Source: an uncultured Hyphomicrobiales bacterium (lineage in GTDB: Bacteria; Bacteroidota; Ignavibacteria; Kapaibacteriales; UBA2268). Taken from it: a DNA stretch of 64,000 nt. Within the stretch, counting starts at the first letter, position 1, and every line of letters starts with the position of its first letter. The notes under the pieces were generated by a model. That model made no database searches, was not told where the DNA came from, and saw only the letters and a program-made list of their open reading frames with translations. Where the stretch lies: the NCBI GenBank assembly GCA_964454445.1, contig CAYVTD010000012.1, positions 45 to 64,044 on the forward strand, read 5' to 3'. Shown one piece after another: positions 1 through 64,000 of this stretch. Position numbers and translations under genes: made by a program.

Positions 1-2673
1 AAATTTAATACCTCCGATTGAAGGTCCTTGTCCAGGTCCCCAAATAAGATCGAGTAACAGATTAATTCTATGTGATCTATCCCAGGGTTGAGGATACTCT
101 GCCAATGGATATGAAGGCAAACCTGTGTATGGATCGAGAGGAAGGAGATAATTCCCCGCCGGGGAGCTCGAAGTTCCCATCGAGTTAGACAATGTATAAT
201 TTGCCATAAAACCAAGATGGTCTGTCAAAGTAGGCCTTTTTCTAAGAGTCAGTTCGATACCTTTAGAGTTGCCATATTCAGCTACAGTATATTGATAGTA
301 GAATGTTGGGGTAGCAGGCACCCATTTTGTACCTTCTTGATTGTATATATCTCTATAATATGCAGCAATATCAAAAGCAAACAAATCATTCAGTTGATTG
401 CTATAACTAATTTCATAAGCATTTTCTCTTTGAGCTTTCATATTTGGGTCGCCGAGTATCTGGTTGCCACGTAGATTCTGTGTGTTAAATCCATCATATA
501 AGTTTTGCAAAGCAGCAGTTTTAAAGAAAATACCATAAGATAATCTGACGATTGACATATCAGTTATTGGATATGTTACATTAAAGCGAGGGCTAACTTG
601 AAATTTCATAGTTGCATCGGCAAAACCCTCGTCTGAGGCAATACCTACAAATTGGTCGGATGATATCCTATATCTGGAATTTGGGTCAAAGAGATCGAAG
701 CGGACACCTGGACTTAAGATAATACCTTTATATGTAACCTGGTCTTGCACAAAAGCTGCAATTTTAGTTGGCGAAAATGGCTTACTAGTTCTATTATAAA
801 CATCAAGACCTCCCTTGGTTTCGGCATATAGATTGCCACCCCACTTGTCAGTGTAAACATCAAAGAAGGGATTACTATCCCAAGGGTTGCTATTTTCATG
901 TTTATGCTGCTCGAAAAGACGAACTTCAAAGCCTGTTTTGAACATGTGGTTGAAGTCCTTGCCGGTCTCAAAATTGGCACTATAATTACCATCAATTTGC
1001 CAGTAATTGCCATCTCTAAAGCTAAAGCCACTACCATTGCCATGAGTATAGGCATTTAAGCCATAAGGGCTGTAAATCGTTCCTGTCGAATTTCCTCCGC
1101 CTTCGTAATAACCAGTATAAGGATTCCTCTGAGGAAGCTCCTTAGGTAAATATCCATCTTTTGTATAACCAGTAGTGAAAATTTGCTCGTAGTTGTCGAT
1201 TACCTTGTTAGGCCTGCCGATTTGAAGCACTCCTGCATTAGCATCCATATTATCTTCAGGATACCAAAGTTCGAAACCGGAGAAATAGCCCGGAGCATCA
1301 TAATTCTTCCGCTTGGCTATCTCATCATTGTTTGCAGTATTGGATATGGTGATTTCATAGAATTGATTGTCGGAAAGCTGATGGTTAATACGAACCATTA
1401 GATAACGAACCAAATTGTTGCCTGCTGTTGCCTGAGCAACCGCTTCGGGCATATCTACGAGTATTGTGTCAAATAAATTAAAATACTTTGTGTCTGAACC
1501 GGGCATAGTAGTTATTGGATGTCTGTAACCTGGTTCATTGTTGTACAAGGATAACCTGTTTTCCCAATTGGTCATACCCCAAGAGCCACCAACGATAAAG
1601 CGTAAATTGTTAGTTATGGCAAACTTGATTCTACCTGTTATATTTTTTACCCAAGCTTGATTGTCTGGTTGTCTGCCGAGTGAAGTGCCGAGAGGATCCT
1701 TAATATCATACGTAGCGCCTCTCCAATTTTCATGCTGGTAACTTGCTGACAAATAAAAAGTCGTATTGCTCATACCCGGTATTGGCAAGGGACCACCAAA
1801 ACCAGATTCAAATTTGTCTTCGCCAGAGCCCATCAGTTTGGCGCCTTCGCCTTCGAGAACTGGCTTGAGATATTGTCCTTCTCGAACGAGCTTCAATCCA
1901 GTGCTTTGACTGCCATATAAAGCATTTACATCTGTGCGCCAGCGAAGAAAGCCCTCGTAACGGTCGTTTCTGCCAGTCTTAACAATTGTATTGACGATGC
2001 CACCAAGAGCCTCGCCATATTCGGCGGAAAAACCTCCTTTGATTACTTGAACCTGTTCGGTGGCAAAAGAACTAACCATCGGGAAGTAGTCGACGCCAGC
2101 CACACCCATACCACCAGTAAACTGATTACCTACGTCGAGACCATCGACGCGTATCTGCGTTTCAGTTGAACGAGCACCGCGAATATTCCAGCCACCTCCT
2201 GATGCAAAAACACCCGCAGAAGTACCAATAATTGCTGTAACACCTTCGCGGGCAGATGAAGTAATTACCGAACTGCTGAAGTCATCGATTGAACCAATGT
2301 CACTTTTTTTAACCATCTGGCGGTTTCCTTTTACGGTAACACCTTCAAGCTTTTTGACTTCACTTTCGAGTTGGACACTGATCTCAGTTACCTCATCAGC
2401 ACCAATTCTTACTTGGACTTCATGGTCTTTTTGCCCCATGTAAGTAATTTTTACTGTATAAGCTCCAGGAGAAATATTCACCAAGGTGAACTTTCCGTCT
2501 GCTTTTGCCTGAGCGCCCTGACTTGTGCCTTTCAGCATAACGGTGGCTCCGGCTGCCGGTTTGCCCTCGCTATCAAGTATTCTGCCTCTTAATGTTCCAT
2601 AAATTGCCGCTGACAATGATAATGGCGTTAGGATGAAACCTAAAAACAGAATAATTAGAATAAGTTTTCGCAT
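1..2673 (-). CDS. TonB-dependent outer-membrane receptor with N-terminal carboxypeptidase-regulatory-like domain. The gene's 3' end (C-terminus) runs off the window: the minus-strand reading frame is open from 2673 down to base 1 and the stop codon must lie just outside the window; the in-window translation ends IGGIKF.
   Basis: The reverse-strand translation from the ATG at 2671-2673 begins MRKLILIILFLGF with a signal peptide. It then shows a CarbopepD_reg-like beta-sandwich (GRILDSEGKPAAGATV...GAYTVKITYMG) and a TonB-box/plug region (VKGNRQ...IRGARS...IRVDGLDV...EQVQVIKG). The frame stays open to base 1 and the last in-window codon encodes Phe, the typical terminal residue of a TonB-dependent receptor (TBDR). 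The ORF track omits it because its stop codon is outside the window. Confidence 0.7.
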   Translation of the reverse strand, partial: MRKLILIILFLGFILTPLSLSAAIYGTLRGRILDSEGKPAAGATVMLKGTSQGAQAKADGKFTLVNISPGAYTVKITYMGQKDHEVQVRIGADEVTEISVQLESEVKKLEGVTVKGNRQMVKKSDIGSIDDFSSSVITSSAREGVTAIIGTSAGVFASGGGWNIRGARSTETQIRVDGLDVGNQFTGGMGVAGVDYFPMVSSFATEQVQVIKGGFSAEYGEALGGIVNTIVKTGRNDRYEGFLRWRTDVNALYGSQSTGLKLVREGQYLKPVLEGEGAKLMGSGEDKFESGFGGPLPIPGMSNTTFYLSASYQHENWRGATYDIKDPLGTSLGRQPDNQAWVKNITGRIKFAITNNLRFIVGGSWGMTNWENRLSLYNNEPGYRHPITTMPGSDTKYFNLFDTILVDMPEAVAQATAGNNLVRYLMVRINHQLSDNQFYEITISNTANNDEIAKRKNYDAPGYFSGFELWYPEDNMDANAGVLQIGRPNKVIDNYEQIFTTGYTKDGYLPKELPQRNPYTGYYEGGGNSTGTIYSPYGLNAYTHGNGSGFSFRDGNYWQIDGNYSANFETGKDFNHMFKTGFEVRLFEQHKHENSNPWDSNPFFDVYTDKWGGNLYAETKGGLDVYNRTSKPFSPTKIAAFVQDQVTYKGIILSPGVRFDLFDPNSRYRISSDQFVGIASDEGFADATMKFQVSPRFNVTYPITDMSIVRLSYGIFFKTAALQNLYDGFNTQNLRGNQILGDPNMKAQRENAYEISYSNQLNDLFAFDIAAYYRDIYNQEGTKWVPATPTFYYQYTVAEYGNSKGIELTLRKRPTLTDHLGFMANYTLSNSMGTSSSPAGNYLLPLDPYTGLPSYPLAEYPQPWDRSHRINLLLDLIWGPGQGPSIGGIKF

Positions 2674-2751
2674 AGATTAACTCCTTAATACAAGCTAAAT
2701 TAATAAAATATTTATATTGATGATTCTATAATTGTCTTTTTTTGAACTATG

Positions 2752-4806
2752 TTACCTTACAACAGAAAGCATTTTTGTTGTTCTTTGCCCATTGAAATCC
2801 AAAACACAATAATATGCACCTTGTGTTAGCTCTGCACTATTGAATCTCAATGTGTGTATGCCTGAAGATATCATACCATTGTAAATTGATAAAACTTTCT
2901 GACCCATAAGGTTAAAAATCTCTAATGTGGCATTACCACTTGCCGGAAGCGTAAAGGTAACATGCCCATCGCTGATAACAGGATTAGGCAATATTTCGTT
3001 GATTACAACATCAACATTCTTTTTATTATTTTCGTTGATGCCAAGGGCAATATCTGCATCAAAATGTCCTAAAAGTACATATTGGGGAGTTTCAATATAA
3101 TTCTGCAATCCACGCTGCCCAACTACATCATTTTCTGATATTGATGGGTCAGGTTTGGTTGCTACTCTAATGATTGGTATATTTTTTAGATCATTTGGTA
3201 TCAAATCGGGAATCCAAGTTAGGCGTTCCAATGTAACATCATCAGTTAATTTTATAACTTTTGACCATTCACCACCAACAGGACGAACCGCAAACCTAAT
3301 ATCAGTTGATAGAACAGGGTCTGTTACACCTTCGACATCCCATGCTGTTACTTCAGTCCATTTTGCAATCAGGTACTGTCCATCGATTGTGCGGCTTATC
3401 TGGAATTCGTAAACCATTTGATTGTGCCATTCACCGTCAGTATTGCGATAGAGAAGAATAGTGTTAATATCTATATCAGATATTGCTCTAACACCCCAAA
3501 CACCGGATTCTCTATAAATCTCAACAACTTTCCTAAATCTTTGTTCGTCGGTAACCTGAGCGGCTTGTTCTTCAGTTAAATAATCCTGTAAAATACATAA
3601 ATAACTGACGTCACCGTTAGGCAGCGCACACATATCGCGGCTAATGGAATATGATTGACCGGTTGACGAATTACTATAACCTCCAAAGGTCATCATAACA
3701 GCATCAGGGAAAACAGCATCGTTTGCTGCTGCGAAGGCAGTAATCATTTCTTTTGGCATAATATCATATTCGCTCCAAGTTTCGCCATAATCTTCCGATT
3801 CTGAAATGGCATAAACGGGCCAATTATTTTCAATCACATCACCAAACACTGCCAATGCAGACATTACCATTTTGCTGCCACCGGCATACTCCAATCCTGT
3901 TAATGAACTATAGCCTGCACCATCTTGGTCATAGTTAATATAATACTTGTTACTAGCCCATTGGTCGGGAATTACAGGTATCCACTTAGTAAAAGATTCA
4001 TCTGGTTTTCTATAAGCAATATTGCTGTTTTGATCGCGAGGTGTCCCAGGGTCCGGAGGTGATACATGACCGGCAGCAAGCCCGTATGGGGTAACACCAT
4101 CATCGTAAAAGCCAGCTACTAATCCTGCGTCTGTGCTCCAACTGAACGTAACAACTCCGCTTTGTGTATCCTTTGTAAAGCTGCCTGTAGTAAGGTTGTA
4201 CTCATTGGAGCCTTCTATATAGATACCATTTAAAAATCCTTGCCAGCCGCTGTTGCCACCTGGGTCAGGACCTGTTATTGGAGCTGTGTATATCACATAA
4301 TAATTGTTGTCTGTATCAACGAAAGGATACAAACTCGGATAGCGTGCCCAGCCAAGATTTTGGTTAGCACTGCTGTAAACTCTGATTGCTGGATCCCAAG
4401 TGAAGCCCAAATCATTAGAAATCAACAAAAACATATCGTCAAGCGAATTCTTTGGGTCTTGTTCCCTTGTGTTTGCGCCACGCTTTAAAGTCATTAGTAA
4501 ACCCCTTGTTGGTTCATACATAAAGGGTTGTTGGCGATAGCTATAATATGAATAACCATTTTGCAAGGAGTCGATTATTGTGAAATCGATACTTTGAATG
4601 CGGTCGCTACGCAGCTTCTCGGATTTGTTTGATAGCAAGGATTGCGATACAACCCCACCATTATATGGCTTGATAGCAGGGATTAGACCAGTTGGCTCTG
4701 TTTGAGTGAGTTCACTAGATAACAACTCGGTATTTGCTGCAAATATCGGCTCTGCAAACAAACCTAATGCTATAATGGCAAGAAAAATTAGTAAATAATA
4801 TTTCAT
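2752..4806 (-). CDS. Secreted BNR/Asp-box repeat protein, sialidase-like, with a C-terminal T9SS sorting domain
   Basis: It has a signal peptide. Asp-box motifs of the form SxDxGxTW are present (SNDLGFTWD, SESEDYGETWSE). The C-terminal ~80 aa (LEIFNLMGQKVLSIYNG...YYCVLDFNGQRTTKMLSVVR) matches the Por_Secre_tail / TIGR04183 pattern. Confidence 0.6.
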   Translation of the reverse strand: MKYYLLIFLAIIALGLFAEPIFAANTELLSSELTQTEPTGLIPAIKPYNGGVVSQSLLSNKSEKLRSDRIQSIDFTIIDSLQNGYSYYSYRQQPFMYEPTRGLLMTLKRGANTREQDPKNSLDDMFLLISNDLGFTWDPAIRVYSSANQNLGWARYPSLYPFVDTDNNYYVIYTAPITGPDPGGNSGWQGFLNGIYIEGSNEYNLTTGSFTKDTQSGVVTFSWSTDAGLVAGFYDDGVTPYGLAAGHVSPPDPGTPRDQNSNIAYRKPDESFTKWIPVIPDQWASNKYYINYDQDGAGYSSLTGLEYAGGSKMVMSALAVFGDVIENNWPVYAISESEDYGETWSEYDIMPKEMITAFAAANDAVFPDAVMMTFGGYSNSSTGQSYSISRDMCALPNGDVSYLCILQDYLTEEQAAQVTDEQRFRKVVEIYRESGVWGVRAISDIDINTILLYRNTDGEWHNQMVYEFQISRTIDGQYLIAKWTEVTAWDVEGVTDPVLSTDIRFAVRPVGGEWSKVIKLTDDVTLERLTWIPDLIPNDLKNIPIIRVATKPDPSISENDVVGQRGLQNYIETPQYVLLGHFDADIALGINENNKKNVDVVINEILPNPVISDGHVTFTLPASGNATLEIFNLMGQKVLSIYNGMISSGIHTLRFNSAELTQGAYYCVLDFNGQRTTKMLSVVR

Positions 4807-4883
4807 AAAAGTTCTCCATTGTATTTTTTATAAAAATCGTAACAATTATCTTATTCAAACTTCAAATATACAAAGTTTTTTTC

Positions 4884-4897
4884 ATTTGTTAACAAAT
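4884..4897. promoter_or_regulatory. 14-nt perfect palindrome ATTTGTTAACAAAT ~80 nt upstream of the sialidase-like T9SS cargo gene; a candidate operator
   Basis: The palindrome is seen directly and lies in the promoter region of the minus-strand gene that starts at 4806. Confidence 0.3.
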
Positions 4898-4969
4898 TTT
4901 GAAAATGTTTACCTCAATAATCCATTAAGTGAAAATTTAGTAATTAATTATTAATAAATATATTTGTTT

Positions 4970-6373
4970 TTAAAACCGCATTTGTAACCCATAAATAATG
5001 GCAATTGTTGACTTTGTACTTCTGCCTGCTGTTAAAAAAGTACTTGGCGTTTCATAAGAAAAGACTCTCCCTTCTGCTCCTACTGTTAGATATAAACCAC
5101 CAATAACATTATATTTTGCCATTGCCCTACCAAATCCAACGAAACCATCGTTTGAAGCACCAGCACCTATTCTGCCTGATAATGAAAAGATATCTGTTTC
5201 TAACAGGGATCTTTCATAAAAAGCTGATGCCCAGAATAAATGCTTTGTCCGCTTGTAATTAAAGGGATGTTCTATTAATATATCATCGTCCGATGGATTA
5301 AATGCCTCAATACTTGATCGATAATCCTGACTTAATTTTACATTTACCTTTACCTCTTCATTATAGCTATATTCAGTATATCCGATCTCAGCACCAAGAT
5401 AATGTTTATCTGCTATCCGGTAGGCAATGCTCTGTGAAAATGACGAAACGGAAATGTTTTTGGCACCATCGAAACCAGCGCGGAGTACTTCTGAGCTAAG
5501 CAATGTCATAACATCAATACTATTTTGACTAATTGCGCCGAAATCATAAAAATTATTTGAAATACCTAAAGGAGAAAATTCTGACAAAGGAGTTGTGAGA
5601 GGTAAACGCATATTTTGAATTGTTGGATCTGAATTATACGCATTGAAAACATTAGAATTTAAAGAGCTAACTGTATTTGTTCTCTTAATATCTGCATCAG
5701 AATCTAGAAGTACAGAATCCGTAACTCTTTCCTTTGATAACGATTCTATTACGTCATTACTTTCGAAAATGTTTGGAATGGAGCCATCACTTTCTATATC
5801 TTCGATATTTTTTGCCAAGTTCAAATCATTGTTTTCAATCCATGTTTCTTTTGATTCTGTTTCTGATTTTTTGGCTAATAATGCATTATTCGATGAAAAT
5901 GAGTTCTTTTCGTTATTGTGTTTATATTCGATTTCCGGTTTTTCATTTATACTCGCAAGATTATTATTCTCTGGAACAATCACTTTATCAGATTTTAAGC
6001 TCTTATCAGGTGAGGAATTTTCAGAAAAAACGCTGTTCAAGCCCGTAATATCACCGATTTCAAAAATACTTATTAAAAAGAAAAGCGCTATTGCTGCCGC
6101 TAATGAATAATAATTGGGGATAAGCACTTTTGGTTTCGCGTTTTCTGTTTCTGCAAGAATGCGCATCAAGACTAGGTCTTCGGTATTATCATATAAAAAG
6201 TTAGGGGTTTGAATTGTTTCTGCATCCTCGAAAAACAAGGAATGTATATGCAACGATGCATCGAGTTTCTGGCTAGCCAACTCATCGCTAGCAAGCATTT
6301 CCCTTAACAATTTATCTTCGGCGTTGTTTAGCTCGCCATCGATGTATTTCGATATTAAATCTTCAAGATTCAT
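4970..6373 (-). CDS. Anti-sigma factor: N-terminal cytoplasmic anti-sigma domain, one transmembrane helix, a long low-complexity Ser/Asn/Glu-rich periplasmic region, and a C-terminal beta-barrel-like domain ending in Phe
   Basis: Its start overlaps the stop of the ECF sigma gene by 11 nt. The N-terminus (MNLEDLISKYIDGELNNAEDKLLREML) is typical of anti-sigma factors. A transmembrane segment (LAAAIALFFLISIF) follows. The C-terminal ~190 aa shows alternating hydrophobic residues and ends ...IIYGLQMRF. Confidence 0.6.
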   Translation of the reverse strand: MNLEDLISKYIDGELNNAEDKLLREMLASDELASQKLDASLHIHSLFFEDAETIQTPNFLYDNTEDLVLMRILAETENAKPKVLIPNYYSLAAAIALFFLISIFEIGDITGLNSVFSENSSPDKSLKSDKVIVPENNNLASINEKPEIEYKHNNEKNSFSSNNALLAKKSETESKETWIENNDLNLAKNIEDIESDGSIPNIFESNDVIESLSKERVTDSVLLDSDADIKRTNTVSSLNSNVFNAYNSDPTIQNMRLPLTTPLSEFSPLGISNNFYDFGAISQNSIDVMTLLSSEVLRAGFDGAKNISVSSFSQSIAYRIADKHYLGAEIGYTEYSYNEEVKVNVKLSQDYRSSIEAFNPSDDDILIEHPFNYKRTKHLFWASAFYERSLLETDIFSLSGRIGAGASNDGFVGFGRAMAKYNVIGGLYLTVGAEGRVFSYETPSTFLTAGRSTKSTIAIIYGLQMRF

Positions 6374-6926
6374 AAAGTTCCTGCCTTAAAGGTAATAAAA
6401 GTTTTCTTAAAGTGGTTCTTGCCCTAAATACTCTGACTTTAGCTAGCGACAATTCCGTGCCTGTAATATCTGCTATTTCTTGATAAGAATACCCCTCGTA
6501 TTCTCTTAAAATAAGTGCTTCACGCAAAGTTTCGGGTAGAATGTCGAGTGCCTTCTGAATGTAATCTTTCAAGGCGACATCACTGGTTTTTTGTTCGCTG
6601 ATAGCGTGATACTCTTCGTTGAAACTCTCCGATTCCTTGCGTTTTCTTATGATATTCAAGCAGTTGTGCCGGGCAATAGTGAAAAGCCAAGCCGAAAAAT
6701 TATTACCTTTAAATTCCTTTCTATGCTCGTAAATATTAATAAATGTTTCTTGAAACGCGTCTGCGGCTTGCTCCTCGTCGCCCAGCATACGCAAGCAGAA
6801 ACGATAAACTTTATTGTGATAGCGTTCATACAGCATACGATATGCCTCAGCGCTACCTTTCGGGAGGTTCTTCATCGCCTCCTCAAGAACAGCGTCGCCA
6901 GCATTATCGTTTTGCTTTTTGAACAT
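6363..6926 (-). CDS. ECF-type RNA polymerase sigma factor (sigma-70 family, group 4)
   Basis: Sigma70 region 2 (YERYHNKVYRFCLRMLGD...AQETFINIY) and region 4 (EALILREYEGYSYQEIADITGTELSLAKVRVFRAR) are both recognisable. The ORF track starts at a GTG at 6935. I prefer the ATG at 6926, which lies ~9 nt downstream of an AGGGGAA Shine-Dalgarno-like motif. Confidence 0.85.
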   Translation of the reverse strand: MFKKQNDNAGDAVLEEAMKNLPKGSAEAYRMLYERYHNKVYRFCLRMLGDEEQAADAFQETFINIYEHRKEFKGNNFSAWLFTIARHNCLNIIRKRKESESFNEEYHAISEQKTSDVALKDYIQKALDILPETLREALILREYEGYSYQEIADITGTELSLAKVRVFRARTTLRKLLLPLRQELYES

Positions 6927-7162
6927 TTCTCGCACTTCCCCTATACCGATTCATTCTCTCTTATTTTGTTTACCATTTCAATTAATCATAAGACACAACA
7001 GCCTTACAAAAAGTTACAATAGCAATTTAAAAAAGTAATTATTAATAAAAAAACTCATTTCCGACTTTATCATTTAATTAATAAAAGAACTATATTACCC
7101 TATAATTCTAAAACAGAAAAGAATATCCAGCTTCTCTCTTCTTTTAGTTACCGAGATCCTTT

Positions 7163-7192
7163 CCCTCCCTTATTTACAAGGTCAAGGGAGGG
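7163..7192. terminator. GC-rich hairpin (9-bp stem CCCTCCCTT / AAGGGAGGG, 12-nt loop) ~45 nt downstream of the DUF3857 gene stop; a likely terminator or insulator ahead of the ECF sigma promoter
   Basis: This perfect inverted repeat is seen directly; its GC content is unusually high for this AT-rich intergenic region. Confidence 0.35.
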
Positions 7193-7234
7193 ATTTCCAA
7201 ATAATCATCTTCAGAAATCACTACATGATTAACC

Positions 7235-9037
7235 TCATTCAATCAAAAAATATATATCAACAAAATCCTTGTCAAACCAATGTACCATCAATTCCCGATA
7301 GGATTTGTAATCTTTTGCTTCTATTGTGCTATTCTCGATAAATATCTTCCTGTACACAATGAGTTTACCAGATTTAACCTCTATCTTACTTTTTAATTTG
7401 CCTGCATCGTTAGAAACATCAATAGTTTTGCTGTTTTGAGAAAATTTAATATTATCTGGCAAACTATATTCAAATTCATATTCTTCGTCGATGTTTTTTC
7501 CTATTTCAAGCGGTGTATCACGTTTTTCCGGATTAACAGTTAAACCTATATTTATAAGTGAATTCTTGGGATATGGCAAAGTAAAATACCAAATTTTATC
7601 TGTTATTTTTCCACAAGATTTATTTGTCATTACGATATTACGATCAACATTTGACTGCATATTTGTCTTATAATTATCTTTAATTGAAATTGAATCGTAA
7701 TTAAGAGCTTGATACCAAGATTTGATTGTCTCGTTGATTTCGTCATTTTTAAAAGAAGGAATATTCCTACCTCCTAATTTCAGATACATTTTCGAGTTTA
7801 TTACTTGGCTTTCTGTTATGTCGCCGTTAATTTTCTGATAAATCTTGTCAGATGGAGTAAAATTCTTTTGATTTTCGAGATTTCTCATTGTATTCTTTCC
7901 ATAAAGTCCTTCAATACATATAGTATTTTGTGAGCTATTTGGGTCAAGATAATAGTTTAATCCATCAATTTCGAAAATGACTATTGGCTTTTTGTAACAT
8001 AATATGTTTTCGACGAGTGGATCTTTTCTTTCAACAATAAAATCAATTTCATTTTTTATACCACTTCCATCTAAAAGTGTTTTCAATAAAATAGCCCTGT
8101 CTAGTGATGAACCACTTGCCTTCCGAAGTGTTTTGCTTGCTGAGCGTGGCTTAAAGCCAATAGTTTCGAGTTCGCAAGAACAATAATTGATCCGGGAATG
8201 GACAAATTCGTTTAAGGCAAGAGCTTTCTCCAATTGACTAGGAGTCTCATCATTTACTTTTTCAATCACTTTCTTTATATCATCGTCTTGGAAAAAGATG
8301 CTTTTATCCTGAAAAATATACTTTTCGACTTCTTCAGTTTTCATAGTGGTAAAGCTGACATAGTCAAGTAATTTTTCCATAGCAGGTTGATTTAGCTCAT
8401 CTGGTACCAATGCAATTTTGTTAATAATCCAACTGTAAGTCTTTTTTTTCGAATTATTTGTAATTTCAGGAGTATAAGCTTTATTATAATACAAAGTTTC
8501 GGAGCTTGGTATTGTAACAATAATTTCCAACTTGTCAATAGGGCATCTACCGCCAACACTTATTAAACCATTAAGTCCTGGTAAAAAATCTGCTTTGGTT
8601 TCAATCGAATATTGTAAATCGACTGTCGAGCCTCGTTCGAGGCCAACGTGTGTTATTACCATTTCTCTTAAATTAAAATACGGTACATTACGTGAGGCAC
8701 ACCCAGGCAGGACTTCATTGAAAGCATTTGGCAATGGATCAACTTTTTTGCCATCTTTCATTGTTGTTGTCGCCTTTTTAATTGTTAGTTTCTGCCAATC
8801 TGGATTATAAACTATGAAAGTTTCTCCTAAAGCCCTGTTAATAGAGAAATAACTAAGATATTTTAATTGATGAGTATAATTCAAAACTGTCGAACCATCT
8901 TCATTTAAAATATATTCATATCTAATCAGGTTGTATCGTGCATCTTCGTTTGCACAGAACAAGCCCGAACTAAATACAGAAATAAATACTAATAGATAAA
9001 GAACTCTTACAATGAATTTGTATGTATATTTTTTCAT
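7235..9037 (-). CDS. DUF3857 / transglutaminase-like family protein, a paralog of the downstream gene; the catalytic Cys appears to be replaced by Ser
   Basis: It has a signal peptide and a similar length and architecture to the gene at 9050-11098. Where the neighbour has G-V-C-K-D-K-A, this protein has G-S-S-L-D-R-A, so the nucleophile may be lost. This alignment was done by eye. Confidence 0.5.
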   Translation of the reverse strand: MKKYTYKFIVRVLYLLVFISVFSSGLFCANEDARYNLIRYEYILNEDGSTVLNYTHQLKYLSYFSINRALGETFIVYNPDWQKLTIKKATTTMKDGKKVDPLPNAFNEVLPGCASRNVPYFNLREMVITHVGLERGSTVDLQYSIETKADFLPGLNGLISVGGRCPIDKLEIIVTIPSSETLYYNKAYTPEITNNSKKKTYSWIINKIALVPDELNQPAMEKLLDYVSFTTMKTEEVEKYIFQDKSIFFQDDDIKKVIEKVNDETPSQLEKALALNEFVHSRINYCSCELETIGFKPRSASKTLRKASGSSLDRAILLKTLLDGSGIKNEIDFIVERKDPLVENILCYKKPIVIFEIDGLNYYLDPNSSQNTICIEGLYGKNTMRNLENQKNFTPSDKIYQKINGDITESQVINSKMYLKLGGRNIPSFKNDEINETIKSWYQALNYDSISIKDNYKTNMQSNVDRNIVMTNKSCGKITDKIWYFTLPYPKNSLINIGLTVNPEKRDTPLEIGKNIDEEYEFEYSLPDNIKFSQNSKTIDVSNDAGKLKSKIEVKSGKLIVYRKIFIENSTIEAKDYKSYRELMVHWFDKDFVDIYFLIE

Positions 9038-9049
9038 AATATTTATCTC

Positions 9050-11098
9050 CTATTTCTCTATAATGATTTGCGAATTCATTAATTTATGTCTTTCAATCAA
9101 AGCTTCTCGAAATGTCTTCCAATCCTCTTTCTCATAAACTCTTTTACCCATAGAATGGCTTGCTGTAAGCTTGATTTCGTTGCCTTTAGCTTGATAACGA
9201 GCCTCGAAACTCGAGTTATCTTTCTCATTCAAAGTTTTGAATTCTGGTAATATCATAATTTTAAAATCCGCAGGAATAGTAAGCGTCTCATTCGCCAAAA
9301 ATAATTTAGAGCAGCGAATACGAAAACCATATTTTTTTTCAATGAATGAAGTATCTATGGCAAGTTCAGGCGACATATATCCATCTCTGAATGGATTAAG
9401 AGCAGAAATAGGTGTAAAAATAAACCTCCCATTAGCATATCTTGCAAAATCTGGTATGTAAAAAGAAAATTTTATCCGCATTGGTTTGCTCAAATCGTTT
9501 ACATCTGTTGTTTCAATATTATCAATCTTTGCCTGTGGAAATATATTTGACATATATTCAGGTATATACTTTTCTGCATAAGAAAGCCAAGATCTCGATA
9601 ATGACCTGCGGATCATAGCATCAGACTGCCCTTCGGCTTCAACAGTAAGAGTTCCTTTCAAGGAAGCATCATTGCCAAGTTGCGATTTGACATCAATTTT
9701 CCAATAATGATTCTCAGGAGGAGAAACAGGAGTTGTTTGCAAATCAGCCCCTTCGGGTATCCCCATTAAAAACTCTTGTTGTTGTTCGGCGCTCGACCAC
9801 ATTTCGCGTACACCAGGTATCCAAGTCGGATCGAGCAAAATCCATTTGCCATTCTTTAATTTCGCAACAGTAACACTATGATTAAACTGGTCAGCAGGAA
9901 TTTTCTCAATTCTCGAACCTGCCATTGTCATTGCTGCATAAGATTCAAAACCAGCGGCTCGCAACATCGTTACCAACATTCCAGCTTTATCCTTGCAAAC
10001 ACCACATCTATCAGAAAAAGTCATCTGACCCTTGTGTAAAGTATAGCCTTCGCCCTCACCCATCGAAATGCCAGAATAGCGGACCTCTTCGGCGACCCAG
10101 TGATTTAGAATCTCGATTTTTTTTATCTCATCGCTAACCCCACTTAAAAGTTCATCAGTTTTTTTCTGAACCTCAGGGCTTACCTCGAAGCTACCATAAT
10201 TCTCGTTTACGCCATAAAACCAAAGAGATTTAGAACGCCAATCGGGCGATGTCGATAATAATAGCTTTTCAGCAACATCAGAAGGAGAAACCATATTAGC
10301 CTCGTATTGAAATGGACTAATATCCTTTTTACTCCAACAATACAAGGTCAATCCGGAATCAATTTGAATTTCATTTTTTTCTTCTCTTTTTTCATCTGTT
10401 TTAGCAGTTGGATTCATAAGAACTTCCGTCTCTTTTCTCTTTTTCTTGCCAAAAACTATTTTCGATTCGGCAGTGCCATTGTAAAATTGGTATTGCAATG
10501 GTTTATCTGAAGGTATTTCAAGGCAGTATGCTTTTTCCAAAGTCGGATTAGATACCCAAAAAGGAACAATATCGTAAAAATGTCCCCTCATTGGAGGAAT
10601 AAACCTGTCGTCATCATCTTGAAGCAGGGCATAAGTAAAACCCTTGCGCAAAGTCATAATTTCAATAGCATCTCCTGGCTCAAGAAATCCAAACTCTATC
10701 GCTTTTTGTCTTGCTCCCCAATAGATCATCCTTGCAGGAGCAGGATAATCGTATATCTTTCCATGCCCAATTTCAAGAATTTCTCCATTTTTGCGGTAGA
10801 TCTTTGCCCCAAGCACTTCCACATTTGCTGATTGTGGGTCGTAATCCATAGTATATAATACAAAAGATTTCGCTCCAGCGTCGTTTAACATTTTTATCAA
10901 TTTATGTTCACGAGCATAGCTAAGCCCGCTTTCCTTCACTCGAACATAAGTACTATCAAAAATAACTAATATATTAGCTCCTGGATATTTTTTGGCATCT
11001 CCAGAGTTTTCAATAAGTTGATGGAAATTATCCTGCGACTTCAGTTCGGTTGAAACAAAGAGAGTTAGTAAAATAAGAAGGAAAAAGTATCTCTTCAT
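9050..11098 (-). CDS. DUF3857 domain protein with a transglutaminase-like cysteine-protease core
   Basis: It has a signal peptide. The core motif CGVCKDKAGMLVTMLRAAGFESY...FNHSVTVAKL...WILLDPTW fits the Cys-His-Asp transglutaminase-like superfamily. The N-terminal ~250 aa resemble DUF3857. Confidence 0.65.
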   Translation of the reverse strand: MKRYFFLLILLTLFVSTELKSQDNFHQLIENSGDAKKYPGANILVIFDSTYVRVKESGLSYAREHKLIKMLNDAGAKSFVLYTMDYDPQSANVEVLGAKIYRKNGEILEIGHGKIYDYPAPARMIYWGARQKAIEFGFLEPGDAIEIMTLRKGFTYALLQDDDDRFIPPMRGHFYDIVPFWVSNPTLEKAYCLEIPSDKPLQYQFYNGTAESKIVFGKKKRKETEVLMNPTAKTDEKREEKNEIQIDSGLTLYCWSKKDISPFQYEANMVSPSDVAEKLLLSTSPDWRSKSLWFYGVNENYGSFEVSPEVQKKTDELLSGVSDEIKKIEILNHWVAEEVRYSGISMGEGEGYTLHKGQMTFSDRCGVCKDKAGMLVTMLRAAGFESYAAMTMAGSRIEKIPADQFNHSVTVAKLKNGKWILLDPTWIPGVREMWSSAEQQQEFLMGIPEGADLQTTPVSPPENHYWKIDVKSQLGNDASLKGTLTVEAEGQSDAMIRRSLSRSWLSYAEKYIPEYMSNIFPQAKIDNIETTDVNDLSKPMRIKFSFYIPDFARYANGRFIFTPISALNPFRDGYMSPELAIDTSFIEKKYGFRIRCSKLFLANETLTIPADFKIMILPEFKTLNEKDNSSFEARYQAKGNEIKLTASHSMGKRVYEKEDWKTFREALIERHKLMNSQIIIEK

Positions 11099-11405
11099 CA
11101 GATTTTCCTTAATAAAAATGATAAAAACAACAAAAATAAGAAGTTTAAAGATAGAAAAAAAAGTTGATTCTGAAAAAATTTCTTATATGTTGATATAGGC
11201 AAAATCACGTTTGTTTTTTCCTGATTTTTGTCTTAACTTTATGTTTCTATGAATTGCAAAACCTAGATTAGTTTAATAACTATAATCTTGATCTTACTTA
11301 TTGATAGAAATGCAACTTTTTTAAATGAGAAGATACTATTGTAAGACAAAAACTGTTTCGGCTTATCTTGAAAAATACGAATGTTGAATAAATAAAAAAA
11401 GAACA

Positions 11406-14400
11406 ATGGACAACAAACTCCTCTACAGGATATTTGCATTATTATCCTTTGCAGTTACTTTTGTAGTGTATGCTATGACCGTACAGCCTTCAGTTCCCTT
11501 CTGGGATTGTGGCGAATTCTCTGCTGCATCAATCTGGCAGCAAGTCCCACATCCTCCGGGCGCTCCTCTTTTTTTAATGATTGCCAAGATTTTTCACATT
11601 CTTATACCTTTTGGCGATGACGGCTGGCGCATCAATATGGCTTCAGTAACCGCGACAGCTCTTACCGTGATGTTCCTTTATATAATAACAGTGAAAGTTA
11701 TTTTGAATTTCCGTGAAGAACCAAAAAGCACGGGCGATTCTCTTGCTGTTTATATTGCTCCTTTTGTAGGTTCTCTAGCATTTACTTTTAGCGATACTTT
11801 TTGGTTTAATGGTGTCGAATCAGAAGTATATGCTACATCTTCAGTTTTTGTTGCGATAGTTGTTTATCTAATGATGCGTTGGAACGAAGAAGCAGATAAT
11901 CCTCATAATGAGCGCTATTTGCTTTTAATAGCTTACTTACTTGGCCTTTCGATGGGCGTCCACTTATTGTCTTTACTTACTATATTTTCAGTAGTAATGC
12001 TTGTGTGGATGAGAAAATATTTGGGCAAAACATCAAAGCCGGTCAAGTCAGGCATCATTACAACCATTGTTGGCTTGTTTATTTTTATAATATTTTATAA
12101 AGGCTTCATCAATTGGTATCCAGCATTGCTTTCTGGCGATCTCCCTTTTAAAAATGAAGCAAAAGAGCATTTAATTGAGGACAGCCCCGCAGTCTTTGTT
12201 TTTGCCATTGCTCTGGTAGTGCTTGTGGCTTATGGTCTATATCTTGGCTTTAAGAAAAACAATTCCATTGTCAAGTTTATTTGCATGTCACTATTGCTTA
12301 TGTTTATGGGTTACATGACTTATGCACAAGTGTTAATAAGAACCCACGCCAACCCCCCAATGAATGAAAATGAACCTAAAAGTTTTCCAAAACTTGCCAG
12401 TTATTTAGGCCGCGAACAATATGGCGAAGCTGACAACTGGCCCCGCCGTTATCAACGTGATGAACAATTTATTCAATATTATAATGAAAAAGACAGCCGT
12501 GGCAATTATGTTTATGGAGAATGGTATCCACCTGCAAGAAAAGAAGTAGAACGCAAAGATGGGCAATACATCGTCGTAAACGATTGGAAAAAAATTAATT
12601 TCATGGGCGAAATCAATTATCTCTTTAAGTATCAGATTTACCACATGTATTTGCGCTACTTTTTCTGGAATTTCGTCGGCAGACTGAGCGATGTTCAAGA
12701 TGCTCCTGCTGCTTTTTTCGACAGCAAGGGCTTTGAAAAATGGAATTTCGAATCGGGCTATAAACAACTGTTTCCTATACGTTTCTTTGCAATTCCGCTC
12801 ATATTTGGTTTGATTGGCCTATGGTTTCATTTTTGGCGAGATCCAAAAATGGCAGCTGTCTATTTGATGATGTTTTTGATGATGGGAGTTCTCGCTGCAA
12901 TAGCTCAAAATCAGCAGAACCCACAACCTCGAGAACGTGATTATTTCTACGCAGGCTCGTTTATGGTCTGGTGCATGTGGATTTCACTTGGCACATATTA
13001 TCTGATAGAATGGCTTGCAAAAAAGAAAAATCCCCTTATTGTGTCAAGTATCATTGCCGTTTCGCTTCTTGTTGTGCCTATCAATATGGCTATGGGTGGT
13101 TGGAAAATGCACAGCCGCGCCGGCAACTACTTGCCTTTCGATTATTCCTATAATATATTACAAAGCACAGAGGAAAACGCTATAATTTTTACAAATGGCG
13201 ATAATGACACATTCCCGCTCTGGTATTTGCAAGATGTTGCCGGAGTTAGACGAGACGTCAGGGTAGTTAATCTTAGTTTGGCTAATACTTTATGGTATGT
13301 CGATCAATTGAAAAATCGAAGTCCTTGGGGTTCGCAAAAACTTCCATTATCATTCTCCGACGATAGCATAAAGATTTCTGATACAGACAAGGGCGCCCTT
13401 AGCTACGATTTCGGTGTTGCTTTTAATGTAGCTATTCCTGTTGATAGAGAAATATTAGAAAAATATACAAATGACCCTGCGATACTTGCTGATGGCAATA
13501 TGCGATTCCAATACAAAGCCACTCCTTATGGGCAACAAGACGGTAAAGATTTCTTCCTTTATCAAGTTAGAGATAAATTAATACTCGATATTCTTAAACA
13601 AACAAGATTCAAGAGACCTGTCTATTTTTCAAGAACTGTCGGACCAGATGTTTACAATAATTTAGAACGGTTTTTCCGTACGGAAGGAATGGCTAATCGT
13701 GTGTGTCCAGTCGAACAAAGTAGTGGCGTTGCTTCGAGCATGGAACCGGCAATTATGGATAAATGCCTGATGTACGCGGACAATAGCGATAATTTTAGCA
13801 AAACACCCAAATATGGCTTCAAATTCAGGAATCTTGGCAAACCGGGCGTCTATTATGACGAAGTTCATCGCCGATTGATGAGAAGTTATCGCCAGCTTTA
13901 CATCGAATACGCCCAACATGCTTTCTACAATATGAAAGACAGTGCAAAATCAATAAAGATTCTCGATGAGATGAACAAACAAATCTCAACCGTGTTGTTC
14001 CCATTTTCTTACGACCTCGAATATAAAGTTGCATTGATGTACGATCAGGCAGGAGCGAAGAAAAAAGCAAAGGAATATGCACAATCTGCTGTTAGAAAAT
14101 GCGAGCAAATTATGAATAATCGAGAATTAGAAACTCAATTCAAGATATATGAGGTAATGGGACGATTTTTCGGTCCTTTCCAAATTGCATCTTCACTGTA
14201 TGAAATGCTTGGCGATTACAAGAGCGCCCGCGAATGTATGCGAAAACTCGTAGATGAATCGCGAATGTATGAAGCTCAAATGCACCAGGATCCATCTACA
14301 AAACAGGAAGATATGCAAAGGCTTCAGGAGAATTTGATATACAATATGGCTGCTATTGATCGACTCGTAATTGACGAATTGACAAGCAAAGGCGACACTT

Positions 14401-14579
14401 CCGCCGCTATCGACTCGGCAAACAGGATTATTGACCGCTATGAGAAATCTAAAGATCCTTATGCTGTTTATTTGAAAACATTTATGAAGCGATCATTAAT
14501 GGATATTCAAAAACAAGATTATAATGTCAACCAATTAATACAAGAAGCTGCCGAAGAACCCGTTAATCAAGCCCAGTAG
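11406..14579 (+). CDS. DUF2723 / TMEM260-like GT-C-fold membrane glycosyltransferase with a C-terminal TPR-like helical domain (1057 aa)
   Basis: There are ~11 hydrophobic segments in the first ~560 aa, with an acidic motif PFWDCGEF in the first extracytoplasmic loop. The C-terminal ~450 aa is helical and repeat-like (YDQAGAKKKAKEYAQSA...). A GT2 gene follows 42 nt downstream. Confidence 0.65.
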   Translation: MDNKLLYRIFALLSFAVTFVVYAMTVQPSVPFWDCGEFSAASIWQQVPHPPGAPLFLMIAKIFHILIPFGDDGWRINMASVTATALTVMFLYIITVKVILNFREEPKSTGDSLAVYIAPFVGSLAFTFSDTFWFNGVESEVYATSSVFVAIVVYLMMRWNEEADNPHNERYLLLIAYLLGLSMGVHLLSLLTIFSVVMLVWMRKYLGKTSKPVKSGIITTIVGLFIFIIFYKGFINWYPALLSGDLPFKNEAKEHLIEDSPAVFVFAIALVVLVAYGLYLGFKKNNSIVKFICMSLLLMFMGYMTYAQVLIRTHANPPMNENEPKSFPKLASYLGREQYGEADNWPRRYQRDEQFIQYYNEKDSRGNYVYGEWYPPARKEVERKDGQYIVVNDWKKINFMGEINYLFKYQIYHMYLRYFFWNFVGRLSDVQDAPAAFFDSKGFEKWNFESGYKQLFPIRFFAIPLIFGLIGLWFHFWRDPKMAAVYLMMFLMMGVLAAIAQNQQNPQPRERDYFYAGSFMVWCMWISLGTYYLIEWLAKKKNPLIVSSIIAVSLLVVPINMAMGGWKMHSRAGNYLPFDYSYNILQSTEENAIIFTNGDNDTFPLWYLQDVAGVRRDVRVVNLSLANTLWYVDQLKNRSPWGSQKLPLSFSDDSIKISDTDKGALSYDFGVAFNVAIPVDREILEKYTNDPAILADGNMRFQYKATPYGQQDGKDFFLYQVRDKLILDILKQTRFKRPVYFSRTVGPDVYNNLERFFRTEGMANRVCPVEQSSGVASSMEPAIMDKCLMYADNSDNFSKTPKYGFKFRNLGKPGVYYDEVHRRLMRSYRQLYIEYAQHAFYNMKDSAKSIKILDEMNKQISTVLFPFSYDLEYKVALMYDQAGAKKKAKEYAQSAVRKCEQIMNNRELETQFKIYEVMGRFFGPFQIASSLYEMLGDYKSARECMRKLVDESRMYEAQMHQDPSTKQEDMQRLQENLIYNMAAIDRLVIDELTSKGDTSAAIDSANRIIDRYEKSKDPYAVYLKTFMKRSLMDIQKQDYNVNQLIQEAAEEPVNQAQ

Positions 14580-14621
14580 CAAGTCTATTGAGGGCAATAA
14601 ATACTTTTTTCATTAGGCGTA

Positions 14622-15356
14622 ATGGATATATTCCTGTCTTTGATAATACCCGCATTCAACGAAGAAAAGCGTATCGTGCGCTCGCTGAATGCGGCTATAA
14701 AGTATCTTTCAAGCAAGGATTTTTCTTTTGAGATCATTGTAGTTGACGATGGCTCCGGAGATAATACTATTGGAATCGTAAATGAATATATTGAAAGCCT
14801 TGAAAGTGAATATAAAAACAATATCAGGATAATCTCTCTCGGAGCTAATCTGGGCAAGGGCGCTGCGGTGCGGAATGGAATGCTTGAGGCAAAAGGCAGG
14901 TTCAGGGTGTTTTCTGATGCCGACTTTTCTACTCCTGTTTATGAAATCGAAAAATTATTAAAGTACTTTTCTGAAGGTTACGATATTGTCATTGGTAGTC
15001 GCAGTATAGATCGTTCTATGGTAAAAAAGCATCAGCCTTTTTATCGTGAAACTATGGGAAAAATCTATAATTTATTTGTACAATTGTTCGTTTTCAAGGG
15101 CATTACTGATACTCAATGTGGATTCAAGGGCTTTAGCGACTTAGCTACTACCCAGATTTTTTCTCTTGCAAAGATTAATGGCTTTAGCTTCGACGTTGAA
15201 TTGCTTTATCTTTCGCAAAAATTGGGATTGAAGACTAAACAAGTCCCCGTTGAATGGTATAATGACGAACGAAGTACTGTCAATCCTATAACTGATTCTG
15301 CTAGAATGTTTTACGAATTGCTGAAAATAAAGCGATTACATAAAACAGATACTTGA
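14622..15356 (+). CDS. GT2 glycosyltransferase, polyprenol-phosphate mannose/glucose synthase (Dpm1-like)
   Basis: It carries IIPAFNEEKRI...VVDDGSGDNT and FSDADFS (a DxD motif), and at ~244 aa has the typical size and motifs of Dpm1/Ppm1/GtrB-type enzymes. Confidence 0.8.
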   Translation: MDIFLSLIIPAFNEEKRIVRSLNAAIKYLSSKDFSFEIIVVDDGSGDNTIGIVNEYIESLESEYKNNIRIISLGANLGKGAAVRNGMLEAKGRFRVFSDADFSTPVYEIEKLLKYFSEGYDIVIGSRSIDRSMVKKHQPFYRETMGKIYNLFVQLFVFKGITDTQCGFKGFSDLATTQIFSLAKINGFSFDVELLYLSQKLGLKTKQVPVEWYNDERSTVNPITDSARMFYELLKIKRLHKTDT

Positions 15357-15416
15357 TTAATGTTTGCATTTGATTTGGTGAGTTTATTAATTATAACCAT
15401 TTAGGTTCTTAGCAGA

Positions 15417-17375
15417 TTATTTCTTTTTTATTCTTATCAATATTATATTTTTTGAGCATACTCTACTGGGACTGATTCTTTTTGAGAGTGATATGCTCGT
15501 CAGTTTAGAGTTTTTTTCTATATATTTTTTTAATTTATCTGCTGCTCCTGCCCTGTTTTCATCAAAATATTGAATTTCTATAGACTTTGTAAGCTCTTGA
15601 TAAGCTAGATAATATTGCAGAAGTTTAATATTTTCATCATCGATTAAAAAATCATCAGCAATAGAAAAAAGATAAAACTCGAAATAATGCTCCCCTTCGC
15701 TTGTTACCGTCTTTTCTTCGATTTTATCTACATGAGAAATCAACAGAAGGCGTTCAGTCGAGTCAATACAACCATCAGAACTCTCATAGACATAGCGAAG
15801 CACTAGTTCGTCAGAATTTACTAAAAGTTGTTTGGGAATATTATCCAAGTTAGCATTGATTTCGCTAACGAAGCTATCATCACTACTCAATTCAATTTCT
15901 TTGCCTTCGTTGCCGATTAAAGCTGTCAATCGCCATTTTTTTATCAATTTCTCATCTTTTGTATTTACAAAAACAGTTAGCTCTTCAGGATCGGTAACAA
16001 GTCCTCCATCAATGTTCGTATTTATAATCGGTTCAGACTGAACGGAATGATTGAGTTTAATCCTAAGAAAGCCAGCGATGTTTTCTGGGAGCAAATATTG
16101 CTGATTTGTTTCCAGAACTTCTATCTTAACATTTTTGAATTCTTTTAATAATAATTCCTGATATTCAGCAGCTCTTTTTCTGATTTTTTCTTTGTTATAG
16201 TCGTTTTCTGAAAAAAACTCAATTGTAATAGATGAAACTTTTCTTAGCCTCTCTAGCGGCATTGCTATGCCAAGCTTTCCGCCAATTTCAGACGAAGCAC
16301 CTGGGAAAGATCCATAAGATAAGCTGCTATCCACACAAAGGGAAACAGGAAGAAACTTGCTATCAATTCCAATATTTTCTTTTGCCCAATCTTTATAAAA
16401 GAAAATGTATGGCAAAGGGCGACCAGCCGATTTCTTTAATTCTGCTTTTATTGTGACCAATTCAGAATTTAAGCCAATGGCAATTTTAATTTTTTCTTTT
16501 ATTTCTTTAGGTTCTCCATATTCCTTTTTTGAAACATATAAATCATAATTTCCGGATCGATTTGAAGCAAAAATGGCTCTACCATCTGGTAATAATGAAA
16601 AATCGGAATCATCAAAAGAACTGTTTAGCTCCGAAAGAGGCTGTGGGCTCCTCCATTTTCCATCTATTTGGGCAGAAAAAAATATATCGAAATCACCTTT
16701 AGCCAAGCCGTGTCTGCCATTACTAGCGAAGTATAAAGTATCTCCTTCGCCAATATATGGAGTAATTTCATCTCCGGTTGTATTCAAATCAGGATAAGAA
16801 TACTTCGACAAACTCTCTGGACCGCTCCAGGAGCCATTGCCATAATTAAAACATATCCAAAGGTCAGTATCTCCATTTGTATTGCCTTTGTTCGACGCAA
16901 ATACAATAAAGCTGCCATCTGGTGAAGTCGCCGGATGAGAAGCAAAATACTCGCCTGACAGACTATCAACCACTCTTGAGTTGCCCCAGGCATTTTTATT
17001 CAAAGAACAAGTAAAAAGATTCAAGAAAGAACGTTTTTCATATAAAACAAAGGAAGAAAACAATGCTGTTTCAGCATCTATAAAGGTAATATAAGATTGA
17101 TTGTTTCTTTTTTTGTTAATTCCATTTCCAAGCTTTTCTGCTGGTAAAAATTTCCCATCAACAGACAAAAATGATCGATAAAATAAGGAATACCCCTCTT
17201 TGGTGGAATTAAAATAGAGTGAATTATCATATCTATTGTAACTGGGGGCAAACTCATCTCTCTTGCTGTTTAATTCATCGATAGCCATAGGGATAGACCA
17301 CTTCCAGGCTATCGCACCGGAATAAGATAGCAAACTTAAAAACACTGTCAATAGTATGCAAAATCGACCTTGCAT
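15417..17375 (-). CDS. Secreted TolB-like (PD40 / WD40-like beta-propeller repeat) protein
   Basis: It has a signal peptide and repeated PD40-type motifs (DEFAPSYNRYDNSLYFNS, DGSFIVFASNKGN, DGRAIFASNRSGNYDLY). Confidence 0.5.
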   Translation of the reverse strand: MQGRFCILLTVFLSLLSYSGAIAWKWSIPMAIDELNSKRDEFAPSYNRYDNSLYFNSTKEGYSLFYRSFLSVDGKFLPAEKLGNGINKKRNNQSYITFIDAETALFSSFVLYEKRSFLNLFTCSLNKNAWGNSRVVDSLSGEYFASHPATSPDGSFIVFASNKGNTNGDTDLWICFNYGNGSWSGPESLSKYSYPDLNTTGDEITPYIGEGDTLYFASNGRHGLAKGDFDIFFSAQIDGKWRSPQPLSELNSSFDDSDFSLLPDGRAIFASNRSGNYDLYVSKKEYGEPKEIKEKIKIAIGLNSELVTIKAELKKSAGRPLPYIFFYKDWAKENIGIDSKFLPVSLCVDSSLSYGSFPGASSEIGGKLGIAMPLERLRKVSSITIEFFSENDYNKEKIRKRAAEYQELLLKEFKNVKIEVLETNQQYLLPENIAGFLRIKLNHSVQSEPIINTNIDGGLVTDPEELTVFVNTKDEKLIKKWRLTALIGNEGKEIELSSDDSFVSEINANLDNIPKQLLVNSDELVLRYVYESSDGCIDSTERLLLISHVDKIEEKTVTSEGEHYFEFYLFSIADDFLIDDENIKLLQYYLAYQELTKSIEIQYFDENRAGAADKLKKYIEKNSKLTSISLSKRISPSRVCSKNIILIRIKKK

Positions 17376-17377
17376 AG

Positions 17378-18079
17378 CTATTCTGCCTCAGCCAACAGAT
17401 CTTTAATTGAACTCTCTTTACAAAAAACAACAAGAATATCGCCTTTTTCTATACGAGTGTCAGGTTTGGGAATACCTATAATCACAGTCTTTTCCTTTTC
17501 ATTAATCGAGAGCAAGCCCCGTTTGACAAATTGCTTTTTAATAGTAACAATATTCAAAGCATAGTTTTCTCTAACATTAAGCTCGATAAGCGTTTTCCCC
17601 ACAAAAACTGCAGGAGCAAGTATCTCGAAAATCCCATACTCTTCTGAAAGCTCCAAAGAATCGATAATGCCAGGAATCAATAACATATTAGCTAGCTTGG
17701 CAGCTGCATCTGCCTCCGGAACTAATAAGTGGCTAATGCCCATCAGCTTGAGCAAGCGCTCGTGAACCGAAGAAATAACACGATTATAAATGTTTTTAAC
17801 GCCAATTTCCTGAAGCAGGGCGCTTGTCATAAGCGAGCTTTCGAAACCCTCTCCAATGGCAACTATAGCTGCATCCATCTCCTCGATACCCATACTTTTT
17901 AATGTAGTCAGATCCGTCGTATCCATGCAAACTGCATGAGTTACCCTGTCAGCAATAAGATTGACTTTCTCCTGATCGATGTCGATAGCCAGCACTTCGG
18001 CACCTGATTCGCTTAATCTAAGTGCAAGATTTAGCCCGAAATAGCCCAATCCGATAACGCAAAACTTCTTTACTGCCAT
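17378..18079 (-). CDS. trkA: Potassium-uptake NAD-binding protein TrkA/KtrA
   Basis: It has a Rossmann motif (IGLGYFGLNLALRL) followed by a TrkA-C domain, and it lies next to trkH. Confidence 0.85.
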   Translation of the reverse strand: MAVKKFCVIGLGYFGLNLALRLSESGAEVLAIDIDQEKVNLIADRVTHAVCMDTTDLTTLKSMGIEEMDAAIVAIGEGFESSLMTSALLQEIGVKNIYNRVISSVHERLLKLMGISHLLVPEADAAAKLANMLLIPGIIDSLELSEEYGIFEILAPAVFVGKTLIELNVRENYALNIVTIKKQFVKRGLLSINEKEKTVIIGIPKPDTRIEKGDILVVFCKESSIKDLLAEAE

Positions 18080-18160
18080 TGTTTTTCCATTTATAATATT
18101 TTAGTTATTTTGATTACTCTTTATTTAAAAAATTAATCTTATTTGTGCAATAAAACTGCA

Positions 18161-19927
18161 TCAACCAATCATTACTTGCTCTTGAGGCAATGTGTAACGA
18201 ATTTCCTTGTGTGGCTTGAAAAATGCAAGGAAAAATGTAAGAACGCCAATTCTACCTATAAACATTACAATAACATCCACTACCTTCCCTCCAGTGCCTA
18301 GAAGTGGAGATAGATTTCTTGAAAGCCCAACAGTTGATAAAGCTGATACAACCTCAAAAATTAGGTCTAGAGGCTCTTTGTCGGGTTCTATAATAATAAG
18401 AAGGAAAGAAGCAAGAAAAATTGCTAATAACGAAGCCAAGACAACCATCGATGCTTTTTCAACGATTTGGTGGCTGATTTCTCTTCCAAAGATGTTGAGA
18501 TTCTTCTTGCCTCGCATTGTATTAAAAAAAGCAAGAGATAGAATAGCAAAAGTGCTTGTTTTGATGCCTCCGCCAGTCGAACCCGGCGAAGCACCTATCC
18601 ACATAAGGAAAATCAGAAACATTACAGCCGGCGCTCCAAGCAAGCCAATATCTGTTGAATTAAAGCCGGCGGTTCGAGCCGTTACTACTTGGAAAATACT
18701 GTGGAAAAGTTTCGGAAAAAATGTAGTCATCTCGTTAGCTTTATAAGGCTCGATAGCCCATAAAACAAAACCACCAGGAACAACTAATATCATCGTTGTT
18801 ATTACCACAAGTTTTGTCGATAGAGTAAGCTGATATCGGATCCTTTTCTGTCTATGCTTGCGAAAATTTAAAGATGAAAGATTCGTAAGTACAGAAAAAC
18901 CGAGACCGCCTTCGATAATCAATAGCATAATAACAGTTAGAAAGCCATAATTATTAATGACTTCAGGATTCATCAGGTTGCCAGGATACGTTGAAAAGCC
19001 AGCATTGCAAAACGCAGAAACAGAATGGAATACTGCCACTTTCAAATATGAAGAATTAATAGCTGAAAAATCACCACCTAAAAACTTGTATAATAATGCC
19101 GCTCCGACAAGCTCAAGAAAAAAAGTATATAATGTAATGCTTATAAGGATTTTTGTAACACTGCCCAAACTATCCTGACTTAAAAGGTCTTTCATTAGCA
19201 CTCGCATTTTCATCGACATAGCCCCTGAAAAAAAAGATGCGAAAAAAGTAGTAAGCGTCATCACTCCCAAACCGCCTATTTGGATTAGAAAGAGCAATAT
19301 TAATTTACCAAGATAAGTAAAATGCGTTGCTGTATCGACAACGACCAGTCCAGTAACACAAACGCAACTAGTCGAAGTGAAAAGTGCATCTACTACGCTT
19401 ATTCCAGAGTGGGTAGATTTGGGAAGCAAGAGCAACAGCGTTCCAGTAAATATTACAAAAGCAAAGCTGATGGCAAAAATGGCACCAGGATGCAAGGCTA
19501 TTTTTGATATTAAATAACTATATTCAGTTGCACGAAATATTTGGACTAGCACGAGAAAAATAAGAATAAGCTCGAAGTATAATTCTTTGACAATATTCTG
19601 CTCGAGCGATGACAGTAGAAAACTAATTATTGTAGTTAGAAAAGATGGGAAAACTATAATAAAAAGCAGGATAAGAGACAAAATATTTTCGGCAAGCCGT
19701 TTTTTTAAATGGTGGAAAAAGCCATCAGAATAAAACCATCTAAATATTTCCTGAAGAATGTAAATAAAGACTACTATATAAGTGAACATTGGAAGATAAC
19801 TAGCTCCCTCGAACGGCACATAAAAGCCGACATACATAATCAAGACAATAAGAGAGAGCAAACCGATTGACACAGCAAGCCGGTCTAGATAACTGATTAT
19901 TCTACTCTTTTTTAATTCTTTTAACAT
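18161..19927 (-). CDS. trkH: Potassium transporter TrkH/KtrB family
   Basis: It contains TSTSCVCVTGL...IQIGGLGVMT and repeated selectivity-filter-like glycine motifs; it is polytopic. Confidence 0.85.
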   Translation of the reverse strand: MLKELKKSRIISYLDRLAVSIGLLSLIVLIMYVGFYVPFEGASYLPMFTYIVVFIYILQEIFRWFYSDGFFHHLKKRLAENILSLILLFIIVFPSFLTTIISFLLSSLEQNIVKELYFELILIFLVLVQIFRATEYSYLISKIALHPGAIFAISFAFVIFTGTLLLLLPKSTHSGISVVDALFTSTSCVCVTGLVVVDTATHFTYLGKLILLFLIQIGGLGVMTLTTFFASFFSGAMSMKMRVLMKDLLSQDSLGSVTKILISITLYTFFLELVGAALLYKFLGGDFSAINSSYLKVAVFHSVSAFCNAGFSTYPGNLMNPEVINNYGFLTVIMLLIIEGGLGFSVLTNLSSLNFRKHRQKRIRYQLTLSTKLVVITTMILVVPGGFVLWAIEPYKANEMTTFFPKLFHSIFQVVTARTAGFNSTDIGLLGAPAVMFLIFLMWIGASPGSTGGGIKTSTFAILSLAFFNTMRGKKNLNIFGREISHQIVEKASMVVLASLLAIFLASFLLIIIEPDKEPLDLIFEVVSALSTVGLSRNLSPLLGTGGKVVDVIVMFIGRIGVLTFFLAFFKPHKEIRYTLPQEQVMIG

Positions 19928-19936
19928 AAAACACCA

Positions 19937-21127
19937 CTATTTGCCTGCTTTTCGCAATGGCTGGGCTGCATATTCATAAGTTGTTACTTTTATTAATTCT
20001 TTGTTTTTCACATCGCCTTTGTATTGACCTTCGTAACTACCGAAAAACTCTTTTTGCACAATTTTTCCTTTGGAAAACTCAACTTTTGTATCTTTCGAGC
20101 TAAAAACTTCTCGATGAAGACAATAGCTCATTTCCTTTATATCAGCATTAACGAAGCCAAAATTATTTGGAATGTAATTGCCCTTCCAATCGATATATTT
20201 AGCCGAATGGAGCTTGTCATATTGTTTTGTTTTATTATTATACTTAAATTCTTCGAACATAGCTTCATAACCATTTTCAGCATAATCAAATACCATTTTC
20301 GTGGAGGTTTCGTCAAGTTCCTTCATTTCTTTGTCTGGAAAACCAATGATGGCAATAGTTTGTCCTTTCGCATTTTTTTCTGTCTTATACCATTCTTCGA
20401 CAGGATGCATCGAGCAATCTGGCTCGCTAGTGCGATAGTAGGTTGGATTGCCATCGATATCAAATTCTGTGGCAACCTGATAAATGATTTTTCCAAATTT
20501 ATCACCTTCTTCTATCGAATATATCTTTTTATTTTGGATGAAGTAAGTCAGATAGCTCCCGTCTTTTTGCCCGGCATCTTTAGGAAAAAACTGCAAAATA
20601 TATTCATCTCGCTCTTTGCCTCCATCAACATTTACATAACCGGGAATATTAGGATATCTGGCTCCTCTTTCTGATATAAGGAAACCTTCATTGTTGTAAG
20701 TAAATGAATTCTCGCGAACCAACATCTCTATGTTATCAACAATCTGATATTCTGCCTCATTTAATTTATGCAGGTATTCTTTGTCGTAGCAAGTTTTATA
20801 GAGCGTCGTCTTTTCTCCTCCAAAAATCACTGTCGAACTAGTAGGCAAACGATTCTCGTCAAACTCTACCTCGATTGTCTGTGTTATTTTGCCTTCATTA
20901 TTCTTATGAACAGATTTTTTCCAGAAATAATCATCTGGCTTTTCGTAGATATATTCAATAATGGTTGTGTCTTTTTCTCCATCGTTGATTTCTATAACTG
21001 TCTGCTTGGATATTTTCAAGTATTGTTTACCATCGGGAACATCAGTCGTGGAAAGATCATCTTTTCTTGAACAAGAGGCAAATAAAACCAAGATTCCAAG
21101 AATTAAAAAGGCAAGTTTTCTTTTCAT
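19937..21127 (-). CDS. Hypothetical lipoprotein
   Basis: It has a signal peptide with a lipobox (LFASCS) and no recognisable domain. Confidence 0.4.
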   Translation of the reverse strand: MKRKLAFLILGILVLFASCSRKDDLSTTDVPDGKQYLKISKQTVIEINDGEKDTTIIEYIYEKPDDYFWKKSVHKNNEGKITQTIEVEFDENRLPTSSTVIFGGEKTTLYKTCYDKEYLHKLNEAEYQIVDNIEMLVRENSFTYNNEGFLISERGARYPNIPGYVNVDGGKERDEYILQFFPKDAGQKDGSYLTYFIQNKKIYSIEEGDKFGKIIYQVATEFDIDGNPTYYRTSEPDCSMHPVEEWYKTEKNAKGQTIAIIGFPDKEMKELDETSTKMVFDYAENGYEAMFEEFKYNNKTKQYDKLHSAKYIDWKGNYIPNNFGFVNADIKEMSYCLHREVFSSKDTKVEFSKGKIVQKEFFGSYEGQYKGDVKNKELIKVTTYEYAAQPLRKAGK

Positions 21128-21333
21128 TATTCACTCCATAAGATTTGAACATTACACAAAAAACAAACGCAAATATCGAAAAAAATGTTAAAAACAAAAA
21201 GAAAAATGGTAAAAAGTATTTAAATAAATGAAAAATGAATAATATCACTTTTAAGGCAATTATTTTTTCGTTAAATTGATTTTTGAGTTCTTTTAAAGTT
21301 AATAAATGTAAGTTTCAATAGGAGGAGTCAAGT

Positions 21334-24300
21334 ATGAAGCCAATTTATCGACACATATTCTCAAAACATAGTGCTATTATGCTGTTAATGCTATGCCTTG
21401 CATTAATGTCTGCTAATGCACAAATAACCACAAAAGGCAAGGACTTTTGGTTCGGATTCATGGAGAACTACAACGAAGACAATCTTACTTTGAAAGTATT
21501 TATTAGCTCCGAGAATAACGCTAGCGGGGTTATCAGCATACCGCAAAACAACTGGACGCAGAATTTTACGGTTACTGCCAATCAAAGCACAATAATTGCC
21601 ATACCCAACAATGTCGGGCACAGTAAGGGCGCTGGTGCGCAAAAAACAGCAATTCACGTTACTACCGACAATGAAGTAAATGTCTTTGCTATGAATTACC
21701 GCAAGGAAAGTTCAGATGGTACTTTGGTTTTACCAACTAATGCATTAGGCAGCAATTATTATGTTATGTCATATACTCCAATGATTAATTCAGAATTTTT
21801 AATTATTGGGGTTGAAGCCAACACTAAATTAGATATAATTTCGCCGTCTGGCACTAAATCGACTTTGACTCTTAACAAAGGCGATGCATACCAATTTAAA
21901 TCAAAAGAAGACTATACCGGGTATTACATCAGTTCTGATGCTTATGGAGCCAAGCCCTTTGCAGTATTTAGCGGTAATCAATGCGTAAATATACCTCCTT
22001 CGATAAGTGCTTGCGATCATATTGTCGAGCAGCTTTTTCCGGTTCGCTCATGGAGACGAACCTTTGTTACAGTGCCTCTACAAACCCGCAACGGCGACAC
22101 ATACAGAATTTTAGCATCCAGAAACAATACAGAAATCAAAATAAATGGCACTTCGGTAGCAGCCCTCAATCAGGGACAATTCTATGAATTAATTTTAAAA
22201 TCTCCAAGTGTCATTGCAGGTAATTATCCTATATGCGTTGCTCAATATAGCAATGGTCAGTCTTATGATAATGCCAATGCAGACCCGTTTATGATAATTT
22301 TAAGCCCTGTCGATCAAACAAGATATGACATTACTTTCCACGTCTTCGATTTCCCAAATATTTCTCATAATTATCTTAATGTTGTTACCAAAACTTCATG
22401 TGTAAGCACTTTGCGGCTCGATGGAGCTGTGATTTCTTCAGCCTTTTCACAAGTTCCATTCGATCCGAGTTACTCTTATGCACAACTTTCCATTTCGCCT
22501 GGCTCGCACCGGTTAATTGGCAATGAAGATTGCGGATTCAATGCTTATGTCTATGGTTACGGTAGTTACGATTCTTATGGCTATTCGGCTGGAACTAGTT
22601 TGGATACTCTATCAATTTCCCTTGTAGTCAATACAAACTGCGCAGGCACCCCAACGGAATTTTTTGTAAAATCGCGCCCATACACCATCAAGAATTATAA
22701 TTGGAACTTTGGAGATGGGAGTACATCATCGCTCGAGCGCCCAAAGCACGCATACAAATCAGGCGGGGTTTACGAAGTGCGACTCGTGGTTACTTATGAC
22801 GACAATGAGAAAGACACTTCAGTCCAAACCTTTGTGATTACCGAACCTAAAGCAAAAATATATTATACTGGAGGAGGTTGCGGTAATCTCAAACTCCAAT
22901 TTACAAATATGTCCACTGTTGTTGGAGGAGTAATTAATTATTATGAATGGGATTTCGGCGATGGTAACAAATCTTTTGTAGAAAATCCTGAACATATTTA
23001 CAACAAGGTCGGTGAATATGATATTGTCCTGATGGTTAGAACAACGAATGGATGTATTTCCTTTGATACAACAAAAATTAATATTTATCCAATGCCAAAA
23101 GTAAATGCCGGAGCAGATGTGGAAATATGCTTGAATAGCTCAACAGAAATAGGCAGCCCTGCAACTAGCGGCACTGCACCATACATTTATCAATGGTCGC
23201 CTTCCACTGGTCTGGATGCCGTCGATAAGCCAACAGTCATTGCCTCACCAAAGGTAACAACAAACTATATTGTTACTGTAACAGATAAACACGGCTGCAT
23301 TGGAAGGGATACAATTCAAGTAATTGTCAATCCGCTTCCGGTTGCTAACGCAGGAAATGATGTTAATATATGTTTTGGCGAAACAATAACCATCGGTTCT
23401 CCAGCTACTGGAGGCACTCCCCCTTATGTAAAATATGAATGGTCTCCTGCCGAAGGGCTAAGTGCAACAAATACTTCTTCTGTCGATGCTTCACCTTTAG
23501 ATACGACAGTATATATTGTAACAGTAACCGATTCCAAAGGATGTATTGATACAGATACAATTAGAGTAAATGTTTGGCCCCTTCCAACACCGGTTATCAA
23601 ACCATTAGGTCCCACTTGGTTTTGCTCTTGCGACAGTGTAATATTAGATGCACAAAACTTCGGTTATACTAACTATTTGTGGTCAACAGGCGAAACAACA
23701 AGAATGATTACTGTTCGCGACCCTGGCAATTATACCGTTACGGTAACTGATACCAATGGCTGTGTGAATACATCACCCCCGGAGACCATTAGCGTTACTT
23801 ATCCCACTGCCAAGATAGCATTACCCTCAACCATTCAATCTGCCAGTACTGGTTCTCAAATCAGCATCCCACTTTTTATCAAAGAATCAGAACATCTTGA
23901 CACTTGCAAGGTATATAAATATCAGGTAAAGATCAGAATGAAACGCTCTTGTCTCGTGCCAATGGATCCTAATAACAAAGGAAATATCGTTGGAGAAGAA
24001 AGAACAATGACATTGAACGGCACAAGAAAACAAGGCGATAGCGTTTTAATGCTCTTTGATTTTATGGCAGTTTTAGGAAATACATCATCGACTTCGCTTG
24101 AAATAATCGATTTCCAATGGCTCGATTGCCCATTTCAAGTCGATACAAGCGGTTCATTTTTCCAAATTGATAATATTTGTCTTGCTGGAAACAAAGAGCG
24201 TCTCTATTTCGAAAATTCCAATCAAATTTCACTAATGCCAAGTATAATAAACTCACAAACAGATGTCCTTTATAAAGTTGCCGAAGATGGCATAGCTAAG

Positions 24301-24474
24301 CTATTTGTTGTCGATATTCTCGGAAGGACGGTCGATAAAATTCTCGAACACAACCATAAGGCAGGATTTTATCAAATCACTTATGATGCTTCAAAAATTA
24401 ACACCGGAATATATTTCTTTGTTCTACAGTCCCCAACTAAAGTTGTTACTAAAATGGCTGAGGTGCAAAAATGA
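21334..24474 (+). CDS. Large T9SS-secreted cell-surface adhesin-like protein with an N-terminal IgGFc-binding-like domain, PKD domains, about four tandem Ig-like Cys-containing repeats (SprB-type) and a C-terminal sorting domain
   Basis: PKD motifs (NWNFGDGSTSS and WDFGDGNKSF) are present. Repeats of ~80 aa of the form NAG.DV.IC......IGSPAT.GT.PY...WSP..GL are visible. The C-terminal domain (KLFVVDILGRTVDKI...GIYFFVLQSPTKVVTKMAEVQK) matches the T9SS sorting-domain pattern. Confidence 0.7.
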   Translation: MKPIYRHIFSKHSAIMLLMLCLALMSANAQITTKGKDFWFGFMENYNEDNLTLKVFISSENNASGVISIPQNNWTQNFTVTANQSTIIAIPNNVGHSKGAGAQKTAIHVTTDNEVNVFAMNYRKESSDGTLVLPTNALGSNYYVMSYTPMINSEFLIIGVEANTKLDIISPSGTKSTLTLNKGDAYQFKSKEDYTGYYISSDAYGAKPFAVFSGNQCVNIPPSISACDHIVEQLFPVRSWRRTFVTVPLQTRNGDTYRILASRNNTEIKINGTSVAALNQGQFYELILKSPSVIAGNYPICVAQYSNGQSYDNANADPFMIILSPVDQTRYDITFHVFDFPNISHNYLNVVTKTSCVSTLRLDGAVISSAFSQVPFDPSYSYAQLSISPGSHRLIGNEDCGFNAYVYGYGSYDSYGYSAGTSLDTLSISLVVNTNCAGTPTEFFVKSRPYTIKNYNWNFGDGSTSSLERPKHAYKSGGVYEVRLVVTYDDNEKDTSVQTFVITEPKAKIYYTGGGCGNLKLQFTNMSTVVGGVINYYEWDFGDGNKSFVENPEHIYNKVGEYDIVLMVRTTNGCISFDTTKINIYPMPKVNAGADVEICLNSSTEIGSPATSGTAPYIYQWSPSTGLDAVDKPTVIASPKVTTNYIVTVTDKHGCIGRDTIQVIVNPLPVANAGNDVNICFGETITIGSPATGGTPPYVKYEWSPAEGLSATNTSSVDASPLDTTVYIVTVTDSKGCIDTDTIRVNVWPLPTPVIKPLGPTWFCSCDSVILDAQNFGYTNYLWSTGETTRMITVRDPGNYTVTVTDTNGCVNTSPPETISVTYPTAKIALPSTIQSASTGSQISIPLFIKESEHLDTCKVYKYQVKIRMKRSCLVPMDPNNKGNIVGEERTMTLNGTRKQGDSVLMLFDFMAVLGNTSSTSLEIIDFQWLDCPFQVDTSGSFFQIDNICLAGNKERLYFENSNQISLMPSIINSQTDVLYKVAEDGIAKLFVVDILGRTVDKILEHNHKAGFYQITYDASKINTGIYFFVLQSPTKVVTKMAEVQK

Positions 24475-26465
24475 AAAAAATAATATTAATAATTTGTATA
24501 GCTATTTTCCCATTATCGATATTTGCGCAATTTAGCCCAATCGTAACCAATCAAGGCAATGATGCTGATCCTTATACTCACAGCCGTTATGGCGTTTGGC
24601 TACATTACAACATTAATTTCCACCGGGCTGACTATCTTGCGCAAGAAATTAAAGTCGAAAGTTGTTGTGACGGTTTTGAAAATGCAAATGGAAGCGGGTT
24701 TTCCTTTGGTTTACTTTATGAAATGCCTTTAGTAACTGATTTACTCCTCGGCATAAGAGCAGGATATTTTATGAATGGCGCTAAACTTGTTGCCAAAGAA
24801 CCGATAACATCAGGATTATATGATTACGATCATGATACTTGGATAGATGGATTGTTCGAGCATTCTCTCGATTTGACAATCAATCAAATAGCTCTCGAAC
24901 CAATGGTCAACTATCGTTTTTGGGACCAACTTGCTATCCACGGAGGCTTCCATTTCAGTTTTGCCAACCTTAGCAAGGAATATTCTCATAAAGAAAAAAT
25001 CCTCAAGCCTGCAACTGGAGTTTTTGAAACAGGTACCCGCGAGCGACTCCTTAGCAAGGGAGATATCCAAGATATTTCGGGCATTGGATTCGGTTTAATC
25101 GCTGGACTTAGCTATGAATTTGCATTGGATAGAAACAAGAACTTTTTGCTAGCACCGGAGATCTTTTACCATTATTCACTTACTACGCAAGTTCCCGATG
25201 TTAATTGGAATATCGATAATTTGCGAATGGGGCTTGCGTTTAAATACTGCCCATTTTCGCCTGGAAAATCTAAAAGTATTCTCAAAGGCGATATCAAGGC
25301 TAGTGGACTACTTCCTGATGGTTCTCTCAGCGAGAGCATCGTTCTAAAAGTCGAAGAGTTCGAATCGACAAGAATGCGTCCCTTGCTAACTTATATCTTT
25401 TTCGATGAAAACTCAGATAAAATTCCTGAACGTTATGAATCACTCACCGCAGAGCAGACTAGCAGGTTTAACATCGATAAGCTACACGGCTACGGAGTAA
25501 TCGAAACCTACAGGAATATATTAAATATCATCGGAAAAAGAATGTTAGAGCATCCAGAGGCAAAAATCGCCATCGAAGGCTGCAATTCAAATCAGGGAGC
25601 CGAGAAAAACAACTTAACCTTGTCAAAAAACAGAGCCGTTGCTGTGCGTGATTATTTGCAGAATGTTTGGGGCATTCCTGCCGACAGAATGTTGCTATCC
25701 GAGCGTAATCTCCCCGTTGAGCCATCAAATGTAAACGATCCCGACGGTATCGTTGAAAACCGCCGCGTCGAGATTACTTCCAATTTGATGGATATTATTG
25801 CTCCAATCATAACTAAAGACACCCTTCGCCTCGTTAATCCACCTAAAGTAGTTTTTAACCCAAGTTACAGAAGCGACGCTGGTCTTGTAAATTGGTTAAT
25901 TAATGCCGAACAGGACGGAAAAACTATCCAGACCTTTGATGGTGCTGGATCACCTCCAGAACAAATCGAATGGACTTTCCGCCGCGAACCGAATTCCATA
26001 CCCAAGAAAGATGCCATGCTTAAATATAATATGATATTGCTCGATGCAGAAAATCAAACATTGACGACCGATACCAAATCTCTGCCTGTCGAACAGATTA
26101 CAATAAGCCAAAAACGCCGTAATCGCGTTGCTGACAAATATATAGACGAATATTCGCTAATACTTTTTGAATTTGACAAATCGAAATTAAGTTATTACAA
26201 TACCCAAATTATTGATTTGATTAAATCAAAAATGACACTACAGTCGGAAGTTTTCATATCCGGACATACCGACAGGATTGGAAACGCTGATTACAACAAA
26301 CGTTTATCAGCAGAGCGAGCAGGGGTTGTTGCCAAGTCGCTGCCTCAAGTGAAAAATTCTACAGGTTTCGGCAGCGAAGAGCAGCTTTTCGACAACAATT
26401 ATCCTGAAGGCAGGTTCTATTGCAGACGCGTAGATATTCGTGTAGAAACACCCGTTGAAAGATAG
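24471..26465 (+). CDS. Outer-membrane protein with an N-terminal beta-barrel and two OmpA-like peptidoglycan-binding domains; a possible PorP/SprF-like partner of the upstream adhesin
   Basis: Its start overlaps the stop of the upstream gene in an ATGA arrangement, implying translational coupling. Two OmpA_C-like motifs are present (NRAVAVRDYL...ENRRVEI and TDRIGNADYNKRLSAERAGVV...CRRVDIRV). It has a signal peptide. Confidence 0.65.
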   Translation: MKKIILIICIAIFPLSIFAQFSPIVTNQGNDADPYTHSRYGVWLHYNINFHRADYLAQEIKVESCCDGFENANGSGFSFGLLYEMPLVTDLLLGIRAGYFMNGAKLVAKEPITSGLYDYDHDTWIDGLFEHSLDLTINQIALEPMVNYRFWDQLAIHGGFHFSFANLSKEYSHKEKILKPATGVFETGTRERLLSKGDIQDISGIGFGLIAGLSYEFALDRNKNFLLAPEIFYHYSLTTQVPDVNWNIDNLRMGLAFKYCPFSPGKSKSILKGDIKASGLLPDGSLSESIVLKVEEFESTRMRPLLTYIFFDENSDKIPERYESLTAEQTSRFNIDKLHGYGVIETYRNILNIIGKRMLEHPEAKIAIEGCNSNQGAEKNNLTLSKNRAVAVRDYLQNVWGIPADRMLLSERNLPVEPSNVNDPDGIVENRRVEITSNLMDIIAPIITKDTLRLVNPPKVVFNPSYRSDAGLVNWLINAEQDGKTIQTFDGAGSPPEQIEWTFRREPNSIPKKDAMLKYNMILLDAENQTLTTDTKSLPVEQITISQKRRNRVADKYIDEYSLILFEFDKSKLSYYNTQIIDLIKSKMTLQSEVFISGHTDRIGNADYNKRLSAERAGVVAKSLPQVKNSTGFGSEEQLFDNNYPEGRFYCRRVDIRVETPVER

Positions 26466-26549
26466 AGGATTACTTTTATCACACTACACGTTTTTTTTTT
26501 TCGTCTTATGCTCTAATAAACGAAATAATTTCACAATAGGAGTTTTTTT

Positions 26550-27257
26550 ATGAAAACAGCCATTATTTCAGTAATTGCGCTTGCTGTCTTGTCTCTTGCA
26601 TCTTTTGCCCAGCCAAAACTCGAAATTGTCGGTGGAGATACATACAACTGGGGACAAGTTTCTCCCAAAGATTCACCTCTGAAAGCCAAAATAAAATTAA
26701 AAAACTCTGGTAATCAAACATTAAATATCGAAAACGTCAAGCCAACTTGCGGTTGCACCACTGCTCCACTCGATAAAAACATTCTTCAGCCAGGCGAAAC
26801 TGCCACACTCGACGTTACGCTCAACGTAACAAGTCGAAATCAGGAAGTTAGCAAATCTATCAGGATTACTTCTAACGACCCGGCTCAAAACCTGAAAGTG
26901 CTTCAATTAAAGGCAAATGTCGTTGTTGAATTAGAAATCGGTCCTACCCCGTATTTTGTTTTTAAAGATATGGAAGTCGGCAAAGAAGCGGAGGCTTCTC
27001 TTGTTATTTCCAACCATTCGAAGAAAATAGTTAAAATAGAATCCATTGAAATTACACCTGAAAACTTCGTTATTAATATTCCAAAAAAAATAACATTAAA
27101 AGCTGGCGAAAGCAAAGAAATCATCGGAAAAGTTGTTCCAAAAGAAGCAGGCTATTTCAGCTCTAAACTAACATTGAAAACAGATTTCCCCGATTATGAA
27201 ACACTTGTAATCCCCGGTTATGGCAACGTAAAAGAATCAAAAATTTTCAATAATTGA
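26550..27257 (+). CDS. Secreted DUF1573 domain protein (two copies of the domain)
   Basis: It has a signal peptide. The motif NSGNQTLNIENVKPTCGCT matches the DUF1573 hallmark (CGCT), and a second related half follows. Confidence 0.55.
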   Translation: MKTAIISVIALAVLSLASFAQPKLEIVGGDTYNWGQVSPKDSPLKAKIKLKNSGNQTLNIENVKPTCGCTTAPLDKNILQPGETATLDVTLNVTSRNQEVSKSIRITSNDPAQNLKVLQLKANVVVELEIGPTPYFVFKDMEVGKEAEASLVISNHSKKIVKIESIEITPENFVINIPKKITLKAGESKEIIGKVVPKEAGYFSSKLTLKTDFPDYETLVIPGYGNVKESKIFNN

Positions 27258-27288
27258 CAATTATTAATTTGACTGAAGATTATTTATT

Positions 27289-28203
27289 TTGAACGAATTA
27301 ACAAAAAGAATCATCGTAGCGGCAATCGGCATACCGATTGCCGTTGTTTTGATTTATGCCGGCGGCGTCATATTTACAGCAGCAGTAATTATAATTTCAG
27401 CTCTCACTCTTTCCGAATTTTACAAATTAACTGAAAAAAAGGGAGCCAAACCTCATAAGTTCACCGGCATTCTCGCATCTGTTGCTCTACAATCTTCCTT
27501 ATATTTCGTTTTTGTTAATAGCGAATTATCCTCACTGTCTTTCATAGTCCTTATGTCGCTAATGCTATTAAGTGTTATAGTTTTTTCATTCGAACTATGG
27601 TTAAACCACAAGAATTCTATCATTAATACATCAGTAACAATAAGCGGCATTTTATATATATCTTTTACTTTAGGGGCGCTTATTGGCATACGAAATATCC
27701 ATAATTTCAACTGGCAACAACTATCAGGCGTTTTTCCTGATTTTGCAATTAAAATACGTTCGTACCAGCTTTTCGAGGGATTCGATGATAGGTGGAGTGC
27801 AGGAATTCTACTCTCGATATTTGCAACAGCTTGGATTAGCGACACTGCGGCATATTTTACAGGAAAAAAAATAGGGAAAAACAAGCTCTTCCCCCGTGTT
27901 AGTCCCAAAAAAACCTGGGAAGGAGCCATAGCTGCATTTATTTCTGGAATTATCGCATTTCTTGGACTTACCGAGCTTCTTTCCCCAGGCTTTCCTCTAA
28001 TTCACATAATTGTAACTGGTATTATTATAAGCATAATAGGACAAATCGGCGACCTTGCTGAATCTCAATTAAAAAGAGATTCCAATGTTAAAGACAGTTC
28101 TTCTGTTTTACCCGGGCATGGTGGTTTTCTCGACCGATTTGACAGTATTATTTTCATTGCTCCAGTTGTTTTTTTGTATCTGCTCGCCTCAGTTCTATTT
28201 TAA
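27289..28203 (+). CDS. cdsA: Phosphatidate cytidylyltransferase (CDP-diglyceride synthase)
   Basis: It has KKTWEGAIAAF and the signature GHGGFLDRFDS, and is polytopic. It uses a TTG start. Confidence 0.85.
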   Translation: MNELTKRIIVAAIGIPIAVVLIYAGGVIFTAAVIIISALTLSEFYKLTEKKGAKPHKFTGILASVALQSSLYFVFVNSELSSLSFIVLMSLMLLSVIVFSFELWLNHKNSIINTSVTISGILYISFTLGALIGIRNIHNFNWQQLSGVFPDFAIKIRSYQLFEGFDDRWSAGILLSIFATAWISDTAAYFTGKKIGKNKLFPRVSPKKTWEGAIAAFISGIIAFLGLTELLSPGFPLIHIIVTGIIISIIGQIGDLAESQLKRDSNVKDSSSVLPGHGGFLDRFDSIIFIAPVVFLYLLASVLF

Positions 28204-28283
28204 TACTGACTTTCCTTTAAGAAAAATAAATAATAAATAGCAAACACTAACAAAGTAGTGCCAACTGTATAACATTGATACAA

Positions 28284-29207
28284 TTATGATAATATAGCTT
28301 TTTTAATAAATCCACCTGATTCTTCTAGCATTTTTTTTGCCTTTTCAGCGTCAACATCAGCAAGAATCATTACAAGTGCTGTTTTCACGTGTCCCCCACT
28401 TTCAAGCAGATATTTTTCGGCAAGTTGATAACTGATGCCGGTAATGGACATTATTGTCCGTTTGGCACGTTCCTTGAGTTTGGCATTTGTCAGTTGGAGG
28501 TCTATCATTATATTTCCATAAGTTTTGCCAATTAAAATCATAGACGCTGTTGTAAGCATATTTAAAACGAGCTTCTGAGCTGTTCCCGACTTCATCCGTG
28601 TTGAACCGGCAACAACCTCAGCCCCAACCTGAGGATTGATGATAATGTCAGCCTCGATTTTCAAATCTTTAATATTTTCATTTGAGCCGGTAGTAAGCAA
28701 AATAGTAAAAATCTTCTGTCGCCTTGCTTCAGCCAATGCCCCGCGGACAAAAGGAGTTCTTCCCGAAGCGGCAATTCCGCAGACAACATCTCTTTTTGTA
28801 ATTTTTCTACTTATAATTTCTTTTTCGCCGTTTTCATATAAATCTTCTGCTCCTTCCTGTGCCTTAAAAACAGCTTCCTTTCCACCAGCAATAATCCCTT
28901 GAACCATTTCAGCATCCGAACCGAAAGTCGGAGGACATTCCGAAGCATCGACAATACCGAGCCTCCCACTTGTGCCGGCTCCGATATAAAACAGCCTGCC
29001 ACCATTGTAAAAACAAGTAGAAATCCTTTCAACAGCTTCGGTTATTTGCGGAATACATTTTCTTACTGCCGGTGCAACAAGCAAATCCTCATCGTTTATC
29101 ATTGTCAAAATTTCAGCTGCTGAAACAGTATCTATATCCGTTGTTCGTGGATTATTCTGCTCTGTTTGCAAAGAAGCAATTTCCTGAAAAAGTTCGCTTT
29201 CTGGCAT
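28284..29207 (-). CDS. murQ: N-acetylmuramic acid 6-phosphate etherase
   Basis: It has a SIS domain (GAGTSGRLG) and the C-terminal MurQ motif (LTNAKLKERAKR). Confidence 0.85.
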   Translation of the reverse strand: MPESELFQEIASLQTEQNNPRTTDIDTVSAAEILTMINDEDLLVAPAVRKCIPQITEAVERISTCFYNGGRLFYIGAGTSGRLGIVDASECPPTFGSDAEMVQGIIAGGKEAVFKAQEGAEDLYENGEKEIISRKITKRDVVCGIAASGRTPFVRGALAEARRQKIFTILLTTGSNENIKDLKIEADIIINPQVGAEVVAGSTRMKSGTAQKLVLNMLTTASMILIGKTYGNIMIDLQLTNAKLKERAKRTIMSITGISYQLAEKYLLESGGHVKTALVMILADVDAEKAKKMLEESGGFIKKAILS

Positions 29208-29313
29208 TATTATTAATCGATATTATTGGTATTTTTTCATTATAGAAAAATTTTTAAGACAAATCGTCAATTATGAAAACTATTGTAAATCACGGTTAAT
29301 TAAGAATACTGTT

Positions 29314-29919
29314 TCATTGTTTCAAATAATATAATCTAATCCTAATTGCATTCGTTATCCATCTTTTTGTCGTCTTATCTTCTGGAAAAACAATAGTAAA
29401 ACCTTTGAAAAGCCGTGCTATCTCATCCTTGCTAATTTTAAGTATAGGTGTATAAATTCGCTTTGTAGCGCCTGCCTTGAGTGCTTCATCAATACCTTTA
29501 TAATCTGGCACTAAAAATTTTCCTTCCTGATCGGCAATGGCTATGGTATCCATCTTCCTTGCTTTGACTTTCTCAAAAGCAATAAAAGCAGGAATAACAG
29601 CACTTTCCATATCAAAGCTGAAAATATCGGCAGTTGTTGTCTTACCACTTGAGTCGTCAATTATAATAATTACATTATTTTTATCAGTTATATTATGTTT
29701 ATTTAATATTTCAGCAACTATTGCCCCAAGATGGTAGGAAGAATAATTCCCAAGCAAAACTTTTTTTGAAGTGAATATTTCAGTGGATTCAAATTTGAAT
29801 TTTCCAGAAGCATGCATTGCTGACAAATCAACTTCATCAATTTTTATTAATTCCTGAGAATACACACGACAATATAGAAAAATGAATGATATAAAAACGG
29901 CAAAAAGATATTTTTTCAT
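29314..29919 (-). CDS. Hypothetical secreted protein
   Basis: It has a signal peptide and no recognisable domain. Confidence 0.3.
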   Translation of the reverse strand: MKKYLFAVFISFIFLYCRVYSQELIKIDEVDLSAMHASGKFKFESTEIFTSKKVLLGNYSSYHLGAIVAEILNKHNITDKNNVIIIIDDSSGKTTTADIFSFDMESAVIPAFIAFEKVKARKMDTIAIADQEGKFLVPDYKGIDEALKAGATKRIYTPILKISKDEIARLFKGFTIVFPEDKTTKRWITNAIRIRLYYLKQ

Positions 29920-30099
29920 ATAATTTACTTAAAGTTAATACGTATATTCAACTGTGTTCTGATTGCAAAAATAAGAACATTTATTCATTTTTGTTACATG
30001 ATTTTCGTTTAACAAGAAATAAAAAAATTTGCTCAAGCTAAAAAAAATGATTAATTTTAAGTTTTTAGCTTTCTGCTAAAAGAATTATCGGAGATATCA

Positions 30100-30492
30100 A
30101 TGCAAAGAACTTTTCTAAAATCTAAAATACATAGAGCCAAGATAACAGAGGCAAACCTGCTTTACGAAGGTAGCTTTACCATCGACGAAGATTTGATGGA
30201 TGAAGCTGAGATATTACCCTACGAAAAAATCCACATTTACAATATTAACTCAGGCGAACGAATTGAAACTTATGTCATTCCAGGAGCCAGGGGTTCGCGA
30301 GTCTTTGCTCTTAATGGCGCCGCCGCAAGAAAGGGACAAGTTGGCGATCAAGTTATTGCAGTTACTTATATTAATCTCGAGCCTGACGAGCTCGACGAGC
30401 ATCGCCCGACTGTTCTAATACTCGACAAAGACAACAAGATAATTGAAAAAACTCACTCAGCCGAACACAAGCCCTTTATCATCAAAAACTAA
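30100..30492 (+). CDS. panD: Aspartate 1-decarboxylase
   Basis: The sequence MQRTFLKSKIHRAKITEANLLYEGSFTID contains the Gly24-Ser25 pyruvoyl self-cleavage site, and the size (130 aa) is right. Confidence 0.9.
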   Translation: MQRTFLKSKIHRAKITEANLLYEGSFTIDEDLMDEAEILPYEKIHIYNINSGERIETYVIPGARGSRVFALNGAAARKGQVGDQVIAVTYINLEPDELDEHRPTVLILDKDNKIIEKTHSAEHKPFIIKN

Positions 30493-31254
30493 ATGAACGA
30501 TTTCCAACGCAAAGATCTAGCTGTCGTTATCCTTGCAGCCGGCAAAGGAAAACGTATGAAAGATCCGACAAAAGCCAAAGTTATGTTCGAGATTTCCGGA
30601 CAACCAATGCTCGGTTATGTCTTAGAAACAGTTTTCGAACTAAAGCCAAAAAAGATTATCCTTGTCGTCGGCAACAAGAAAGATGATGTTATTGAATACG
30701 CAACAACATTTAATATGCCAAATCTAGAATTTTCCGAGCAACTTGAGCAACTTGGCACAGGGCATGCTGTCGAGCAAACAAGAGCAAATCTTTTAGATTT
30801 CAATGGCGATGTTCTTATACTTGCTGGCGATGTCCCACTTTTAAATGTCAATACCTTGAAACAGTTCATTGTCGAACACAATAAAACAGATGCCGATCTA
30901 ACCGATCTCACAGCTATTACCAGGGACCCGTTCGGCTATGGCAGAATTGTTCGTGATGAATATGGTAATTTCATTAAAATTGTTGAAGAAAAAGACGCTA
31001 ACGACAACGAAAAGCTAATTAAAGAGATAAATAGCGGTACTTTTTTGATTGATAGCAAGCATCTCTTTGATGCCCTATCTAAAGTGAAGAACAATAATGC
31101 ACAAGAAGAATACTATCTTACCGACCTAGTTGCTATTATGAAAAATGAAGGCCTCAAGGTAATAGCTTTCCCTGGCGCTAGTTTCGACGAGCTGCAAGGG
31201 GTAAATTCAACCGATGATCTGAAAAAAGTACAGGAGTATTTCGACAGGATTTGA
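30493..31254 (+). CDS. Sugar-1-phosphate nucleotidyltransferase, GlmU N-terminal-like (uridylyltransferase domain only, no hexapeptide-repeat acetyltransferase domain)
   Basis: It has VVILAAGKGKRM and EQLGTGHAV. It is 253 aa and ends before any left-handed beta-helix (LbH) domain. Confidence 0.6.
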   Translation: MNDFQRKDLAVVILAAGKGKRMKDPTKAKVMFEISGQPMLGYVLETVFELKPKKIILVVGNKKDDVIEYATTFNMPNLEFSEQLEQLGTGHAVEQTRANLLDFNGDVLILAGDVPLLNVNTLKQFIVEHNKTDADLTDLTAITRDPFGYGRIVRDEYGNFIKIVEEKDANDNEKLIKEINSGTFLIDSKHLFDALSKVKNNNAQEEYYLTDLVAIMKNEGLKVIAFPGASFDELQGVNSTDDLKKVQEYFDRI

Positions 31255-31320
31255 ATTGAACTCAAAAGTTCTTTGTGCTTATAATTAATTGTTCATATAA
31301 GACACTATTCACATAAGCAT

Positions 31321-32607
31321 TTAGCTTGCTATTGGAATTCTTATTGTTATGGTGGTACCAGCATTGGGTTTGCTGTCAATTTTAAAGTCTCCATTATGCA
31401 GATCAATCAACTTGATAACTATTGATAACCCAAGCCCGGAACCCTGTTGCTCGTATATTTTTCTTTCAAACTGCATATATGCATCGACTTGACTGATCTG
31501 CTCCTCGGTAAAGCCCCTACCTGAATCAATTATTTGAATTGATAAATAATTATTATCTATTATAGCCATAATTTTGACAATAGTCCCCTTGTCAGAATAT
31601 TTTAGTGCGTTGTCAATTAATTCTTCAACAATTTTGCTAAAATACTCTTCAGATATACTAATGGGGACATCTACGATTGATAAACTAATGTCATTTTCCC
31701 GGGAATATTTCTGAGAAAGCATTACAGATTTATCGTTCAAGGTGTCATAGATGGAGGTTGTTACTTGTTTTTGAAGATTTAAGATTTCGAACATATCTGA
31801 AGAAATGAGAGATAGATTAGCATAAAACAAATAATTCTCTGTTAATCGCCTGAGTCGCTCAGCAGATAGTTTAGCGTCGTTTAGCACTTCTTTTGCTTCA
31901 TTATATTCGATTTTGTCGTAATAGTTGATAAGAAAATCAACCGTTCCGATAATTTGATTGATGGGCGTTCTAAACTCGTGAGGCAAAGCCATGCTAAGAT
32001 TCGATTGCAGATCTTCAAATTTATCTGCAAGTTGCTTTTTGCTCTTCACTAGGTTCATAGTCCGGAAAGCAACCATTTGCTCGAGAGTATCTAGATTTTC
32101 GAGCTGATTGATGTGAAGTAAAACATTTTCAAGCGTTATAGCAAAAAGCCCGGAATGGATATTGCATACTAAAAAAAATGTTTGCCCTAATTTTTCCGGT
32201 GGGGTATCCACTCTAAGAATAATTATACCGATAACTCCATCAGCTTTTAGCAGTGGAACAGCAACACTATAACTATTATCAAAAAATGTAAATTCACTCT
32301 GTTCATAAGAAATGGAAACATTTTTCAAAGCATCACCAATAACTCCCTTATCTACAAGCACTTGAAAAATATTAGAACATAGTTCAGCATCCTGTGCAGG
32401 TAAGGTAAGGTCGTGATAAAACTCGAATGTTTCTTCGTTCAATAAATATAATGAGGCACAAATCACTTGCGGTATTTGAAGAAAAACATTCAAGCCCTGA
32501 TTCTTTACAATAGGCAAGCGCCTCTCGTGCATACTAAATTTACAGTATTCTTCGATTGCCTCGAGAGTAACACAATATTTTTTTAAAACTAACTCTTTCA
32601 TTGTCAA
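31321..32607 (-). CDS. Cytoplasmic sensor histidine kinase with a GAF-like N-terminal domain
   Basis: The H-box is ALPHEFRTPINQIIG, and the HATPase_c region shows IIDSGRGF...GSGLGLSIV. There is no transmembrane segment. It overlaps the upstream HDOD gene by 4 nt. Confidence 0.8.
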   Translation of the reverse strand: MTMKELVLKKYCVTLEAIEEYCKFSMHERRLPIVKNQGLNVFLQIPQVICASLYLLNEETFEFYHDLTLPAQDAELCSNIFQVLVDKGVIGDALKNVSISYEQSEFTFFDNSYSVAVPLLKADGVIGIIILRVDTPPEKLGQTFFLVCNIHSGLFAITLENVLLHINQLENLDTLEQMVAFRTMNLVKSKKQLADKFEDLQSNLSMALPHEFRTPINQIIGTVDFLINYYDKIEYNEAKEVLNDAKLSAERLRRLTENYLFYANLSLISSDMFEILNLQKQVTTSIYDTLNDKSVMLSQKYSRENDISLSIVDVPISISEEYFSKIVEELIDNALKYSDKGTIVKIMAIIDNNYLSIQIIDSGRGFTEEQISQVDAYMQFERKIYEQQGSGLGLSIVIKLIDLHNGDFKIDSKPNAGTTITIRIPIAS

Positions 32608-33458
32608 TGTCCTTTTGAGCTAATAAGTATAGAAACTGCATCTTCATAGCTTTTTATTATCACAGGAGCTATGTTTGAGAATTGTTTTATATCAAGATTC
32701 AGAATCTCCCATATCTCTGGATTAGGTCTTGGTATGACTTTGTCACCAGCACCTCCTAGATGCAAAGCCCTTGCAATAGCATCTGCCAGATGAACGCAAG
32801 CGACTAAATTATCTGGCTTCCCATTTACTGTTCCTTGTAAATGGTATTTAATTACGTTGATAAGAGATTCAGGGATATCCCATTTTTGAGCTACCATAGC
32901 ACCAAGCTCAAGGTGGTCTATTCCAAGCACAGCTATCTCAGCATTACCAATTCTCGTATTATTTTCAACAACATAGTTTATCACTTTTGAATAATCAATC
33001 TTTCCGTGATAAAGCAACAATAGTTTTCCGATATCATGAATGATTCCAGCAACGAAATAGTTATCCACTAGTTTTTCGTTAATTAGAGTTCCAAGAATCC
33101 TTGTTATTACTCCAACAGCAATGGAATGTTTCCAATGATCGACCAAACTAAAATATGGATTAGGCTTGTAATTCTTGAACATATCAATTATCGAAAGCGA
33201 AAACACAATATTCTTTACTTCATTGAAACCGAGGAAAAAAATTGCTTTTTGAATTGTATCTATCTTTGTAGAAATACCGAAAACTGGAGAATTAACTGTT
33301 CGTAACAGCTTCAAAGTAGAAGCCTGATCTCTTTCAATGATATCAGAAATATCCTTTGCGGAAGTCCGTGTATTACTCATTGCTTCCAACAATTGAGAAT
33401 AAATTGTTGGTAGAGTAGGCAAATCTTTTACATTTGTTAATATATCAGAAATATCCAT
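32604..33458 (-). CDS. HDOD domain signalling protein
   Basis: The HDOD pattern is present (...FGISTKIDTIQKAIFFLGF...GIIHDIGKLLL...). Confidence 0.7.
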   Translation of the reverse strand: MDISDILTNVKDLPTLPTIYSQLLEAMSNTRTSAKDISDIIERDQASTLKLLRTVNSPVFGISTKIDTIQKAIFFLGFNEVKNIVFSLSIIDMFKNYKPNPYFSLVDHWKHSIAVGVITRILGTLINEKLVDNYFVAGIIHDIGKLLLLYHGKIDYSKVINYVVENNTRIGNAEIAVLGIDHLELGAMVAQKWDIPESLINVIKYHLQGTVNGKPDNLVACVHLADAIARALHLGGAGDKVIPRPNPEIWEILNLDIKQFSNIAPVIIKSYEDAVSILISSKGH

Positions 33459-33785
33459 TTACTTGGCACTAATTCTATTGGCTGTGGCAATTAAAGCCAT
33501 ATTGTAAATTGCTTTTTCGTATTCATTGTTTGGTATCCAATGCATATATCGTTTTAGTTCATTTTCAGCAGCTCGTCTTAATTCTTCGCTCATTGTATTC
33601 TCTTCCTCTCCGGTGTCGCCTGCAGTAATTATAACTTTTGTTATACTCCAAGTTTTTAGCAAATTTATATGCCTTCGGCTTAGGACAGTTCCAGCAGCCA
33701 AAAGTGTCTGACCGAAAGTGTTAATAACATTTTCAGCGAGTTCCATTCCCTCAATAATATCTTTTAGCTCTTTTGTTTCTTTCAT
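33459..33785 (-). CDS. Small DUF3391-like protein encoded directly upstream of, and adjacent to, the HDOD gene
   Basis: It is 108 aa. The stretch LKDIIEGMELAENVINTFGQTLLAAGTVLSRRHINLLKTWSITKVII resembles the DUF3391 domain that is usually fused N-terminally to HDOD or HD-GYP proteins. The assignment is by eye. Confidence 0.35.
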   Translation of the reverse strand: MKETKELKDIIEGMELAENVINTFGQTLLAAGTVLSRRHINLLKTWSITKVIITAGDTGEEENTMSEELRRAAENELKRYMHWIPNNEYEKAIYNMALIATANRISAK

Positions 33786-33895
33786 TATATTAATTTATTA
33801 CAAGAAATAGCAATCCTGTTTAATATTAAAAATATGAAAATTTTATTGAAATTTCGAACTTTTTTTATATTTCTTAAAAAGAATATAAAATGGCG

Positions 33896-34690
33896 CTAAT
33901 CCCTCCCTAACAGCTTTACTAAAGGCATTTCTGATATAAATTGATGAAAATAAAGCATTTGCAATGTATATAATAGTGCTGTTTCGCTTTCCTCATTCCA
34001 TTTATATGATATTTCCCCTTGCCTTTGGAAAATCTTCTCGCTTTCGTCGTCTTTTTCAAAAATATGAATATGACCTGTGCCAATTTCTGCTAAATTAAAT
34101 AGTTTTTGTTCCAAACCCTCGGGATGCTCTTCAGAATGGCAAACCCAAAAGCCGATTGGGAGGGGATACTGATTGATTTCATACCAGTCTTCACTAATAT
34201 CTGATACTATTTCTTCATCAGCTAAATCGCCCCAGGCAACAAATGCATCATACTTTTTTAATGTATCATTTTCTTTCCTGCCTATTTTTTCTACAAAGGG
34301 ATGAATACTATACCTTTCAGCCAGCAATATTTGCATTATTCTAGTTAAATAACCCTCAGGATTCACAGAAGCAATTTTTTCTATTGTTCTTATATTCTTA
34401 GCATAAGCAACCGAGGCAAATCTCGTATAATCTTTCAAAAACAATGCTATTTCAGGAATGATCATCATATCAGCTTTGCCTACTGCCTTGCCATATTGCA
34501 ATGGCGTAAGCACCGCAGCAGATACTCTATTCGACAATAAAAGCTCTAAACACAATTCTTCAGTCGTTTTTATTATACTTAAACCAGATTCACCAGATTT
34601 GTCTATATCCTTACTCTCTGCTTTCTTATAAAAAAAATCAAATGTTGTGCCAAATGGAATTGCTAACTTTAATTGCATAAGTATTCCCAA
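33896..34690 (-). CDS. Possible MqnA/MqnD-family (menaquinone via futalosine, PF02621-like) protein; functional assignment tentative
   Basis: At ~264 aa the size and the motifs AAVLTPLQYGK and PIGFWVCHSEE resemble chorismate dehydratase MqnA, but this is uncertain. Confidence 0.35.
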   Translation of the reverse strand: MGILMQLKLAIPFGTTFDFFYKKAESKDIDKSGESGLSIIKTTEELCLELLLSNRVSAAVLTPLQYGKAVGKADMMIIPEIALFLKDYTRFASVAYAKNIRTIEKIASVNPEGYLTRIMQILLAERYSIHPFVEKIGRKENDTLKKYDAFVAWGDLADEEIVSDISEDWYEINQYPLPIGFWVCHSEEHPEGLEQKLFNLAEIGTGHIHIFEKDDESEKIFQRQGEISYKWNEESETALLYTLQMLYFHQFISEMPLVKLLGRD

Positions 34691-34736
34691 TTTATTATTT
34701 TTAATTTTTTAAAATTGCAGAATTAATAAAAGTAAA

Positions 34737-35633
34737 ATGGAAATTATAAAAACTATTGCTGAAATGCAAGAAAAATCTAGAAGTTTAATCAAAAATGGGA
34801 AATCTATTGCTTTCGTTCCGACAATGGGTTATTTCCACGACGGACATACATCCTTAATCAATTTAGCGAGCGATTACGCCGATGTTGTCGTAACCAGTCT
34901 TTTCGTCAATCCCACTCAATTTGCTCCAAACGAGGATTTCGCCAAATATCCCCGCGATTTTAACCGTGATTGCACAATTGCTGAAAATGCCGGTTCAGAC
35001 ATACTCTTCAATCCCGATGTCGGAGAAATGTATCCTTCTAATTACTTTACCTCTGTTGTTGTCGCAGAGATTTCCGAAAAATTTGAAGGTAAATTTCGAC
35101 CTACTCACTTCACAGGAGTTGCAACAGTTGTAACAAAACTATTAAACATAGTCAATCCCGACTTTGCTATCTTTGGACAAAAGGACTACCAACAGTTGCT
35201 AATCGTCAAAAAACTCGTTAGAGACCTTAACATCAATACTAAAATCATTACTGCGCCCACCAAACGCCAATCCGACGGGCTGGCTATGAGTTCCAGAAAT
35301 GTTTATCTTTCGCAAGGAGAGCGCAACAATGCCTCCATACTTTATTTAGCAATGGAAAATGCGATAAAAATCATTGAAAATGGAGAAAATAGAAGGAAAA
35401 TAATAAACGCAACAATGCACAATACATTAAGGAGCGTTCCTGACATAAAAATCGACTATGCAAGTGCTGCCGAAGCTGATACCTTAGCAGAACCAGAATT
35501 TTTTTTACCTGGAACCCGTTTAGTTCTCCTTCTTGCTGTATATCTTGGTAAAACCAGACTTATTGATAACTCTATTGTATCCTTGCCTGAACAGAAATTT
35601 GAAAAGCCAGAATGGGTCAAGGAGGTTTTATAA
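34737..35633 (+). CDS. panC: Pantoate-beta-alanine ligase
   Basis: It has VPTMGYFHDGHTSL (a HIGH-like motif) and conserved PanC blocks (FGQKDYQQL). Confidence 0.9.
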   Translation: MEIIKTIAEMQEKSRSLIKNGKSIAFVPTMGYFHDGHTSLINLASDYADVVVTSLFVNPTQFAPNEDFAKYPRDFNRDCTIAENAGSDILFNPDVGEMYPSNYFTSVVVAEISEKFEGKFRPTHFTGVATVVTKLLNIVNPDFAIFGQKDYQQLLIVKKLVRDLNINTKIITAPTKRQSDGLAMSSRNVYLSQGERNNASILYLAMENAIKIIENGENRRKIINATMHNTLRSVPDIKIDYASAAEADTLAEPEFFLPGTRLVLLLAVYLGKTRLIDNSIVSLPEQKFEKPEWVKEVL

Positions 35634-35697
35634 GTCAATTAGTCTTCCATTAATTATTTGTTTTCTTTTAACTGTTTCACACATAATCATAAAAAAA

Positions 35698-36588
35698 ATG
35701 AAAACTTTAGCAGAATCTGAAAACTATCTTGCAATTCCAGAGGAGAACTCCAATCTTCAAAATTCAAAAATAGTTTTATTATCAGCTCCCTACGAAGAGA
35801 CCACAAGCTACGGAGGAGGCTGCGCCTACGGTCCAGAAGCAATAATTGCGGCTTCGGCTTACGTCGAGTTTTTTGACGACGAATTTGAACGCGAGCTATG
35901 CTTTGAAAAAGGTATCGCAACCTTGGAAGCTCTCGATTTCACAGGGCGAATCGACAAAGAAGCCCTGCAATTAATCGAGAAACAATGTACTGAACTCCTC
36001 GAAATGGATAAATTCGTTGTTACCCTTGGAGGCGAGCATACCATATCTTTTGCAACTATAGCCGCACATTATAAAAAGTATCCCGAAATGTCCTTGCTCC
36101 ATTTCGATGCCCATTCTGACCTCCGTCAGGAATATTTAGATAACAAATATTCTCATGCTTGCGTTATGGCAAGAGTGTGCGAATTTTTCCCACCACAACG
36201 GATAACCCAAGTTGGCATCAGGGCGCTTTGCAAAGAAGAACATTCCTTCATCAAAATGCATCATATCAGCACCTTTTATGCATCTGCCATTAGAAAAGGC
36301 ATATATGGAAGCAACTGGCAAGGACAAATTGCCGAAACACTCTCGGATACTATCTATGTTAGTTTTGATATTGACTTCTTTGATCCATCTTTAATTCCTG
36401 CAACGGGAACCCCCGAACCAGACGGTTTCTTTTATAGCGAAACGATAGATGTCTTTAGAGAAATTAAGCGTTTAGGAAAGAAAATAATTGGATTTGACCT
36501 CGTCGAGCTTGCACCCATAGCCGATTTACACCACTGCAACCTTACCGCTGCCCGATTGGCTTATAAATTAATGAACTTCGCGTTTTAA
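35698..36588 (+). CDS. speB: Agmatinase (arginase/ureohydrolase family)
   Basis: It has LGGEHTIS, FDAHSDL and SFDIDFFDP (the Mn-binding motifs). I chose the start at ATG 35698 (MKTLAESENY); the upstream extension in the ORF track overlaps panC. Confidence 0.85.
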   Translation: MKTLAESENYLAIPEENSNLQNSKIVLLSAPYEETTSYGGGCAYGPEAIIAASAYVEFFDDEFERELCFEKGIATLEALDFTGRIDKEALQLIEKQCTELLEMDKFVVTLGGEHTISFATIAAHYKKYPEMSLLHFDAHSDLRQEYLDNKYSHACVMARVCEFFPPQRITQVGIRALCKEEHSFIKMHHISTFYASAIRKGIYGSNWQGQIAETLSDTIYVSFDIDFFDPSLIPATGTPEPDGFFYSETIDVFREIKRLGKKIIGFDLVELAPIADLHHCNLTAARLAYKLMNFAF

Positions 36589-36683
36589 ATTGAGCAATGA
36601 AAATTTAATATTTACTTTTTTTAAAGTATTTCTCATTATTATTTGAATAGATTACTATCAAGGTTAAAATAAAATAATTATAT

Positions 36684-37589
36684 TTAATTTGAAACAGCTT
36701 TTTTTTCGATTAGGAGCTTATCGAAATCTTCTTCATCAATATAGTATTTTGCATTGCAATACTGGCAAATCAATTCATTTTGCTTCATCTCTTTCATATC
36801 TTTGATTTCTTCATAACTTAAAGTCAGTAGTTTATCAAGAAATCCATCTTTTGAGCATCGGCAAAAGAAATCGACAGGAATAACTCTCAAAACATCGAAT
36901 TCTTTATTGATTATCTTTGCAATAATTTCTTCAGGTCGGGTTGCCTCTTCGTAAAGCTTTGTAAGTTTTTGGTAGCTTTTCAGATCATTCATAATGGCAT
37001 TTATTTCACTAATAGTTGCTCCCGGCATAGCTTGCACCAAAAAACCGGCAGATTCTGTTATGAAGCCATTTTCATTGAAATCGACATCGAGAATAACTGC
37101 CGTTGGGATCTGCTCGGATCGTGAGAAAAAACCAGCAATGTCGGTCTGAATATCAGTTTTTTGCAATGGAATTATGCTCGTTATTGGCTCTGGTCTGTCG
37201 TACATTATCTTAGTAACTCGCAGGGTGCCTTCCCCAAGATAATCAGAGCTTGATGGCAGGGACAGATTTACTTCATTCGTATATCTTGCAAATCCTCTGA
37301 TTTCGCCAGTTTGAATCGCTTCTGCGAATATCTTTTGCAGCGAACCATCGCCTTCGATATCGATAATAATTCGCTCTTCGCCTTTTAATAAAGAAGCCAT
37401 CATCATAGCAGCCCCCATTGTTTTAGCAAGAAAAACGGCTGGTATTAAAGAAAGATTGTGCCTTTTCTGGGCTGTTTTTGCGGTAGATGTATTTCGTATG
37501 GAAATAATTCTAAATTTTCCGTCTTTTGTTAAAGCTCTGACCGAGCGATCTCTTTCCCGGAGTGCTTTTTTTTTCTGCTCTAAGTCCAT
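36684..37589 (-). CDS. hslO: Redox-regulated chaperone Hsp33
   Basis: The C-terminal zinc centre is present (CRCS...CQYC). Confidence 0.85.
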   Translation of the reverse strand: MDLEQKKKALRERDRSVRALTKDGKFRIISIRNTSTAKTAQKRHNLSLIPAVFLAKTMGAAMMMASLLKGEERIIIDIEGDGSLQKIFAEAIQTGEIRGFARYTNEVNLSLPSSSDYLGEGTLRVTKIMYDRPEPITSIIPLQKTDIQTDIAGFFSRSEQIPTAVILDVDFNENGFITESAGFLVQAMPGATISEINAIMNDLKSYQKLTKLYEEATRPEEIIAKIINKEFDVLRVIPVDFFCRCSKDGFLDKLLTLSYEEIKDMKEMKQNELICQYCNAKYYIDEEDFDKLLIEKKAVSN

Positions 37590-37687
37590 TTTATCCGATT
37601 TTTTAAATTAAACTGTGCTATTAACGTTGAAATATGCAGAATATTATTTATTTTTGCATTTTTGAAACTATAAATCGGACAAGATAC

Positions 37688-39580
37688 ATGAGAAAATGGC
37701 GTATTGAAGATTCTGTCGAGTTATACAATGTAAAAGGCTGGGGCATAGATTATTTCGATATAAACGAAAAAGGCAGCGTAACGGTAACACCTAAAGCAGG
37801 AATGCCTGGCATCGATTTAAAAGAGTTGCTCGACGAATTGCATATTCGCGATGTCTCAATGCCTGTTTTATTGCGCTTTCCAGATATACTTGGCGACAGA
37901 ATCGCCGGCATCAACGATTGCTTTGAAAAGGCATCGGAAGAATTTGGTTTCAAGGGCAAATTTTATAGTGTATATCCTATAAAAGTCAATCAAGTAAGAC
38001 CTGTTGTCGAAGAACTGATGAGCTATGGCGATCAATACAACATCGGTCTCGAAGCAGGCTCGAAGCCCGAATTGCACGCAGTTCTTGCGATTATGAATAA
38101 TCCTGATGCCTTAATTATTTGCAATGGTTACAAAGATGAAGATTTCATCGAACTTGCCTTGCTTGCTCAAAAAATGGGTCGCAAGGTTTATATAGTTGTT
38201 GAAAAATTGAACGAATTGAAGCTAATAATCAAACTCGCAAAAAAGCATAAAATAAGACCAAACATTGGTATAAGAATCAAACTTGCAAGCTCGGGCAGCG
38301 GGAAATGGGAAGAATCGGGCGGCGACCAAAGCAAATTTGGTCTGATGGCTAGCGAATTGCTCGAGGCAATCAGTATTGCAAAAGACCATAATGTATTAGA
38401 TTGCATTAAATTAATCCATTTCCACCTCGGCAGTCAAATAACAAAAATACGCAAGATCAAGAATGCCTTGCGAGAAGCAGCTCAATTTTACGTTCAAATG
38501 TGGAAAATGGGCTGTCAAGTAGAGTTTGTCGATGTTGGCGGCGGGCTTGGTATTGATTACGATGGCTCGAGGGCTTCTGCGTCGAGTTCGAGCGTGAATT
38601 ATTCAATTCAAGAATATGTAAATGATTCGATTTTTATGTTTCAAGATGCCAGTGATAAAAACGACTTGCCTCATCCCAACGTTATTGCCGAATCGGGCAG
38701 GGCATTGACGGCGCACCACTCTGTTTTGGTGTTCAATGTTCTCGAGAAAACATCATTGCCCATCTGGAGAAACGATTTTAAAATTGATGATAATATGAAT
38801 GAACTTGTTGTCGAGTTGCGCGATATTCATTCTCTCATTTCAACAACTACTTTACTCGAATCATGGCATGATGCTCTTCAAATACGCGAAGAGGTTCTCG
38901 ATCTCTTCAGTTTGGGAATGCTCGACTTGGAAACTCGCGCCCTTGCCGAACAGCTATTTTGGACAATAGCCCGGGAAGTCTATCATCTATCAGTCGATAT
39001 AAAGCATCAACCCGACGAAATACGCCAATTTGCAAAGAAACTGACGGATAAGTATTTCTGTAACTTTTCTTTGTTTCAATCACTTCCAGATTCTTGGGCA
39101 ATTGACCAGGTCTTTCCGATAATGCCTATCCACCGATTAAACGAAAAACCAGAGCATCCTGCTTCCATTCAAGACATTACCTGCGATTCTGATGGTAAAA
39201 TTGATAGATTCATTGGTTTTGGCGATGATGCTAACCGCATAATGTTACACAGCTTAAGAGATGACGAACCATATTATCTCGGTGTGTTTCTTGTAGGCGC
39301 ATATCAAGAAATTCTCGGCGACCTCCACAACCTTTTTGGAGATACCAATGCCGTGCATGTTACTGTTAACAACAATGGTTACGAAATAAAGAAGATTATT
39401 GATGGCGAAACAGTCGATGAGGTCTTGGGCTATGTGCAATACAACTCAAAATCGATGGTGCGTAGTGTCGAAAAATGGGTCGCTTCATCGATGAAAGAAG
39501 GAAAGATTTCGTCTAAAGAAGGCAAAGAGTTTCTTGACAACTATCGTTCGGGGCTGTTCGGTTATACTTATTTGGTTTAA
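37688..39580 (+). CDS. speA: Biosynthetic arginine decarboxylase
   Basis: The N-terminus (MRKWRIEDSVELYNVKGWGIDYFDINEKGSVTVTP) aligns with SpeA N-termini. It shows the PLP-dependent Orn/Arg decarboxylase fold throughout. Confidence 0.9.
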   Translation: MRKWRIEDSVELYNVKGWGIDYFDINEKGSVTVTPKAGMPGIDLKELLDELHIRDVSMPVLLRFPDILGDRIAGINDCFEKASEEFGFKGKFYSVYPIKVNQVRPVVEELMSYGDQYNIGLEAGSKPELHAVLAIMNNPDALIICNGYKDEDFIELALLAQKMGRKVYIVVEKLNELKLIIKLAKKHKIRPNIGIRIKLASSGSGKWEESGGDQSKFGLMASELLEAISIAKDHNVLDCIKLIHFHLGSQITKIRKIKNALREAAQFYVQMWKMGCQVEFVDVGGGLGIDYDGSRASASSSSVNYSIQEYVNDSIFMFQDASDKNDLPHPNVIAESGRALTAHHSVLVFNVLEKTSLPIWRNDFKIDDNMNELVVELRDIHSLISTTTLLESWHDALQIREEVLDLFSLGMLDLETRALAEQLFWTIAREVYHLSVDIKHQPDEIRQFAKKLTDKYFCNFSLFQSLPDSWAIDQVFPIMPIHRLNEKPEHPASIQDITCDSDGKIDRFIGFGDDANRIMLHSLRDDEPYYLGVFLVGAYQEILGDLHNLFGDTNAVHVTVNNNGYEIKKIIDGETVDEVLGYVQYNSKSMVRSVEKWVASSMKEGKISSKEGKEFLDNYRSGLFGYTYLV

Positions 39581-39611
39581 ATCTTAGTAAGGAACTTTTT
39601 TAGGTTGATAT

Positions 39612-41120
39612 TTAGTTTTTACCTGAATATAAAGGCTTATTCGCTTGAAAATCATACAAGGACAAACGACGTATCCTAAAATATGAAATCCAGTAATTTT
39701 GAAGTGTATAAATGTAAGATTGCATTGCCGCATCTTTTTCATTTTGAGCAATAAAGAGCGAATTCATATCAATTTTCCCAATTATATACCTGTTTTTCGC
39801 CACATCAAATCTGCGTGCAGCTATTGTATCTGCCCTTGCCGCAACTGCTACTTGTTTCTGAAGTTGCTTGAAGCGTAAAATCTGATATTTAACCTCTAAA
39901 TCGAACTCATATTTTGACTTTTCAACCGAAGTAAGCACTCTTTCGCTGTTAGCCAAAGCAGCTTCGTATTCTGCAGAGCCTTTTCCCCATTGCACGATAG
40001 GCACAGTAAAACTTAAATTAAGCGATTCTTGATCAAGCAAGTCTTTATAGACCTTTGGCAAATTGCCTGCACTCTGGTTGTATCCGATACTAGCGTTAAT
40101 CGTAGCCCCAAAACTGTTTATTCTCTCGGTTCGTTTTAGCTCACGCTCGGCACGCAACTTTTGCAATTCAAAATCGATTCTATCGGAACGATTTTGCAAA
40201 GCCATTTCTAATGCTTTTTCGGCAGAAACTTCAAAATCAGGGAGTTCGAAAGGTGGCAGAAAAGTAAACTCTTCCGTGCCTTCGAAGCCCATGGTTTTCA
40301 ATAGATCTTCCGAAGCCCGACTATAATCGAGCATAGCGTTTTCAAGTTCAATTTTTTTATTGCTCAGGGCAAGTTCGCTTTGTAGTAAGTCATTTTCAGC
40401 TATTGTCCCTACCTGAAAGCGTCCCTGAGCAAGCTGATAAAGTGTATCGTTGACTGCTACATTCTTGAGGGCATTTTCCACTTGCATTTGTTTGATATAC
40501 AAGTCGAAAAATTTTGTTGTTACTTCAATGGAAATGTCCTCGAGCCCTTCTACCAATTGCCTGTCTGCCATTTCATAATTAAGTTCGTTTTCTTTACTGT
40601 CCCAAGGATATGGATTGAAACGAAATATTGGTTGAGATATACTCAAATTGATTGGCGTCGAGCGCCATAGCATACTTTCGTTTGTTTCCAGAATATCGAT
40701 ACGGGATACACCCGAACTTAAACTGATTTCTCCACCTGTTAAGGGAATACTCTGTGTTAAATTAAGATTGAGATAGCTCGAGAGCTGACTTTGAGGAAAA
40801 AATAAATCATTGCCATTAATTGGAAAAGTACGGATAGTGCGAGTAAGCCCCGGAGCGGATCCGCTTAAACTTAATTGAGGATAATATCCTGAGCGAAATG
40901 CCCTGTAATTCTCTTTTTTTTGCTTATAAATATTATTTAACATTTTCGCTGAATAACCGCGATCCTTCGCTATTTCAATACATTGCCAGAGTGTCAATGT
41001 TTGTTGTGCATTTGTTTTCGCAATAAACAACAAGACAAAGAACAGAAGGCAAATAGTAATCTTTAAAAATTTTAAGTTCATATCCTTTCCTTGAGTTTTT
41101 ATCATCTCATCATTACTCAT
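39612..41120 (-). CDS. TolC-family outer membrane efflux protein
   Basis: It has a signal peptide, is ~500 aa, and has a two-repeat OEP architecture; it is the last gene of the efflux operon. Confidence 0.7.
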   Translation of the reverse strand: MSNDEMIKTQGKDMNLKFLKITICLLFFVLLFIAKTNAQQTLTLWQCIEIAKDRGYSAKMLNNIYKQKKENYRAFRSGYYPQLSLSGSAPGLTRTIRTFPINGNDLFFPQSQLSSYLNLNLTQSIPLTGGEISLSSGVSRIDILETNESMLWRSTPINLSISQPIFRFNPYPWDSKENELNYEMADRQLVEGLEDISIEVTTKFFDLYIKQMQVENALKNVAVNDTLYQLAQGRFQVGTIAENDLLQSELALSNKKIELENAMLDYSRASEDLLKTMGFEGTEEFTFLPPFELPDFEVSAEKALEMALQNRSDRIDFELQKLRAERELKRTERINSFGATINASIGYNQSAGNLPKVYKDLLDQESLNLSFTVPIVQWGKGSAEYEAALANSERVLTSVEKSKYEFDLEVKYQILRFKQLQKQVAVAARADTIAARRFDVAKNRYIIGKIDMNSLFIAQNEKDAAMQSYIYTLQNYWISYFRIRRLSLYDFQANKPLYSGKN

Positions 41121-42459
41121 ATCTCAAAGATTCTATTGGATTTTGCTCTGCAGCTCTTTTTGCGGGCATTATTCCAAAAATTATCCCGATTGTTATCGAA
41201 ACAAAAAAAGAAATTGCGATGGAATACCAAGTTACAATAGTCGGTATCTCAGTAATCGATTCGATAACATAACTAGCCGCAATTCCCAATGCTATTCCAA
41301 TCAGACCACCCGTCAAACTGATAGCAACCGCTTCACTAAGAAATTGCATCAGCACATCTTTTTTCTTTGCTCCTATCGCAAGCCGAATGCCTATTTCCTT
41401 TGTCCGCTCCATCACCGAAGCGAGCATAATATTCATAATGCCAATACCACCAACAATCAATGAAATAGATGCTATCGTCCCCAACACCATATTGAAAATT
41501 TCCCTTGTTTGCTTTTCTTGCTGCAATAGTAATTCGGGCACTATTATTTCATAATCCAAAGCTTTATTATGCCTCCTGAAAAGCAATCGACTGATAACTT
41601 CAGCAGTTGGCATCATATATTTTGTACTTGTTAGAGTAACAGTCAATTTGTCGAGCTGGTTGGTATTTGTTTCCTCTTGGGAAGAAAACATATTTGGAGC
41701 TTTTATATCTCTTTGCGTAATAAGCCCTCTATTAATATATCTTATCAGCATGCTCGAAGCAGGGATATATACATCTAAATTAACATCACGGACGCCCAAA
41801 GATTTGATATTATCTTCAGAAATCCGTGAATCTTTCATCACACCAATAACTTTTAGCCACTGATTGCCACATTTTATTTGCTTACCAATTGCCTCCTCCG
41901 ACGAAAAAAGCCGCGATTTCACACTGGAGCCAATGACACAAACAGGCTCGTTTAATCTATCATAAGTCTCTGTAAAAAATCTGCCTGCTATCAATTCGAA
42001 ATCCTTGATTTTAAAAAACGAACTCGAAACGCCAACCAGCTTGATTTTCTGGCGAAATCCCTTGTGAATTGCATAAGTTTCCATTATTATTTCAGGAGTT
42101 ACATAATCAACATTTGGGACATTGTTCATAATGCTAATTGCGTCGGCTATTGAGAGCCCTGGTGAAAATCTTTTCTTTTTTGGGGTTTCTACCTGGGAAT
42201 TTTCACCTGTTCCAGTTGTTTCTTTTTCCTGCTGACTTTGCATTTTTTCATCGCTTAAAGCCTGTATAATAATATTATTAGCGCCAAGAAGCTTCATTTT
42301 CTCAAGAATTTTTTGCTGGGCGCCACGCCCAATGGCAAGCATAGCTATCACGGAAGCAACGCCAAAAATAATGCCGAGCGAGGTTAGCACAGCCCTCAAT
42401 TTGTTCGTACTCATTGCCTCCAAGGCAATGGCAAAGTTGCTTAAAAATGAATTATACAT
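41113..42459 (-). CDS. ABC transporter permease, FtsX/MacB family, with no fused ATPase
   Basis: It has an N-terminal transmembrane helix (LRAVLTSLGIIFGVASVIAMLAIG), a large periplasmic domain, and three C-terminal transmembrane helices. It overlaps the TolC gene by 8 nt. Confidence 0.75.
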   Translation of the reverse strand: MYNSFLSNFAIALEAMSTNKLRAVLTSLGIIFGVASVIAMLAIGRGAQQKILEKMKLLGANNIIIQALSDEKMQSQQEKETTGTGENSQVETPKKKRFSPGLSIADAISIMNNVPNVDYVTPEIIMETYAIHKGFRQKIKLVGVSSSFFKIKDFELIAGRFFTETYDRLNEPVCVIGSSVKSRLFSSEEAIGKQIKCGNQWLKVIGVMKDSRISEDNIKSLGVRDVNLDVYIPASSMLIRYINRGLITQRDIKAPNMFSSQEETNTNQLDKLTVTLTSTKYMMPTAEVISRLLFRRHNKALDYEIIVPELLLQQEKQTREIFNMVLGTIASISLIVGGIGIMNIMLASVMERTKEIGIRLAIGAKKKDVLMQFLSEAVAISLTGGLIGIALGIAASYVIESITEIPTIVTWYSIAISFFVSITIGIIFGIMPAKRAAEQNPIESLRYE

Positions 42460-42462
42460 ATC

Positions 42463-43713
42463 CTATTGGTTTTTCCTGACAGCACTTTGCACTTCCGATT
42501 TAAATTCAGCGGGAACCGACAAATAAATCTCGTCGTCCTTTTTTAATCCCTTTTTGATGATCGCCTCATTGTCATTGACTAAACCGAGTTTCACAATCTG
42601 TTTCACAGGCGAACCATTTACAGATTTATAGACAAAAGTCGTATCGTTCGAGCTATGAATACACTCCAAAGGCACAAAAATGGAGTTGTCGATAGTTGCT
42701 GTTTTTATTTCATTACTCGTAGTCATTGCTGGTCGAAGCATTGTACCTGACTCCAAGACAGTAATCACGACCTCAAACACTTTGGAATCGGAATTTCGCC
42801 TCTGTTCGCCAATATTTGCAACACTTTTCACAATTCCACTCAATTTTTTTGCAGGATCTGCATCCAACGCAATTTTCACCTTCTGACCTGTCTTCAACTT
42901 TTGAATATCAGTTTCATTCACATAAGTTACTGACTCCATTTCAGTTAAATCAGGTAGTTCAGCCACTGTTGGGTTCCATGCTGCAACTGTGCTGCCAACT
43001 GTTATTTTTCTGCCGTCCCATTCTCGTGAATATATTACCATCCCGGCAGCAGGCGCTTTAATAGTAAACTCAGACATTATACTCATCAATTTCGATAATT
43101 TTTTCAACTTTTTTGACAAATCTGTATTGATAATTGAAATATCCGTTAATGCCTTTTGCACTTTTGTTTCATAATTATTTACAGCCTGCTTATAAGCTCT
43201 TTCCGCCTTTTCATAGTTCATTTCTGCTTGCCTTTTTGTTGCAGGCGGTTCATATTTTGATTGTTCAATAAGCAATTTCTGCTCTTCCATGCTATATCGA
43301 TAATTTTCAATTTCGTTGCGAGCCTGTGTAAGTGTCAAAGTGCTATCTAGCTTGCTTTGCAAAAGCTTTGTTCGTTCCTGCTCGATGTTCAATTGTTCAT
43401 CTTTAATCTTTGTCAATACGTCGGTTTTATCTAATTCTGCAACAAAAGCACCGCTATCAACAACCGTCCCTTCTGGAATTAACTTCGATATTTTCATCTG
43501 ATAAATCTCTATCGTCGTTGCTTGCATCGGACCTCGAATCTCGATTGAGTTTTTTGCGCGAAGTTCGCCAGAGGTCGTTACAGTTACATTGAACTTGCCA
43601 TAACTTGGCTTTATAATTATATCAGCGCTTTCTTCCTTATTAAAATACAAGAACTTAACTGCGATTGCCAGAGCAATGACAATAATCAGCGCAACAATAA
43701 TTCTAATCTTCAT
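42463..43713 (-). CDS. HlyD-family periplasmic adaptor (membrane fusion protein)
   Basis: It has an N-terminal transmembrane segment, a long coiled-coil region, and a beta-barrel/lipoyl-like C-terminus. Confidence 0.75.
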   Translation of the reverse strand: MKIRIIVALIIVIALAIAVKFLYFNKEESADIIIKPSYGKFNVTVTTSGELRAKNSIEIRGPMQATTIEIYQMKISKLIPEGTVVDSGAFVAELDKTDVLTKIKDEQLNIEQERTKLLQSKLDSTLTLTQARNEIENYRYSMEEQKLLIEQSKYEPPATKRQAEMNYEKAERAYKQAVNNYETKVQKALTDISIINTDLSKKLKKLSKLMSIMSEFTIKAPAAGMVIYSREWDGRKITVGSTVAAWNPTVAELPDLTEMESVTYVNETDIQKLKTGQKVKIALDADPAKKLSGIVKSVANIGEQRRNSDSKVFEVVITVLESGTMLRPAMTTSNEIKTATIDNSIFVPLECIHSSNDTTFVYKSVNGSPVKQIVKLGLVNDNEAIIKKGLKKDDEIYLSVPAEFKSEVQSAVRKNQ

Positions 43714-43882
43714 TTTTAAAAATCATTTTATTCATAATTCAAAATTTTTATTTGGAAATATACGATTTTTAATATGAATTGTTGCTGATCTTTTAAAAAT
43801 TTGACAATAATCTATTGCTCTGAATTGTTAAAAAGAGAGTATCTTACTGTGGAATTATTGATATTGGGATAATATCTCAGAA

Positions 43883-43913
43883 ATAAAAAAAAATCTCAGG
43901 GAGATTTTTTTAA
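43883..43913. terminator. A/T-flanked hairpin, a probable bidirectional intrinsic terminator downstream of the porin operon
   Basis: The sequence is AAAAAAAAATCTC-AGG-GAGATTTTTTT: a perfect 7-bp stem extended by A/T runs on both sides. Confidence 0.4.
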
Positions 43914-44147
43914 AACAATCTAAATGTCTAAGAAATGAGATGCTTATAGAAGCGAAGTTCAACGATATGATCCTTTGATGTCTAAAAAAGACTGTCCCAA
44001 AAATGATAATTTTATTATTCAAAAACCGGGGTAGATTTTATAAATATTTATTTTTAAATAAGATAACTTATTTTAAAATAAAATTTCTCATAATTGGGAC
44101 TTTTCCCTTTGAAATAATTTAGAACAGACCGGATAATAATCGATTAA

Positions 44148-45392
44148 TTAAAATCCGATGGTAGCTTCGAGAGTAAATCCATTGAATTTAGCCCCGGCAT
44201 ATTTGCTTGTAGCGGCAAAATCTTCATAAGATTGAGTAACATAGTTTAATTTGGCAAGAATGTTTTCAGTGAGATACCAACCGGCTGCAGCTTGAATTCT
44301 ATTAATGGTTACTTTATCATTAAGGGCGGCGGCATCATCTCCAGAAACGGAATTGTATCTACCTCCTATATAAAATTGATCTCTATATCCAAATCTGTAA
44401 ATCAATTCCGAAGCTATCTGCGACCAGCTAATGTTGTCGTCTGATGAAGTCTCAAAAGTTGAGAAAAGCTCGAATCCTTGGTATTTTAAAAGATTATTGA
44501 ATTGGATGGCAGTAATTCTCTTTTTAAAGGCAGGAGCGTATCTACCAGCACGAAAATCGGCGGCGGCTCCTTTTTCTTGGATAACACTGTAAAAACGAGA
44601 GCCTGTCCTATCGCCACTATATAAATTAATGCCACTTGCTTGTGCTGTATGATAAAGAGAGCCGGTAATTCTCAAACGAAAATCATCTGTTAGTTGTTTA
44701 TCATAACCAACTTTAGCAATGATAGCGGGGGTTGTGGACTCAGGATTAACGACATTCTGATTTAATTTTGCGTTCGAGAATCCAGCCATAGCGATAACAC
44801 CAGAGCGAAAATAATATAATTCAGCCCCTACTTCAGTAACAAAAGCATCCATTATGTAATTGCCTACAAAAGCATTTCTAATGGCATTGCCGTTGTCAGA
44901 ACGCCTGAAATGAGCATCACCATAGTTATTTTCCATTTGCCCTACTTTTATCCTGGCATATTTCATAAAATCAGACAAGAAACCCTCGGATATAAAATTG
45001 AGATTATCGATTTGCAGATACCCGCCTTTTACCCAAGTTTCATTGTGGTGGTTTGATGCAAGGTAAAGCTCCATATTAAGCAAAACACCATCAGCAAGCT
45101 GTGCATCGATTGTCATATTAGCCGTAGGAAGGTTAAAATCACTTCCAAGCTTGATCAGATTATCTTTATCGTTGGAATGTGAGATTGCCTGCATTTGCAA
45201 AGCAAATGCACCACCTATTCTTACTTTTTTTCCTGTGTATTTGACATTATCGTTCTTTGGAGCTTCAAACATATTGACTGCTTCCTGTCCATTTGAGACG
45301 TGATTTTGAAGTTCGGCGAATTGAGAGAATGCTATGTTGCTTGCAAAAACGAAAGCAACGACAACTGCTAATTTAGCGGTAAATTTCGACAT
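44148..45392 (-). CDS. Putative outer-membrane porin (beta-barrel, C-terminal Phe)
   Basis: It has a signal peptide, an amphipathic beta-strand pattern, and ends ...LEATIGF. Confidence 0.5.
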   Translation of the reverse strand: MSKFTAKLAVVVAFVFASNIAFSQFAELQNHVSNGQEAVNMFEAPKNDNVKYTGKKVRIGGAFALQMQAISHSNDKDNLIKLGSDFNLPTANMTIDAQLADGVLLNMELYLASNHHNETWVKGGYLQIDNLNFISEGFLSDFMKYARIKVGQMENNYGDAHFRRSDNGNAIRNAFVGNYIMDAFVTEVGAELYYFRSGVIAMAGFSNAKLNQNVVNPESTTPAIIAKVGYDKQLTDDFRLRITGSLYHTAQASGINLYSGDRTGSRFYSVIQEKGAAADFRAGRYAPAFKKRITAIQFNNLLKYQGFELFSTFETSSDDNISWSQIASELIYRFGYRDQFYIGGRYNSVSGDDAAALNDKVTINRIQAAAGWYLTENILAKLNYVTQSYEDFAATSKYAGAKFNGFTLEATIGF

Positions 45393-45446
45393 ATTGATTT
45401 AACCTGTGTTAGTTAATAAAATTAATAAATGTATTTGAGATGTTTG

Positions 45447-46142
45447 TTACTTTTTTGAATACAAATCGGAAGCGACTTTGAGATCGATGAATAAAGTGAT
45501 GTTCTCATTTGCTTTGATTAAACCGAAGAGGGCTTGAGGCGGTTTGATGTCGAAGTCTTTCATATTCAATTTAACGGAGCTTTGCACTCTGTATCTTAGA
45601 TCTGTTTCGATGGTGCTTATGGTTGCTTCCAAATTGATAGGCTTGGTTTTACCGGCAATGCTCAAAGAACCTTTGACGAGAACAGTCGATTTTTTCCCTG
45701 TTTTATCAAAAGAAAGCAAGGATACGTTTTCAACCTTGAATGAAATGAATGCAAACTTTTCGGCTTTGAGGGCATCATACATATCTTCATTCATCATCTT
45801 TTTGCCACAATCGAGTGTTTTAGTCTTGACATTGAAAAAGGCATCGGCAAAATACTTAGTGGAAGCGTCTTTCCAATTGTCAATCCTTGCCATTAATGGA
45901 ACAGAATCGAGCATCGCTTCACCATTGACGAGATATGTAAAGCAAGAGAAGTCATCAACAGTAGATGTGCCTTCAACCCAGATCTTGCTATCTTTTGTGA
46001 TATAGTATTTTCCGAGTATAGATGCAAAAGAATTATTGACATTTACCAGAAAAATACTTATGATTAAAGCAGCAACGAAATATTTTTGCGATTTGTGAAT
46101 CCCTTTAGCTGCTTTGCCGATGTTATTTACAAAACTTTTCAT
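45447..46142 (-). CDS. YceI-like family periplasmic protein (paralog 2)
   Basis: It has a signal peptide and YceI-like blocks (GSLSIAGKTKPINLE ... DFDIKPP). Confidence 0.55.
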   Translation of the reverse strand: MKSFVNNIGKAAKGIHKSQKYFVAALIISIFLVNVNNSFASILGKYYITKDSKIWVEGTSTVDDFSCFTYLVNGEAMLDSVPLMARIDNWKDASTKYFADAFFNVKTKTLDCGKKMMNEDMYDALKAEKFAFISFKVENVSLLSFDKTGKKSTVLVKGSLSIAGKTKPINLEATISTIETDLRYRVQSSVKLNMKDFDIKPPQALFGLIKANENITLFIDLKVASDLYSKK

Positions 46143-46145
46143 GAT

Positions 46146-46754
46146 TTATTCTTTATTTAAAGATAATTCAAAAAATACTTTTACTTCATTTCCAGCTTTT
46201 ATTGTTCCTAAAAACATTGTTGGGGGTTTGATTCCATAATCTGTCATCTTGACTACTGTATTGCCTGTAACGGCAATTGATCCGCTGTTGTCTTTAAAAA
46301 TAACATCAAAACTAACTAGCTTAGTAACCCCTGAAATGGTAAGCTCGCCATTAACCTTTGCTTTTATACTCTTTGGATTGACACTTGACAAATCGTTAGA
46401 AGTAAGTTTAAACTTAATTTGGGGAAATTTTCCTTCGTTAAATGCCTCGTGCATATTTTCTGTCAAGTCCTCGTCATCATTTACAATTTTTTTGACTGGG
46501 ATAGTAATATTAGCTTCGACTAAGCTGCTTTGTGATGTCGGAGAAAAAAGCTCACTTGAAGTTTTTATCTTACCAACAATTTGTTTGACATCACATTTAA
46601 AGTTGTGTAAAGTTGAAGTGCCTTCCAACCACATTTTACTGTTGCCGTTGATTTTATAAGAAACAGTTTCTGCAAACGAATTGTTGAAATTAAAAGCAAC
46701 AGCAAAAACGATAGCTATTGTTAAAGCAAGTTTATTATTTTTTAGAAATCCCAT
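46146..46754 (-). CDS. YceI-like family periplasmic protein (paralog 1)
   Basis: It has YKI..., GELTISGVTKLV, MTDYGIKPP and GTIKAGNEVKVFFEL, aligned by eye to E. coli YceI. I chose the start at the second Met (MGFLKNNK), which is preceded by AGGAG at -7; the ORF track starts at 46778. Confidence 0.65.
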   Translation of the reverse strand: MGFLKNNKLALTIAIVFAVAFNFNNSFAETVSYKINGNSKMWLEGTSTLHNFKCDVKQIVGKIKTSSELFSPTSQSSLVEANITIPVKKIVNDDEDLTENMHEAFNEGKFPQIKFKLTSNDLSSVNPKSIKAKVNGELTISGVTKLVSFDVIFKDNSGSIAVTGNTVVKMTDYGIKPPTMFLGTIKAGNEVKVFFELSLNKE

Positions 46755-46802
46755 TTTTTTCTCCTCGAAATAAAACATTAATGAACAATTCCCTTAAATA
46801 AT

Positions 46803-46819
46803 TACAAGAGATGTGCCAT
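46803..46819 (-). promoter_or_regulatory. Candidate sigma-54 (-24/-12) promoter upstream of the YceI-YceI-porin operon
   Basis: The minus strand reads TGGCAC-ATCTC-TTGT, giving GG-N10-GT spacing against the consensus TGGCACG-N4-TTGC. It lies ~50 nt upstream of the chosen YceI start, directly downstream of the sigma-54 activator gene, and ~120 nt downstream of a tandem TCGTCGAA repeat. Confidence 0.35.
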
Positions 46820-46938
46820 TCAGTAGAAAATCAGTATAGAAAAGATATAAGTTGGTTAAAAAACGACTATTTAACGATTTAAAAAGAATAGATAGCAATT
46901 ATTGATTAATTATCATAAGAAGAAAAAAGAGCGAATTT

Positions 46939-46954
46939 TCGTCGAATCGTCGAA
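46939..46954. promoter_or_regulatory. Tandem direct repeat TCGTCGAA-TCGTCGAA, a possible upstream activator site
   Basis: The repeat is seen directly in the sequence. It sits ~120-135 nt upstream of the candidate -24 element, within the usual distance for a bacterial enhancer-binding-protein upstream activator site (UAS). Confidence 0.25.
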
Positions 46955-47015
46955 AAATAGTCGATTAAATGGGATAAAATTTTTGAAGTCAGAAAAAGAT
47001 AAGAAAAATGCGGAT

Positions 47016-48416
47016 TTATGGTTTTATATCATATTTGTATATTTTTGTTCGTAGGGTTGATGATGGCAATTTGAGTAATTCGGCGGCTTTTGCCATATTT
47101 CCACCTGAAAAAAGAACGGCTTTTGTGATAATTTCCTTTTCAGTATCAATTATCATATCTTCGAATGATTTGCTTCCAATCTCGAATCTTTCGGACTTGA
47201 GCAAAGGGGTCCTGAGCTCTGGCGGGATTAAATTTTTGTCAATACTGCCTCCATCGGAAAGGATTAATAAACGCTCAGTGATGTTTTTTAATTCTCTGAT
47301 GTTACCGGGCCAATGATAAGACGTTAGTATATCCATTGCCTCTTTTGTAACTTCAATTTTTTTACCTGGAGATAGAACAGAAATGAAGTTATTGATAAGT
47401 AGAGGAATATCTTCTTTTCGTTCCCGCAAGGGTGGGATATGAATTGGAAAGATATTAAGCCGGTAATACAAATCCTCCCTGAACCTTCCTTCGCTGACTA
47501 GTTTGCTAAGATCTACCTTAGTCGAAGCAATAACTCTAACGTCAATTTTAATTGTTTTGCTGCTGCCGACGCGTTCTAATTCCTGTTCCTGCAACACACG
47601 TAGTAATTTTACTTGCAAATCCAAGGGAACATCGTCGATATCGTCGAGATAAATAGTGCCATCATCAGCAAGCTCAAATCTGCCTGGGCGTTGCTTGTCT
47701 GCACCCGTAAAAGAACCCTTTTCATGACCGAACAATTCACTCTCGAAGACTTCGCGGGCTAATACAGCGCAGCTTACTTTTAAAAAAGGAGCATTTCTCC
47801 TATCACTGTTGTAATGAAGCACTCCAGCGTGCAATTCCTTTCCTGTGCCTGTTTCGCCTGTAATCAGCACAGTTGTTTTTTTCGCGGCTACTGTTTCGAT
47901 TAATTTTTTTATATTATTACCTTGGGGGCTATTACCAACGATTGAGTCAATACCATAAGTTTTTTTAATGTCAGACTTTAACCAAAAATTTTCTTTTTTT
48001 ACCTTATATAGTTCCTCGATTTTTCGCAGTTTCATTATTAGTTCTTCAGTTCTAAAAGGTTTTGTGATGTAATCGTATGCTCCATTCTGCATACATTGCA
48101 CAGCAGATTCGACAGTGGCAAAAGCGGTCATAAGAATCACATATACATCGGGATTTATTTCCTTAGCTCTCTTTAATAACTCAGTTCCGTTCATCTTCGG
48201 CATACGAATATCGGAAACAATAATGTCAATGCCACCAGCTTTGAAAATGTTAAGCGCCTCGACAGGATTCTCTTGAGTAACAACATCATAACCGTTATCA
48301 ACAAGCTCATCTTTGATTGTTACTCTAAGGATTTTCTCATCTTCAACAACAAGTATTTTTAATTTGCTGATAATAACTCCAATATCTTTTTGATAAAACT
48401 CGACGATATTTCGCAA
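47016..48416 (-). CDS. Sigma-54-dependent response regulator (NtrC/Fis family: receiver, AAA+ and helix-turn-helix (HTH) domains)
   Basis: The receiver domain contains the phospho-acceptor Asp in IVSDIRMP. The AAA+ domain shows LITGETGTGKE and a GAFTGA-like loop (GSFTGA). The C-terminus carries a Fis-type HTH. Confidence 0.85.
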   Translation of the reverse strand: MRNIVEFYQKDIGVIISKLKILVVEDEKILRVTIKDELVDNGYDVVTQENPVEALNIFKAGGIDIIVSDIRMPKMNGTELLKRAKEINPDVYVILMTAFATVESAVQCMQNGAYDYITKPFRTEELIMKLRKIEELYKVKKENFWLKSDIKKTYGIDSIVGNSPQGNNIKKLIETVAAKKTTVLITGETGTGKELHAGVLHYNSDRRNAPFLKVSCAVLAREVFESELFGHEKGSFTGADKQRPGRFELADDGTIYLDDIDDVPLDLQVKLLRVLQEQELERVGSSKTIKIDVRVIASTKVDLSKLVSEGRFREDLYYRLNIFPIHIPPLRERKEDIPLLINNFISVLSPGKKIEVTKEAMDILTSYHWPGNIRELKNITERLLILSDGGSIDKNLIPPELRTPLLKSERFEIGSKSFEDMIIDTEKEIITKAVLFSGGNMAKAAELLKLPSSTLRTKIYKYDIKP

Positions 48417-48437
48417 AATTAATTTTTCAAGCTATTT

Positions 48438-49931
48438 TTATTCACTGCTTAAAGGCAGTTCAATAATTACAGTTGTTCCTTTCAAATATTCGCTTTCTAT
48501 CTTTATTTCTCCTTTGTGTGCCTGAATAATTCCATAACAAACATACAGACCAAGCCCCGTACCCATACCGGGCTCTTTTGTTGTATAAAACGGATCAAAT
48601 ACCTTGACTTTATCCTCCCCTTTTATACCGATTCCATTATCTTTAATCTTTACAATCAATTTCCCATCTTTTGTTCCCGCAGACAATTCTATTAAAAGAG
48701 GAAAATCTGATTCTATTGCTGTTCTCGATTCGATAGCATCAATGCCATTAATCAGCAAATTCACAAAGACTTGCTCTAATTGGTTGAAATTCCCAAAGGT
48801 TAATGATATGTTTTCTGGTGTATTATTAATAATACTTACATGATGCTTCTCAAATTTATAGGATATTAAAAGTATAGATTTTTCAAGTACTTCATTAATT
48901 TTGACATTTTGGAAATTCATCTCCGGTGTCCTCGAATAGTCAAGCATGAGCTTTACTACATTTTCCACTTTATCGACTGCTTCAGCCATCATCTCAAGAT
49001 ACTCCCTACTTTGTTCCTTGTTACCGGACGATTTATTCAATCTCCTGATACAATTCTGGATTCCGGCAATTGGATTATTTATCTCGTGTGCCAATCCGGC
49101 TGCTAATATTCCAATCGAAGCTAACTTCTCTGTTTGTATCAATTTATTGTATGATTGCTCCTTTTCTTTATAAACCTCGTCTAATCTGCTAACCATTTCG
49201 CTGAATTTACTTTCCAAAATATCTAACTCATCTTTAATTTGAATATGTCGCGAAAATATCGGCATAAGTCGTTTTTGCAACTTTGTAAACATATTATAAT
49301 TAGACTCGGATAATGTATATTCGATTTTTTCTGAGATTTTTATGATATTTTTTATTGGATTTGTTATAACTGATGCAAAAATGAATCCGCCTGTAATACC
49401 AATTGTTAAAAAGATTATTATCATAATTATTATCGGAATCAATCTTAATCTAAAATCTTTATAGCCAATATTATGATACATTCCTATTCTTACAAATACT
49501 TGTGGTGAACTGCTTATTTTATAAACAACTTCATAAATACATTCATCTTCTTTAACTCTGTCTTTTTTTGTAATACCAGCCCTTTTGGAAATTGCATCAT
49601 AATCCTCAAGCAAATAGCTGGCTTCATCGCTTCTTCCAATTATTTTACTTGGATTCTTAATATAAATAATTGAAAAGGCTATGGAATTATCTGATTCATA
49701 AAATCTGTCTATATACTCTTGTAATTGCTTGTAATCACCAACTTTAAGGTAATATTTCGACTGTTTGGAAAACAACCTGGCTAAGGATTCCGTAGTTTTG
49801 CATACTCCTTCTTCATGGATTGACAGCAGGTTTTCATAAAACATTATTATATTTATTAATCCAAATACTATAACAATCGCTACAATAGCAATAGTAAACT
49901 TCCAGAAAAGCGGCATATAAAACTTTTTCAT
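48438..49931 (-). CDS. Membrane sensor histidine kinase (two transmembrane helices and a periplasmic sensor domain)
   Basis: The H-box is LAHEINNPIAGI. HATPase_c shows DNGIGI...GTGLGLYV. Confidence 0.8.
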   Translation of the reverse strand: MKKFYMPLFWKFTIAIVAIVIVFGLINIIMFYENLLSIHEEGVCKTTESLARLFSKQSKYYLKVGDYKQLQEYIDRFYESDNSIAFSIIYIKNPSKIIGRSDEASYLLEDYDAISKRAGITKKDRVKEDECIYEVVYKISSSPQVFVRIGMYHNIGYKDFRLRLIPIIIMIIIFLTIGITGGFIFASVITNPIKNIIKISEKIEYTLSESNYNMFTKLQKRLMPIFSRHIQIKDELDILESKFSEMVSRLDEVYKEKEQSYNKLIQTEKLASIGILAAGLAHEINNPIAGIQNCIRRLNKSSGNKEQSREYLEMMAEAVDKVENVVKLMLDYSRTPEMNFQNVKINEVLEKSILLISYKFEKHHVSIINNTPENISLTFGNFNQLEQVFVNLLINGIDAIESRTAIESDFPLLIELSAGTKDGKLIVKIKDNGIGIKGEDKVKVFDPFYTTKEPGMGTGLGLYVCYGIIQAHKGEIKIESEYLKGTTVIIELPLSSE

Positions 49932-49953
49932 TTGGCCTTACCTTTACTTTCCC

Positions 49954-51360
49954 CTAATTGCTATCATTTACATTGTTATCCTTTTCTTCAGCTTTTAATT
50001 TCTGAAGATATTGCTCAACATTCTTTCTCTCAGTAATATCCAAAGAATATTCAATCATCTGAACAACTTCCCCATTATCGTCTAAAATCGGATAGCCATA
50101 GACCTCAATATCCCGAGGCTGATTGTTGTTATCATAGTGGATATGTTGAGTTACAAAAGGTTTTTTGCTTTCGATTACTTTTCTTATTGGGCATATATGC
50201 TCGGTTCCCGAGCAGGGAGCATCAATGTCGTGCGTAATTTTATAGCATTTCTTGCTTGCTAGGTCTTCACTAAACTTTGACGCCGAGTTTGCTAAAACTA
50301 TCGAATAATCTTTCACATCAATCACATAAAAAGGGTGTGGCAGCGCTTCAATCACATCTTTAAGGAATTTGTTTCTTTCTTTTATCTCTTGTTCCACCTT
50401 CTTCAGCTTGGTAATATTTCTTTCGAAAACTGCCACTCTGGCAACCCCGCCGTCAACTCCAAACAGGGGATAAATCGTCGATTCATAGAAATCGTCCTTA
50501 TCTTTCATCTCATAATTAAAAGCCGTACAATTCTTTAGAACATAATCAACTTGCTCTTTTTTGTCAAATAATTTGCTTTTATTTGCAAAATCATATATCT
50601 TAGAGCCAATTAGCTTGTCGGCTGTTTTGCCAATCTTTTGCAATCCTGCTTCATTCATCGAAAGTATTACGCCTTCGACATCGAGCAGATAAACAGGATC
50701 TTTTGGAGCATTAAGCAAAGCACGTGAAACTCTTTCGCTTTCTAATAACCTTTTTTCCACCATTTTCCTTTCGCTAATATCTCTTTGTATTGCAAGGAAT
50801 CCTACCAATTTACCTTTATCATCGAAAATCGGATTCGCAGAACCTTCAATATTCAAAAAATCCCCGGATTTTTTCTTATTTATAAACTCTCCCCTAATTA
50901 CTTCGCCTTCAGTTATTCTTTTCCAGAAATATTTATAATCATCATCTTTCATCACACCGCTTTTCAGTATTCTCGGCGTGTGTTTATTTACTACTTCTTC
51001 AGTCGAATGCCCGTAAACTTTAGTAAATTCAGGATTTATATATCTAATAATTCCTTTTGTATCGGTTAAAAATACAACTTCTCCCGATGTTTCGACAGCT
51101 TTCTTAAACATCATTAATTCGCTCTCTGCTTTTTTTCGTCTTCTAATAAACAAAATCACTAAAACACCAATGAAAAGCAAGATTGACAAGATTAACAATC
51201 GCCTTAGCATCATTGCATCTGATTGGACATAGATTAAGCTTCCCAAAAACGATTTTTCATAAACAAAACTCTCTAATATGGCATTAACAAACCACATTGC
51301 AATGCCCATTACGAATGCTAAACCGATAATAAAAGTTTTTTCTTTCATATATTTATTCAT
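49954..51360 (-). CDS. Membrane-anchored PAS-domain sensor protein (about three PAS/PAC modules, no output domain)
   Basis: It has two N-terminal transmembrane helices and repeated PAS S-box patterns. It ends without a kinase or GGDEF domain, 22 nt upstream of the histidine kinase gene. Confidence 0.7.
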   Translation of the reverse strand: MNKYMKEKTFIIGLAFVMGIAMWFVNAILESFVYEKSFLGSLIYVQSDAMMLRRLLILSILLFIGVLVILFIRRRKKAESELMMFKKAVETSGEVVFLTDTKGIIRYINPEFTKVYGHSTEEVVNKHTPRILKSGVMKDDDYKYFWKRITEGEVIRGEFINKKKSGDFLNIEGSANPIFDDKGKLVGFLAIQRDISERKMVEKRLLESERVSRALLNAPKDPVYLLDVEGVILSMNEAGLQKIGKTADKLIGSKIYDFANKSKLFDKKEQVDYVLKNCTAFNYEMKDKDDFYESTIYPLFGVDGGVARVAVFERNITKLKKVEQEIKERNKFLKDVIEALPHPFYVIDVKDYSIVLANSASKFSEDLASKKCYKITHDIDAPCSGTEHICPIRKVIESKKPFVTQHIHYDNNNQPRDIEVYGYPILDDNGEVVQMIEYSLDITERKNVEQYLQKLKAEEKDNNVNDSN

Positions 51361-51630
51361 TTTTCTAAAAAAACAATCACTTTCTAATTATATATATATT
51401 TTTATGCCACAATATTTACAATATATAAAATTATTTCTTTTTCTCAACTGAATAAACAATAAAAAAACAAAAAACCACATAATTAATTTTTTTATAAGAC
51501 AGAAATCTCAAAGCAAAAGCTATTATTTGCAATACACTATTTTTTACTATTAATCGCCTTATAAACAAATCAATTATTAAATAATATTTTTCGCGAGTTG
51601 GATATGAAATTTGTTACTGCTTTGTAATTA

Positions 51631-53235
51631 ATGCAGTTTAACATATTGGATGCAAATGAAATGGCTGAAGAAAAAGCAAAAATATTGTGGATAGATGACG
51701 AAATAGAGTTATTGAAACCACATATTATCCTTCTAGAACAAAGGGGCTACCACGTAAATACATCGACTAATGGTGAAGATGCTATCGAAATGGTTAGAGG
51801 AACTCATTACGGTCTTATCTTCCTCGATGAATCAATGGTTGGTATGAGTGGCTTGGATACACTGCCGTTACTCAAGCAAATCGATCCGGTAACGCCTGTG
51901 GTTATGGTAACCAAAAATGAGGCAGAATCGTTGATGGAAGAAGCCTTAGGTAGTAAAATCGATGATTATCTGACCAAACCCGTTAATCCGGCACAAATCC
52001 TTGCGGCTTGCAAAAAATTTATCGAATCCGAACGTATAACACAAGAGCGGCTTACCCAGGACTATCTCGTCGGTTTCAACGAAATTCGGTCAAAAATGAT
52101 GGATAGACTCGATTGGCAAGATTGGAAAGAAATTTTCGAAAAGCTTGTGAAATGGTCGATTGAACTCGATCGCCATCCCGAATTGGGCTTTTTGTCAACT
52201 TTGGAAGATCAATGGCGCGAATGCAATGTGCAATTCTCGAAATTCATCGAAGATAACTATCAGTATTGGGTAGAAAACGAAAATAACACAGATGTGCCGA
52301 TAATGTCTCCACATATTAATGATAAATATCTATTGCCATTGCTCAAGACAGGCAAGCCGACAGTTTTTTTTGTAATCGACTGCCTTCGGGCAGACCAATG
52401 GCTTGTAATATCAGAACTACTAAGCCCATATTTTTCTTTCGATTTGGATTATTATCTGTCAATCATTCCTACAGCCACCCCATACGCAAGAAATGCAATT
52501 TTTAGTGGTTTATTTCCTATTGATATTCAAAAGTATTATCCACAATGGTGGTTGGGCGAGCCTTATGACGAATCGCACAAACAAAATGCTTATGAAAAAG
52601 AACTTTTAGAGGAATACATTTCGAGGAGAAGGCTCAAGTTAAAAAATAATTTTACTTATCTGAAGATACACGAGACCGAGTTTGGCAAGCGCGTGGAAAG
52701 CGACATTAAGCGGCTTGCAAAACAGCATTTAACAGCGATAGTTGTCAATGCAGTCGATATGATAGCACATAGCCGCTCGGATTACGCCATTTTAAAAGAA
52801 ATAGCTCCTGACGAAGCGGCTTACCGCTCCTTGACCCGCTCCTGGTTTCAACATTCTTCCCTGTTTGGAATGCTCAAACAACTCGCAGAGATGAAAGATG
52901 TGCAAATACTGCTTACAACTGACCATGGCTCGATCAGGTGTATGCGAGGAGTAAAAGTGCTGGGCGATCGCGACACAACCACTTGTCTGCGCTATAAATT
53001 TGGCAGAAATGTGAAAGCAGACGAACGCCACGCCATCCAATTGAAAGAATTGCAAAAGTTCAAATTACCAAAGGCGGGGGTAACTGTAAATAATATTATT
53101 GCAAAAGAAGATTATTATTTCGTTTATCCAACTGACTATCACCATTATTTGCAACGTTATCGAGACAGTTTCCAGCACGGTGGTGTTTCGCTCGAAGAGA
53201 TGATAATCCCAATAGTAAACTTGAAACAAAGGTAA
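51631..53235 (+). CDS. porX: PorX-type T9SS response regulator: CheY-like receiver fused to a PglZ (alkaline-phosphatase superfamily) domain
   Basis: ILWIDDEIELLKPHIILLEQRGYHV is the PorX receiver signature. The PglZ blocks are FFVIDCLRADQW, IIPTATPYARNAIFSGLFP and LLTTDHGS, and the C-terminus ends HGGVSLEEMIIP. The ATG at 51661 (MAEEKAK...) is an alternative, possibly better, start. Confidence 0.8.
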   Translation: MQFNILDANEMAEEKAKILWIDDEIELLKPHIILLEQRGYHVNTSTNGEDAIEMVRGTHYGLIFLDESMVGMSGLDTLPLLKQIDPVTPVVMVTKNEAESLMEEALGSKIDDYLTKPVNPAQILAACKKFIESERITQERLTQDYLVGFNEIRSKMMDRLDWQDWKEIFEKLVKWSIELDRHPELGFLSTLEDQWRECNVQFSKFIEDNYQYWVENENNTDVPIMSPHINDKYLLPLLKTGKPTVFFVIDCLRADQWLVISELLSPYFSFDLDYYLSIIPTATPYARNAIFSGLFPIDIQKYYPQWWLGEPYDESHKQNAYEKELLEEYISRRRLKLKNNFTYLKIHETEFGKRVESDIKRLAKQHLTAIVVNAVDMIAHSRSDYAILKEIAPDEAAYRSLTRSWFQHSSLFGMLKQLAEMKDVQILLTTDHGSIRCMRGVKVLGDRDTTTCLRYKFGRNVKADERHAIQLKELQKFKLPKAGVTVNNIIAKEDYYFVYPTDYHHYLQRYRDSFQHGGVSLEEMIIPIVNLKQR

Positions 53236-53439
53236 GAGGTATTAATCAACCCACCAATCTCCATTTTTTGGTTTCTGATTTAGACCGGTTTATTGAAAGT
53301 ATTATCATTCAAATTTTAATATTTTCATCTATTAGTAATAAGTATTGGTATCTCAAATTGATAATGCAATAAAAGACGTTTAGTTTAGTCTTATTTTTAT
53401 TTAATAGTAGTAAATAAGTAAAAGTAATAATTAGAATTT

Positions 53440-54036
53440 ATGGAAAAGAAACAACTTGTTGTACTTGGATTGTCAGCATCACCTGGGACTGGTAGTGCTT
53501 ATGCTTTGATAATGAAGGAAATTGATGGTAATCGGCGTCTTCCAATTATCATAGGTGCCTTCGAGGCACAGGCAATAGCACTTGAAATGGAGGGAGTTGA
53601 GCCGCCACGCCCAATGACTCATGATTTATTAAAAAAGATATTAGATACATTTGATGAACAACTGACTGAGGTTTATATTAACGACCTTAAAGATGGAACT
53701 TTTTTCGCGAAATTAATTTTTGAGTATTCAAGTATAGAAATAGATGCTCGCCCAAGCGATGCGATTGCGCTTGCTGTTCGTTGCAATGTCCCAATATATG
53801 TAAATTCAGAAATATTAGACGAGACAGGAATAATACCTCAAGATGAGCAAACCGAGCAAGCACCTTATACGGCTCAGCCTTTTCAAGAGAAACCCGAACC
53901 ATATAAACAGCCAAAAGCCAAGAAAAGTCGCCTGGAAATGTTAAATGAAGATCTCGACAAGGCGATAAAAGATGAAAATTACGAGCTTGCCGCTAAAATT
54001 CGCGATGAAATAAAAAATTTGCTTGAAAGTTCATAG
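53440..54036 (+). CDS. Bifunctional nuclease (BFN/DUF151) family protein with a C-terminal UVR motif
   Basis: It has the BFN fold signature (...ARPSDAIALAVR...) and a UvrB/C-like helix (LNEDLDKAIKDENYELAAKIRDEI). Confidence 0.7.
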   Translation: MEKKQLVVLGLSASPGTGSAYALIMKEIDGNRRLPIIIGAFEAQAIALEMEGVEPPRPMTHDLLKKILDTFDEQLTEVYINDLKDGTFFAKLIFEYSSIEIDARPSDAIALAVRCNVPIYVNSEILDETGIIPQDEQTEQAPYTAQPFQEKPEPYKQPKAKKSRLEMLNEDLDKAIKDENYELAAKIRDEIKNLLESS

Positions 54037-54068
54037 ATTTTTTCTTAATTTTGTAAATGTTTTTTTCA

Positions 54069-54142
54069 GCCGGAGTAGCTCAGTTGGTTAGAGCATCGGA
54101 ATCATAATCCGAGTGTCGGCGGTTCAACTCCGTCCTCCGGTA
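54069..54142 (+). tRNA. tRNA-Met (anticodon CAT); elongator Met or a lysidine-modified tRNA-Ile2, but not an initiator
   Basis: I folded the cloverleaf by hand. The acceptor stem is GCCGGAG/CTCCGGT, the D arm GCTCAGTTGGTTAGAGC, the anticodon stem TCGGA/TCCGA with loop ATCATAA (CAT at 54103-54105), the T arm GGCGG-TTCAACT-CCGTC, and the discriminator is A. CCA is not encoded. A 1:72 base pair is present and there are no 3 G-C pairs in the anticodon stem, so it is not an initiator. Confidence 0.85.
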
Positions 54143-54264
54143 CAGCATAGCCTTTTTTTGGGGGGGATTTTTTTCATGATAATAGAATTATTTTCATTGA
54201 AAAACTTGCTTTTTTATTCGAATTTTTTATTATTTTTGTCTTTTGGCAGTTTCATAACTCTTAA

Positions 54265-55314
54265 ATGAAAAAAATTCTCGTCATAGATGATGCTGGGTTT
54301 GTTCTCGAAAGTACTTCGACTTTGTTACGTTTTGAAGGATATGAAGTATTTACTGCTTCAGACGGTATCAAAGGTGTCGAAGCAGCCCAGATGTACCAGC
54401 CAGATATGATATTGTGTGATATTTCAATGCCTGGATTAGACGGTTATGATGTGCTTGATATGCTTCGCAAGAATCCTTCGACTTCATTAACTCCTTTTAT
54501 TTTCTTAACAGCTTTTACAGAGAAATCTAATACGAGAGATGAACTGATTGCTGCAATCGATGCACAATGGGTAAAATATTCCCACTTTGCACAGCAAGTC
54601 AAAGACAAAGTAGAAGAAGTAGGTAGAAATGTATCCTATGCCCTTCCTCATGAATTTAGAACTGTCTTGAATGAGGTCATTAATTCTGCAAAATATCTTC
54701 AGACAAGTGCCAATACAGTAGAACCAGATGAAATCAAAGAACTAACTGGCGATATTATTCTTTCCTCCAACAGATTGATGAAAATTACTGAAAATTTTCT
54801 AATCTTTGTTAGAATCCAATCATTTAGCCACAATGAAGAAATGCGCCAACAGTTGCGAACTTATTTTACCGAAGAAGCCCCTACTGTTTTTGAAGATTTG
54901 TCGAAAATGAAAGCCAATAGTTACAATAGAAGTAATGATCTTGTTTTTAATATATCTGCTAAATCTCTCACACTCGAAGTATCAACCGAAAATTTCCACA
55001 TAATCGTCGATGAATTACTTGATAATTCATTGAAGTTTTCCGATTCTGGCACAAAGTTGTATTTAGATTTATGGCTGGATAATAGATTTATGTTTGTTTC
55101 CCTCAAAGATGAAGGCAGGGGAATGAGCAAGGAACAAATTGATAGTATTTCTGCCCTGTCTCAGTTCGAGCGCACAATTTACGAACAGCAAGGCATCGGA
55201 TTGGGACTAGTTATTGCAAAAAAAATGGTTGAGTTGCACGATGGTTCTTTTGTCATAGAGAGTGAAGAAAGTCAAGGAACACGCGTTATTTTCAGCTTGC
55301 CAATAAAAAAATGA
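54265..55314 (+). CDS. Hybrid signalling protein: N-terminal CheY-like receiver fused to a histidine-kinase core (HisKA + HATPase_c), with no transmembrane segment
   Basis: The receiver shows KILVIDDAGF...DMILCDISMPGLDGY. The H-box (ALPHEFRTVLNEVI) is the same unusual variant as in the kinase at 31321-32607. The ATPase region shows DEGRGMSKEQ...GIGLGLVIAKK. Confidence 0.75.
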   Translation: MKKILVIDDAGFVLESTSTLLRFEGYEVFTASDGIKGVEAAQMYQPDMILCDISMPGLDGYDVLDMLRKNPSTSLTPFIFLTAFTEKSNTRDELIAAIDAQWVKYSHFAQQVKDKVEEVGRNVSYALPHEFRTVLNEVINSAKYLQTSANTVEPDEIKELTGDIILSSNRLMKITENFLIFVRIQSFSHNEEMRQQLRTYFTEEAPTVFEDLSKMKANSYNRSNDLVFNISAKSLTLEVSTENFHIIVDELLDNSLKFSDSGTKLYLDLWLDNRFMFVSLKDEGRGMSKEQIDSISALSQFERTIYEQQGIGLGLVIAKKMVELHDGSFVIESEESQGTRVIFSLPIKK

Positions 55315-55395
55315 TCTCTTGCAACTATCCTACATTAAAATATTTCCTCTTTTATTCGTATCTCTTATTTTCCAATTCACAAAACAAAGGTAAAA

Positions 55396-56001
55396 ATGAT
55401 GAAATATTATAGAATTGTCTTATTATTAACAATAATGTATATTCTTGGCTTTGGAGCGCTAAACGCTGCTGAAAAAACAGGTTTCGACATAAAAGTAAGC
55501 TGCAGTCACGGTATGGAACACACATTAGACGATTGGGCAGGCAACTGGTTGATACTTGAATGGGTAAACTTCGAGTGTCCTTACGTAAAAAAGCATTATG
55601 AAACAAAAAATATGCAAAAATTACAAAAAAAATATACCGCAATGGGCGTGAAATGGCTTTCTGTTTGTTCTTCAGCACCGGGTAATGAAGGTTATTTTGA
55701 TAATCAAAGTATTAACAGGCGTATTAAATTATATCAAGCAAACATTTCTATGTATCTTGTCGATGAAAAAGGCGATTTAGCCAGAGCATACAATGTTAAA
55801 ACAACTCCGACGATTGTCGTCATTAATCCCGAAGGCGAAATAATGTATCAAGGATCTATTGACGACAAACCTACAAGCAATAAAAAAGATATCGAAGGAG
55901 CGAGAAATTATTTGTCAGAAATAATGGATGCAGTTTTAAAAGGAAGACCAGCTCCTATTACAAGCACAAAATCTTATGGATGTCCAGTAGAATATGAATG
56001 A
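55396..56001 (+). CDS. Secreted thioredoxin-fold protein (redoxin/TlpA-like)
   Basis: It has a signal peptide and a thioredoxin-like motif around WLILEWVNFECPYV, with a second Cys near the C-terminus (YGCPVEY). The assignment is by eye only. Confidence 0.4.
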   Translation: MMKYYRIVLLLTIMYILGFGALNAAEKTGFDIKVSCSHGMEHTLDDWAGNWLILEWVNFECPYVKKHYETKNMQKLQKKYTAMGVKWLSVCSSAPGNEGYFDNQSINRRIKLYQANISMYLVDEKGDLARAYNVKTTPTIVVINPEGEIMYQGSIDDKPTSNKKDIEGARNYLSEIMDAVLKGRPAPITSTKSYGCPVEYE

Positions 56002-56106
56002 TTTGTCATTATTATGATGATAAACCGCTTTTTTTCTAATTATTTTCAAAAAAATAAAAATAATACTTGCATTTAAAGTTTTTTTTTGTATATTTGAATT
56101 GCGGGG

Positions 56107-56187
56107 GGTTGATATGGCGCCATCATCACCATCACACCCACACCAAAACACCACCAGATTAATCAGCCATATCAACCTTCCTTTTTT
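56107..56187 (+). other. Perfect 12-bp inverted repeat (GGTTGATATGGC ... GCCATATCAACC) enclosing a 47-nt C/A-rich loop, followed by TTCCTTTTTTT
   Basis: It is seen directly in the 440-bp convergent intergenic region between the thioredoxin-fold gene and ftcD. It is preceded by a G7 run. No protein-coding potential was found; the only ORF there is a 51-aa His/Pro-rich one that I judged spurious. Confidence 0.3.
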
Positions 56188-56441
56188 TATGTGGTGTTTT
56201 ACAAAACATAATAATTTTTTTCAGACAAAAAAGAACTATTTTCAAAACATTTTTCATAGAAATATCTTCTAATCCTTGAAGTAATGATTCTTTTGAATTA
56301 TTGCAAACAAATAAAAAAAAATCGCTTAGTAGTTTAGAGTTGCTCAAACCATTTAGCGATTATTGTTTATTTATATGACTAGAAAAACCAGGGGCTTCTC
56401 GAAAAAATCCATATTTTGAACTTGATACGAATAATTCGATA

Positions 56442-58073
56442 CTACTTCCCGGCTTTTTCTCTCTCGTCGAGAATAGCTAATGCCTCTTTCATCATCTTGT
56501 CAGCCCGTTTAACTATTGCCTCAGCCTCTTCGAGAATTGTATTTTTATATTTCTCGTCATTGATACCCGGTAAATTGATTAAAACGTTTTTATATGCCCC
56601 CCAGATGCCCACTTCCAAAGCTCTAGCACCTACCTCGACATCCGATTTTGAATTAATATTGCCATATTTAGCTGTTCCGATTAGTGCATCCCAAGCGGCA
56701 TTGCCATATTTCATCGTTGCAAGCGGTACATTGATAGCTTTTTTCAATCCCTCTTGCATAGCTTGCTCGCGTGCCTGCTTTTGCTCGTCTGTGTCTTTGG
56801 GCAAACGGATAGCGTCCATATAATCATTGAAAGCATTAGTGTCTGCATCAATCATTGGGATAAGATTTTGGACTTGTTTATATAATGGAGGAATTGCATT
56901 TCGCATTTCTTGCTCGAGATGGTCGAACTTGCGAACTCCATAAGTTAATTGTGAGACCATACAAGCCAAACCAGCACCAATGGCAGCAATAGCCGCTGAA
57001 GCAGAACCACCACCGGGTGCGCTAGTCCTTGCCGAAACCGCTTCGATAAATTTTCTTGTTGTGAGCGATGCCAACGGCTCTTTAGGCTCTTCGGCAATAA
57101 TATATTCAATGATTTTTTCTTTTGGATTGAATGGACTAATCGAATTAAGCCCCAATCTATCGATGACAAGTTTAATTTTCGTTGCTTCGTCGATAATAAA
57201 TAGATTATCTTTTTTAATATAATAATCAGCCGCCATAAGCATAGCTTCCAAAGGAATTAGCCCAACTAGCTCCGAACCTGCAACGGCTATTTTGAGTTCT
57301 TTTGCATCTTTCAATGCCTCTTCGAAAAAAACGTGAGGGGGGGTAACATTGTAATCAGTTAGATTGGCTGTAATCTGAGCCATACCGTATTCTTCGACAA
57401 ACCAGCCCATAGCTTTCACTTCTTTCAACCGACCAGGTTCTTTATCGTTCCTGCCTTGCTCGCGAAGATTGAGAGCAATACGGTGCGCCTGATTATGTGT
57501 TGCAAGTATATTAACATTGTAGGCAATTAAAAAGGTCCTTGCACCGGTGGCAGTAGCTCCCCATTCGGGAACGAATTCGCTTGGCCCGAAATCGGGCTTC
57601 CATTTTGGATCCTTCATTTTTTCAGCCATACCTTCATACTCGCCTTTGCGAATTTGAGGCAGTTTCTTGCGATATTCTTGCTCGGCAGCTTCTTCATAAA
57701 GAAAAAAAGGAATACCGAGTTCTTCAGCTGCTCTGCGGGCAAATTCTTTTGCAAGAGCAACACATTCCTGCATTGTAACATTAGCAACCGGCACAAAAGG
57801 ACAGACATCCATTGCTCCCATCCGGGGATGCTCGCCCTTGTGATGCCGCATGTCAATAAGTTTACGGGCAGTCCGAGCCGCAGATAATGCCCCTTCAACG
57901 ACATCTTCTGGCTCGCCGACGAAAGTATATACTGTCCTGTTTGTCGATTTACCAGGGTCAACATCTAAAAGCGAACAACCTTTGGTATTTCTGATTGCTT
58001 CGGCAATAGAATTAATTATTTCTTCATTTCTTCCTTCCGAAAAATTCGGAACACATTCCACAATTTTTTTCAT
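56442..58073 (-). CDS. ftcD: Bifunctional glutamate formimidoyltransferase / formiminotetrahydrofolate cyclodeaminase
   Basis: The N-terminus (MKKIVECVPNFSEGRNEEIINSI) is the FTCD_N signature. The C-terminal ~200 aa is a helical cyclodeaminase domain. The two are fused in one 543-aa ORF. Confidence 0.8.
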   Translation of the reverse strand: MKKIVECVPNFSEGRNEEIINSIAEAIRNTKGCSLLDVDPGKSTNRTVYTFVGEPEDVVEGALSAARTARKLIDMRHHKGEHPRMGAMDVCPFVPVANVTMQECVALAKEFARRAAEELGIPFFLYEEAAEQEYRKKLPQIRKGEYEGMAEKMKDPKWKPDFGPSEFVPEWGATATGARTFLIAYNVNILATHNQAHRIALNLREQGRNDKEPGRLKEVKAMGWFVEEYGMAQITANLTDYNVTPPHVFFEEALKDAKELKIAVAGSELVGLIPLEAMLMAADYYIKKDNLFIIDEATKIKLVIDRLGLNSISPFNPKEKIIEYIIAEEPKEPLASLTTRKFIEAVSARTSAPGGGSASAAIAAIGAGLACMVSQLTYGVRKFDHLEQEMRNAIPPLYKQVQNLIPMIDADTNAFNDYMDAIRLPKDTDEQKQAREQAMQEGLKKAINVPLATMKYGNAAWDALIGTAKYGNINSKSDVEVGARALEVGIWGAYKNVLINLPGINDEKYKNTILEEAEAIVKRADKMMKEALAILDEREKAGK

Positions 58074-58172
58074 TTTTTCCTAATTAATTATAATCCTAAA
58101 GTGAATAGTTTTCCATTAAATGAATTTATGCTGTCCTTAGCTGCTTTGCTATTAATTGTCGATAAAAAACAA

Positions 58173-59462
58173 TTAACCTTTCATAAGGTCTTCGATTTCC
58201 TCAATTTCAATCGGAATATTTTTCATCAGGTCCACAGGTTCGTTTTCTGTAACTAAAATGTCATTTTCAATACGAATGCCTATTCCTTCTTCTAAGATAT
58301 AAATTCCTGGCTCGCAAGAAAAGACCATACCGGGTTGCAAAATTTCTTGTTTGAAGCCTACATCGTGTACATCGAGTCCCATAAAATGTGATGTGCCGTG
58401 CATATAATACTTATCTCTAAGCTTTTTCTCAGGATTTTGATTTTTAACATCTTCTTCGCTGAACAAACCAAGCCCGATCATTTCTTTTTCCAATACATCT
58501 TGCACTTTGGAATGGTAAGCATCGATAGTTGTGCCCGGTCTGAGCATTTTTATTGCTTCTTTCATCGAGCGAAGAACAGCATTGTAGCATTGTTTTTGTC
58601 TATCACTAAATTTGCCGTTTACTGGTATTGTTCTGCTAAGGTCGCCAGAGTAATTTGCATATTCGGCTCCAATATCGAGCAACAACAGATCTCCGTCTTT
58701 GCAAACCTTATTGTTTTCGACATAGTGAAGAACACATGCACTTGCACCAGAAGCAATTATCGGATAATAAGCATGCCCGTTAGCACGATTTCTAATGAAT
58801 TCGTGAATAATTTCAGCTTCGACTTCATATTCCATCACACCCGGCTTTACAAAACGCAAAACTCGACGAAATGCCTTTTCAGTTATATCGCAAGCCTCTT
58901 GCATAAGAGCAACTTCTTGTGGCATTTTGATAGTGCGCAAACGGCCTATAATGGGTGCAGAGCGTTTGTATTCGTGCAAAGGATAGCGCTGTTTCAACCA
59001 TTTGACAAAGCGCAATTCTGAAGTTTCGACAGGGCTTGCATAGCGAATATTTTCATTTATATTTAGATACACGTTGTCTGCGTTAGCCATTAGATCGGCG
59101 AGGATACCCTCAAATTTATCGAGCCATTCGACGCGCTTTATACCGGAAGTCTCTGATGCTTCGTCTTTAGAATACTTTTTTCCATACCAAATTGCAATTT
59201 CTTCGCTTGTTTCTTCGGTGAACAAGATTTCGAGCATATTCTCGCGATTCGAATCCGGATACATCATCAGAATTGATTTTGCTTGGTCAATTCCAGTAAG
59301 ATAGAACATATCAGAAGATTGACGAAACGGAAAAAACTGATCGCCATTGCGGGGCATGTCGTCGTTAGAAACAAATATAGCTAACGAATTGGGCAACATA
59401 TTCTTTGCAAAGCGCTTCCTGTTTTCTATAAATAAACTAGCATCGATTCTGTTATATTTCAT
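58173..59462 (-). CDS. pepP: Xaa-Pro aminopeptidase (M24B, PepP-like)
   Basis: It has an AMP_N-like N-terminal domain and an M24 core (HGTSHFMGLDVHDVG, plus a Glu/Glu metal-ligand pattern). I chose the start at ATG 59460-59462 (MKYNRIDASLF); the ORF track extends it to 59555 through a hydrophobic region that looks non-coding. Confidence 0.8.
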   Translation of the reverse strand: MKYNRIDASLFIENRKRFAKNMLPNSLAIFVSNDDMPRNGDQFFPFRQSSDMFYLTGIDQAKSILMMYPDSNRENMLEILFTEETSEEIAIWYGKKYSKDEASETSGIKRVEWLDKFEGILADLMANADNVYLNINENIRYASPVETSELRFVKWLKQRYPLHEYKRSAPIIGRLRTIKMPQEVALMQEACDITEKAFRRVLRFVKPGVMEYEVEAEIIHEFIRNRANGHAYYPIIASGASACVLHYVENNKVCKDGDLLLLDIGAEYANYSGDLSRTIPVNGKFSDRQKQCYNAVLRSMKEAIKMLRPGTTIDAYHSKVQDVLEKEMIGLGLFSEEDVKNQNPEKKLRDKYYMHGTSHFMGLDVHDVGFKQEILQPGMVFSCEPGIYILEEGIGIRIENDILVTENEPVDLMKNIPIEIEEIEDLMKG

Positions 59463-59576
59463 TTTTATCCCCTTATATAATAAAAAAATATTGAAAAATT
59501 CTTTATAAGAAAGCAAATATACAATTAAATTGAAAAATTTCAAAGTTTTCATCATTTTTTTTGAGTTGTTAGAGGC

Positions 59577-59736
59577 AAACCTTCCGAAGGTTTATAACCT
59601 TCAGAAGGTTTTATATTAATACTCACAAAAAAAATATTATTTTAAATAAATTGTAACTTTTCAGCGAAAACTATGTATTATCATATATGTAAATGTGAAA
59701 ATCACAAAAAACAAACCATTAACTTTAGGAGTATGT
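59577..59736 (+). promoter_or_regulatory. Conserved hairpin plus leader/promoter block upstream of protease copy 1
   Basis: A hairpin AAACCTTCCGAAGG-(loop)-CCTTCAGAAGGTTT with one mismatch is followed by TTTTATATTAATACT and the conserved block TGTAACTTTT..GCGA...TGTATTATCA..TATGTAAATGTGAAAATCACAAAAA. The same block recurs 3220 bp downstream. Confidence 0.5.
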
Positions 59737-62700
59737 ATGAGAAAAAAACTAATGTCTCTAACTATAAGCATTCAACTTATATTAGTGTTTTTCACCTTAA
59801 ACGCTAGCGCTGATGATATATATATGAATAGCTTAGAATTACGCTTGCCACAAGAAAAGTATCAAAGTGTGGAATTGCTTACAACTAAAACACCGGAATC
59901 GACTCTTTGGCAAAAATTTTATAAAGATAACGGCGAATGGACAATCAATTTTGATAAATTAACATTGATGCCACATCGAGCTTTCGGTAAGTCAATTAAA
60001 ATCGACGGATTTGAAAAAATCAATAAAGAAAATATACAGCAGGCTGCTTTATCTTTTTTAAAGGAATATGAATCTACCTTTAATATTAGTGTAAACGATC
60101 TTCGATTTTTAAGAGCAACAAAAGCTGGCAAGGTTTGGTATGTAAGTTACCGCCAATTTGTTAAAGGAATCGAAGTGCTAACTTCAGAAATCGAGTTGAG
60201 AATCTTTGAAAATGGTAAGGTAATGGCATTTGGAATTGACTTTTTCAACGATATTTCGCTTGAACAAACTCAAATTGGAAATGAAAATGGTTTTTCGTTA
60301 GAACCCAAGATTTCTTATAATGTGGCAAAAGAAAAAGCAATGACTGGATTTAGCGAGAAAGCAAGGGCAAATGCTGTTATTTTAAGCGACGAACGCAGTG
60401 GACATACATATATCTTACCTGTCAAAACAAGTAACAAAATCACATATCATCTCGTTTATGATGTTAAAGTTCGCAGTATGGAGCCGTTTGGCATTTTTCA
60501 CACTTATATTGACGCAAAGAGCGGTGAGATACTCCGTCGAGTTAATTTAGTCAATAATGCTACGCAATTTGGTGTTTCCGGTGATGTTAAAATGAAAAGC
60601 GCTAACGATACACTTGTAAACAAGCCCTTTAGTTTTCAAAACATCAAGATTAATAATAACAACTATGTTACTGACATAAAAGGCAATATCGATGTTGAAA
60701 CTTCCGGCGTATCCACATATCTTGCCAGTTTTGATGGACCATATTGCAAAGTTGATTATGATGGAAGAGTGCGTTCTTCTGCTAGTGGCACATTTTCTGC
60801 TAATGAGCCATTCGCCTTTAATTGGAATGACAATAATTCTACGTTATTCGAAAGAAATCTATTCTTTCATGCTAACCATATCAGAGAAAAATACAAGGAG
60901 ATTGATCCAGATTGTAATGTGATGGACAGGCTGATAACCATAGTCCTGCAAATGAAGTCACAAATGGGGACCAATGCTTATTCTAATTTAGACTCGATTG
61001 TCTTTACCAATGTTAGCGACGAATCAATGGTGCTCGCTGGCGGTCCTTCTGTCCTCTACCATGAATGGGGTCATTCGCTTAATAATCTCTTATATCAATC
61101 ACAAGGTTCACCGGAAGGAATGGTCAATCCAGGATGCCACGAAGGAACGGCTGATGCTACTTCTTGCTTGTTAATCGATGACTCAAGGATTGGACCAGGT
61201 GTTTTCAAAGCAGACACTAGCTTGTCTATAAGAAATTTACTCAATCAGAATAAATATCCAGATGATATCAGTGGCGAATCGCATAATGATGGGCAAATAC
61301 TTGGTGGAGCTATTTGGGATCTACGTTTGGCAACAACAAATGAACTCACAACGCATTTGTTGCAATTTGCCAGATATGGCTTGCCTGATGACTATGATAT
61401 TGGAATTGCTTTTTCAGAGTGGTTCATCGAGTTTCTTGTTGCCGACGATGACGATGGGGATTTATCTAATGGGACACCACATCTTTTGGAAATCATTAGT
61501 TCATTTAATAATCATCAAATAGGTACAAACCTAATCGCTGCATTGAGTTTTTCGCATATTTCATTGAAGGATACAGAAAATTATAAAGATCCTTTTACAG
61601 TCAATTTCGACTTTGATATAAAAAGTGCATTTCCTTTGAAGACTGATTCTGTCCGATTAGCATATACTACAGACGACTTTGCAACAATAAGTTACGTAAG
61701 CGCAACTGAGTATGGCCCTGGCAAATATACAGCAGACATTCCTGGACAAGAAGCAAGTAAGTTCATTAAGTACTTCATGGTTTGTTATGATCCTTACTCA
61801 AAGTCTTTTATAGATTTACCCCTAACGGGCAGAAAAGAGCCATTTTCATTTCTTGCCGGCTATAAACAAGTGGTTTATGAGAATTTCGAGGATGCAAGCA
61901 ATTGGAAGATGGGTGATGTTGATGATAATTTTGCAGGCAAGGGCTATTCTATTGCAGAGCCTAAGGAGGTAAATCTTGGCATTTTTGGTGCCCCAGAAAT
62001 TATACTTCAACCTGCCGGTGGGCATAGCGAGGAGGGAAAGAAATGCATTGTAACAGGTCCCGAAACGTCTAACGGTTTCAATTTCATCAATTATTTCTTT
62101 ATTTCAGGCAAAACAACTGCTTTTTCTCCGATATATGACTTTTCCTCCTATAGCAATGCTATCTTAAGTTATTATGAATGGTTTAATGTTCTATCCTTAG
62201 GTGAGCCAAATCCAGATAATCCACCAACATTAAGCATCTCTTATAGTGCAAACGGTGGTGAGTGGACAACTCTTTATAAAGGAATGCCTTCAGGTTCGGG
62301 ATGGCTCAAAAAAACAATCAGTATCCCGAAAGAAGTTAATGGAGCAAAAGAAGTGCAGTTTCGTTTTGTCTTGGAAAACCCTTCCCAACAGTATGAAGCA
62401 TTAGTCGAAAGCCTTATAGACGACTTTGAGATATTAGTGCCAATTAGTAATATTTCGTCAATAAAGGACAATCAACTAATAGCACTAAGTACCGTACAAT
62501 GTTTTCCAAATCCGTTTAACGAATACTCAAGAATAGATTATTCTATGAGCCAGTCAACTGATGTAACACTCCGAATTCTGGATATATTTGGCAATACTAT
62601 ATATGAAAAAACACTAAATAACCAGACGGAAGGGCATAATAGTATTATTTGGGATGGGCTCGACAGCAATGGTGTTAAGGTGTCGAGTGGAATGTATTTC

Positions 62701-62754
62701 GTAGAAATCAGTACTGGTGCCAAACGTTCGTTTGGAAAATTGGTAAAAATGTAA
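59737..62754 (+). CDS. T9SS-secreted zinc metalloprotease (gluzincin, M4/M36-like) with an N-terminal FTP/PepSY-like propeptide and a C-terminal T9SS sorting domain; copy 1 of a tandem pair
   Basis: The HExxH motif is VLYHEWGHSL, with a downstream third ligand EGTAD. The propeptide-like block is QQAALSFLKEYESTF...WYVSYRQFVKGIEV. The C-terminal domain (CFPNPFNEYSRIDYS...GMYFVEISTGAKRSFGKLVKM) fits the sorting-domain pattern. AGGAG sits 6 nt upstream of the ATG. Confidence 0.7.
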   Translation: MRKKLMSLTISIQLILVFFTLNASADDIYMNSLELRLPQEKYQSVELLTTKTPESTLWQKFYKDNGEWTINFDKLTLMPHRAFGKSIKIDGFEKINKENIQQAALSFLKEYESTFNISVNDLRFLRATKAGKVWYVSYRQFVKGIEVLTSEIELRIFENGKVMAFGIDFFNDISLEQTQIGNENGFSLEPKISYNVAKEKAMTGFSEKARANAVILSDERSGHTYILPVKTSNKITYHLVYDVKVRSMEPFGIFHTYIDAKSGEILRRVNLVNNATQFGVSGDVKMKSANDTLVNKPFSFQNIKINNNNYVTDIKGNIDVETSGVSTYLASFDGPYCKVDYDGRVRSSASGTFSANEPFAFNWNDNNSTLFERNLFFHANHIREKYKEIDPDCNVMDRLITIVLQMKSQMGTNAYSNLDSIVFTNVSDESMVLAGGPSVLYHEWGHSLNNLLYQSQGSPEGMVNPGCHEGTADATSCLLIDDSRIGPGVFKADTSLSIRNLLNQNKYPDDISGESHNDGQILGGAIWDLRLATTNELTTHLLQFARYGLPDDYDIGIAFSEWFIEFLVADDDDGDLSNGTPHLLEIISSFNNHQIGTNLIAALSFSHISLKDTENYKDPFTVNFDFDIKSAFPLKTDSVRLAYTTDDFATISYVSATEYGPGKYTADIPGQEASKFIKYFMVCYDPYSKSFIDLPLTGRKEPFSFLAGYKQVVYENFEDASNWKMGDVDDNFAGKGYSIAEPKEVNLGIFGAPEIILQPAGGHSEEGKKCIVTGPETSNGFNFINYFFISGKTTAFSPIYDFSSYSNAILSYYEWFNVLSLGEPNPDNPPTLSISYSANGGEWTTLYKGMPSGSGWLKKTISIPKEVNGAKEVQFRFVLENPSQQYEALVESLIDDFEILVPISNISSIKDNQLIALSTVQCFPNPFNEYSRIDYSMSQSTDVTLRILDIFGNTIYEKTLNNQTEGHNSIIWDGLDSNGVKVSSGMYFVEISTGAKRSFGKLVKM

Positions 62755-62768
62755 CCCCCCCCCGCCCC
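62755..62768 (+). repeat. Homopolymeric C tract (C9-G-C4) immediately 3' of the TAA stop of protease copy 1
   Basis: The tract is seen directly. It is the longest G/C homopolymer in a window where runs of more than 6 G or C are rare. Confidence 0.9.
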
Positions 62769-62796
62769 ATCTTCTAAAAGTTAGCTTTCAAGAAGG

Positions 62797-62961
62797 AAAC
62801 CTTCCGAAGGTCTGAAATCTTCGGAAGGTTTTATATTAATACTAATACTCGCAAAAACTGTTGTTTTTGAATAAAACTGTAACTTTTTTGCGACTTCAAG
62901 TGTATTATCAAGTATGTAAATGTGAAAATCACAAAAATCAATTGTTTAATTAGGGGTAATT
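62797..62961 (+). promoter_or_regulatory. Second copy of the conserved hairpin plus leader block (upstream of protease copy 2, downstream of copy 1)
   Basis: It is a perfect 12-bp stem AACCTTCCGAAG / CTTCGGAAGGTT with the 9-nt loop GTCTGAAAT, followed by TTTTATATTAATACT and the same conserved leader block. It probably also serves as the terminator for copy 1. Confidence 0.5.
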
Positions 62962-64000
62962 ATGACAAAAAAACTAATATTACTAGCTATAAGCGTTCAG
63001 CTTATATTCGGATTATTCATTTTTAATACTAATGCAAAAGATGGTTATATTAAAAGCTTAGAGTTGCGTTTACCACAAGAAAAGTTTCAAAATATGGAAT
63101 TGCTGACAACTATTCCGCCAAAATCAACTCTTTGGCAAAATTTTTATAAGGATAACGGTGAATGGACAATCAGTTTTGATAAATTAACATTGATGCCACA
63201 TCGAGCTTTCGGTAAGTCGATAAAAATCGATGGATTTGAAAAAATCGACAAAGAAAATATACAACAGGCAGCTTTATCCTTTTTGAAGAAATATGAATCT
63301 ACATTTAATATAAATATCAACGATCTTCGTTTTTTAAGAGCAACGAAAGCTGGCAAGGTTTGGTATGTGAGTTTTCGCCAATTTGTTAAAGGAATCGAAG
63401 TGCTAACTTCAGAAATCGAATTGAGGATCTTTGAAAATGGTAAGATAATGGCATTTGGAATTGACTTTTTCAACGATATTTCGCTTGAACAAACTCAAAT
63501 TGGAAATGAAAATGGTTTTTCGTTAGAACCCAAGATTTCTTATAATGTGGCAAAAGAAAAAGCAATGGCTGGATTTAGCGAAAAGACAAAATCTAATGCT
63601 GTTATTTTAAGCGATGACCGCAGTGGACAAACATTTATATTGCCCGTCAAAACGAGCAACAGCATCACATTTCATCTTGTTTATGACGTCAAAGTTCGCA
63701 GTTTCGAACCATTTGGCATTTTCCATTCTTATATAGATGCGAATAGCGGCGAGATGCTCCGTCGAGTTGATTTAGTCAATAATGCTACACATTTTGGCGT
63801 TTCCGGTGATATAAGAATGAGAACATCTAACGATACAATTATGAACAAACCCTTTAGTTTTCAAAACATAAAAATAAATGGCCAGAACTATGTTACTGAC
63901 GAAAAAGGCAATATCAACGTTGAAATTGATAAAAAATCCACATTTCAAGCAACATTTGATGGACCATATTGCAAAGTAGATTATGATGGAAGGTCGCGTT
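62962..64000 (+). CDS. Paralogous T9SS-secreted M4/M36-like metalloprotease, copy 2 of the tandem pair. Its 3' end is truncated by the window: the first ~346 aa (propeptide region) lie within the window.
   Basis: Over the first ~340 aa it is ~75% identical by eye to copy 1 (the same LELRLPQEK...KAGKVWYVS...VNNAT...GPYCKVDYDGR blocks). Confidence 0.65.
   Translation, partial: MTKKLILLAISVQLIFGLFIFNTNAKDGYIKSLELRLPQEKFQNMELLTTIPPKSTLWQNFYKDNGEWTISFDKLTLMPHRAFGKSIKIDGFEKIDKENIQQAALSFLKKYESTFNININDLRFLRATKAGKVWYVSFRQFVKGIEVLTSEIELRIFENGKIMAFGIDFFNDISLEQTQIGNENGFSLEPKISYNVAKEKAMAGFSEKTKSNAVILSDDRSGQTFILPVKTSNSITFHLVYDVKVRSFEPFGIFHSYIDANSGEMLRRVDLVNNATHFGVSGDIRMRTSNDTIMNKPFSFQNIKINGQNYVTDEKGNINVEIDKKSTFQATFDGPYCKVDYDGRSR

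Follow-up and report, generated by a model that had tools for sequence, protein, structure and literature searches.

A small extracytoplasmic glycosylation module is proposed for an uncultured Kapaibacteria-type bacterium, in which two neighbouring plus-strand genes encode a 1057-aa membrane enzyme and a 244-aa GT2 glycosyltransferase. By sequence, the 1057-aa protein is a member of the TMEM260 family with a GT-C fold, and the GT2 protein most likely makes the lipid-linked sugar donor for it. We consider it somewhat probable that the pair combines an Und-P-hexose synthase with a TMEM260-like transferase that would modify Ser/Thr of exported proteins in the periplasm. In this proposal, the assignment of a lipid-linked-sugar synthase plus a transferase is supported, whereas the protein acceptor and the hexose are inferred, the acceptor by analogy with TMEM260. 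The 1057-aa protein is a candidate initiator of Bacteroidota-type O-glycosylation, a step with no known enzyme.

Organization of the two-gene locus

In the window, which denotes the whole 64-kb stretch of DNA that was analysed, the coordinates of both ORFs, each of which starts with ATG, are confirmed, together with the 42-nt distance between them reported in an earlier, sequence-only reading (Table 1). Homolog alignments show that both start codons match the N-termini of homologs. Minus-strand ORFs are located on either side (9050..11098 and 15417..17375), and the pair therefore represents a self-contained two-gene plus-strand unit. In the upstream intergenic region, a sigma-70 consensus scan yields scores no better than shuffles and no Rfam match is found. 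Additionally, a scan of the gap between the two genes reveals no terminator-like site, and no flippase gene is found near the pair.

Table 1. Coordinates of the features of the locus in the window
Feature	Coordinates	Strand	Basis
Divergent intergenic region, AT-rich, 307 nt, preceding the pair; presumed promoter region	11099..11405	.	Sequence; promoter role presumed
Gene, 1057-aa TMEM260-like GT-C glycosyltransferase	11406..14579	+	
First periplasmic loop motif PFWDCGEF...PH, codons 31-49, with D34 and H49	11496..11552	+	HMMER alignment to 9rql; invariant in 26 homologs
Two transmembrane helices that TMEM260 lacks, codons ~221-293	12066..12284	+	hhalign insertion; AF2
REQYG, codons 336-340; R336 and Y339 correspond to R264 and Y267 of the TMEM260 donor-loading loop (REEYG)	12411..12425	+	Profile-profile alignment
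PQPRERDY, codons 506-513, invariant, periplasmic start of a TM helix, beside the position aligned with TMEM260 R355	12921..12944	+	Homolog alignment; HMMER
Periplasmic α/β (Rossmann-like) domain, codons 576-790, with NGDNDTFP (597-604); D599 corresponds to TMEM260 catalytic base D441	13131..13775	+	HMMER; AF2; PF28495
Helical-repeat (TPR-like) periplasmic domain, codons 819-1056; presumed acceptor-binding module	13860..14573	+	AF2; Foldseek; binding role by analogy with TMEM260
Intergenic spacer, 42 nt	14580..14621	+	No terminator-like hairpin
Gene, 244-aa GT2, putative polyprenyl-phosphate hexose synthase (DPM1/ALG5/GtrB/ArnC type), no TM segment	14622..15356	+	PF00535; PDB profile; fold
VVDDGSGD, GT2 codons 40-47, nucleotide-sugar binding motif of GT-A/GT2 enzymes	14739..14762	+	Aligns with VVDDDSPD (PfDPMS) and LIDDGSSD (ArnC)
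DAD, GT2 codons 99-101, DxD metal and nucleotide-sugar motif	14916..14924	+	Aligns with DAD of PfDPMS and ArnC; invariant in 22 homologs
C-terminal amphipathic helix, GT2 codons 222-239; likely membrane-interface helix	15285..15338	+	AF2 helix; hydrophobic moment

Family, domains and conserved residues of the 1057-aa protein

The 1057-aa protein matches Pfam PF11028 with 195.6 bits (E = 8e-58; cut-off 24.2) and the GT2 protein matches PF00535 with 105.5 bits (E = 3.6e-30; cut-off 23.3), scores far above the cut-offs, and these family matches are therefore not by chance. Homologs of the 1057-aa protein bear the precomputed Pfam domain PF28495 'TMEM260_2'. Among PDB sequences, HMMER finds a single match, human TMEM260, a protein O-mannosyltransferase of PF11028 (PDB 9RQL, 9RQM and 9RQN), which is homologous along two collinear stretches, the GT-C core and the first luminal domain. 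The earlier assignment of the large protein to the GT-C fold is thus borne out by both HMM and structure searches, which narrow it to the TMEM260 family.

In a hydropathy scan, residues 9-562 show 11 peaks, in agreement with the approximately 11 transmembrane segments counted previously, and the AF2 model, which has low confidence in the active-site loops, shows about 13 long helices in the same region. Specifically, hhalign against TMEM260 skips residues 221-293 as an insertion, in which AF2 helices 212-242 and 261-283 are seen. The soluble C-terminal region, formerly described as a TPR-like domain of about 450 aa, comprises 495 aa (563-1057). Helical or TPR-like structure is confined to the last ~240 aa of it (819-1056). 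The region is not merely TPR-like, because residues 576-790 form an α/β domain in the AF2 model, which corresponds in the HMMER alignment to the Rossmann-like luminal domain of TMEM260 (residues 564-640 to TMEM260 406-482), and the helical repeats follow it. Residues 819-1056 are all-helical in the AF2 model, with TPR proteins among the Foldseek matches and a sub-threshold Pfam TPR_6 at 925-951. The order of transmembrane GT-C core, Rossmann-like domain and helical repeats is that of human TMEM260. Unlike human TMEM260, which has 707 aa, the bacterial protein contains the two extra TM helices and a ~115-aa periplasmic loop insertion after REQYG, and its α/β and helical domains are larger.

Of the six TMEM260 residues whose importance was demonstrated by mutagenesis, five are present in the bacterial protein. 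HMMER and profile-profile alignments equate human D52, H67, R264, Y267 and D441 with D34, H49, R336, Y339 and D599, respectively, all of which are invariant in 26 homologs. In TMEM260, each alanine change at these five positions abolishes activity, and D52 and H67 constitute the sugar-recognition motif (bioRxiv 10.64898/2026.03.17.711096). PFWDCGEF, as quoted before, occupies residues 31-38, with D34 assigned to the first periplasmic loop; the conservation of H49, R336/Y339 and D599 adds to that observation. For the REQYG region, the profile-profile alignment to TMEM260, in which the human numbering was checked, has a probability of 96.9% (E = 1.5e-10), and 130/150 family representatives carry the motif R[EDQ]x[YF]G. 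HMMER sets TMEM260 R355 against Y513, with the invariant R511 and R509 standing 2-4 residues upstream. The residues with which TMEM260 contacts its acceptor are not kept in the HMMER alignment (R439 to N597 and E466 to S624), and the TMEM260 IPT-domain sequon is not found in the ORFs of the window.

The same donor and GT-C logic could serve a non-protein acceptor, as in an ArnT-like or side-chain modification of lipid A or LPS core, peptidoglycan, exopolysaccharide or an already attached glycan. Polysaccharide decoration by systems of GT2 and GT-C enzymes is common (PMC11127046, PMC8035078), and in Ignavibacteria-type loci the GT-C gene is followed by a gene of the GT9 heptosyltransferase family, in 8 loci, or by a GT4 gene, which provides an envelope-glycan setting. 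We nevertheless regard such an acceptor as unlikely, given that TMEM260 is the sole sequence-level match among solved structures, that the two proteins share their domain order, and that the aspartate of the Rossmann-like domain, which deprotonates the Thr acceptor in TMEM260, is retained. To our knowledge, ArnT has no periplasmic module of Rossmann-like and helical-repeat domains.

The sequence-only reading had also called bacterial DUF2723 proteins uncharacterised. A literature search on the bacterial TMEM260-like family finds no paper with experiments on any bacterial member, but the names that Pfam, NCBI and JGI already give to these proteins are TMEM260-like or protein O-mannosyl-transferase family. 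The prediction of a TMEM260-related enzyme with a probable donor synthase, implied by these names, is well supported.

The GT2 protein and its linkage to the GT-C gene

A GT2 profile searched against PDB sequences retrieves DPMS (3.5e-26), ArnC (8e-21) and GtrB (2e-20). In line with the sequence matches, the 18 best Foldseek matches of the AF2 model (pLDDT 90.1) are all ArnC, DPMS or GtrB, with TM-scores of 0.63-0.77 on query length, and the alignments to ArnC and DPMS extend over 231-251 columns, almost the whole protein. Homologs are named dolichyl-phosphate beta-glucosyltransferase in their source records, and the motifs VVDDGSGD and DAD are found as quoted. Together with its length of 244 aa and the lack of any TM segment in a hydropathy scan, these matches group the protein with DPMS/ArnC/GtrB rather than with processive synthases, as had been anticipated. 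GtrB, ArnC and PfDPMS, unlike this GT2, have TM helices. The C-terminal helix of this GT2 is its likely contact with the membrane; the segment 217-234, overlapping the first half of helix 222-239, has a hydrophobic moment of 0.59, and the protein maximum is 0.60.

The neighbourhood survey covered 80 related loci, and adjacency was scored in the 61 with enough flank. The GT-C gene has a GT2 ortholog in its neighbourhood more often than any other gene (32/80 loci; the second-commonest occurs in 14), and this ortholog is adjacent in 25/61 loci and in 20/37 of the close orthologs. The pairing thus recurs in related genomes, which the sequence-only reading had set as a test, yet it is missing from more than half of the scored loci (35/61) and from 13 of the 15 most distant, in which GT9 and GT4 genes follow the GT-C gene instead. 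No other flanking gene is conserved in the related loci, and none of the 80 contains homologs of the window's own flanking genes; the pair is kept, with differing flanks, in one genome of 4.2 Mb and another of 5.5 Mb. The GT2 gene lies downstream, upstream or between two TMEM260-like paralogs (L052 and L059), and one locus (L036) has the order paralog-paralog-GT2. This variation favours selection on linkage over inheritance of one ancestral arrangement.

It appears improbable that the two genes are mere neighbours without a common pathway. The GT2 would then serve, for example, glycolipid, carotenoid or compatible-solute glycosylation, and a different synthase would supply the donor of the GT-C enzyme. 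The loci without adjacency and the absence of a TM segment would fit such a separation, as would weaker matches to glucosyl-3-phosphoglycerate synthases and other soluble GT2 enzymes and the failure to reach any NCBIfam equivalog cut-off (the best match, PgfS, is far below its own). It is countered by the predominance of the GT2 among otherwise variable neighbours, its same strand and short gap, its shifting position and its 18 best fold matches, all polyprenyl-phosphate glycosyltransferases.

Proposed pathway and comparison with known systems

For the favoured module, family and fold suggest that the GT2 would be held by its amphipathic helix at the cytoplasmic side of the inner membrane and would make Und-P-hexose there, by moving one hexose, glucose or mannose, from a nucleotide sugar onto undecaprenyl phosphate. 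A flippase encoded elsewhere would take the lipid-linked sugar to the periplasmic face. The donor would then be held in the transmembrane core of the 1057-aa enzyme, contacted by D34 and H49 (first periplasmic loop) and by R336 and Y339 (REQYG loop), and D599 of the Rossmann-like domain may act as general base in an inverting transfer to the acceptor hydroxyl. Analogy with TMEM260 makes a Ser or Thr the most likely acceptor; it would lie in an extended segment of an exported protein that the C-terminal helical-repeat domain holds. Nothing was found in support of T9SS cargo as targets, which had been suggested earlier.

TMTC1-4 (GT105) are GT-C O-mannosyltransferases grouped with TMEM260 by a common luminal TPR domain (PMC10214176); these eukaryotic enzymes lack the Rossmann-like domain bearing the catalytic base, and no sequence-level match between them and the 1057-aa protein is found. 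In three-component systems (GtrA/GtrB/Gtr*, ArnC/ArnEF/ArnT and CsbB/GtcA/YfhO), a GT-C transferase likewise works with a GT2 polyprenyl-phosphate sugar synthase (PMC11127046, PMC8035078, PMC7389260), but the sugar goes to glycans, lipid A or teichoic acids rather than to proteins, and a flippase gene is absent in or beside the bacterial pair. The same two-step logic towards proteins is seen in actinobacterial Ppm1 and Pmt, in which a GT2 polyprenyl-phosphate mannose synthase provides the donor to a GT-C enzyme, and exported proteins are O-glycosylated by the latter outside the cytoplasmic membrane (PMC8698208, PMC6593405); Pmt belongs to a different GT-C family (PMT/GT39) without a Rossmann-like or TPR module. 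In streptococcal GtrB with PgtC2 and PgfS with PgfM, the GT2 makes Und-P-Glc or Und-P-GalNAc and the GT-C enzyme O-glycosylates Ser/Thr-rich extracytoplasmic protein regions (PMC12041528). These systems share the logic of the pair but differ in GT-C family, Gram-positive host and the C-terminal TM helices of their GT2 enzymes. Compared with TMEM260 itself, the bacterial enzyme would be expected to use undecaprenyl rather than dolichyl phosphate as lipid carrier, and its gene adjoins that of the putative donor synthase.

The large protein as a member of the TMEM260 family

The large protein, the putative GT-C enzyme of the pair, carries the TMEM260-like domain PF11028 at residues 34-205 (Pfam; E=7.7e-58, 195.6 bits vs a cut-off of 24.2), and precomputed annotation from a newer Pfam release places PF28495 ('TMEM260_2') on it, on the identical protein in two of the loci compared with the window (L081 and L082) and on all 120 homologs listed; no NCBIfam model matched it. 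Among all PDB sequences its sole match is human TMEM260 (9RQL, 9RQM and 9RQN), with an E value of 1e-17 for the single sequence and 2.8e-23 for a 26-sequence profile. The match consists of two collinear stretches: residues 14-203, in the GT-C core, align with residues 32-205 of TMEM260, and residues 564-640, where the soluble domain begins, align with 406-482. Sequence comparison identifies the large protein as an uncharacterised bacterial member of the known TMEM260 family.

The architecture of the protein follows that of TMEM260. The roughly 11 transmembrane segments counted in the sequence-only reading were recovered by a Kyte-Doolittle scan as 11 hydrophobic peaks from residue 9 to residue 562, and the transmembrane region adopts the GT-C fold of the family. 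In the AF2 model, an α/β domain (576-790) is followed by an all-helical domain (819-1056), which reproduces the Rossmann-like-then-TPR order of TMEM260. The helical domain matches TPR folds in Foldseek, and TPR models of Pfam score at 925-951 only below threshold. Helical repeats are present in what that reading described as a ~450-aa TPR-like domain, but they are preceded by a Rossmann-like catalytic domain. Compared with human TMEM260, the large protein has two additional TM helices (about residues 221-293) and roughly 115 aa of periplasmic sequence inserted after REQYG, and its α/β and helical domains are larger. A PglB/PglL-type oligosaccharyltransferase acting on Und-PP-glycans was considered and rejected, as PglB matches at the fold level only (11% identity, TM-score 0.39 on target) and the adjacent synthase makes monophosphate-linked donors.

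In TMEM260, D52 and H67 of the first luminal loop serve in sugar binding, R264 and Y267 of the donor-loading loop bind phosphate and sugar, and D441 of the luminal Rossmann-like domain is the catalytic base; alanine at any of these positions abolishes activity, and R355A, in TMH10, lowers it to ~20% (bioRxiv 10.64898/2026.03.17.711096). The counterparts of the former residues are all conserved in the large protein. In the alignments, D34 and H49 correspond to D52 and H67 (HMMER), D599 (within NGDNDTFP) to D441 (within RGD), and R336 and Y339 to R264 and Y267 (SYLGREQYG vs HFLREEYG; hhalign, probability 96.9%, E=1.5e-10). All five are invariant among 26 homologs, and the whole run N597, G598, D599, N600, D601, T602, F603 and P604 is invariant in the 26-sequence alignment. 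The bacterial enzymes share the split active site of TMEM260: the membrane core supplies the donor-binding residues, and the Rossmann-like domain supplies the catalytic base.

The hhalign comparison set a 123-sequence bacterial profile against 9 eukaryotic sequences, numbered through a near-human fragment (P0396) that covers residues 77-409 and whose index plus 76 gives the human position; the homolog search with a human TMEM260 fragment, from which P0396 came, yielded only fragments no longer than 335 aa. Only this broader profile reached the REQYG/REEYG columns and so placed R336 and Y339: hhalign with the 26-sequence profile extended only over residues 15-220, phmmer of residues 205-520 against PDB sequences gave no match, pairwise Smith-Waterman alignment of the REQYG loop region alone was no better than shuffles, and a mixed MAFFT alignment misplaced the loop. 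R355 of TMEM260 falls on Y513 at the alignment edge (HMMER), and the invariant R509 and R511 (PQPRERDY) stand 2-4 residues upstream of it. Most of the nine TMEM260-family features listed for comparison are present in the large protein, and none failed outright; R355 and the acceptor sequon gave no clear result.

AF2 confidence within the large protein drops below 50 in five segments (33-51, 316-323, 335-340, 506-509 and 599-602), all of which coincide with invariant motifs of the family. The best-conserved residues are thus those placed with least confidence, a pattern that probably marks flexible, ligand-dependent active-site loops, here modelled with no ligand present.

The GT2 encoded downstream

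The GT2 has a GT-A fold and belongs to PF00535 (Pfam, E=3.6e-30). With a 22-sequence profile against PDB sequences, its top match is the Pyrococcus Dol-P-Man synthase (3.5e-26, 95.7 bits), followed by ArnC (8e-21, 78.1 bits) and GtrB (1.9e-20, 76.9 bits); chondroitin synthase reaches 69.6 bits over two stretches, and all other PDB matches score at most 51 bits. In line with this ranking, the AF2 model (pLDDT 90.1) retrieves only ArnC, DPMS or GtrB at Foldseek ranks 1-18, with TM-scores of 0.63-0.77 on query length, and the alignments to these folds span 231-251 columns, nearly the whole protein. The DAD at 99-101, a motif quoted in the sequence-only reading and confirmed here, aligns with the metal-binding DAD of PfDPMS and ArnC. 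On sequence and modelled fold, the GT2 is closer to the polyprenyl-phosphate glycosyltransferases than to other GT2 enzymes, by a moderate margin. A processive enzyme of cellulose- or chitin-synthase type was rejected: the protein is only 244 aa long and lacks TM segments, and the similarity to NodC and PgaC is weak and confined to the N-terminal part.

GtrB and ArnC possess two C-terminal transmembrane helices and PfDPMS has four, whereas a Kyte-Doolittle scan found no hydrophobic segment in the GT2. Human DPM1 likewise lacks a TM helix, and C-terminal TM helices are therefore not a family-wide feature of DPM1/ALG5/GtrB/ArnC enzymes. The AF2 model ends in a helix at 222-239, a candidate amphipathic membrane-interface helix, and the segment 217-234, which overlaps its first half, has a hydrophobic moment of 0.59.

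The GT2 stays far under the NCBIfam equivalog cut-offs for PgfS, ArnC, AglJ and PpgS, the best score being 84.7 bits (PgfS, cut-off 500), and its other NCBIfam equivalog scores are also far too low. Close homologs are named 'dolichyl-phosphate beta-glucosyltransferase' by JGI and NCBI, whereas the closest solved structure is a mannose enzyme, so no single sugar can be named for the GT2.

Linkage of the two genes in the window and in relatives

The two genes form a compact unit (table). The 42-nt spacing noted from the sequence was borne out between the stop of the large-protein gene and the start of the GT2 gene, no terminator-like hairpin was found within it, and the N-termini of both proteins are consistent with those of their homologs. 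PFWDCGEF lies at 31-38 of the large protein and VVDDGSGD at 40-47 of the GT2, as quoted earlier. Because both bordering genes are on the minus strand, the pair is a self-contained unit of the plus strand. Its neighbours are two DUF3857/transglutaminase-like genes, a PD40-repeat protein, TrkA/TrkH and T9SS-CTD proteins, with ordinary housekeeping and regulatory genes farther away in the window. Among ORFs of at least 120 aa, no flippase gene of GtrA, ArnEF or GtcA type was found in the locus, and no glycan-assembly cluster was found around the pair in the window. A promoter and terminator scan did not rise above shuffles, no RNA element had a credible Rfam match, and a repeat search gave nothing beyond short chance matches. 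The identical pair is also present in the MAG GCA_029562445.1 and in one JGI metagenome.

Features of the glycosyltransferase pair and its surroundings in the window
Feature	Position	Strand	Description
Large-protein gene	11406..14579	+	ATG-initiated ORF, 1057 aa
GT2 gene	14622..15356	+	Second ORF, 244 aa
Bordering gene	9050..11098	-	
Bordering gene	15417..17375	-	
Tandem DUF3857 genes	7235-11098	-	682 aa with transglutaminase core; 600 aa with DUF3858
T9SS-CTD gene	2752-4806	-	
T9SS-CTD gene	21334-24474	+	1046 aa, IgGFc-binding and PKD domains
OmpA-family gene	24471-26465		664 aa
T9SS-CTD gene	59695-62754	+	
Regulatory cluster	47016-51360	-	PAS-domain protein, histidine kinase, sigma-54 activator
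PglZ-fused gene	51631-53235	+	Response regulator fused to PglZ domain

Several further features of the window were recorded. The tandem DUF3857 genes are paralogous and divergent from the glycosyltransferase pair; a transglutaminase-like gene also lies upstream in the related locus L086, but in none of the 80 scanned loci. The stop of the T9SS-CTD gene with IgGFc-binding and PKD domains overlaps the start of the OmpA-family gene, and the PglZ-fused response regulator adjoins the regulatory cluster.

Scanning a single genome per species turned up at least 596 relatives. The best 80 loci were analysed; these have 35-57% identity and come from Kapaibacteria, Ignavibacteria, Melioribacteraceae, Kryptonia and related MAGs. 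With >200 bits defining a GT2 ortholog, such a gene occurs in 32 of the 80 loci and is the commonest neighbour of the TMEM260-like gene, the next family reaching 14 loci. Conservation of the pairing in relatives, which the sequence-only reading set as a check, is upheld in this sense, though the genes adjoin in only 25 of the 61 loci that have 900 nt or more of sequence on each side: the GT2 comes directly downstream on the same strand in 23 and directly upstream in 2, and in 1 more it is nearby. Adjacency amounts to 20/37 among close orthologs (>=1000 bits) and 2/15 among the most distant loci (<750 bits). None of the 80 loci contains homologs of the window's own flanking genes, and two large genomes (4.2 and 5.5 Mb) retain the pair amid wholly different neighbours. 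Additionally, in L052 and L059 the GT2 has a full-length TMEM260-like paralog on either side, and in L036 it follows two paralogs, which is the order expected if one donor synthase feeds several transferases. This arrangement suggests that a single synthase serves transferases with different acceptors. Given the recurrent adjacency, the changing flanks and the paralog arrangements, the linkage of the TMEM260-like gene and the GT2 is real, but not universal, and it is unlikely that the two are unrelated genes that merely happen to adjoin.

In Ignavibacteria- and Melioribacter-type loci without an adjacent GT2, a GT9 (heptosyltransferase-family) gene stands directly downstream in 8, for example at 9025-10134 of L070, and a GT4 gene is found slightly farther downstream of the TMEM260-like gene in about 6 loci. 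These neighbours hint that in those lineages the TMEM260-like gene is connected with the synthesis of envelope glycans. They also speak for the main rival to a protein acceptor, namely a non-protein acceptor as in ArnT or in side-chain glycosylation systems, and the equal similarity of the large protein's fold to ArnT and Aft enzymes points the same way; we nevertheless judge this alternative unlikely.

Other observations on these loci are as follows. Pairs of full-length TMEM260-like paralogs stand side by side at 2776-9888 of L036, 3523-11686 of L052, 1088-9084 of L059 and 1076-9066 of L058. A HemN-like radical-SAM gene is immediately upstream of the TMEM260-like gene in 14 loci, and, upstream on the same strand, signal peptidase I (S26) occurs in about 10 (e.g. 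3577-4626 of L045) and a LepA-like GTPase in about 8 (e.g. 849-2735 of L051). In the 4.2-Mb genome GCA_942493235.1 (L085, 1-5500), the pair is directly downstream of small minus-strand genes, including Phage_Mu_Gp36 and CHAP-domain proteins, a block that is probably a prophage remnant. Ten loci (L002, L004, L013, L020, L031, L040, L041, L043, L044 and L058) are 'MAG TPA_asm' records titled 'uncultured Hyphomicrobiales', and L051 is titled 'uncultured Alphaproteobacteria'. Their orthologs are 47-61% identical and of Kapaibacteria or Ignavibacteria type, the same gene pair being present in L002, L004, L031 and L043, and these taxonomic labels look unreliable.

A proposed two-step pathway and its bearing on general O-glycosylation

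We propose that, on the cytoplasmic side of the membrane, the GT2 would charge undecaprenyl phosphate with a hexose, that an unlinked flippase would carry the charged lipid across, and that the GT-C enzyme would then pass the sugar with inversion to a periplasmic hydroxyl, with D599 as the base. The acceptor would probably be a Ser or Thr within an extended part of an exported protein that the helical-repeat domain holds. The division of labour between a donor synthase and a transferase is very probable, and the full model, protein acceptor included, is reasonably likely. The IPT-domain sequon of TMEM260, P-x5-P-x3-G-P-x2-G/A-G-G-x2-T/S, does not occur in any of the window's 50 ORFs of 150 aa or more; this search spans only 64 kb of the genome, and the bacterial enzyme need not have the acceptor specificity of the human one. 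The suggestion that T9SS cargo proteins are the targets found nothing in its favour beyond the presence of three T9SS-CTD genes in the window.

The pair represents a known kind of two-step pathway, and its interpretation is already largely implied by current databases. In actinobacterial Ppm1/Pmt, too, exported proteins are O-glycosylated by a GT-C enzyme that a GT2 supplies (PMC8698208), and the streptococcal GtrB/PgtC2 and PgfS/PgfM systems follow the same GT2-to-GT-C logic of protein O-glycosylation (PMC12041528). Three-component glycan-modifying systems (PMC11127046) are alike, but the pair lacks their linked flippase. TMEM260 was recognised as a protein O-mannosyltransferase in 2023, in a paper whose only words on bacterial relatives are 'distant homologs in bacteria' (PMC10214176), and its structure followed in 2026 (10.64898/2026.03.17.711096). 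Our literature search turned up no paper that addresses what any bacterial DUF2723/TMEM260-like protein does.

What raises the pair above routine annotation is the open question of the missing initiator of O-glycosylation. In the general O-glycosylation of Bacteroidota, the OTase, core flippase and ligase 'remain undiscovered', and a 2025 review, noting that the pathway resembles eukaryotic O-mannosylation, suggests seeking homologs of its enzymes (PMC12871550). The initiating enzyme is expected to place the reducing-end hexose on D(S/T)(A/I/L/V/M/T) motifs and to be conserved across the phylum. According to a July 2026 preprint, the OTase is still unidentified; the only published candidate is YfhO, which that preprint predicts on in-silico grounds, and P. 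gingivalis, an O-glycosylating species, has no YfhO (10.64898/2026.07.27.740950). Besides YfhO, a TMEM260-like enzyme encoded with a donor synthase of its own becomes a second candidate, open to direct testing. Such an enzyme, together with a dedicated Und-P-hexose synthase, might initiate general O-glycosylation in the Bacteroidota-Ignavibacteriota-Chlorobiota group by placing the conserved hexose of the reducing end (mannose) on Ser/Thr residues of exported proteins, sugar by sugar rather than en bloc from Und-PP. We regard this extension as a long shot, because the organism of the window lies outside Bacteroidota proper, because the current model favours en bloc transfer, and because the presence of the family in the species where the system was characterised (B. 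fragilis, P. gingivalis and F. johnsoniae) could not be checked.

The split active site, the frequently adjacent synthase and the synthase placed between paralogs turn a database label into a concrete, testable two-gene model of how a major bacterial lineage could O-glycosylate proteins in the periplasm. The pair may additionally provide a simpler system for TMEM260 chemistry, which is relevant to human SHDRA syndrome. At 50% identity the bacterial family, a very large one, numbers 17,476 clusters under a limit of E ≤ 1e-3 and 1,883 under E ≤ 1e-30, it extends to a Bacteroidia MAG (homolog P0300), and annotation pipelines already label members 'protein O-mannosyl-transferase family'.

Follow-up and report, generated by a model that had tools for sequence, protein, structure and literature searches.

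A PorX orthologue and an orphan receiver-controlled histidine kinase with a receiver deletion, side by side in one species

The T9SS response regulator PorX is known from Porphyromonas gingivalis (PGN_1019; PDB 7pv7, 7pva, 7pvk) and Flavobacterium johnsoniae (Fjoh_2906), and known PorX proteins bind PorL/GldL and SigP and have phosphodiesterase activity (PMC10951265, PMC9757075). In P. gingivalis, tsaE/ubK follows porX in 81 strains (PMC13241743), and the genes for PorX and the PorY kinase are unlinked (PMC4800418, PMC10951265). PorY (PGN_2001) is located in the inner membrane, which it spans with two TM segments, and its periplasmic ligand-binding region binds the PorA C-terminal domain (PMC4800418, PMC12152298). 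Regarding soluble kinases with a receiver at their N-terminus, the prototype of the Rec-controlled histidine kinases is LvrB from pathogenic Leptospira (PDB 8vc9), a protein of ~370 aa with the order Rec-alphaS-DHp-CA and no membrane anchor. A second example is ExsG (Rhizobium NT-26 / Agrobacterium), whose receiver controls the autokinase and which acts as a relay from an upstream kinase to a downstream regulator. In both LvrB and ExsG the Rec domain takes the phosphate and gates the kinase, and the class consists of relay intermediates (PMC13269768, PMC3899027).

We analyzed a stretch of 64,000 nucleotides, referred to here as the window, in which a porX gene and a gene for a soluble receiver-histidine kinase (Rec-HK) of 349 aa share a strand and are separated by 1,030 nt, as in contigs from the same species. 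The gene order given by the first-pass annotation, made from the sequence alone (porX, a BFN nuclease gene, a tRNA-Met gene and the kinase gene), was correct at every position. The features used below are the following:

51631-53235, + strand: porX, T9SS response regulator, 534 aa (receiver at about residues 18-127; Pfam PglZ at residues 246-438)
53440-54036, + strand: ORF with a bifunctional-nuclease domain and a C-terminal UVR motif (Pfam BFN_dom 146.5 bits, UVR 33 bits)
54069-54143, + strand: tRNA-Met (CAT), between the nuclease and kinase genes (ARAGORN)
54265-55314, + strand: soluble Rec-controlled histidine kinase (Rec-DHp-CA), deletion allele, 349 aa (Pfam)
54531-54532, + strand: junction of a 51-nt in-frame deletion in the kinase gene (protein and nucleotide alignments)
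47016-51360, - strand: divergent three-gene operon, a separate two-component system (Pfam, NCBIfam, annotation of contig L001)
49954-51360, - strand: protein with a TM segment and three PAS domains, in the divergent operon
48438-49931, - strand: AtoS-like histidine kinase with two TM segments, in the divergent operon
47016-48416, - strand: sigma54 NtrC-type response regulator, in the divergent operon
32604-33458, - strand: HDOD protein
31321-32607, - strand: paralogous kinase with an ALPHEFRT H-box
21334-24474: T9SS-CTD cargo gene (Por_Secre_tail)
59695-62754: T9SS-CTD cargo gene (Por_Secre_tail, read via the 99%-identical L001)
after 59695-62754: third T9SS-CTD cargo gene, truncated (Por_Secre_tail, read via L001)

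Cargo genes with a T9SS C-terminal domain are found in the window; the initial count of at least four was too high, and we confirmed three. No core por/gld genes were found within the 64-kb window, though these Por_Secre_tail genes are present there.

The product of 51631-53235 carries Pfam Response_reg and PglZ domains and contains all three motifs reported for it at first (ILWIDDEIELLKPHI, TATPYARNAIFSG and TTDHGS). It scored 684.5 bits over residues 17-534 against the NCBIfam PorX equivalog NF052313 (T9SS_RR_PorX), for which the cut-off is 300 bits. Residues 17-532 aligned to the crystal structures 7pv7/7pvk with ~44% identity (E 1e-146), covering the receiver, helical linker and PglZ domain of the P. 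gingivalis protein over its full length, and the next-best matches of PorX type were PDB 8ted and 8p6f, which we take to be F. johnsoniae PorX. The phospho-site of the receiver is complete, with D22, D23, D66, T94 and K116 corresponding to D14, D15, D58, T86 and K108 in P. gingivalis. Also retained are the catalytic Thr of PglZ (T283, T272 in P. gingivalis), the Zn2 ligands D250, D431 and H432 (D239, D415 and H416) and the Zn1 ligands D376 and H380 (D361 and H365), so that the residues checked in the phospho- and zinc sites are conserved in 11 out of 11 cases; residue roles were taken from PMC9757075. Both Ser residues of the PglZ dimer interface are kept as well (S385/S389). Judged by its sequence, this is a genuine, ordinary PorX orthologue. 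It comprises a CheY-like receiver, a helical linker and a zinc-dependent phosphodiesterase domain of the PglZ/alkaline-phosphatase type. By orthology, we expect phosphorylation-driven dimerisation and oligonucleotide phosphodiesterase activity, as in P. gingivalis and F. johnsoniae, and predict binding to PorL/GldL and SigP. Besides, a BREX PglZ identity of the 534-aa protein is ruled out, as the BREX-3 PglZ model gave 113.9 bits (cut-off 250 bits) versus the 684.5 of the PorX model; the preference for PorX over BREX that had been expressed beforehand was well placed.

In the 349-aa kinase, Pfam detected Response_reg at residues 4-99 and HATPase_c at residues 244-348, and a HisKA match at residues 126-186 reached 25.6 bits, slightly below the cut-off of 26.9. 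We consider the protein to be without a membrane anchor because no 19-residue window exceeded a Kyte-Doolittle value of 1.05, and none was thus at or above 1.6; its description as a membrane-less Rec-HisKA-HATPase holds. The phospho-acceptor D52 is kept, and so are the invariant columns of the kinase core (H129, N254, D282/G284/G286 and G310/G312/G314), leaving the H-box His and the N, G1 and G2 boxes intact. With E<=1e-10 as threshold, 1727 homologues were returned; of the 119 other matches listed, almost all have 364-386 aa, and identity across 80 species loci is 46-69%. The kinase belongs to a strongly conserved family of soluble Rec-DHp-CA proteins of ~367 aa from Ignavibacteria/Kapabacteria-type genomes. 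The family is an orphan one, with housekeeping genes (dnaB, nif3, ruvB, tsaE) as neighbours that vary by lineage, and porX does not belong to its conserved neighbours.

The best Foldseek match of the kinase was LvrB (8vc9, E 2.6e-21, ~22% identity). Global superposition on LvrB was poor (TM ~0.37, rmsd ~25 A), which is to be expected when the model is a flexible multidomain monomer. Like LvrB, the kinase is soluble with the order Rec-DHp-CA, and receiver alpha5 extends into the DHp domain as a long helix (Pfam, AF2, Foldseek); in the AF2 model of the full-length allele, helix 108-143, in which alpha5 is continuous with the signalling helix, is followed by helix 146-164. On this architecture and the 22%-identity structural match, we place it in the LvrB architectural class of Rec-controlled histidine kinases. 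By sequence it falls outside the LvrB family proper: identity is 22%, the 25 best NCBIfam matches of the kinase do not include the LvrB model, and, unlike in LvrB, no LvrA-like partner kinase adjoins the gene or is conserved next to it. The H-box also differs from that of LvrB: in YALPHEFRTV, a Pro precedes the His, and Arg-Thr is followed by Val where a Pro is usual. ExsG has in turn an HWE-type core, is hexameric and is inhibited by phosphorylation of its receiver, while the core of the present family is of the HisKA type. By analogy with LvrB and ExsG, an upstream kinase would phosphorylate the N-terminal receiver of the Rec-HK, the alpha4-beta5(-alpha5) face and the alpha5/alphaS helix would gate autophosphorylation of the DHp His, and this His would hand the phosphate to a downstream regulator.

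Protein alignment showed that a 366-aa protein is the full-length form of which the window encodes a deletion allele. Missing from the 349-aa product are 17 residues, MRMGMEKGADDFIVKPF, with which the receiver loses alpha4 and beta5 as well as the switch Phe and the invariant Lys-Pro. The first-pass annotation had missed this. Contig L001, from the same species, is 99.0-99.3% identical to the window over 19.7 kb, and its nucleotide alignment shows a lone 51-nt gap in the kinase gene. The identical 349-aa protein is encoded on 8 contigs, which stem from at least 6 metagenome samples (JGI 3300010357 and 3300028635; ENA ERZ27257461, ERZ27257488, ERZ27257495 and ERZ27257508), and therefore the deletion is real and exists at the population level; the 366-aa allele comes from three other samples, and linked SNPs distinguish the two haplotypes. 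The deleted segment is retained in 81 of 82 family orthologues, the window allele being the exception. This 51-nt in-frame deletion in the kinase allele of the window strain is new here.

Regarding its consequences, a complete receiver switch (D52, T82, F101 and K104) is present in the family consensus and in the 366-aa allele, whereas in the window allele D52 and T82 remain, but alpha4, beta5, F101 and K104 are lost. In the AF2 models, the full-length allele forms a canonical (beta-alpha)5 receiver and the window allele has no alpha4 or beta5; in LvrB, the alpha4-beta5 surface serves Rec dimerisation in the inactive as well as the active state. The deletion spares D52, alpha5, the H-box and the ATP-binding motifs. 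We infer that the 349-aa kinase is most likely uncoupled from phosphorylation of its receiver; it would then be locked at basal activity, as are the LvrB D56A or switch mutants (PMC13269768), or be de-repressed.

One could argue that the allele is instead a dead gene decaying into a pseudogene, with its receiver fold destroyed and the protein wholly non-functional. Indeed, 11 columns that do not vary among 20 family members fall in the deleted stretch, which takes in the invariant Lys and the beta5 strand, and AF2 confidence averaged over the initial 80 residues of the receiver is ~88 in the full-length allele but ~76 in the window allele, although both models are of moderate confidence (mean pLDDT 72 and 76) and AF2 is no measure of stability. 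Moreover, the haplotypes differ by 8 nonsynonymous versus 2 synonymous changes in the kinase gene, against 52 versus 56 in 12 neighbouring genes. This contrast is not significant (Fisher p = 0.09), though, and in the family alignment derived states appear on both haplotypes. The deletion preserves the reading frame exactly, the ORF stays open with no kinase motif damaged, and the identical protein occurs in all of those independent samples with no further disruption. In addition, an ExsG variant without its receiver still had kinase activity (PMC3899027). A dead gene is in our view unlikely, and we favor a kinase uncoupled from its receiver.

The question of a link between this kinase and PorX was addressed by comparing gene neighbourhoods. 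Besides the window, adjacency of porX and the kinase gene is found only in contigs of the same species (L001, L002 and L087). The BFN-tRNA-Met-kinase arrangement is present in L001 and is kept in L004, which carries a 73%-identical kinase orthologue and whose available upstream sequence, 9.8 kb, contains no PorX; next to a 69% orthologue, neither neighbour is present. The BFN-tRNA-Met-kinase unit is older than its juxtaposition to porX. The first-pass annotation had asked whether the hybrid and PorX co-occur in related genomes. In the loci compared, PorX adjoins the kinase in none of the 64 species-level kinase loci that extend 2.7 kb or more upstream, and the kinase adjoins PorX in none of 80 other PorX loci (~55 of them with more than 2.2 kb downstream). 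At longer range, PorX lies ~6 kb off on the opposite strand in 2 of 80 species-level kinase loci (10 kb range), and a kinase of the family lies 6-8 kb from PorX in 3 of 80 PorX loci. After porX, 50 of 81 loci have tsaE/ubK (tsaE by TIGR00150, 97.4 bits); unlike the P. gingivalis locus, ours has the BFN nuclease gene, tRNA-Met and Rec-HK there instead, and tsaE/ubK is absent from the whole 64-kb window.

PorY and the 349-aa kinase share a HisKA + HATPase_c core, and neither is in an operon with porX. Unlike PorY, the 349-aa protein is soluble with a receiver as its input, lacking the two TM segments and the periplasmic sensor region, and its gene shows no neighbourhood association with porX. 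A functional link between the kinase and PorX is accordingly not supported by gene neighbourhood, topology or receiver state as read from the sequence, although missing conserved adjacency is no proof against phosphotransfer from the kinase to PorX. We consider it probable that two unrelated signalling genes simply lie side by side in one species, an ordinary PorX and an orphan Rec-HK with a receiver deletion.

A PorY equivalent might alternatively be sought in the kinase at 48438-49931, divergent from porX over a shared intergenic region of 270 nt. Its two TM segments (residues 3-38 and 157-191) around an extracytoplasmic stretch of ~118 aa resemble the topology of PorY, with its periplasmic region A35-R149 (PMC12152298). 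Nine metagenome loci of 81 have a membrane kinase directly upstream of porX, and the core of the 48438-49931 kinase has AtoS and then ZraS as top NCBIfam matches, as do those nine, to which it is the best match in the window (27% identity, E 5e-15). This likeness is nevertheless confined to the generic kinase core. The gene is closely packed, with gaps of 22 and 21 nt, in an operon with those for the TM-PAS protein and the sigma54 NtrC-type regulator; kinases of the AtoS/ZraS type canonically pair with such regulators. None of the 80 PorX loci has homologues of this operon, its kinase included, next to PorX. We regard this assignment as very improbable.

The soluble Rec-HK itself had been put forward as a PorY-like or relay partner of PorX, its proximity to porX reflecting a function as phosphodonor, either in place of PorY or as a relay step from a membrane sensor. 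The relay part of this proposal fits the class, Rec-HKs being relay kinases by design; the PorY-like part and the tie to PorX are not supported. The shared strand and short distance in this species, the missing tsaE/ubK and the debate over the PorX kinase even in P. gingivalis (PMC9757075) speak in its favor. Against it, a nuclease gene and a tRNA gene intervene, porX is no longer adjacent in orthologues of 73% and 69% identity and is not adjacent in any of the other species loci compared, the kinase has no TM or periplasmic domain, and the window allele is without its receiver switch. Among the window kinases, it is also the least similar to the PorX-operon membrane kinases, with no tblastn match at E<=1e-3. 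Such a role is very improbable. Very improbable, too, is that a rearrangement in this species set BFN-tRNA-Met-Rec-HK at the tsaE/ubK site and that the Rec-HK was recruited as a cytoplasmic PorX phosphodonor, in which case the two co-circulating haplotypes, a switch-competent 366-aa kinase and a switch-deleted 349-aa kinase, would bring strain-level differences in T9SS regulation.

Finally, we analyzed the kinase at 31321-32607, whose H-box had been likened to that of the Rec-HK. It had been called a GAF-kinase, a name that Pfam does not support, with no GAF domain found in its N-terminal 200 residues, even at E<=10. The ALPHEFRT H-box is indeed common to both proteins, and their kinase cores are paralogous (37% identity over 262 aa, E 6e-55). 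That this is a rare variant is plausible on a limited sample, because in the ORFs of ~160 fetched loci a Pro immediately before the H-box His was confined to the kinase family (76 of 93 H-box/G2-box matches, each of the 76 a family member).

The gene downstream order at porX is as follows.

51631-53235, + strand: PorX ORF, 534 aa, with Pfam Response_reg and PglZ domains
53440-54036, + strand: ORF of 198 aa with Pfam BFN_dom and UVR domains
54069-54143, + strand: tRNA-Met(CAT)
54265-55314, + strand: Rec-HK ORF, 349 aa, with Pfam Response_reg (residues 4-99), HisKA (126-186) and HATPase_c (244-348) domains

The first-pass annotation had correctly placed PorX, a BFN nuclease, a tRNA-Met and a membrane-less Rec-HisKA-HATPase kinase (here Rec-HK) at these positions. 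The HisKA match scores 25.6 bits, slightly under the Pfam cut-off of 26.9, and the 349-aa protein contains no hydrophobic segment (highest Kyte-Doolittle 19-mer score, 1.05). A scan of 51300-55500 returned no terminator-like sites on the + strand and 25 promoter-like matches, a modest excess over the shuffle mean of 14.7 (sd 3.6) for a consensus that is not of the Bacteroidota type; no conclusion on operon structure was drawn from it.

The 534-aa protein is a regular PorX, an ordinary orthologue, and as such represents already known biology. It scores 684.5 bits against the NCBIfam equivalog T9SS_RR_PorX (cut-off 300) and 113.9 bits against BREX-3 PglZ (cut-off 250), so that its earlier identification as PorX holds: the PglZ region does not match BREX PglZ alone. 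Residues 17-532 align to the P. gingivalis PorX crystal structures (E 1e-146), and the next matches are a second pair of PorX-type structures, 8p6f and 8ted (E about 1e-133). Schmitz et al. (PMC9757075) have shown which receiver residues coordinate BeF3/Mg and which PglZ residues bind two zinc ions. Mapped onto that work, the receiver phospho-site (D22, D23, D66, T94 and K116) is conserved, as are the zinc-site residues of the PglZ domain (D250, T283, D376, H380, D431 and H432), and the PglZ dimer interface keeps both of its Ser residues.

Two kinds of gene recur beside porX in other genomes.

L093-L172 (e.g. L093:4643-5089): tsaE (TIGR00150, 97 bits)
L151, L152, L153, L154, L155, L157, L158, L159 and L162 (e.g. 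L155:197-1675): 2-TM kinase upstream of porX

In 50 of 81 diverse PorX loci, the next gene downstream of porX is tsaE; tsaB, present in 18 PorX loci, comes after it. This agrees with a 2026 report that 81 P. gingivalis strains carry ubK1, which encodes a TsaE/YjeE-family kinase, downstream of porX and that UbK1 phosphorylates PorX in vitro (PMC13241743). The porX-tsaE/ubK pairing, first reported within P. gingivalis strains, extends to many lineages, and its presence in 50 diverse loci supports a broad functional link. Using tblastn, we found no homologue of tsaE or tsaB in the 64-kb window, whose porX has lost this neighbour. In nine loci, porX is immediately preceded on its strand by the gene for a 2-TM histidine kinase. 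These kinases have around 490 aa, the H-box AHQLGTPISAL and an AtoS-like core, and the PorX proteins linked to them are 41-44% identical to that of the window. Judging by gene order, the nine pairs look like PorY-PorX operons, whereas the PorX and PorY genes of P. gingivalis are unlinked. No NCBIfam PorY model surfaced for these kinases, whose top matches are generic AtoS/ZraS, and their homologues in the window are generic kinase-core matches, nothing more. The nine upstream kinases are better PorY-type candidates than anything in the window.

The window encodes further signalling and secretion genes.

4970-6373, - strand: 467-aa ORF, start overlapped by the sigma gene
6363-6935, - strand: ECF-type sigma factor (Sigma70_r2 and r4_2)
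31321-33458, - strand: HDOD gene and a kinase paralogous to Rec-HK, co-oriented with a 4-nt overlap
47016-51360, - strand: three-gene set divergent from porX (TM + 3xPAS protein, 2-TM kinase, sigma54 NtrC-type regulator)
59695-62754 and 62794-64000: tandem T9SS cargo genes (FlgD_ig and Por_Secre_tail, from the annotation of L001, a 99%-identical same-species contig)

Within the window, the 2-TM kinase of the 47016-51360 set is a marginally better PorY candidate than Rec-HK, since it has a PorY-like topology and shares its top NCBIfam matches with the PorX-linked kinases. However, it has an obvious cognate regulator of its own, and its position next to PorX is not conserved in the 80 PorX loci. 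The three genes, separated by gaps of 21-22 nt, share a 270-nt divergent intergenic region with porX; the TM + 3xPAS protein has no kinase domain and its AtoS/ZraS-like kinase neighbour no PAS. With its sensor split in this way, the set appears to form a self-contained system. At L004, a locus whose Rec-HK orthologue is 73% identical, a 905-aa protein with PAS domains and HATPase_c is possibly the fused counterpart of this pair.

Rec-HK had been proposed as a PorY-like partner of PorX or a relay intermediate acting on it, and we consider either role very improbable. In same-species contigs of 99.0-99.3% nucleotide identity, the order porX-BFN-tRNA-kinase is kept. At L004 the BFN-tRNA-Met-kinase unit is intact, with no PorX in the available 9.8 kb upstream, where PAP2 and unknown genes are found instead, and at L006 and L007 (69% kinase identity) neither BFN nor PorX is present. 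PorX adjoins the kinase in 0 of the 64 species-level loci (among 80) that have at least 2.7 kb of upstream flank; at two of the 80, L083 and L086, it lies around 6 kb away on the opposite strand. Conversely, among 80 metagenomic loci with a PorX 41-72% identical to ours, the kinase adjoins PorX in none and lies 6-8 kb from it in three, all from the sub-lineage of L083 and L086. Rec-HK also lacks the topology that defines PorY (two TM segments and a periplasmic PorA-binding region) and is, among the window kinases, the least similar to the PorX-linked membrane kinases. On these data, neither the PorY-like role nor a relay to PorX is supported. Being kept within the species and lost in more distant relatives, the juxtaposition is a species-specific rearrangement with no conserved association, and by the measure of comparative genomics Rec-HK lies near porX by coincidence. 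For the main question the result is mostly negative, as Rec-HK gives no handle on which kinase phosphorylates PorX. A functional partnership between the BFN nuclease and the PorX phosphodiesterase was considered and dropped, as the nuclease adjoins PorX in 0 of the 80 PorX loci.

We clustered the neighbouring ORFs of all kinase loci to find conserved neighbours. The commonest were dnaB (20 of 82 loci, divergent), an unassigned 250-280-aa protein (14) and nif3 (11), followed by a zinc-ribbon protein, ruvB and tsaE; the common neighbours are housekeeping genes. No conserved signalling partner appeared among these clusters, save a small Hpt-domain protein encoded around 2.9 kb downstream of Rec-HK in nine loci of one sub-lineage, for example:

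L031:14197-14508, small Hpt-domain protein
L083:6839-7174, same
L086:6841-7176, same
L103:14585-14920, same
L104:14601-14903, same

This protein is a possible relay partner of the Rec-HK family; tblastn detected no homologue in the 64-kb window. It has around 103 aa and scores 24.0 bits against Pfam Hpt, slightly under the cut-off of 24.6, and its gene sits in the nif3/zinc-ribbon/ruvB block.

A search of 5.8 billion proteins returned 1727 relatives of Rec-HK at E<=1e-10. Among the 119 other matches listed, nearly all have 364-386 aa and all share the same domain order; the labelled ones are assigned to MAGs of Ignavibacteria, Kapabacteria or 'Bacteroidota bacterium'. Several of the best MAG matches carry the label 'uncultured Hyphomicrobiales', which we treated as a placeholder name and left out of the taxonomy. 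GTDB species representatives encode 358 relatives, the best 80 of which show 46-69% full-length identity, a degree of conservation unusually tight for a signalling protein. AlphaFold2 models the 366-aa allele, the full-length version from the same species, with a canonical (beta-alpha)5 receiver whose alpha5 extends, in a long helix spanning 108-143, into the DHp (146-206); the CA domain comes last. Among solved structures, Leptospira LvrB (8vc9) matches best (E 2.6e-21), at 22% identity a likeness of architectural class (Rec-DHp-CA). The 'Rec-controlled histidine kinases' have LvrB as their prototype: once its receiver is phosphorylated, the Rec dimer changes from the alpha4-beta5 arrangement to one of alpha4-beta5-alpha5, and this zips up the signalling helices as a coiled coil and frees the CA domains for autophosphorylation (PMC13269768). 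A second characterised receiver-gated soluble kinase, ExsG, relays from a kinase upstream of it to a regulator downstream (PMC3899027). The Rec-HK proteins form a new, uncharacterised family within this known class; the idea of a relay intermediate fits the class, as in LvrB and ExsG, but a specific link of Rec-HK to PorX is not supported.

The H-box is indeed common to Rec-HK (SYALPHEFRTV) and the kinase at 31321-32607 (SMALPHEFRTP). Their kinase cores are paralogues (37% identity over 262 aa, E 6e-55) that share the P-H H-box and a QFERxIYEQQGxGLGL block. The GAF domain ascribed to the latter could not be detected with Pfam, which gives no match at all in its 200-aa N-terminal domain.

Worth keeping from this analysis is a natural switch-deletion allele, together with the two PorX-neighbourhood observations (the tsaE/ubK pairing and the upstream membrane kinases), all by-products of modest value. 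The earlier description of the 349-aa protein was right as far as it goes, but missed that it is a deletion allele. Aligned with 12 relatives, it lacks exactly 17 residues, MRMGMEKGADDFIVKPF, which are residues 90-106 of the 366-aa allele, and otherwise differs from its closest relative by 8 substitutions. Of these 17 positions, 11 are invariant across 20 aligned family members. Lost with the segment are most of receiver alpha4, the whole of beta5, the invariant Lys104-Pro105 pair and Phe101, the Y-T switch aromatic; Phe101 stands three residues ahead of Lys104, corresponding to Y106 and K109 of CheY. At the DNA level, alignment to a contig otherwise 99.0-99.3% identical over 19.7 kb leaves a clean gap of 51 nt, which falls between window positions 54531 and 54532, and an imperfect direct repeat (AAACCnnnTA) on both sides of the deleted DNA is consistent with replication slippage. 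The deletion is not an assembly artefact, since 8 contigs from at least 6 samples encode the identical 349-aa protein and 7 contigs from at least 3 samples the 366-aa allele, and the two lie on distinct haplotypes with linked SNPs right past the tRNA gene. Among 82 orthologues examined, the segment is missing solely from the window allele.

The window allele retains the phospho-acceptor D52, T82, alpha5, the H-box His129 and the N, G1 and G2 boxes. Its AlphaFold2 model shows four strands and a stub helix (82-85) before the long alpha5, with lower receiver confidence than the 366-aa allele. In LvrB, alpha4-beta5 forms the Rec dimer in both states and is the core of activation according to the 2026 work, the D56A mutant stays locked at basal activity, and under the authors' model mutations of the Y-T switch should block activation (PMC13269768). 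By this paradigm, receiver phosphorylation probably no longer controls the 349-aa kinase, which would be either locked at its basal level or de-repressed. A fully dead protein is less probable, because the ORF and motifs are intact. In a large and very conserved family of Ignavibacteria/Kapabacteria-type genomes, this natural in-frame removal of the alpha4-beta5 switch offers a ready-made mutant for testing the LvrB paradigm outside Leptospira.

Three of the at least four T9SS cargo genes claimed for the window were confirmed and the fourth was not, while the 467-aa ORF presumed to be an anti-sigma factor has no Pfam match. The two tandem cargo genes are paralogues (about 83-84% nucleotide identity), and the one at 59695-62754 has the top substitution density between haplotypes, 13.4 per kb (21 nonsynonymous and 16 synonymous). 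By codon counting, Rec-HK shows 8 nonsynonymous and 2 synonymous differences, versus 52 and 56 in neighbouring genes (p = 0.09; p = 0.04 without the cargo gene), a nonsynonymous excess that is suggestive only. These counts corrected a reading in which the kinase alone had diverged and PorX, BFN and NtrC were identical, an effect of tblastn rounding. A recombination tract over the kinase gene was rejected, with 9.5 substitutions per kb compared with 2.4-13.4 per kb in its neighbours. The 121-nt spacer between the tRNA-Met and the kinase carries 13 haplotype differences, versus roughly 7 per kb elsewhere, including changes in a T-run/G-run right past the tRNA. They cluster at two sites:

54150-54175, clustered haplotype differences
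54238-54253, clustered haplotype differences

Across nine other contigs, the linkage of all spacer differences with the 51-nt deletion is perfect.
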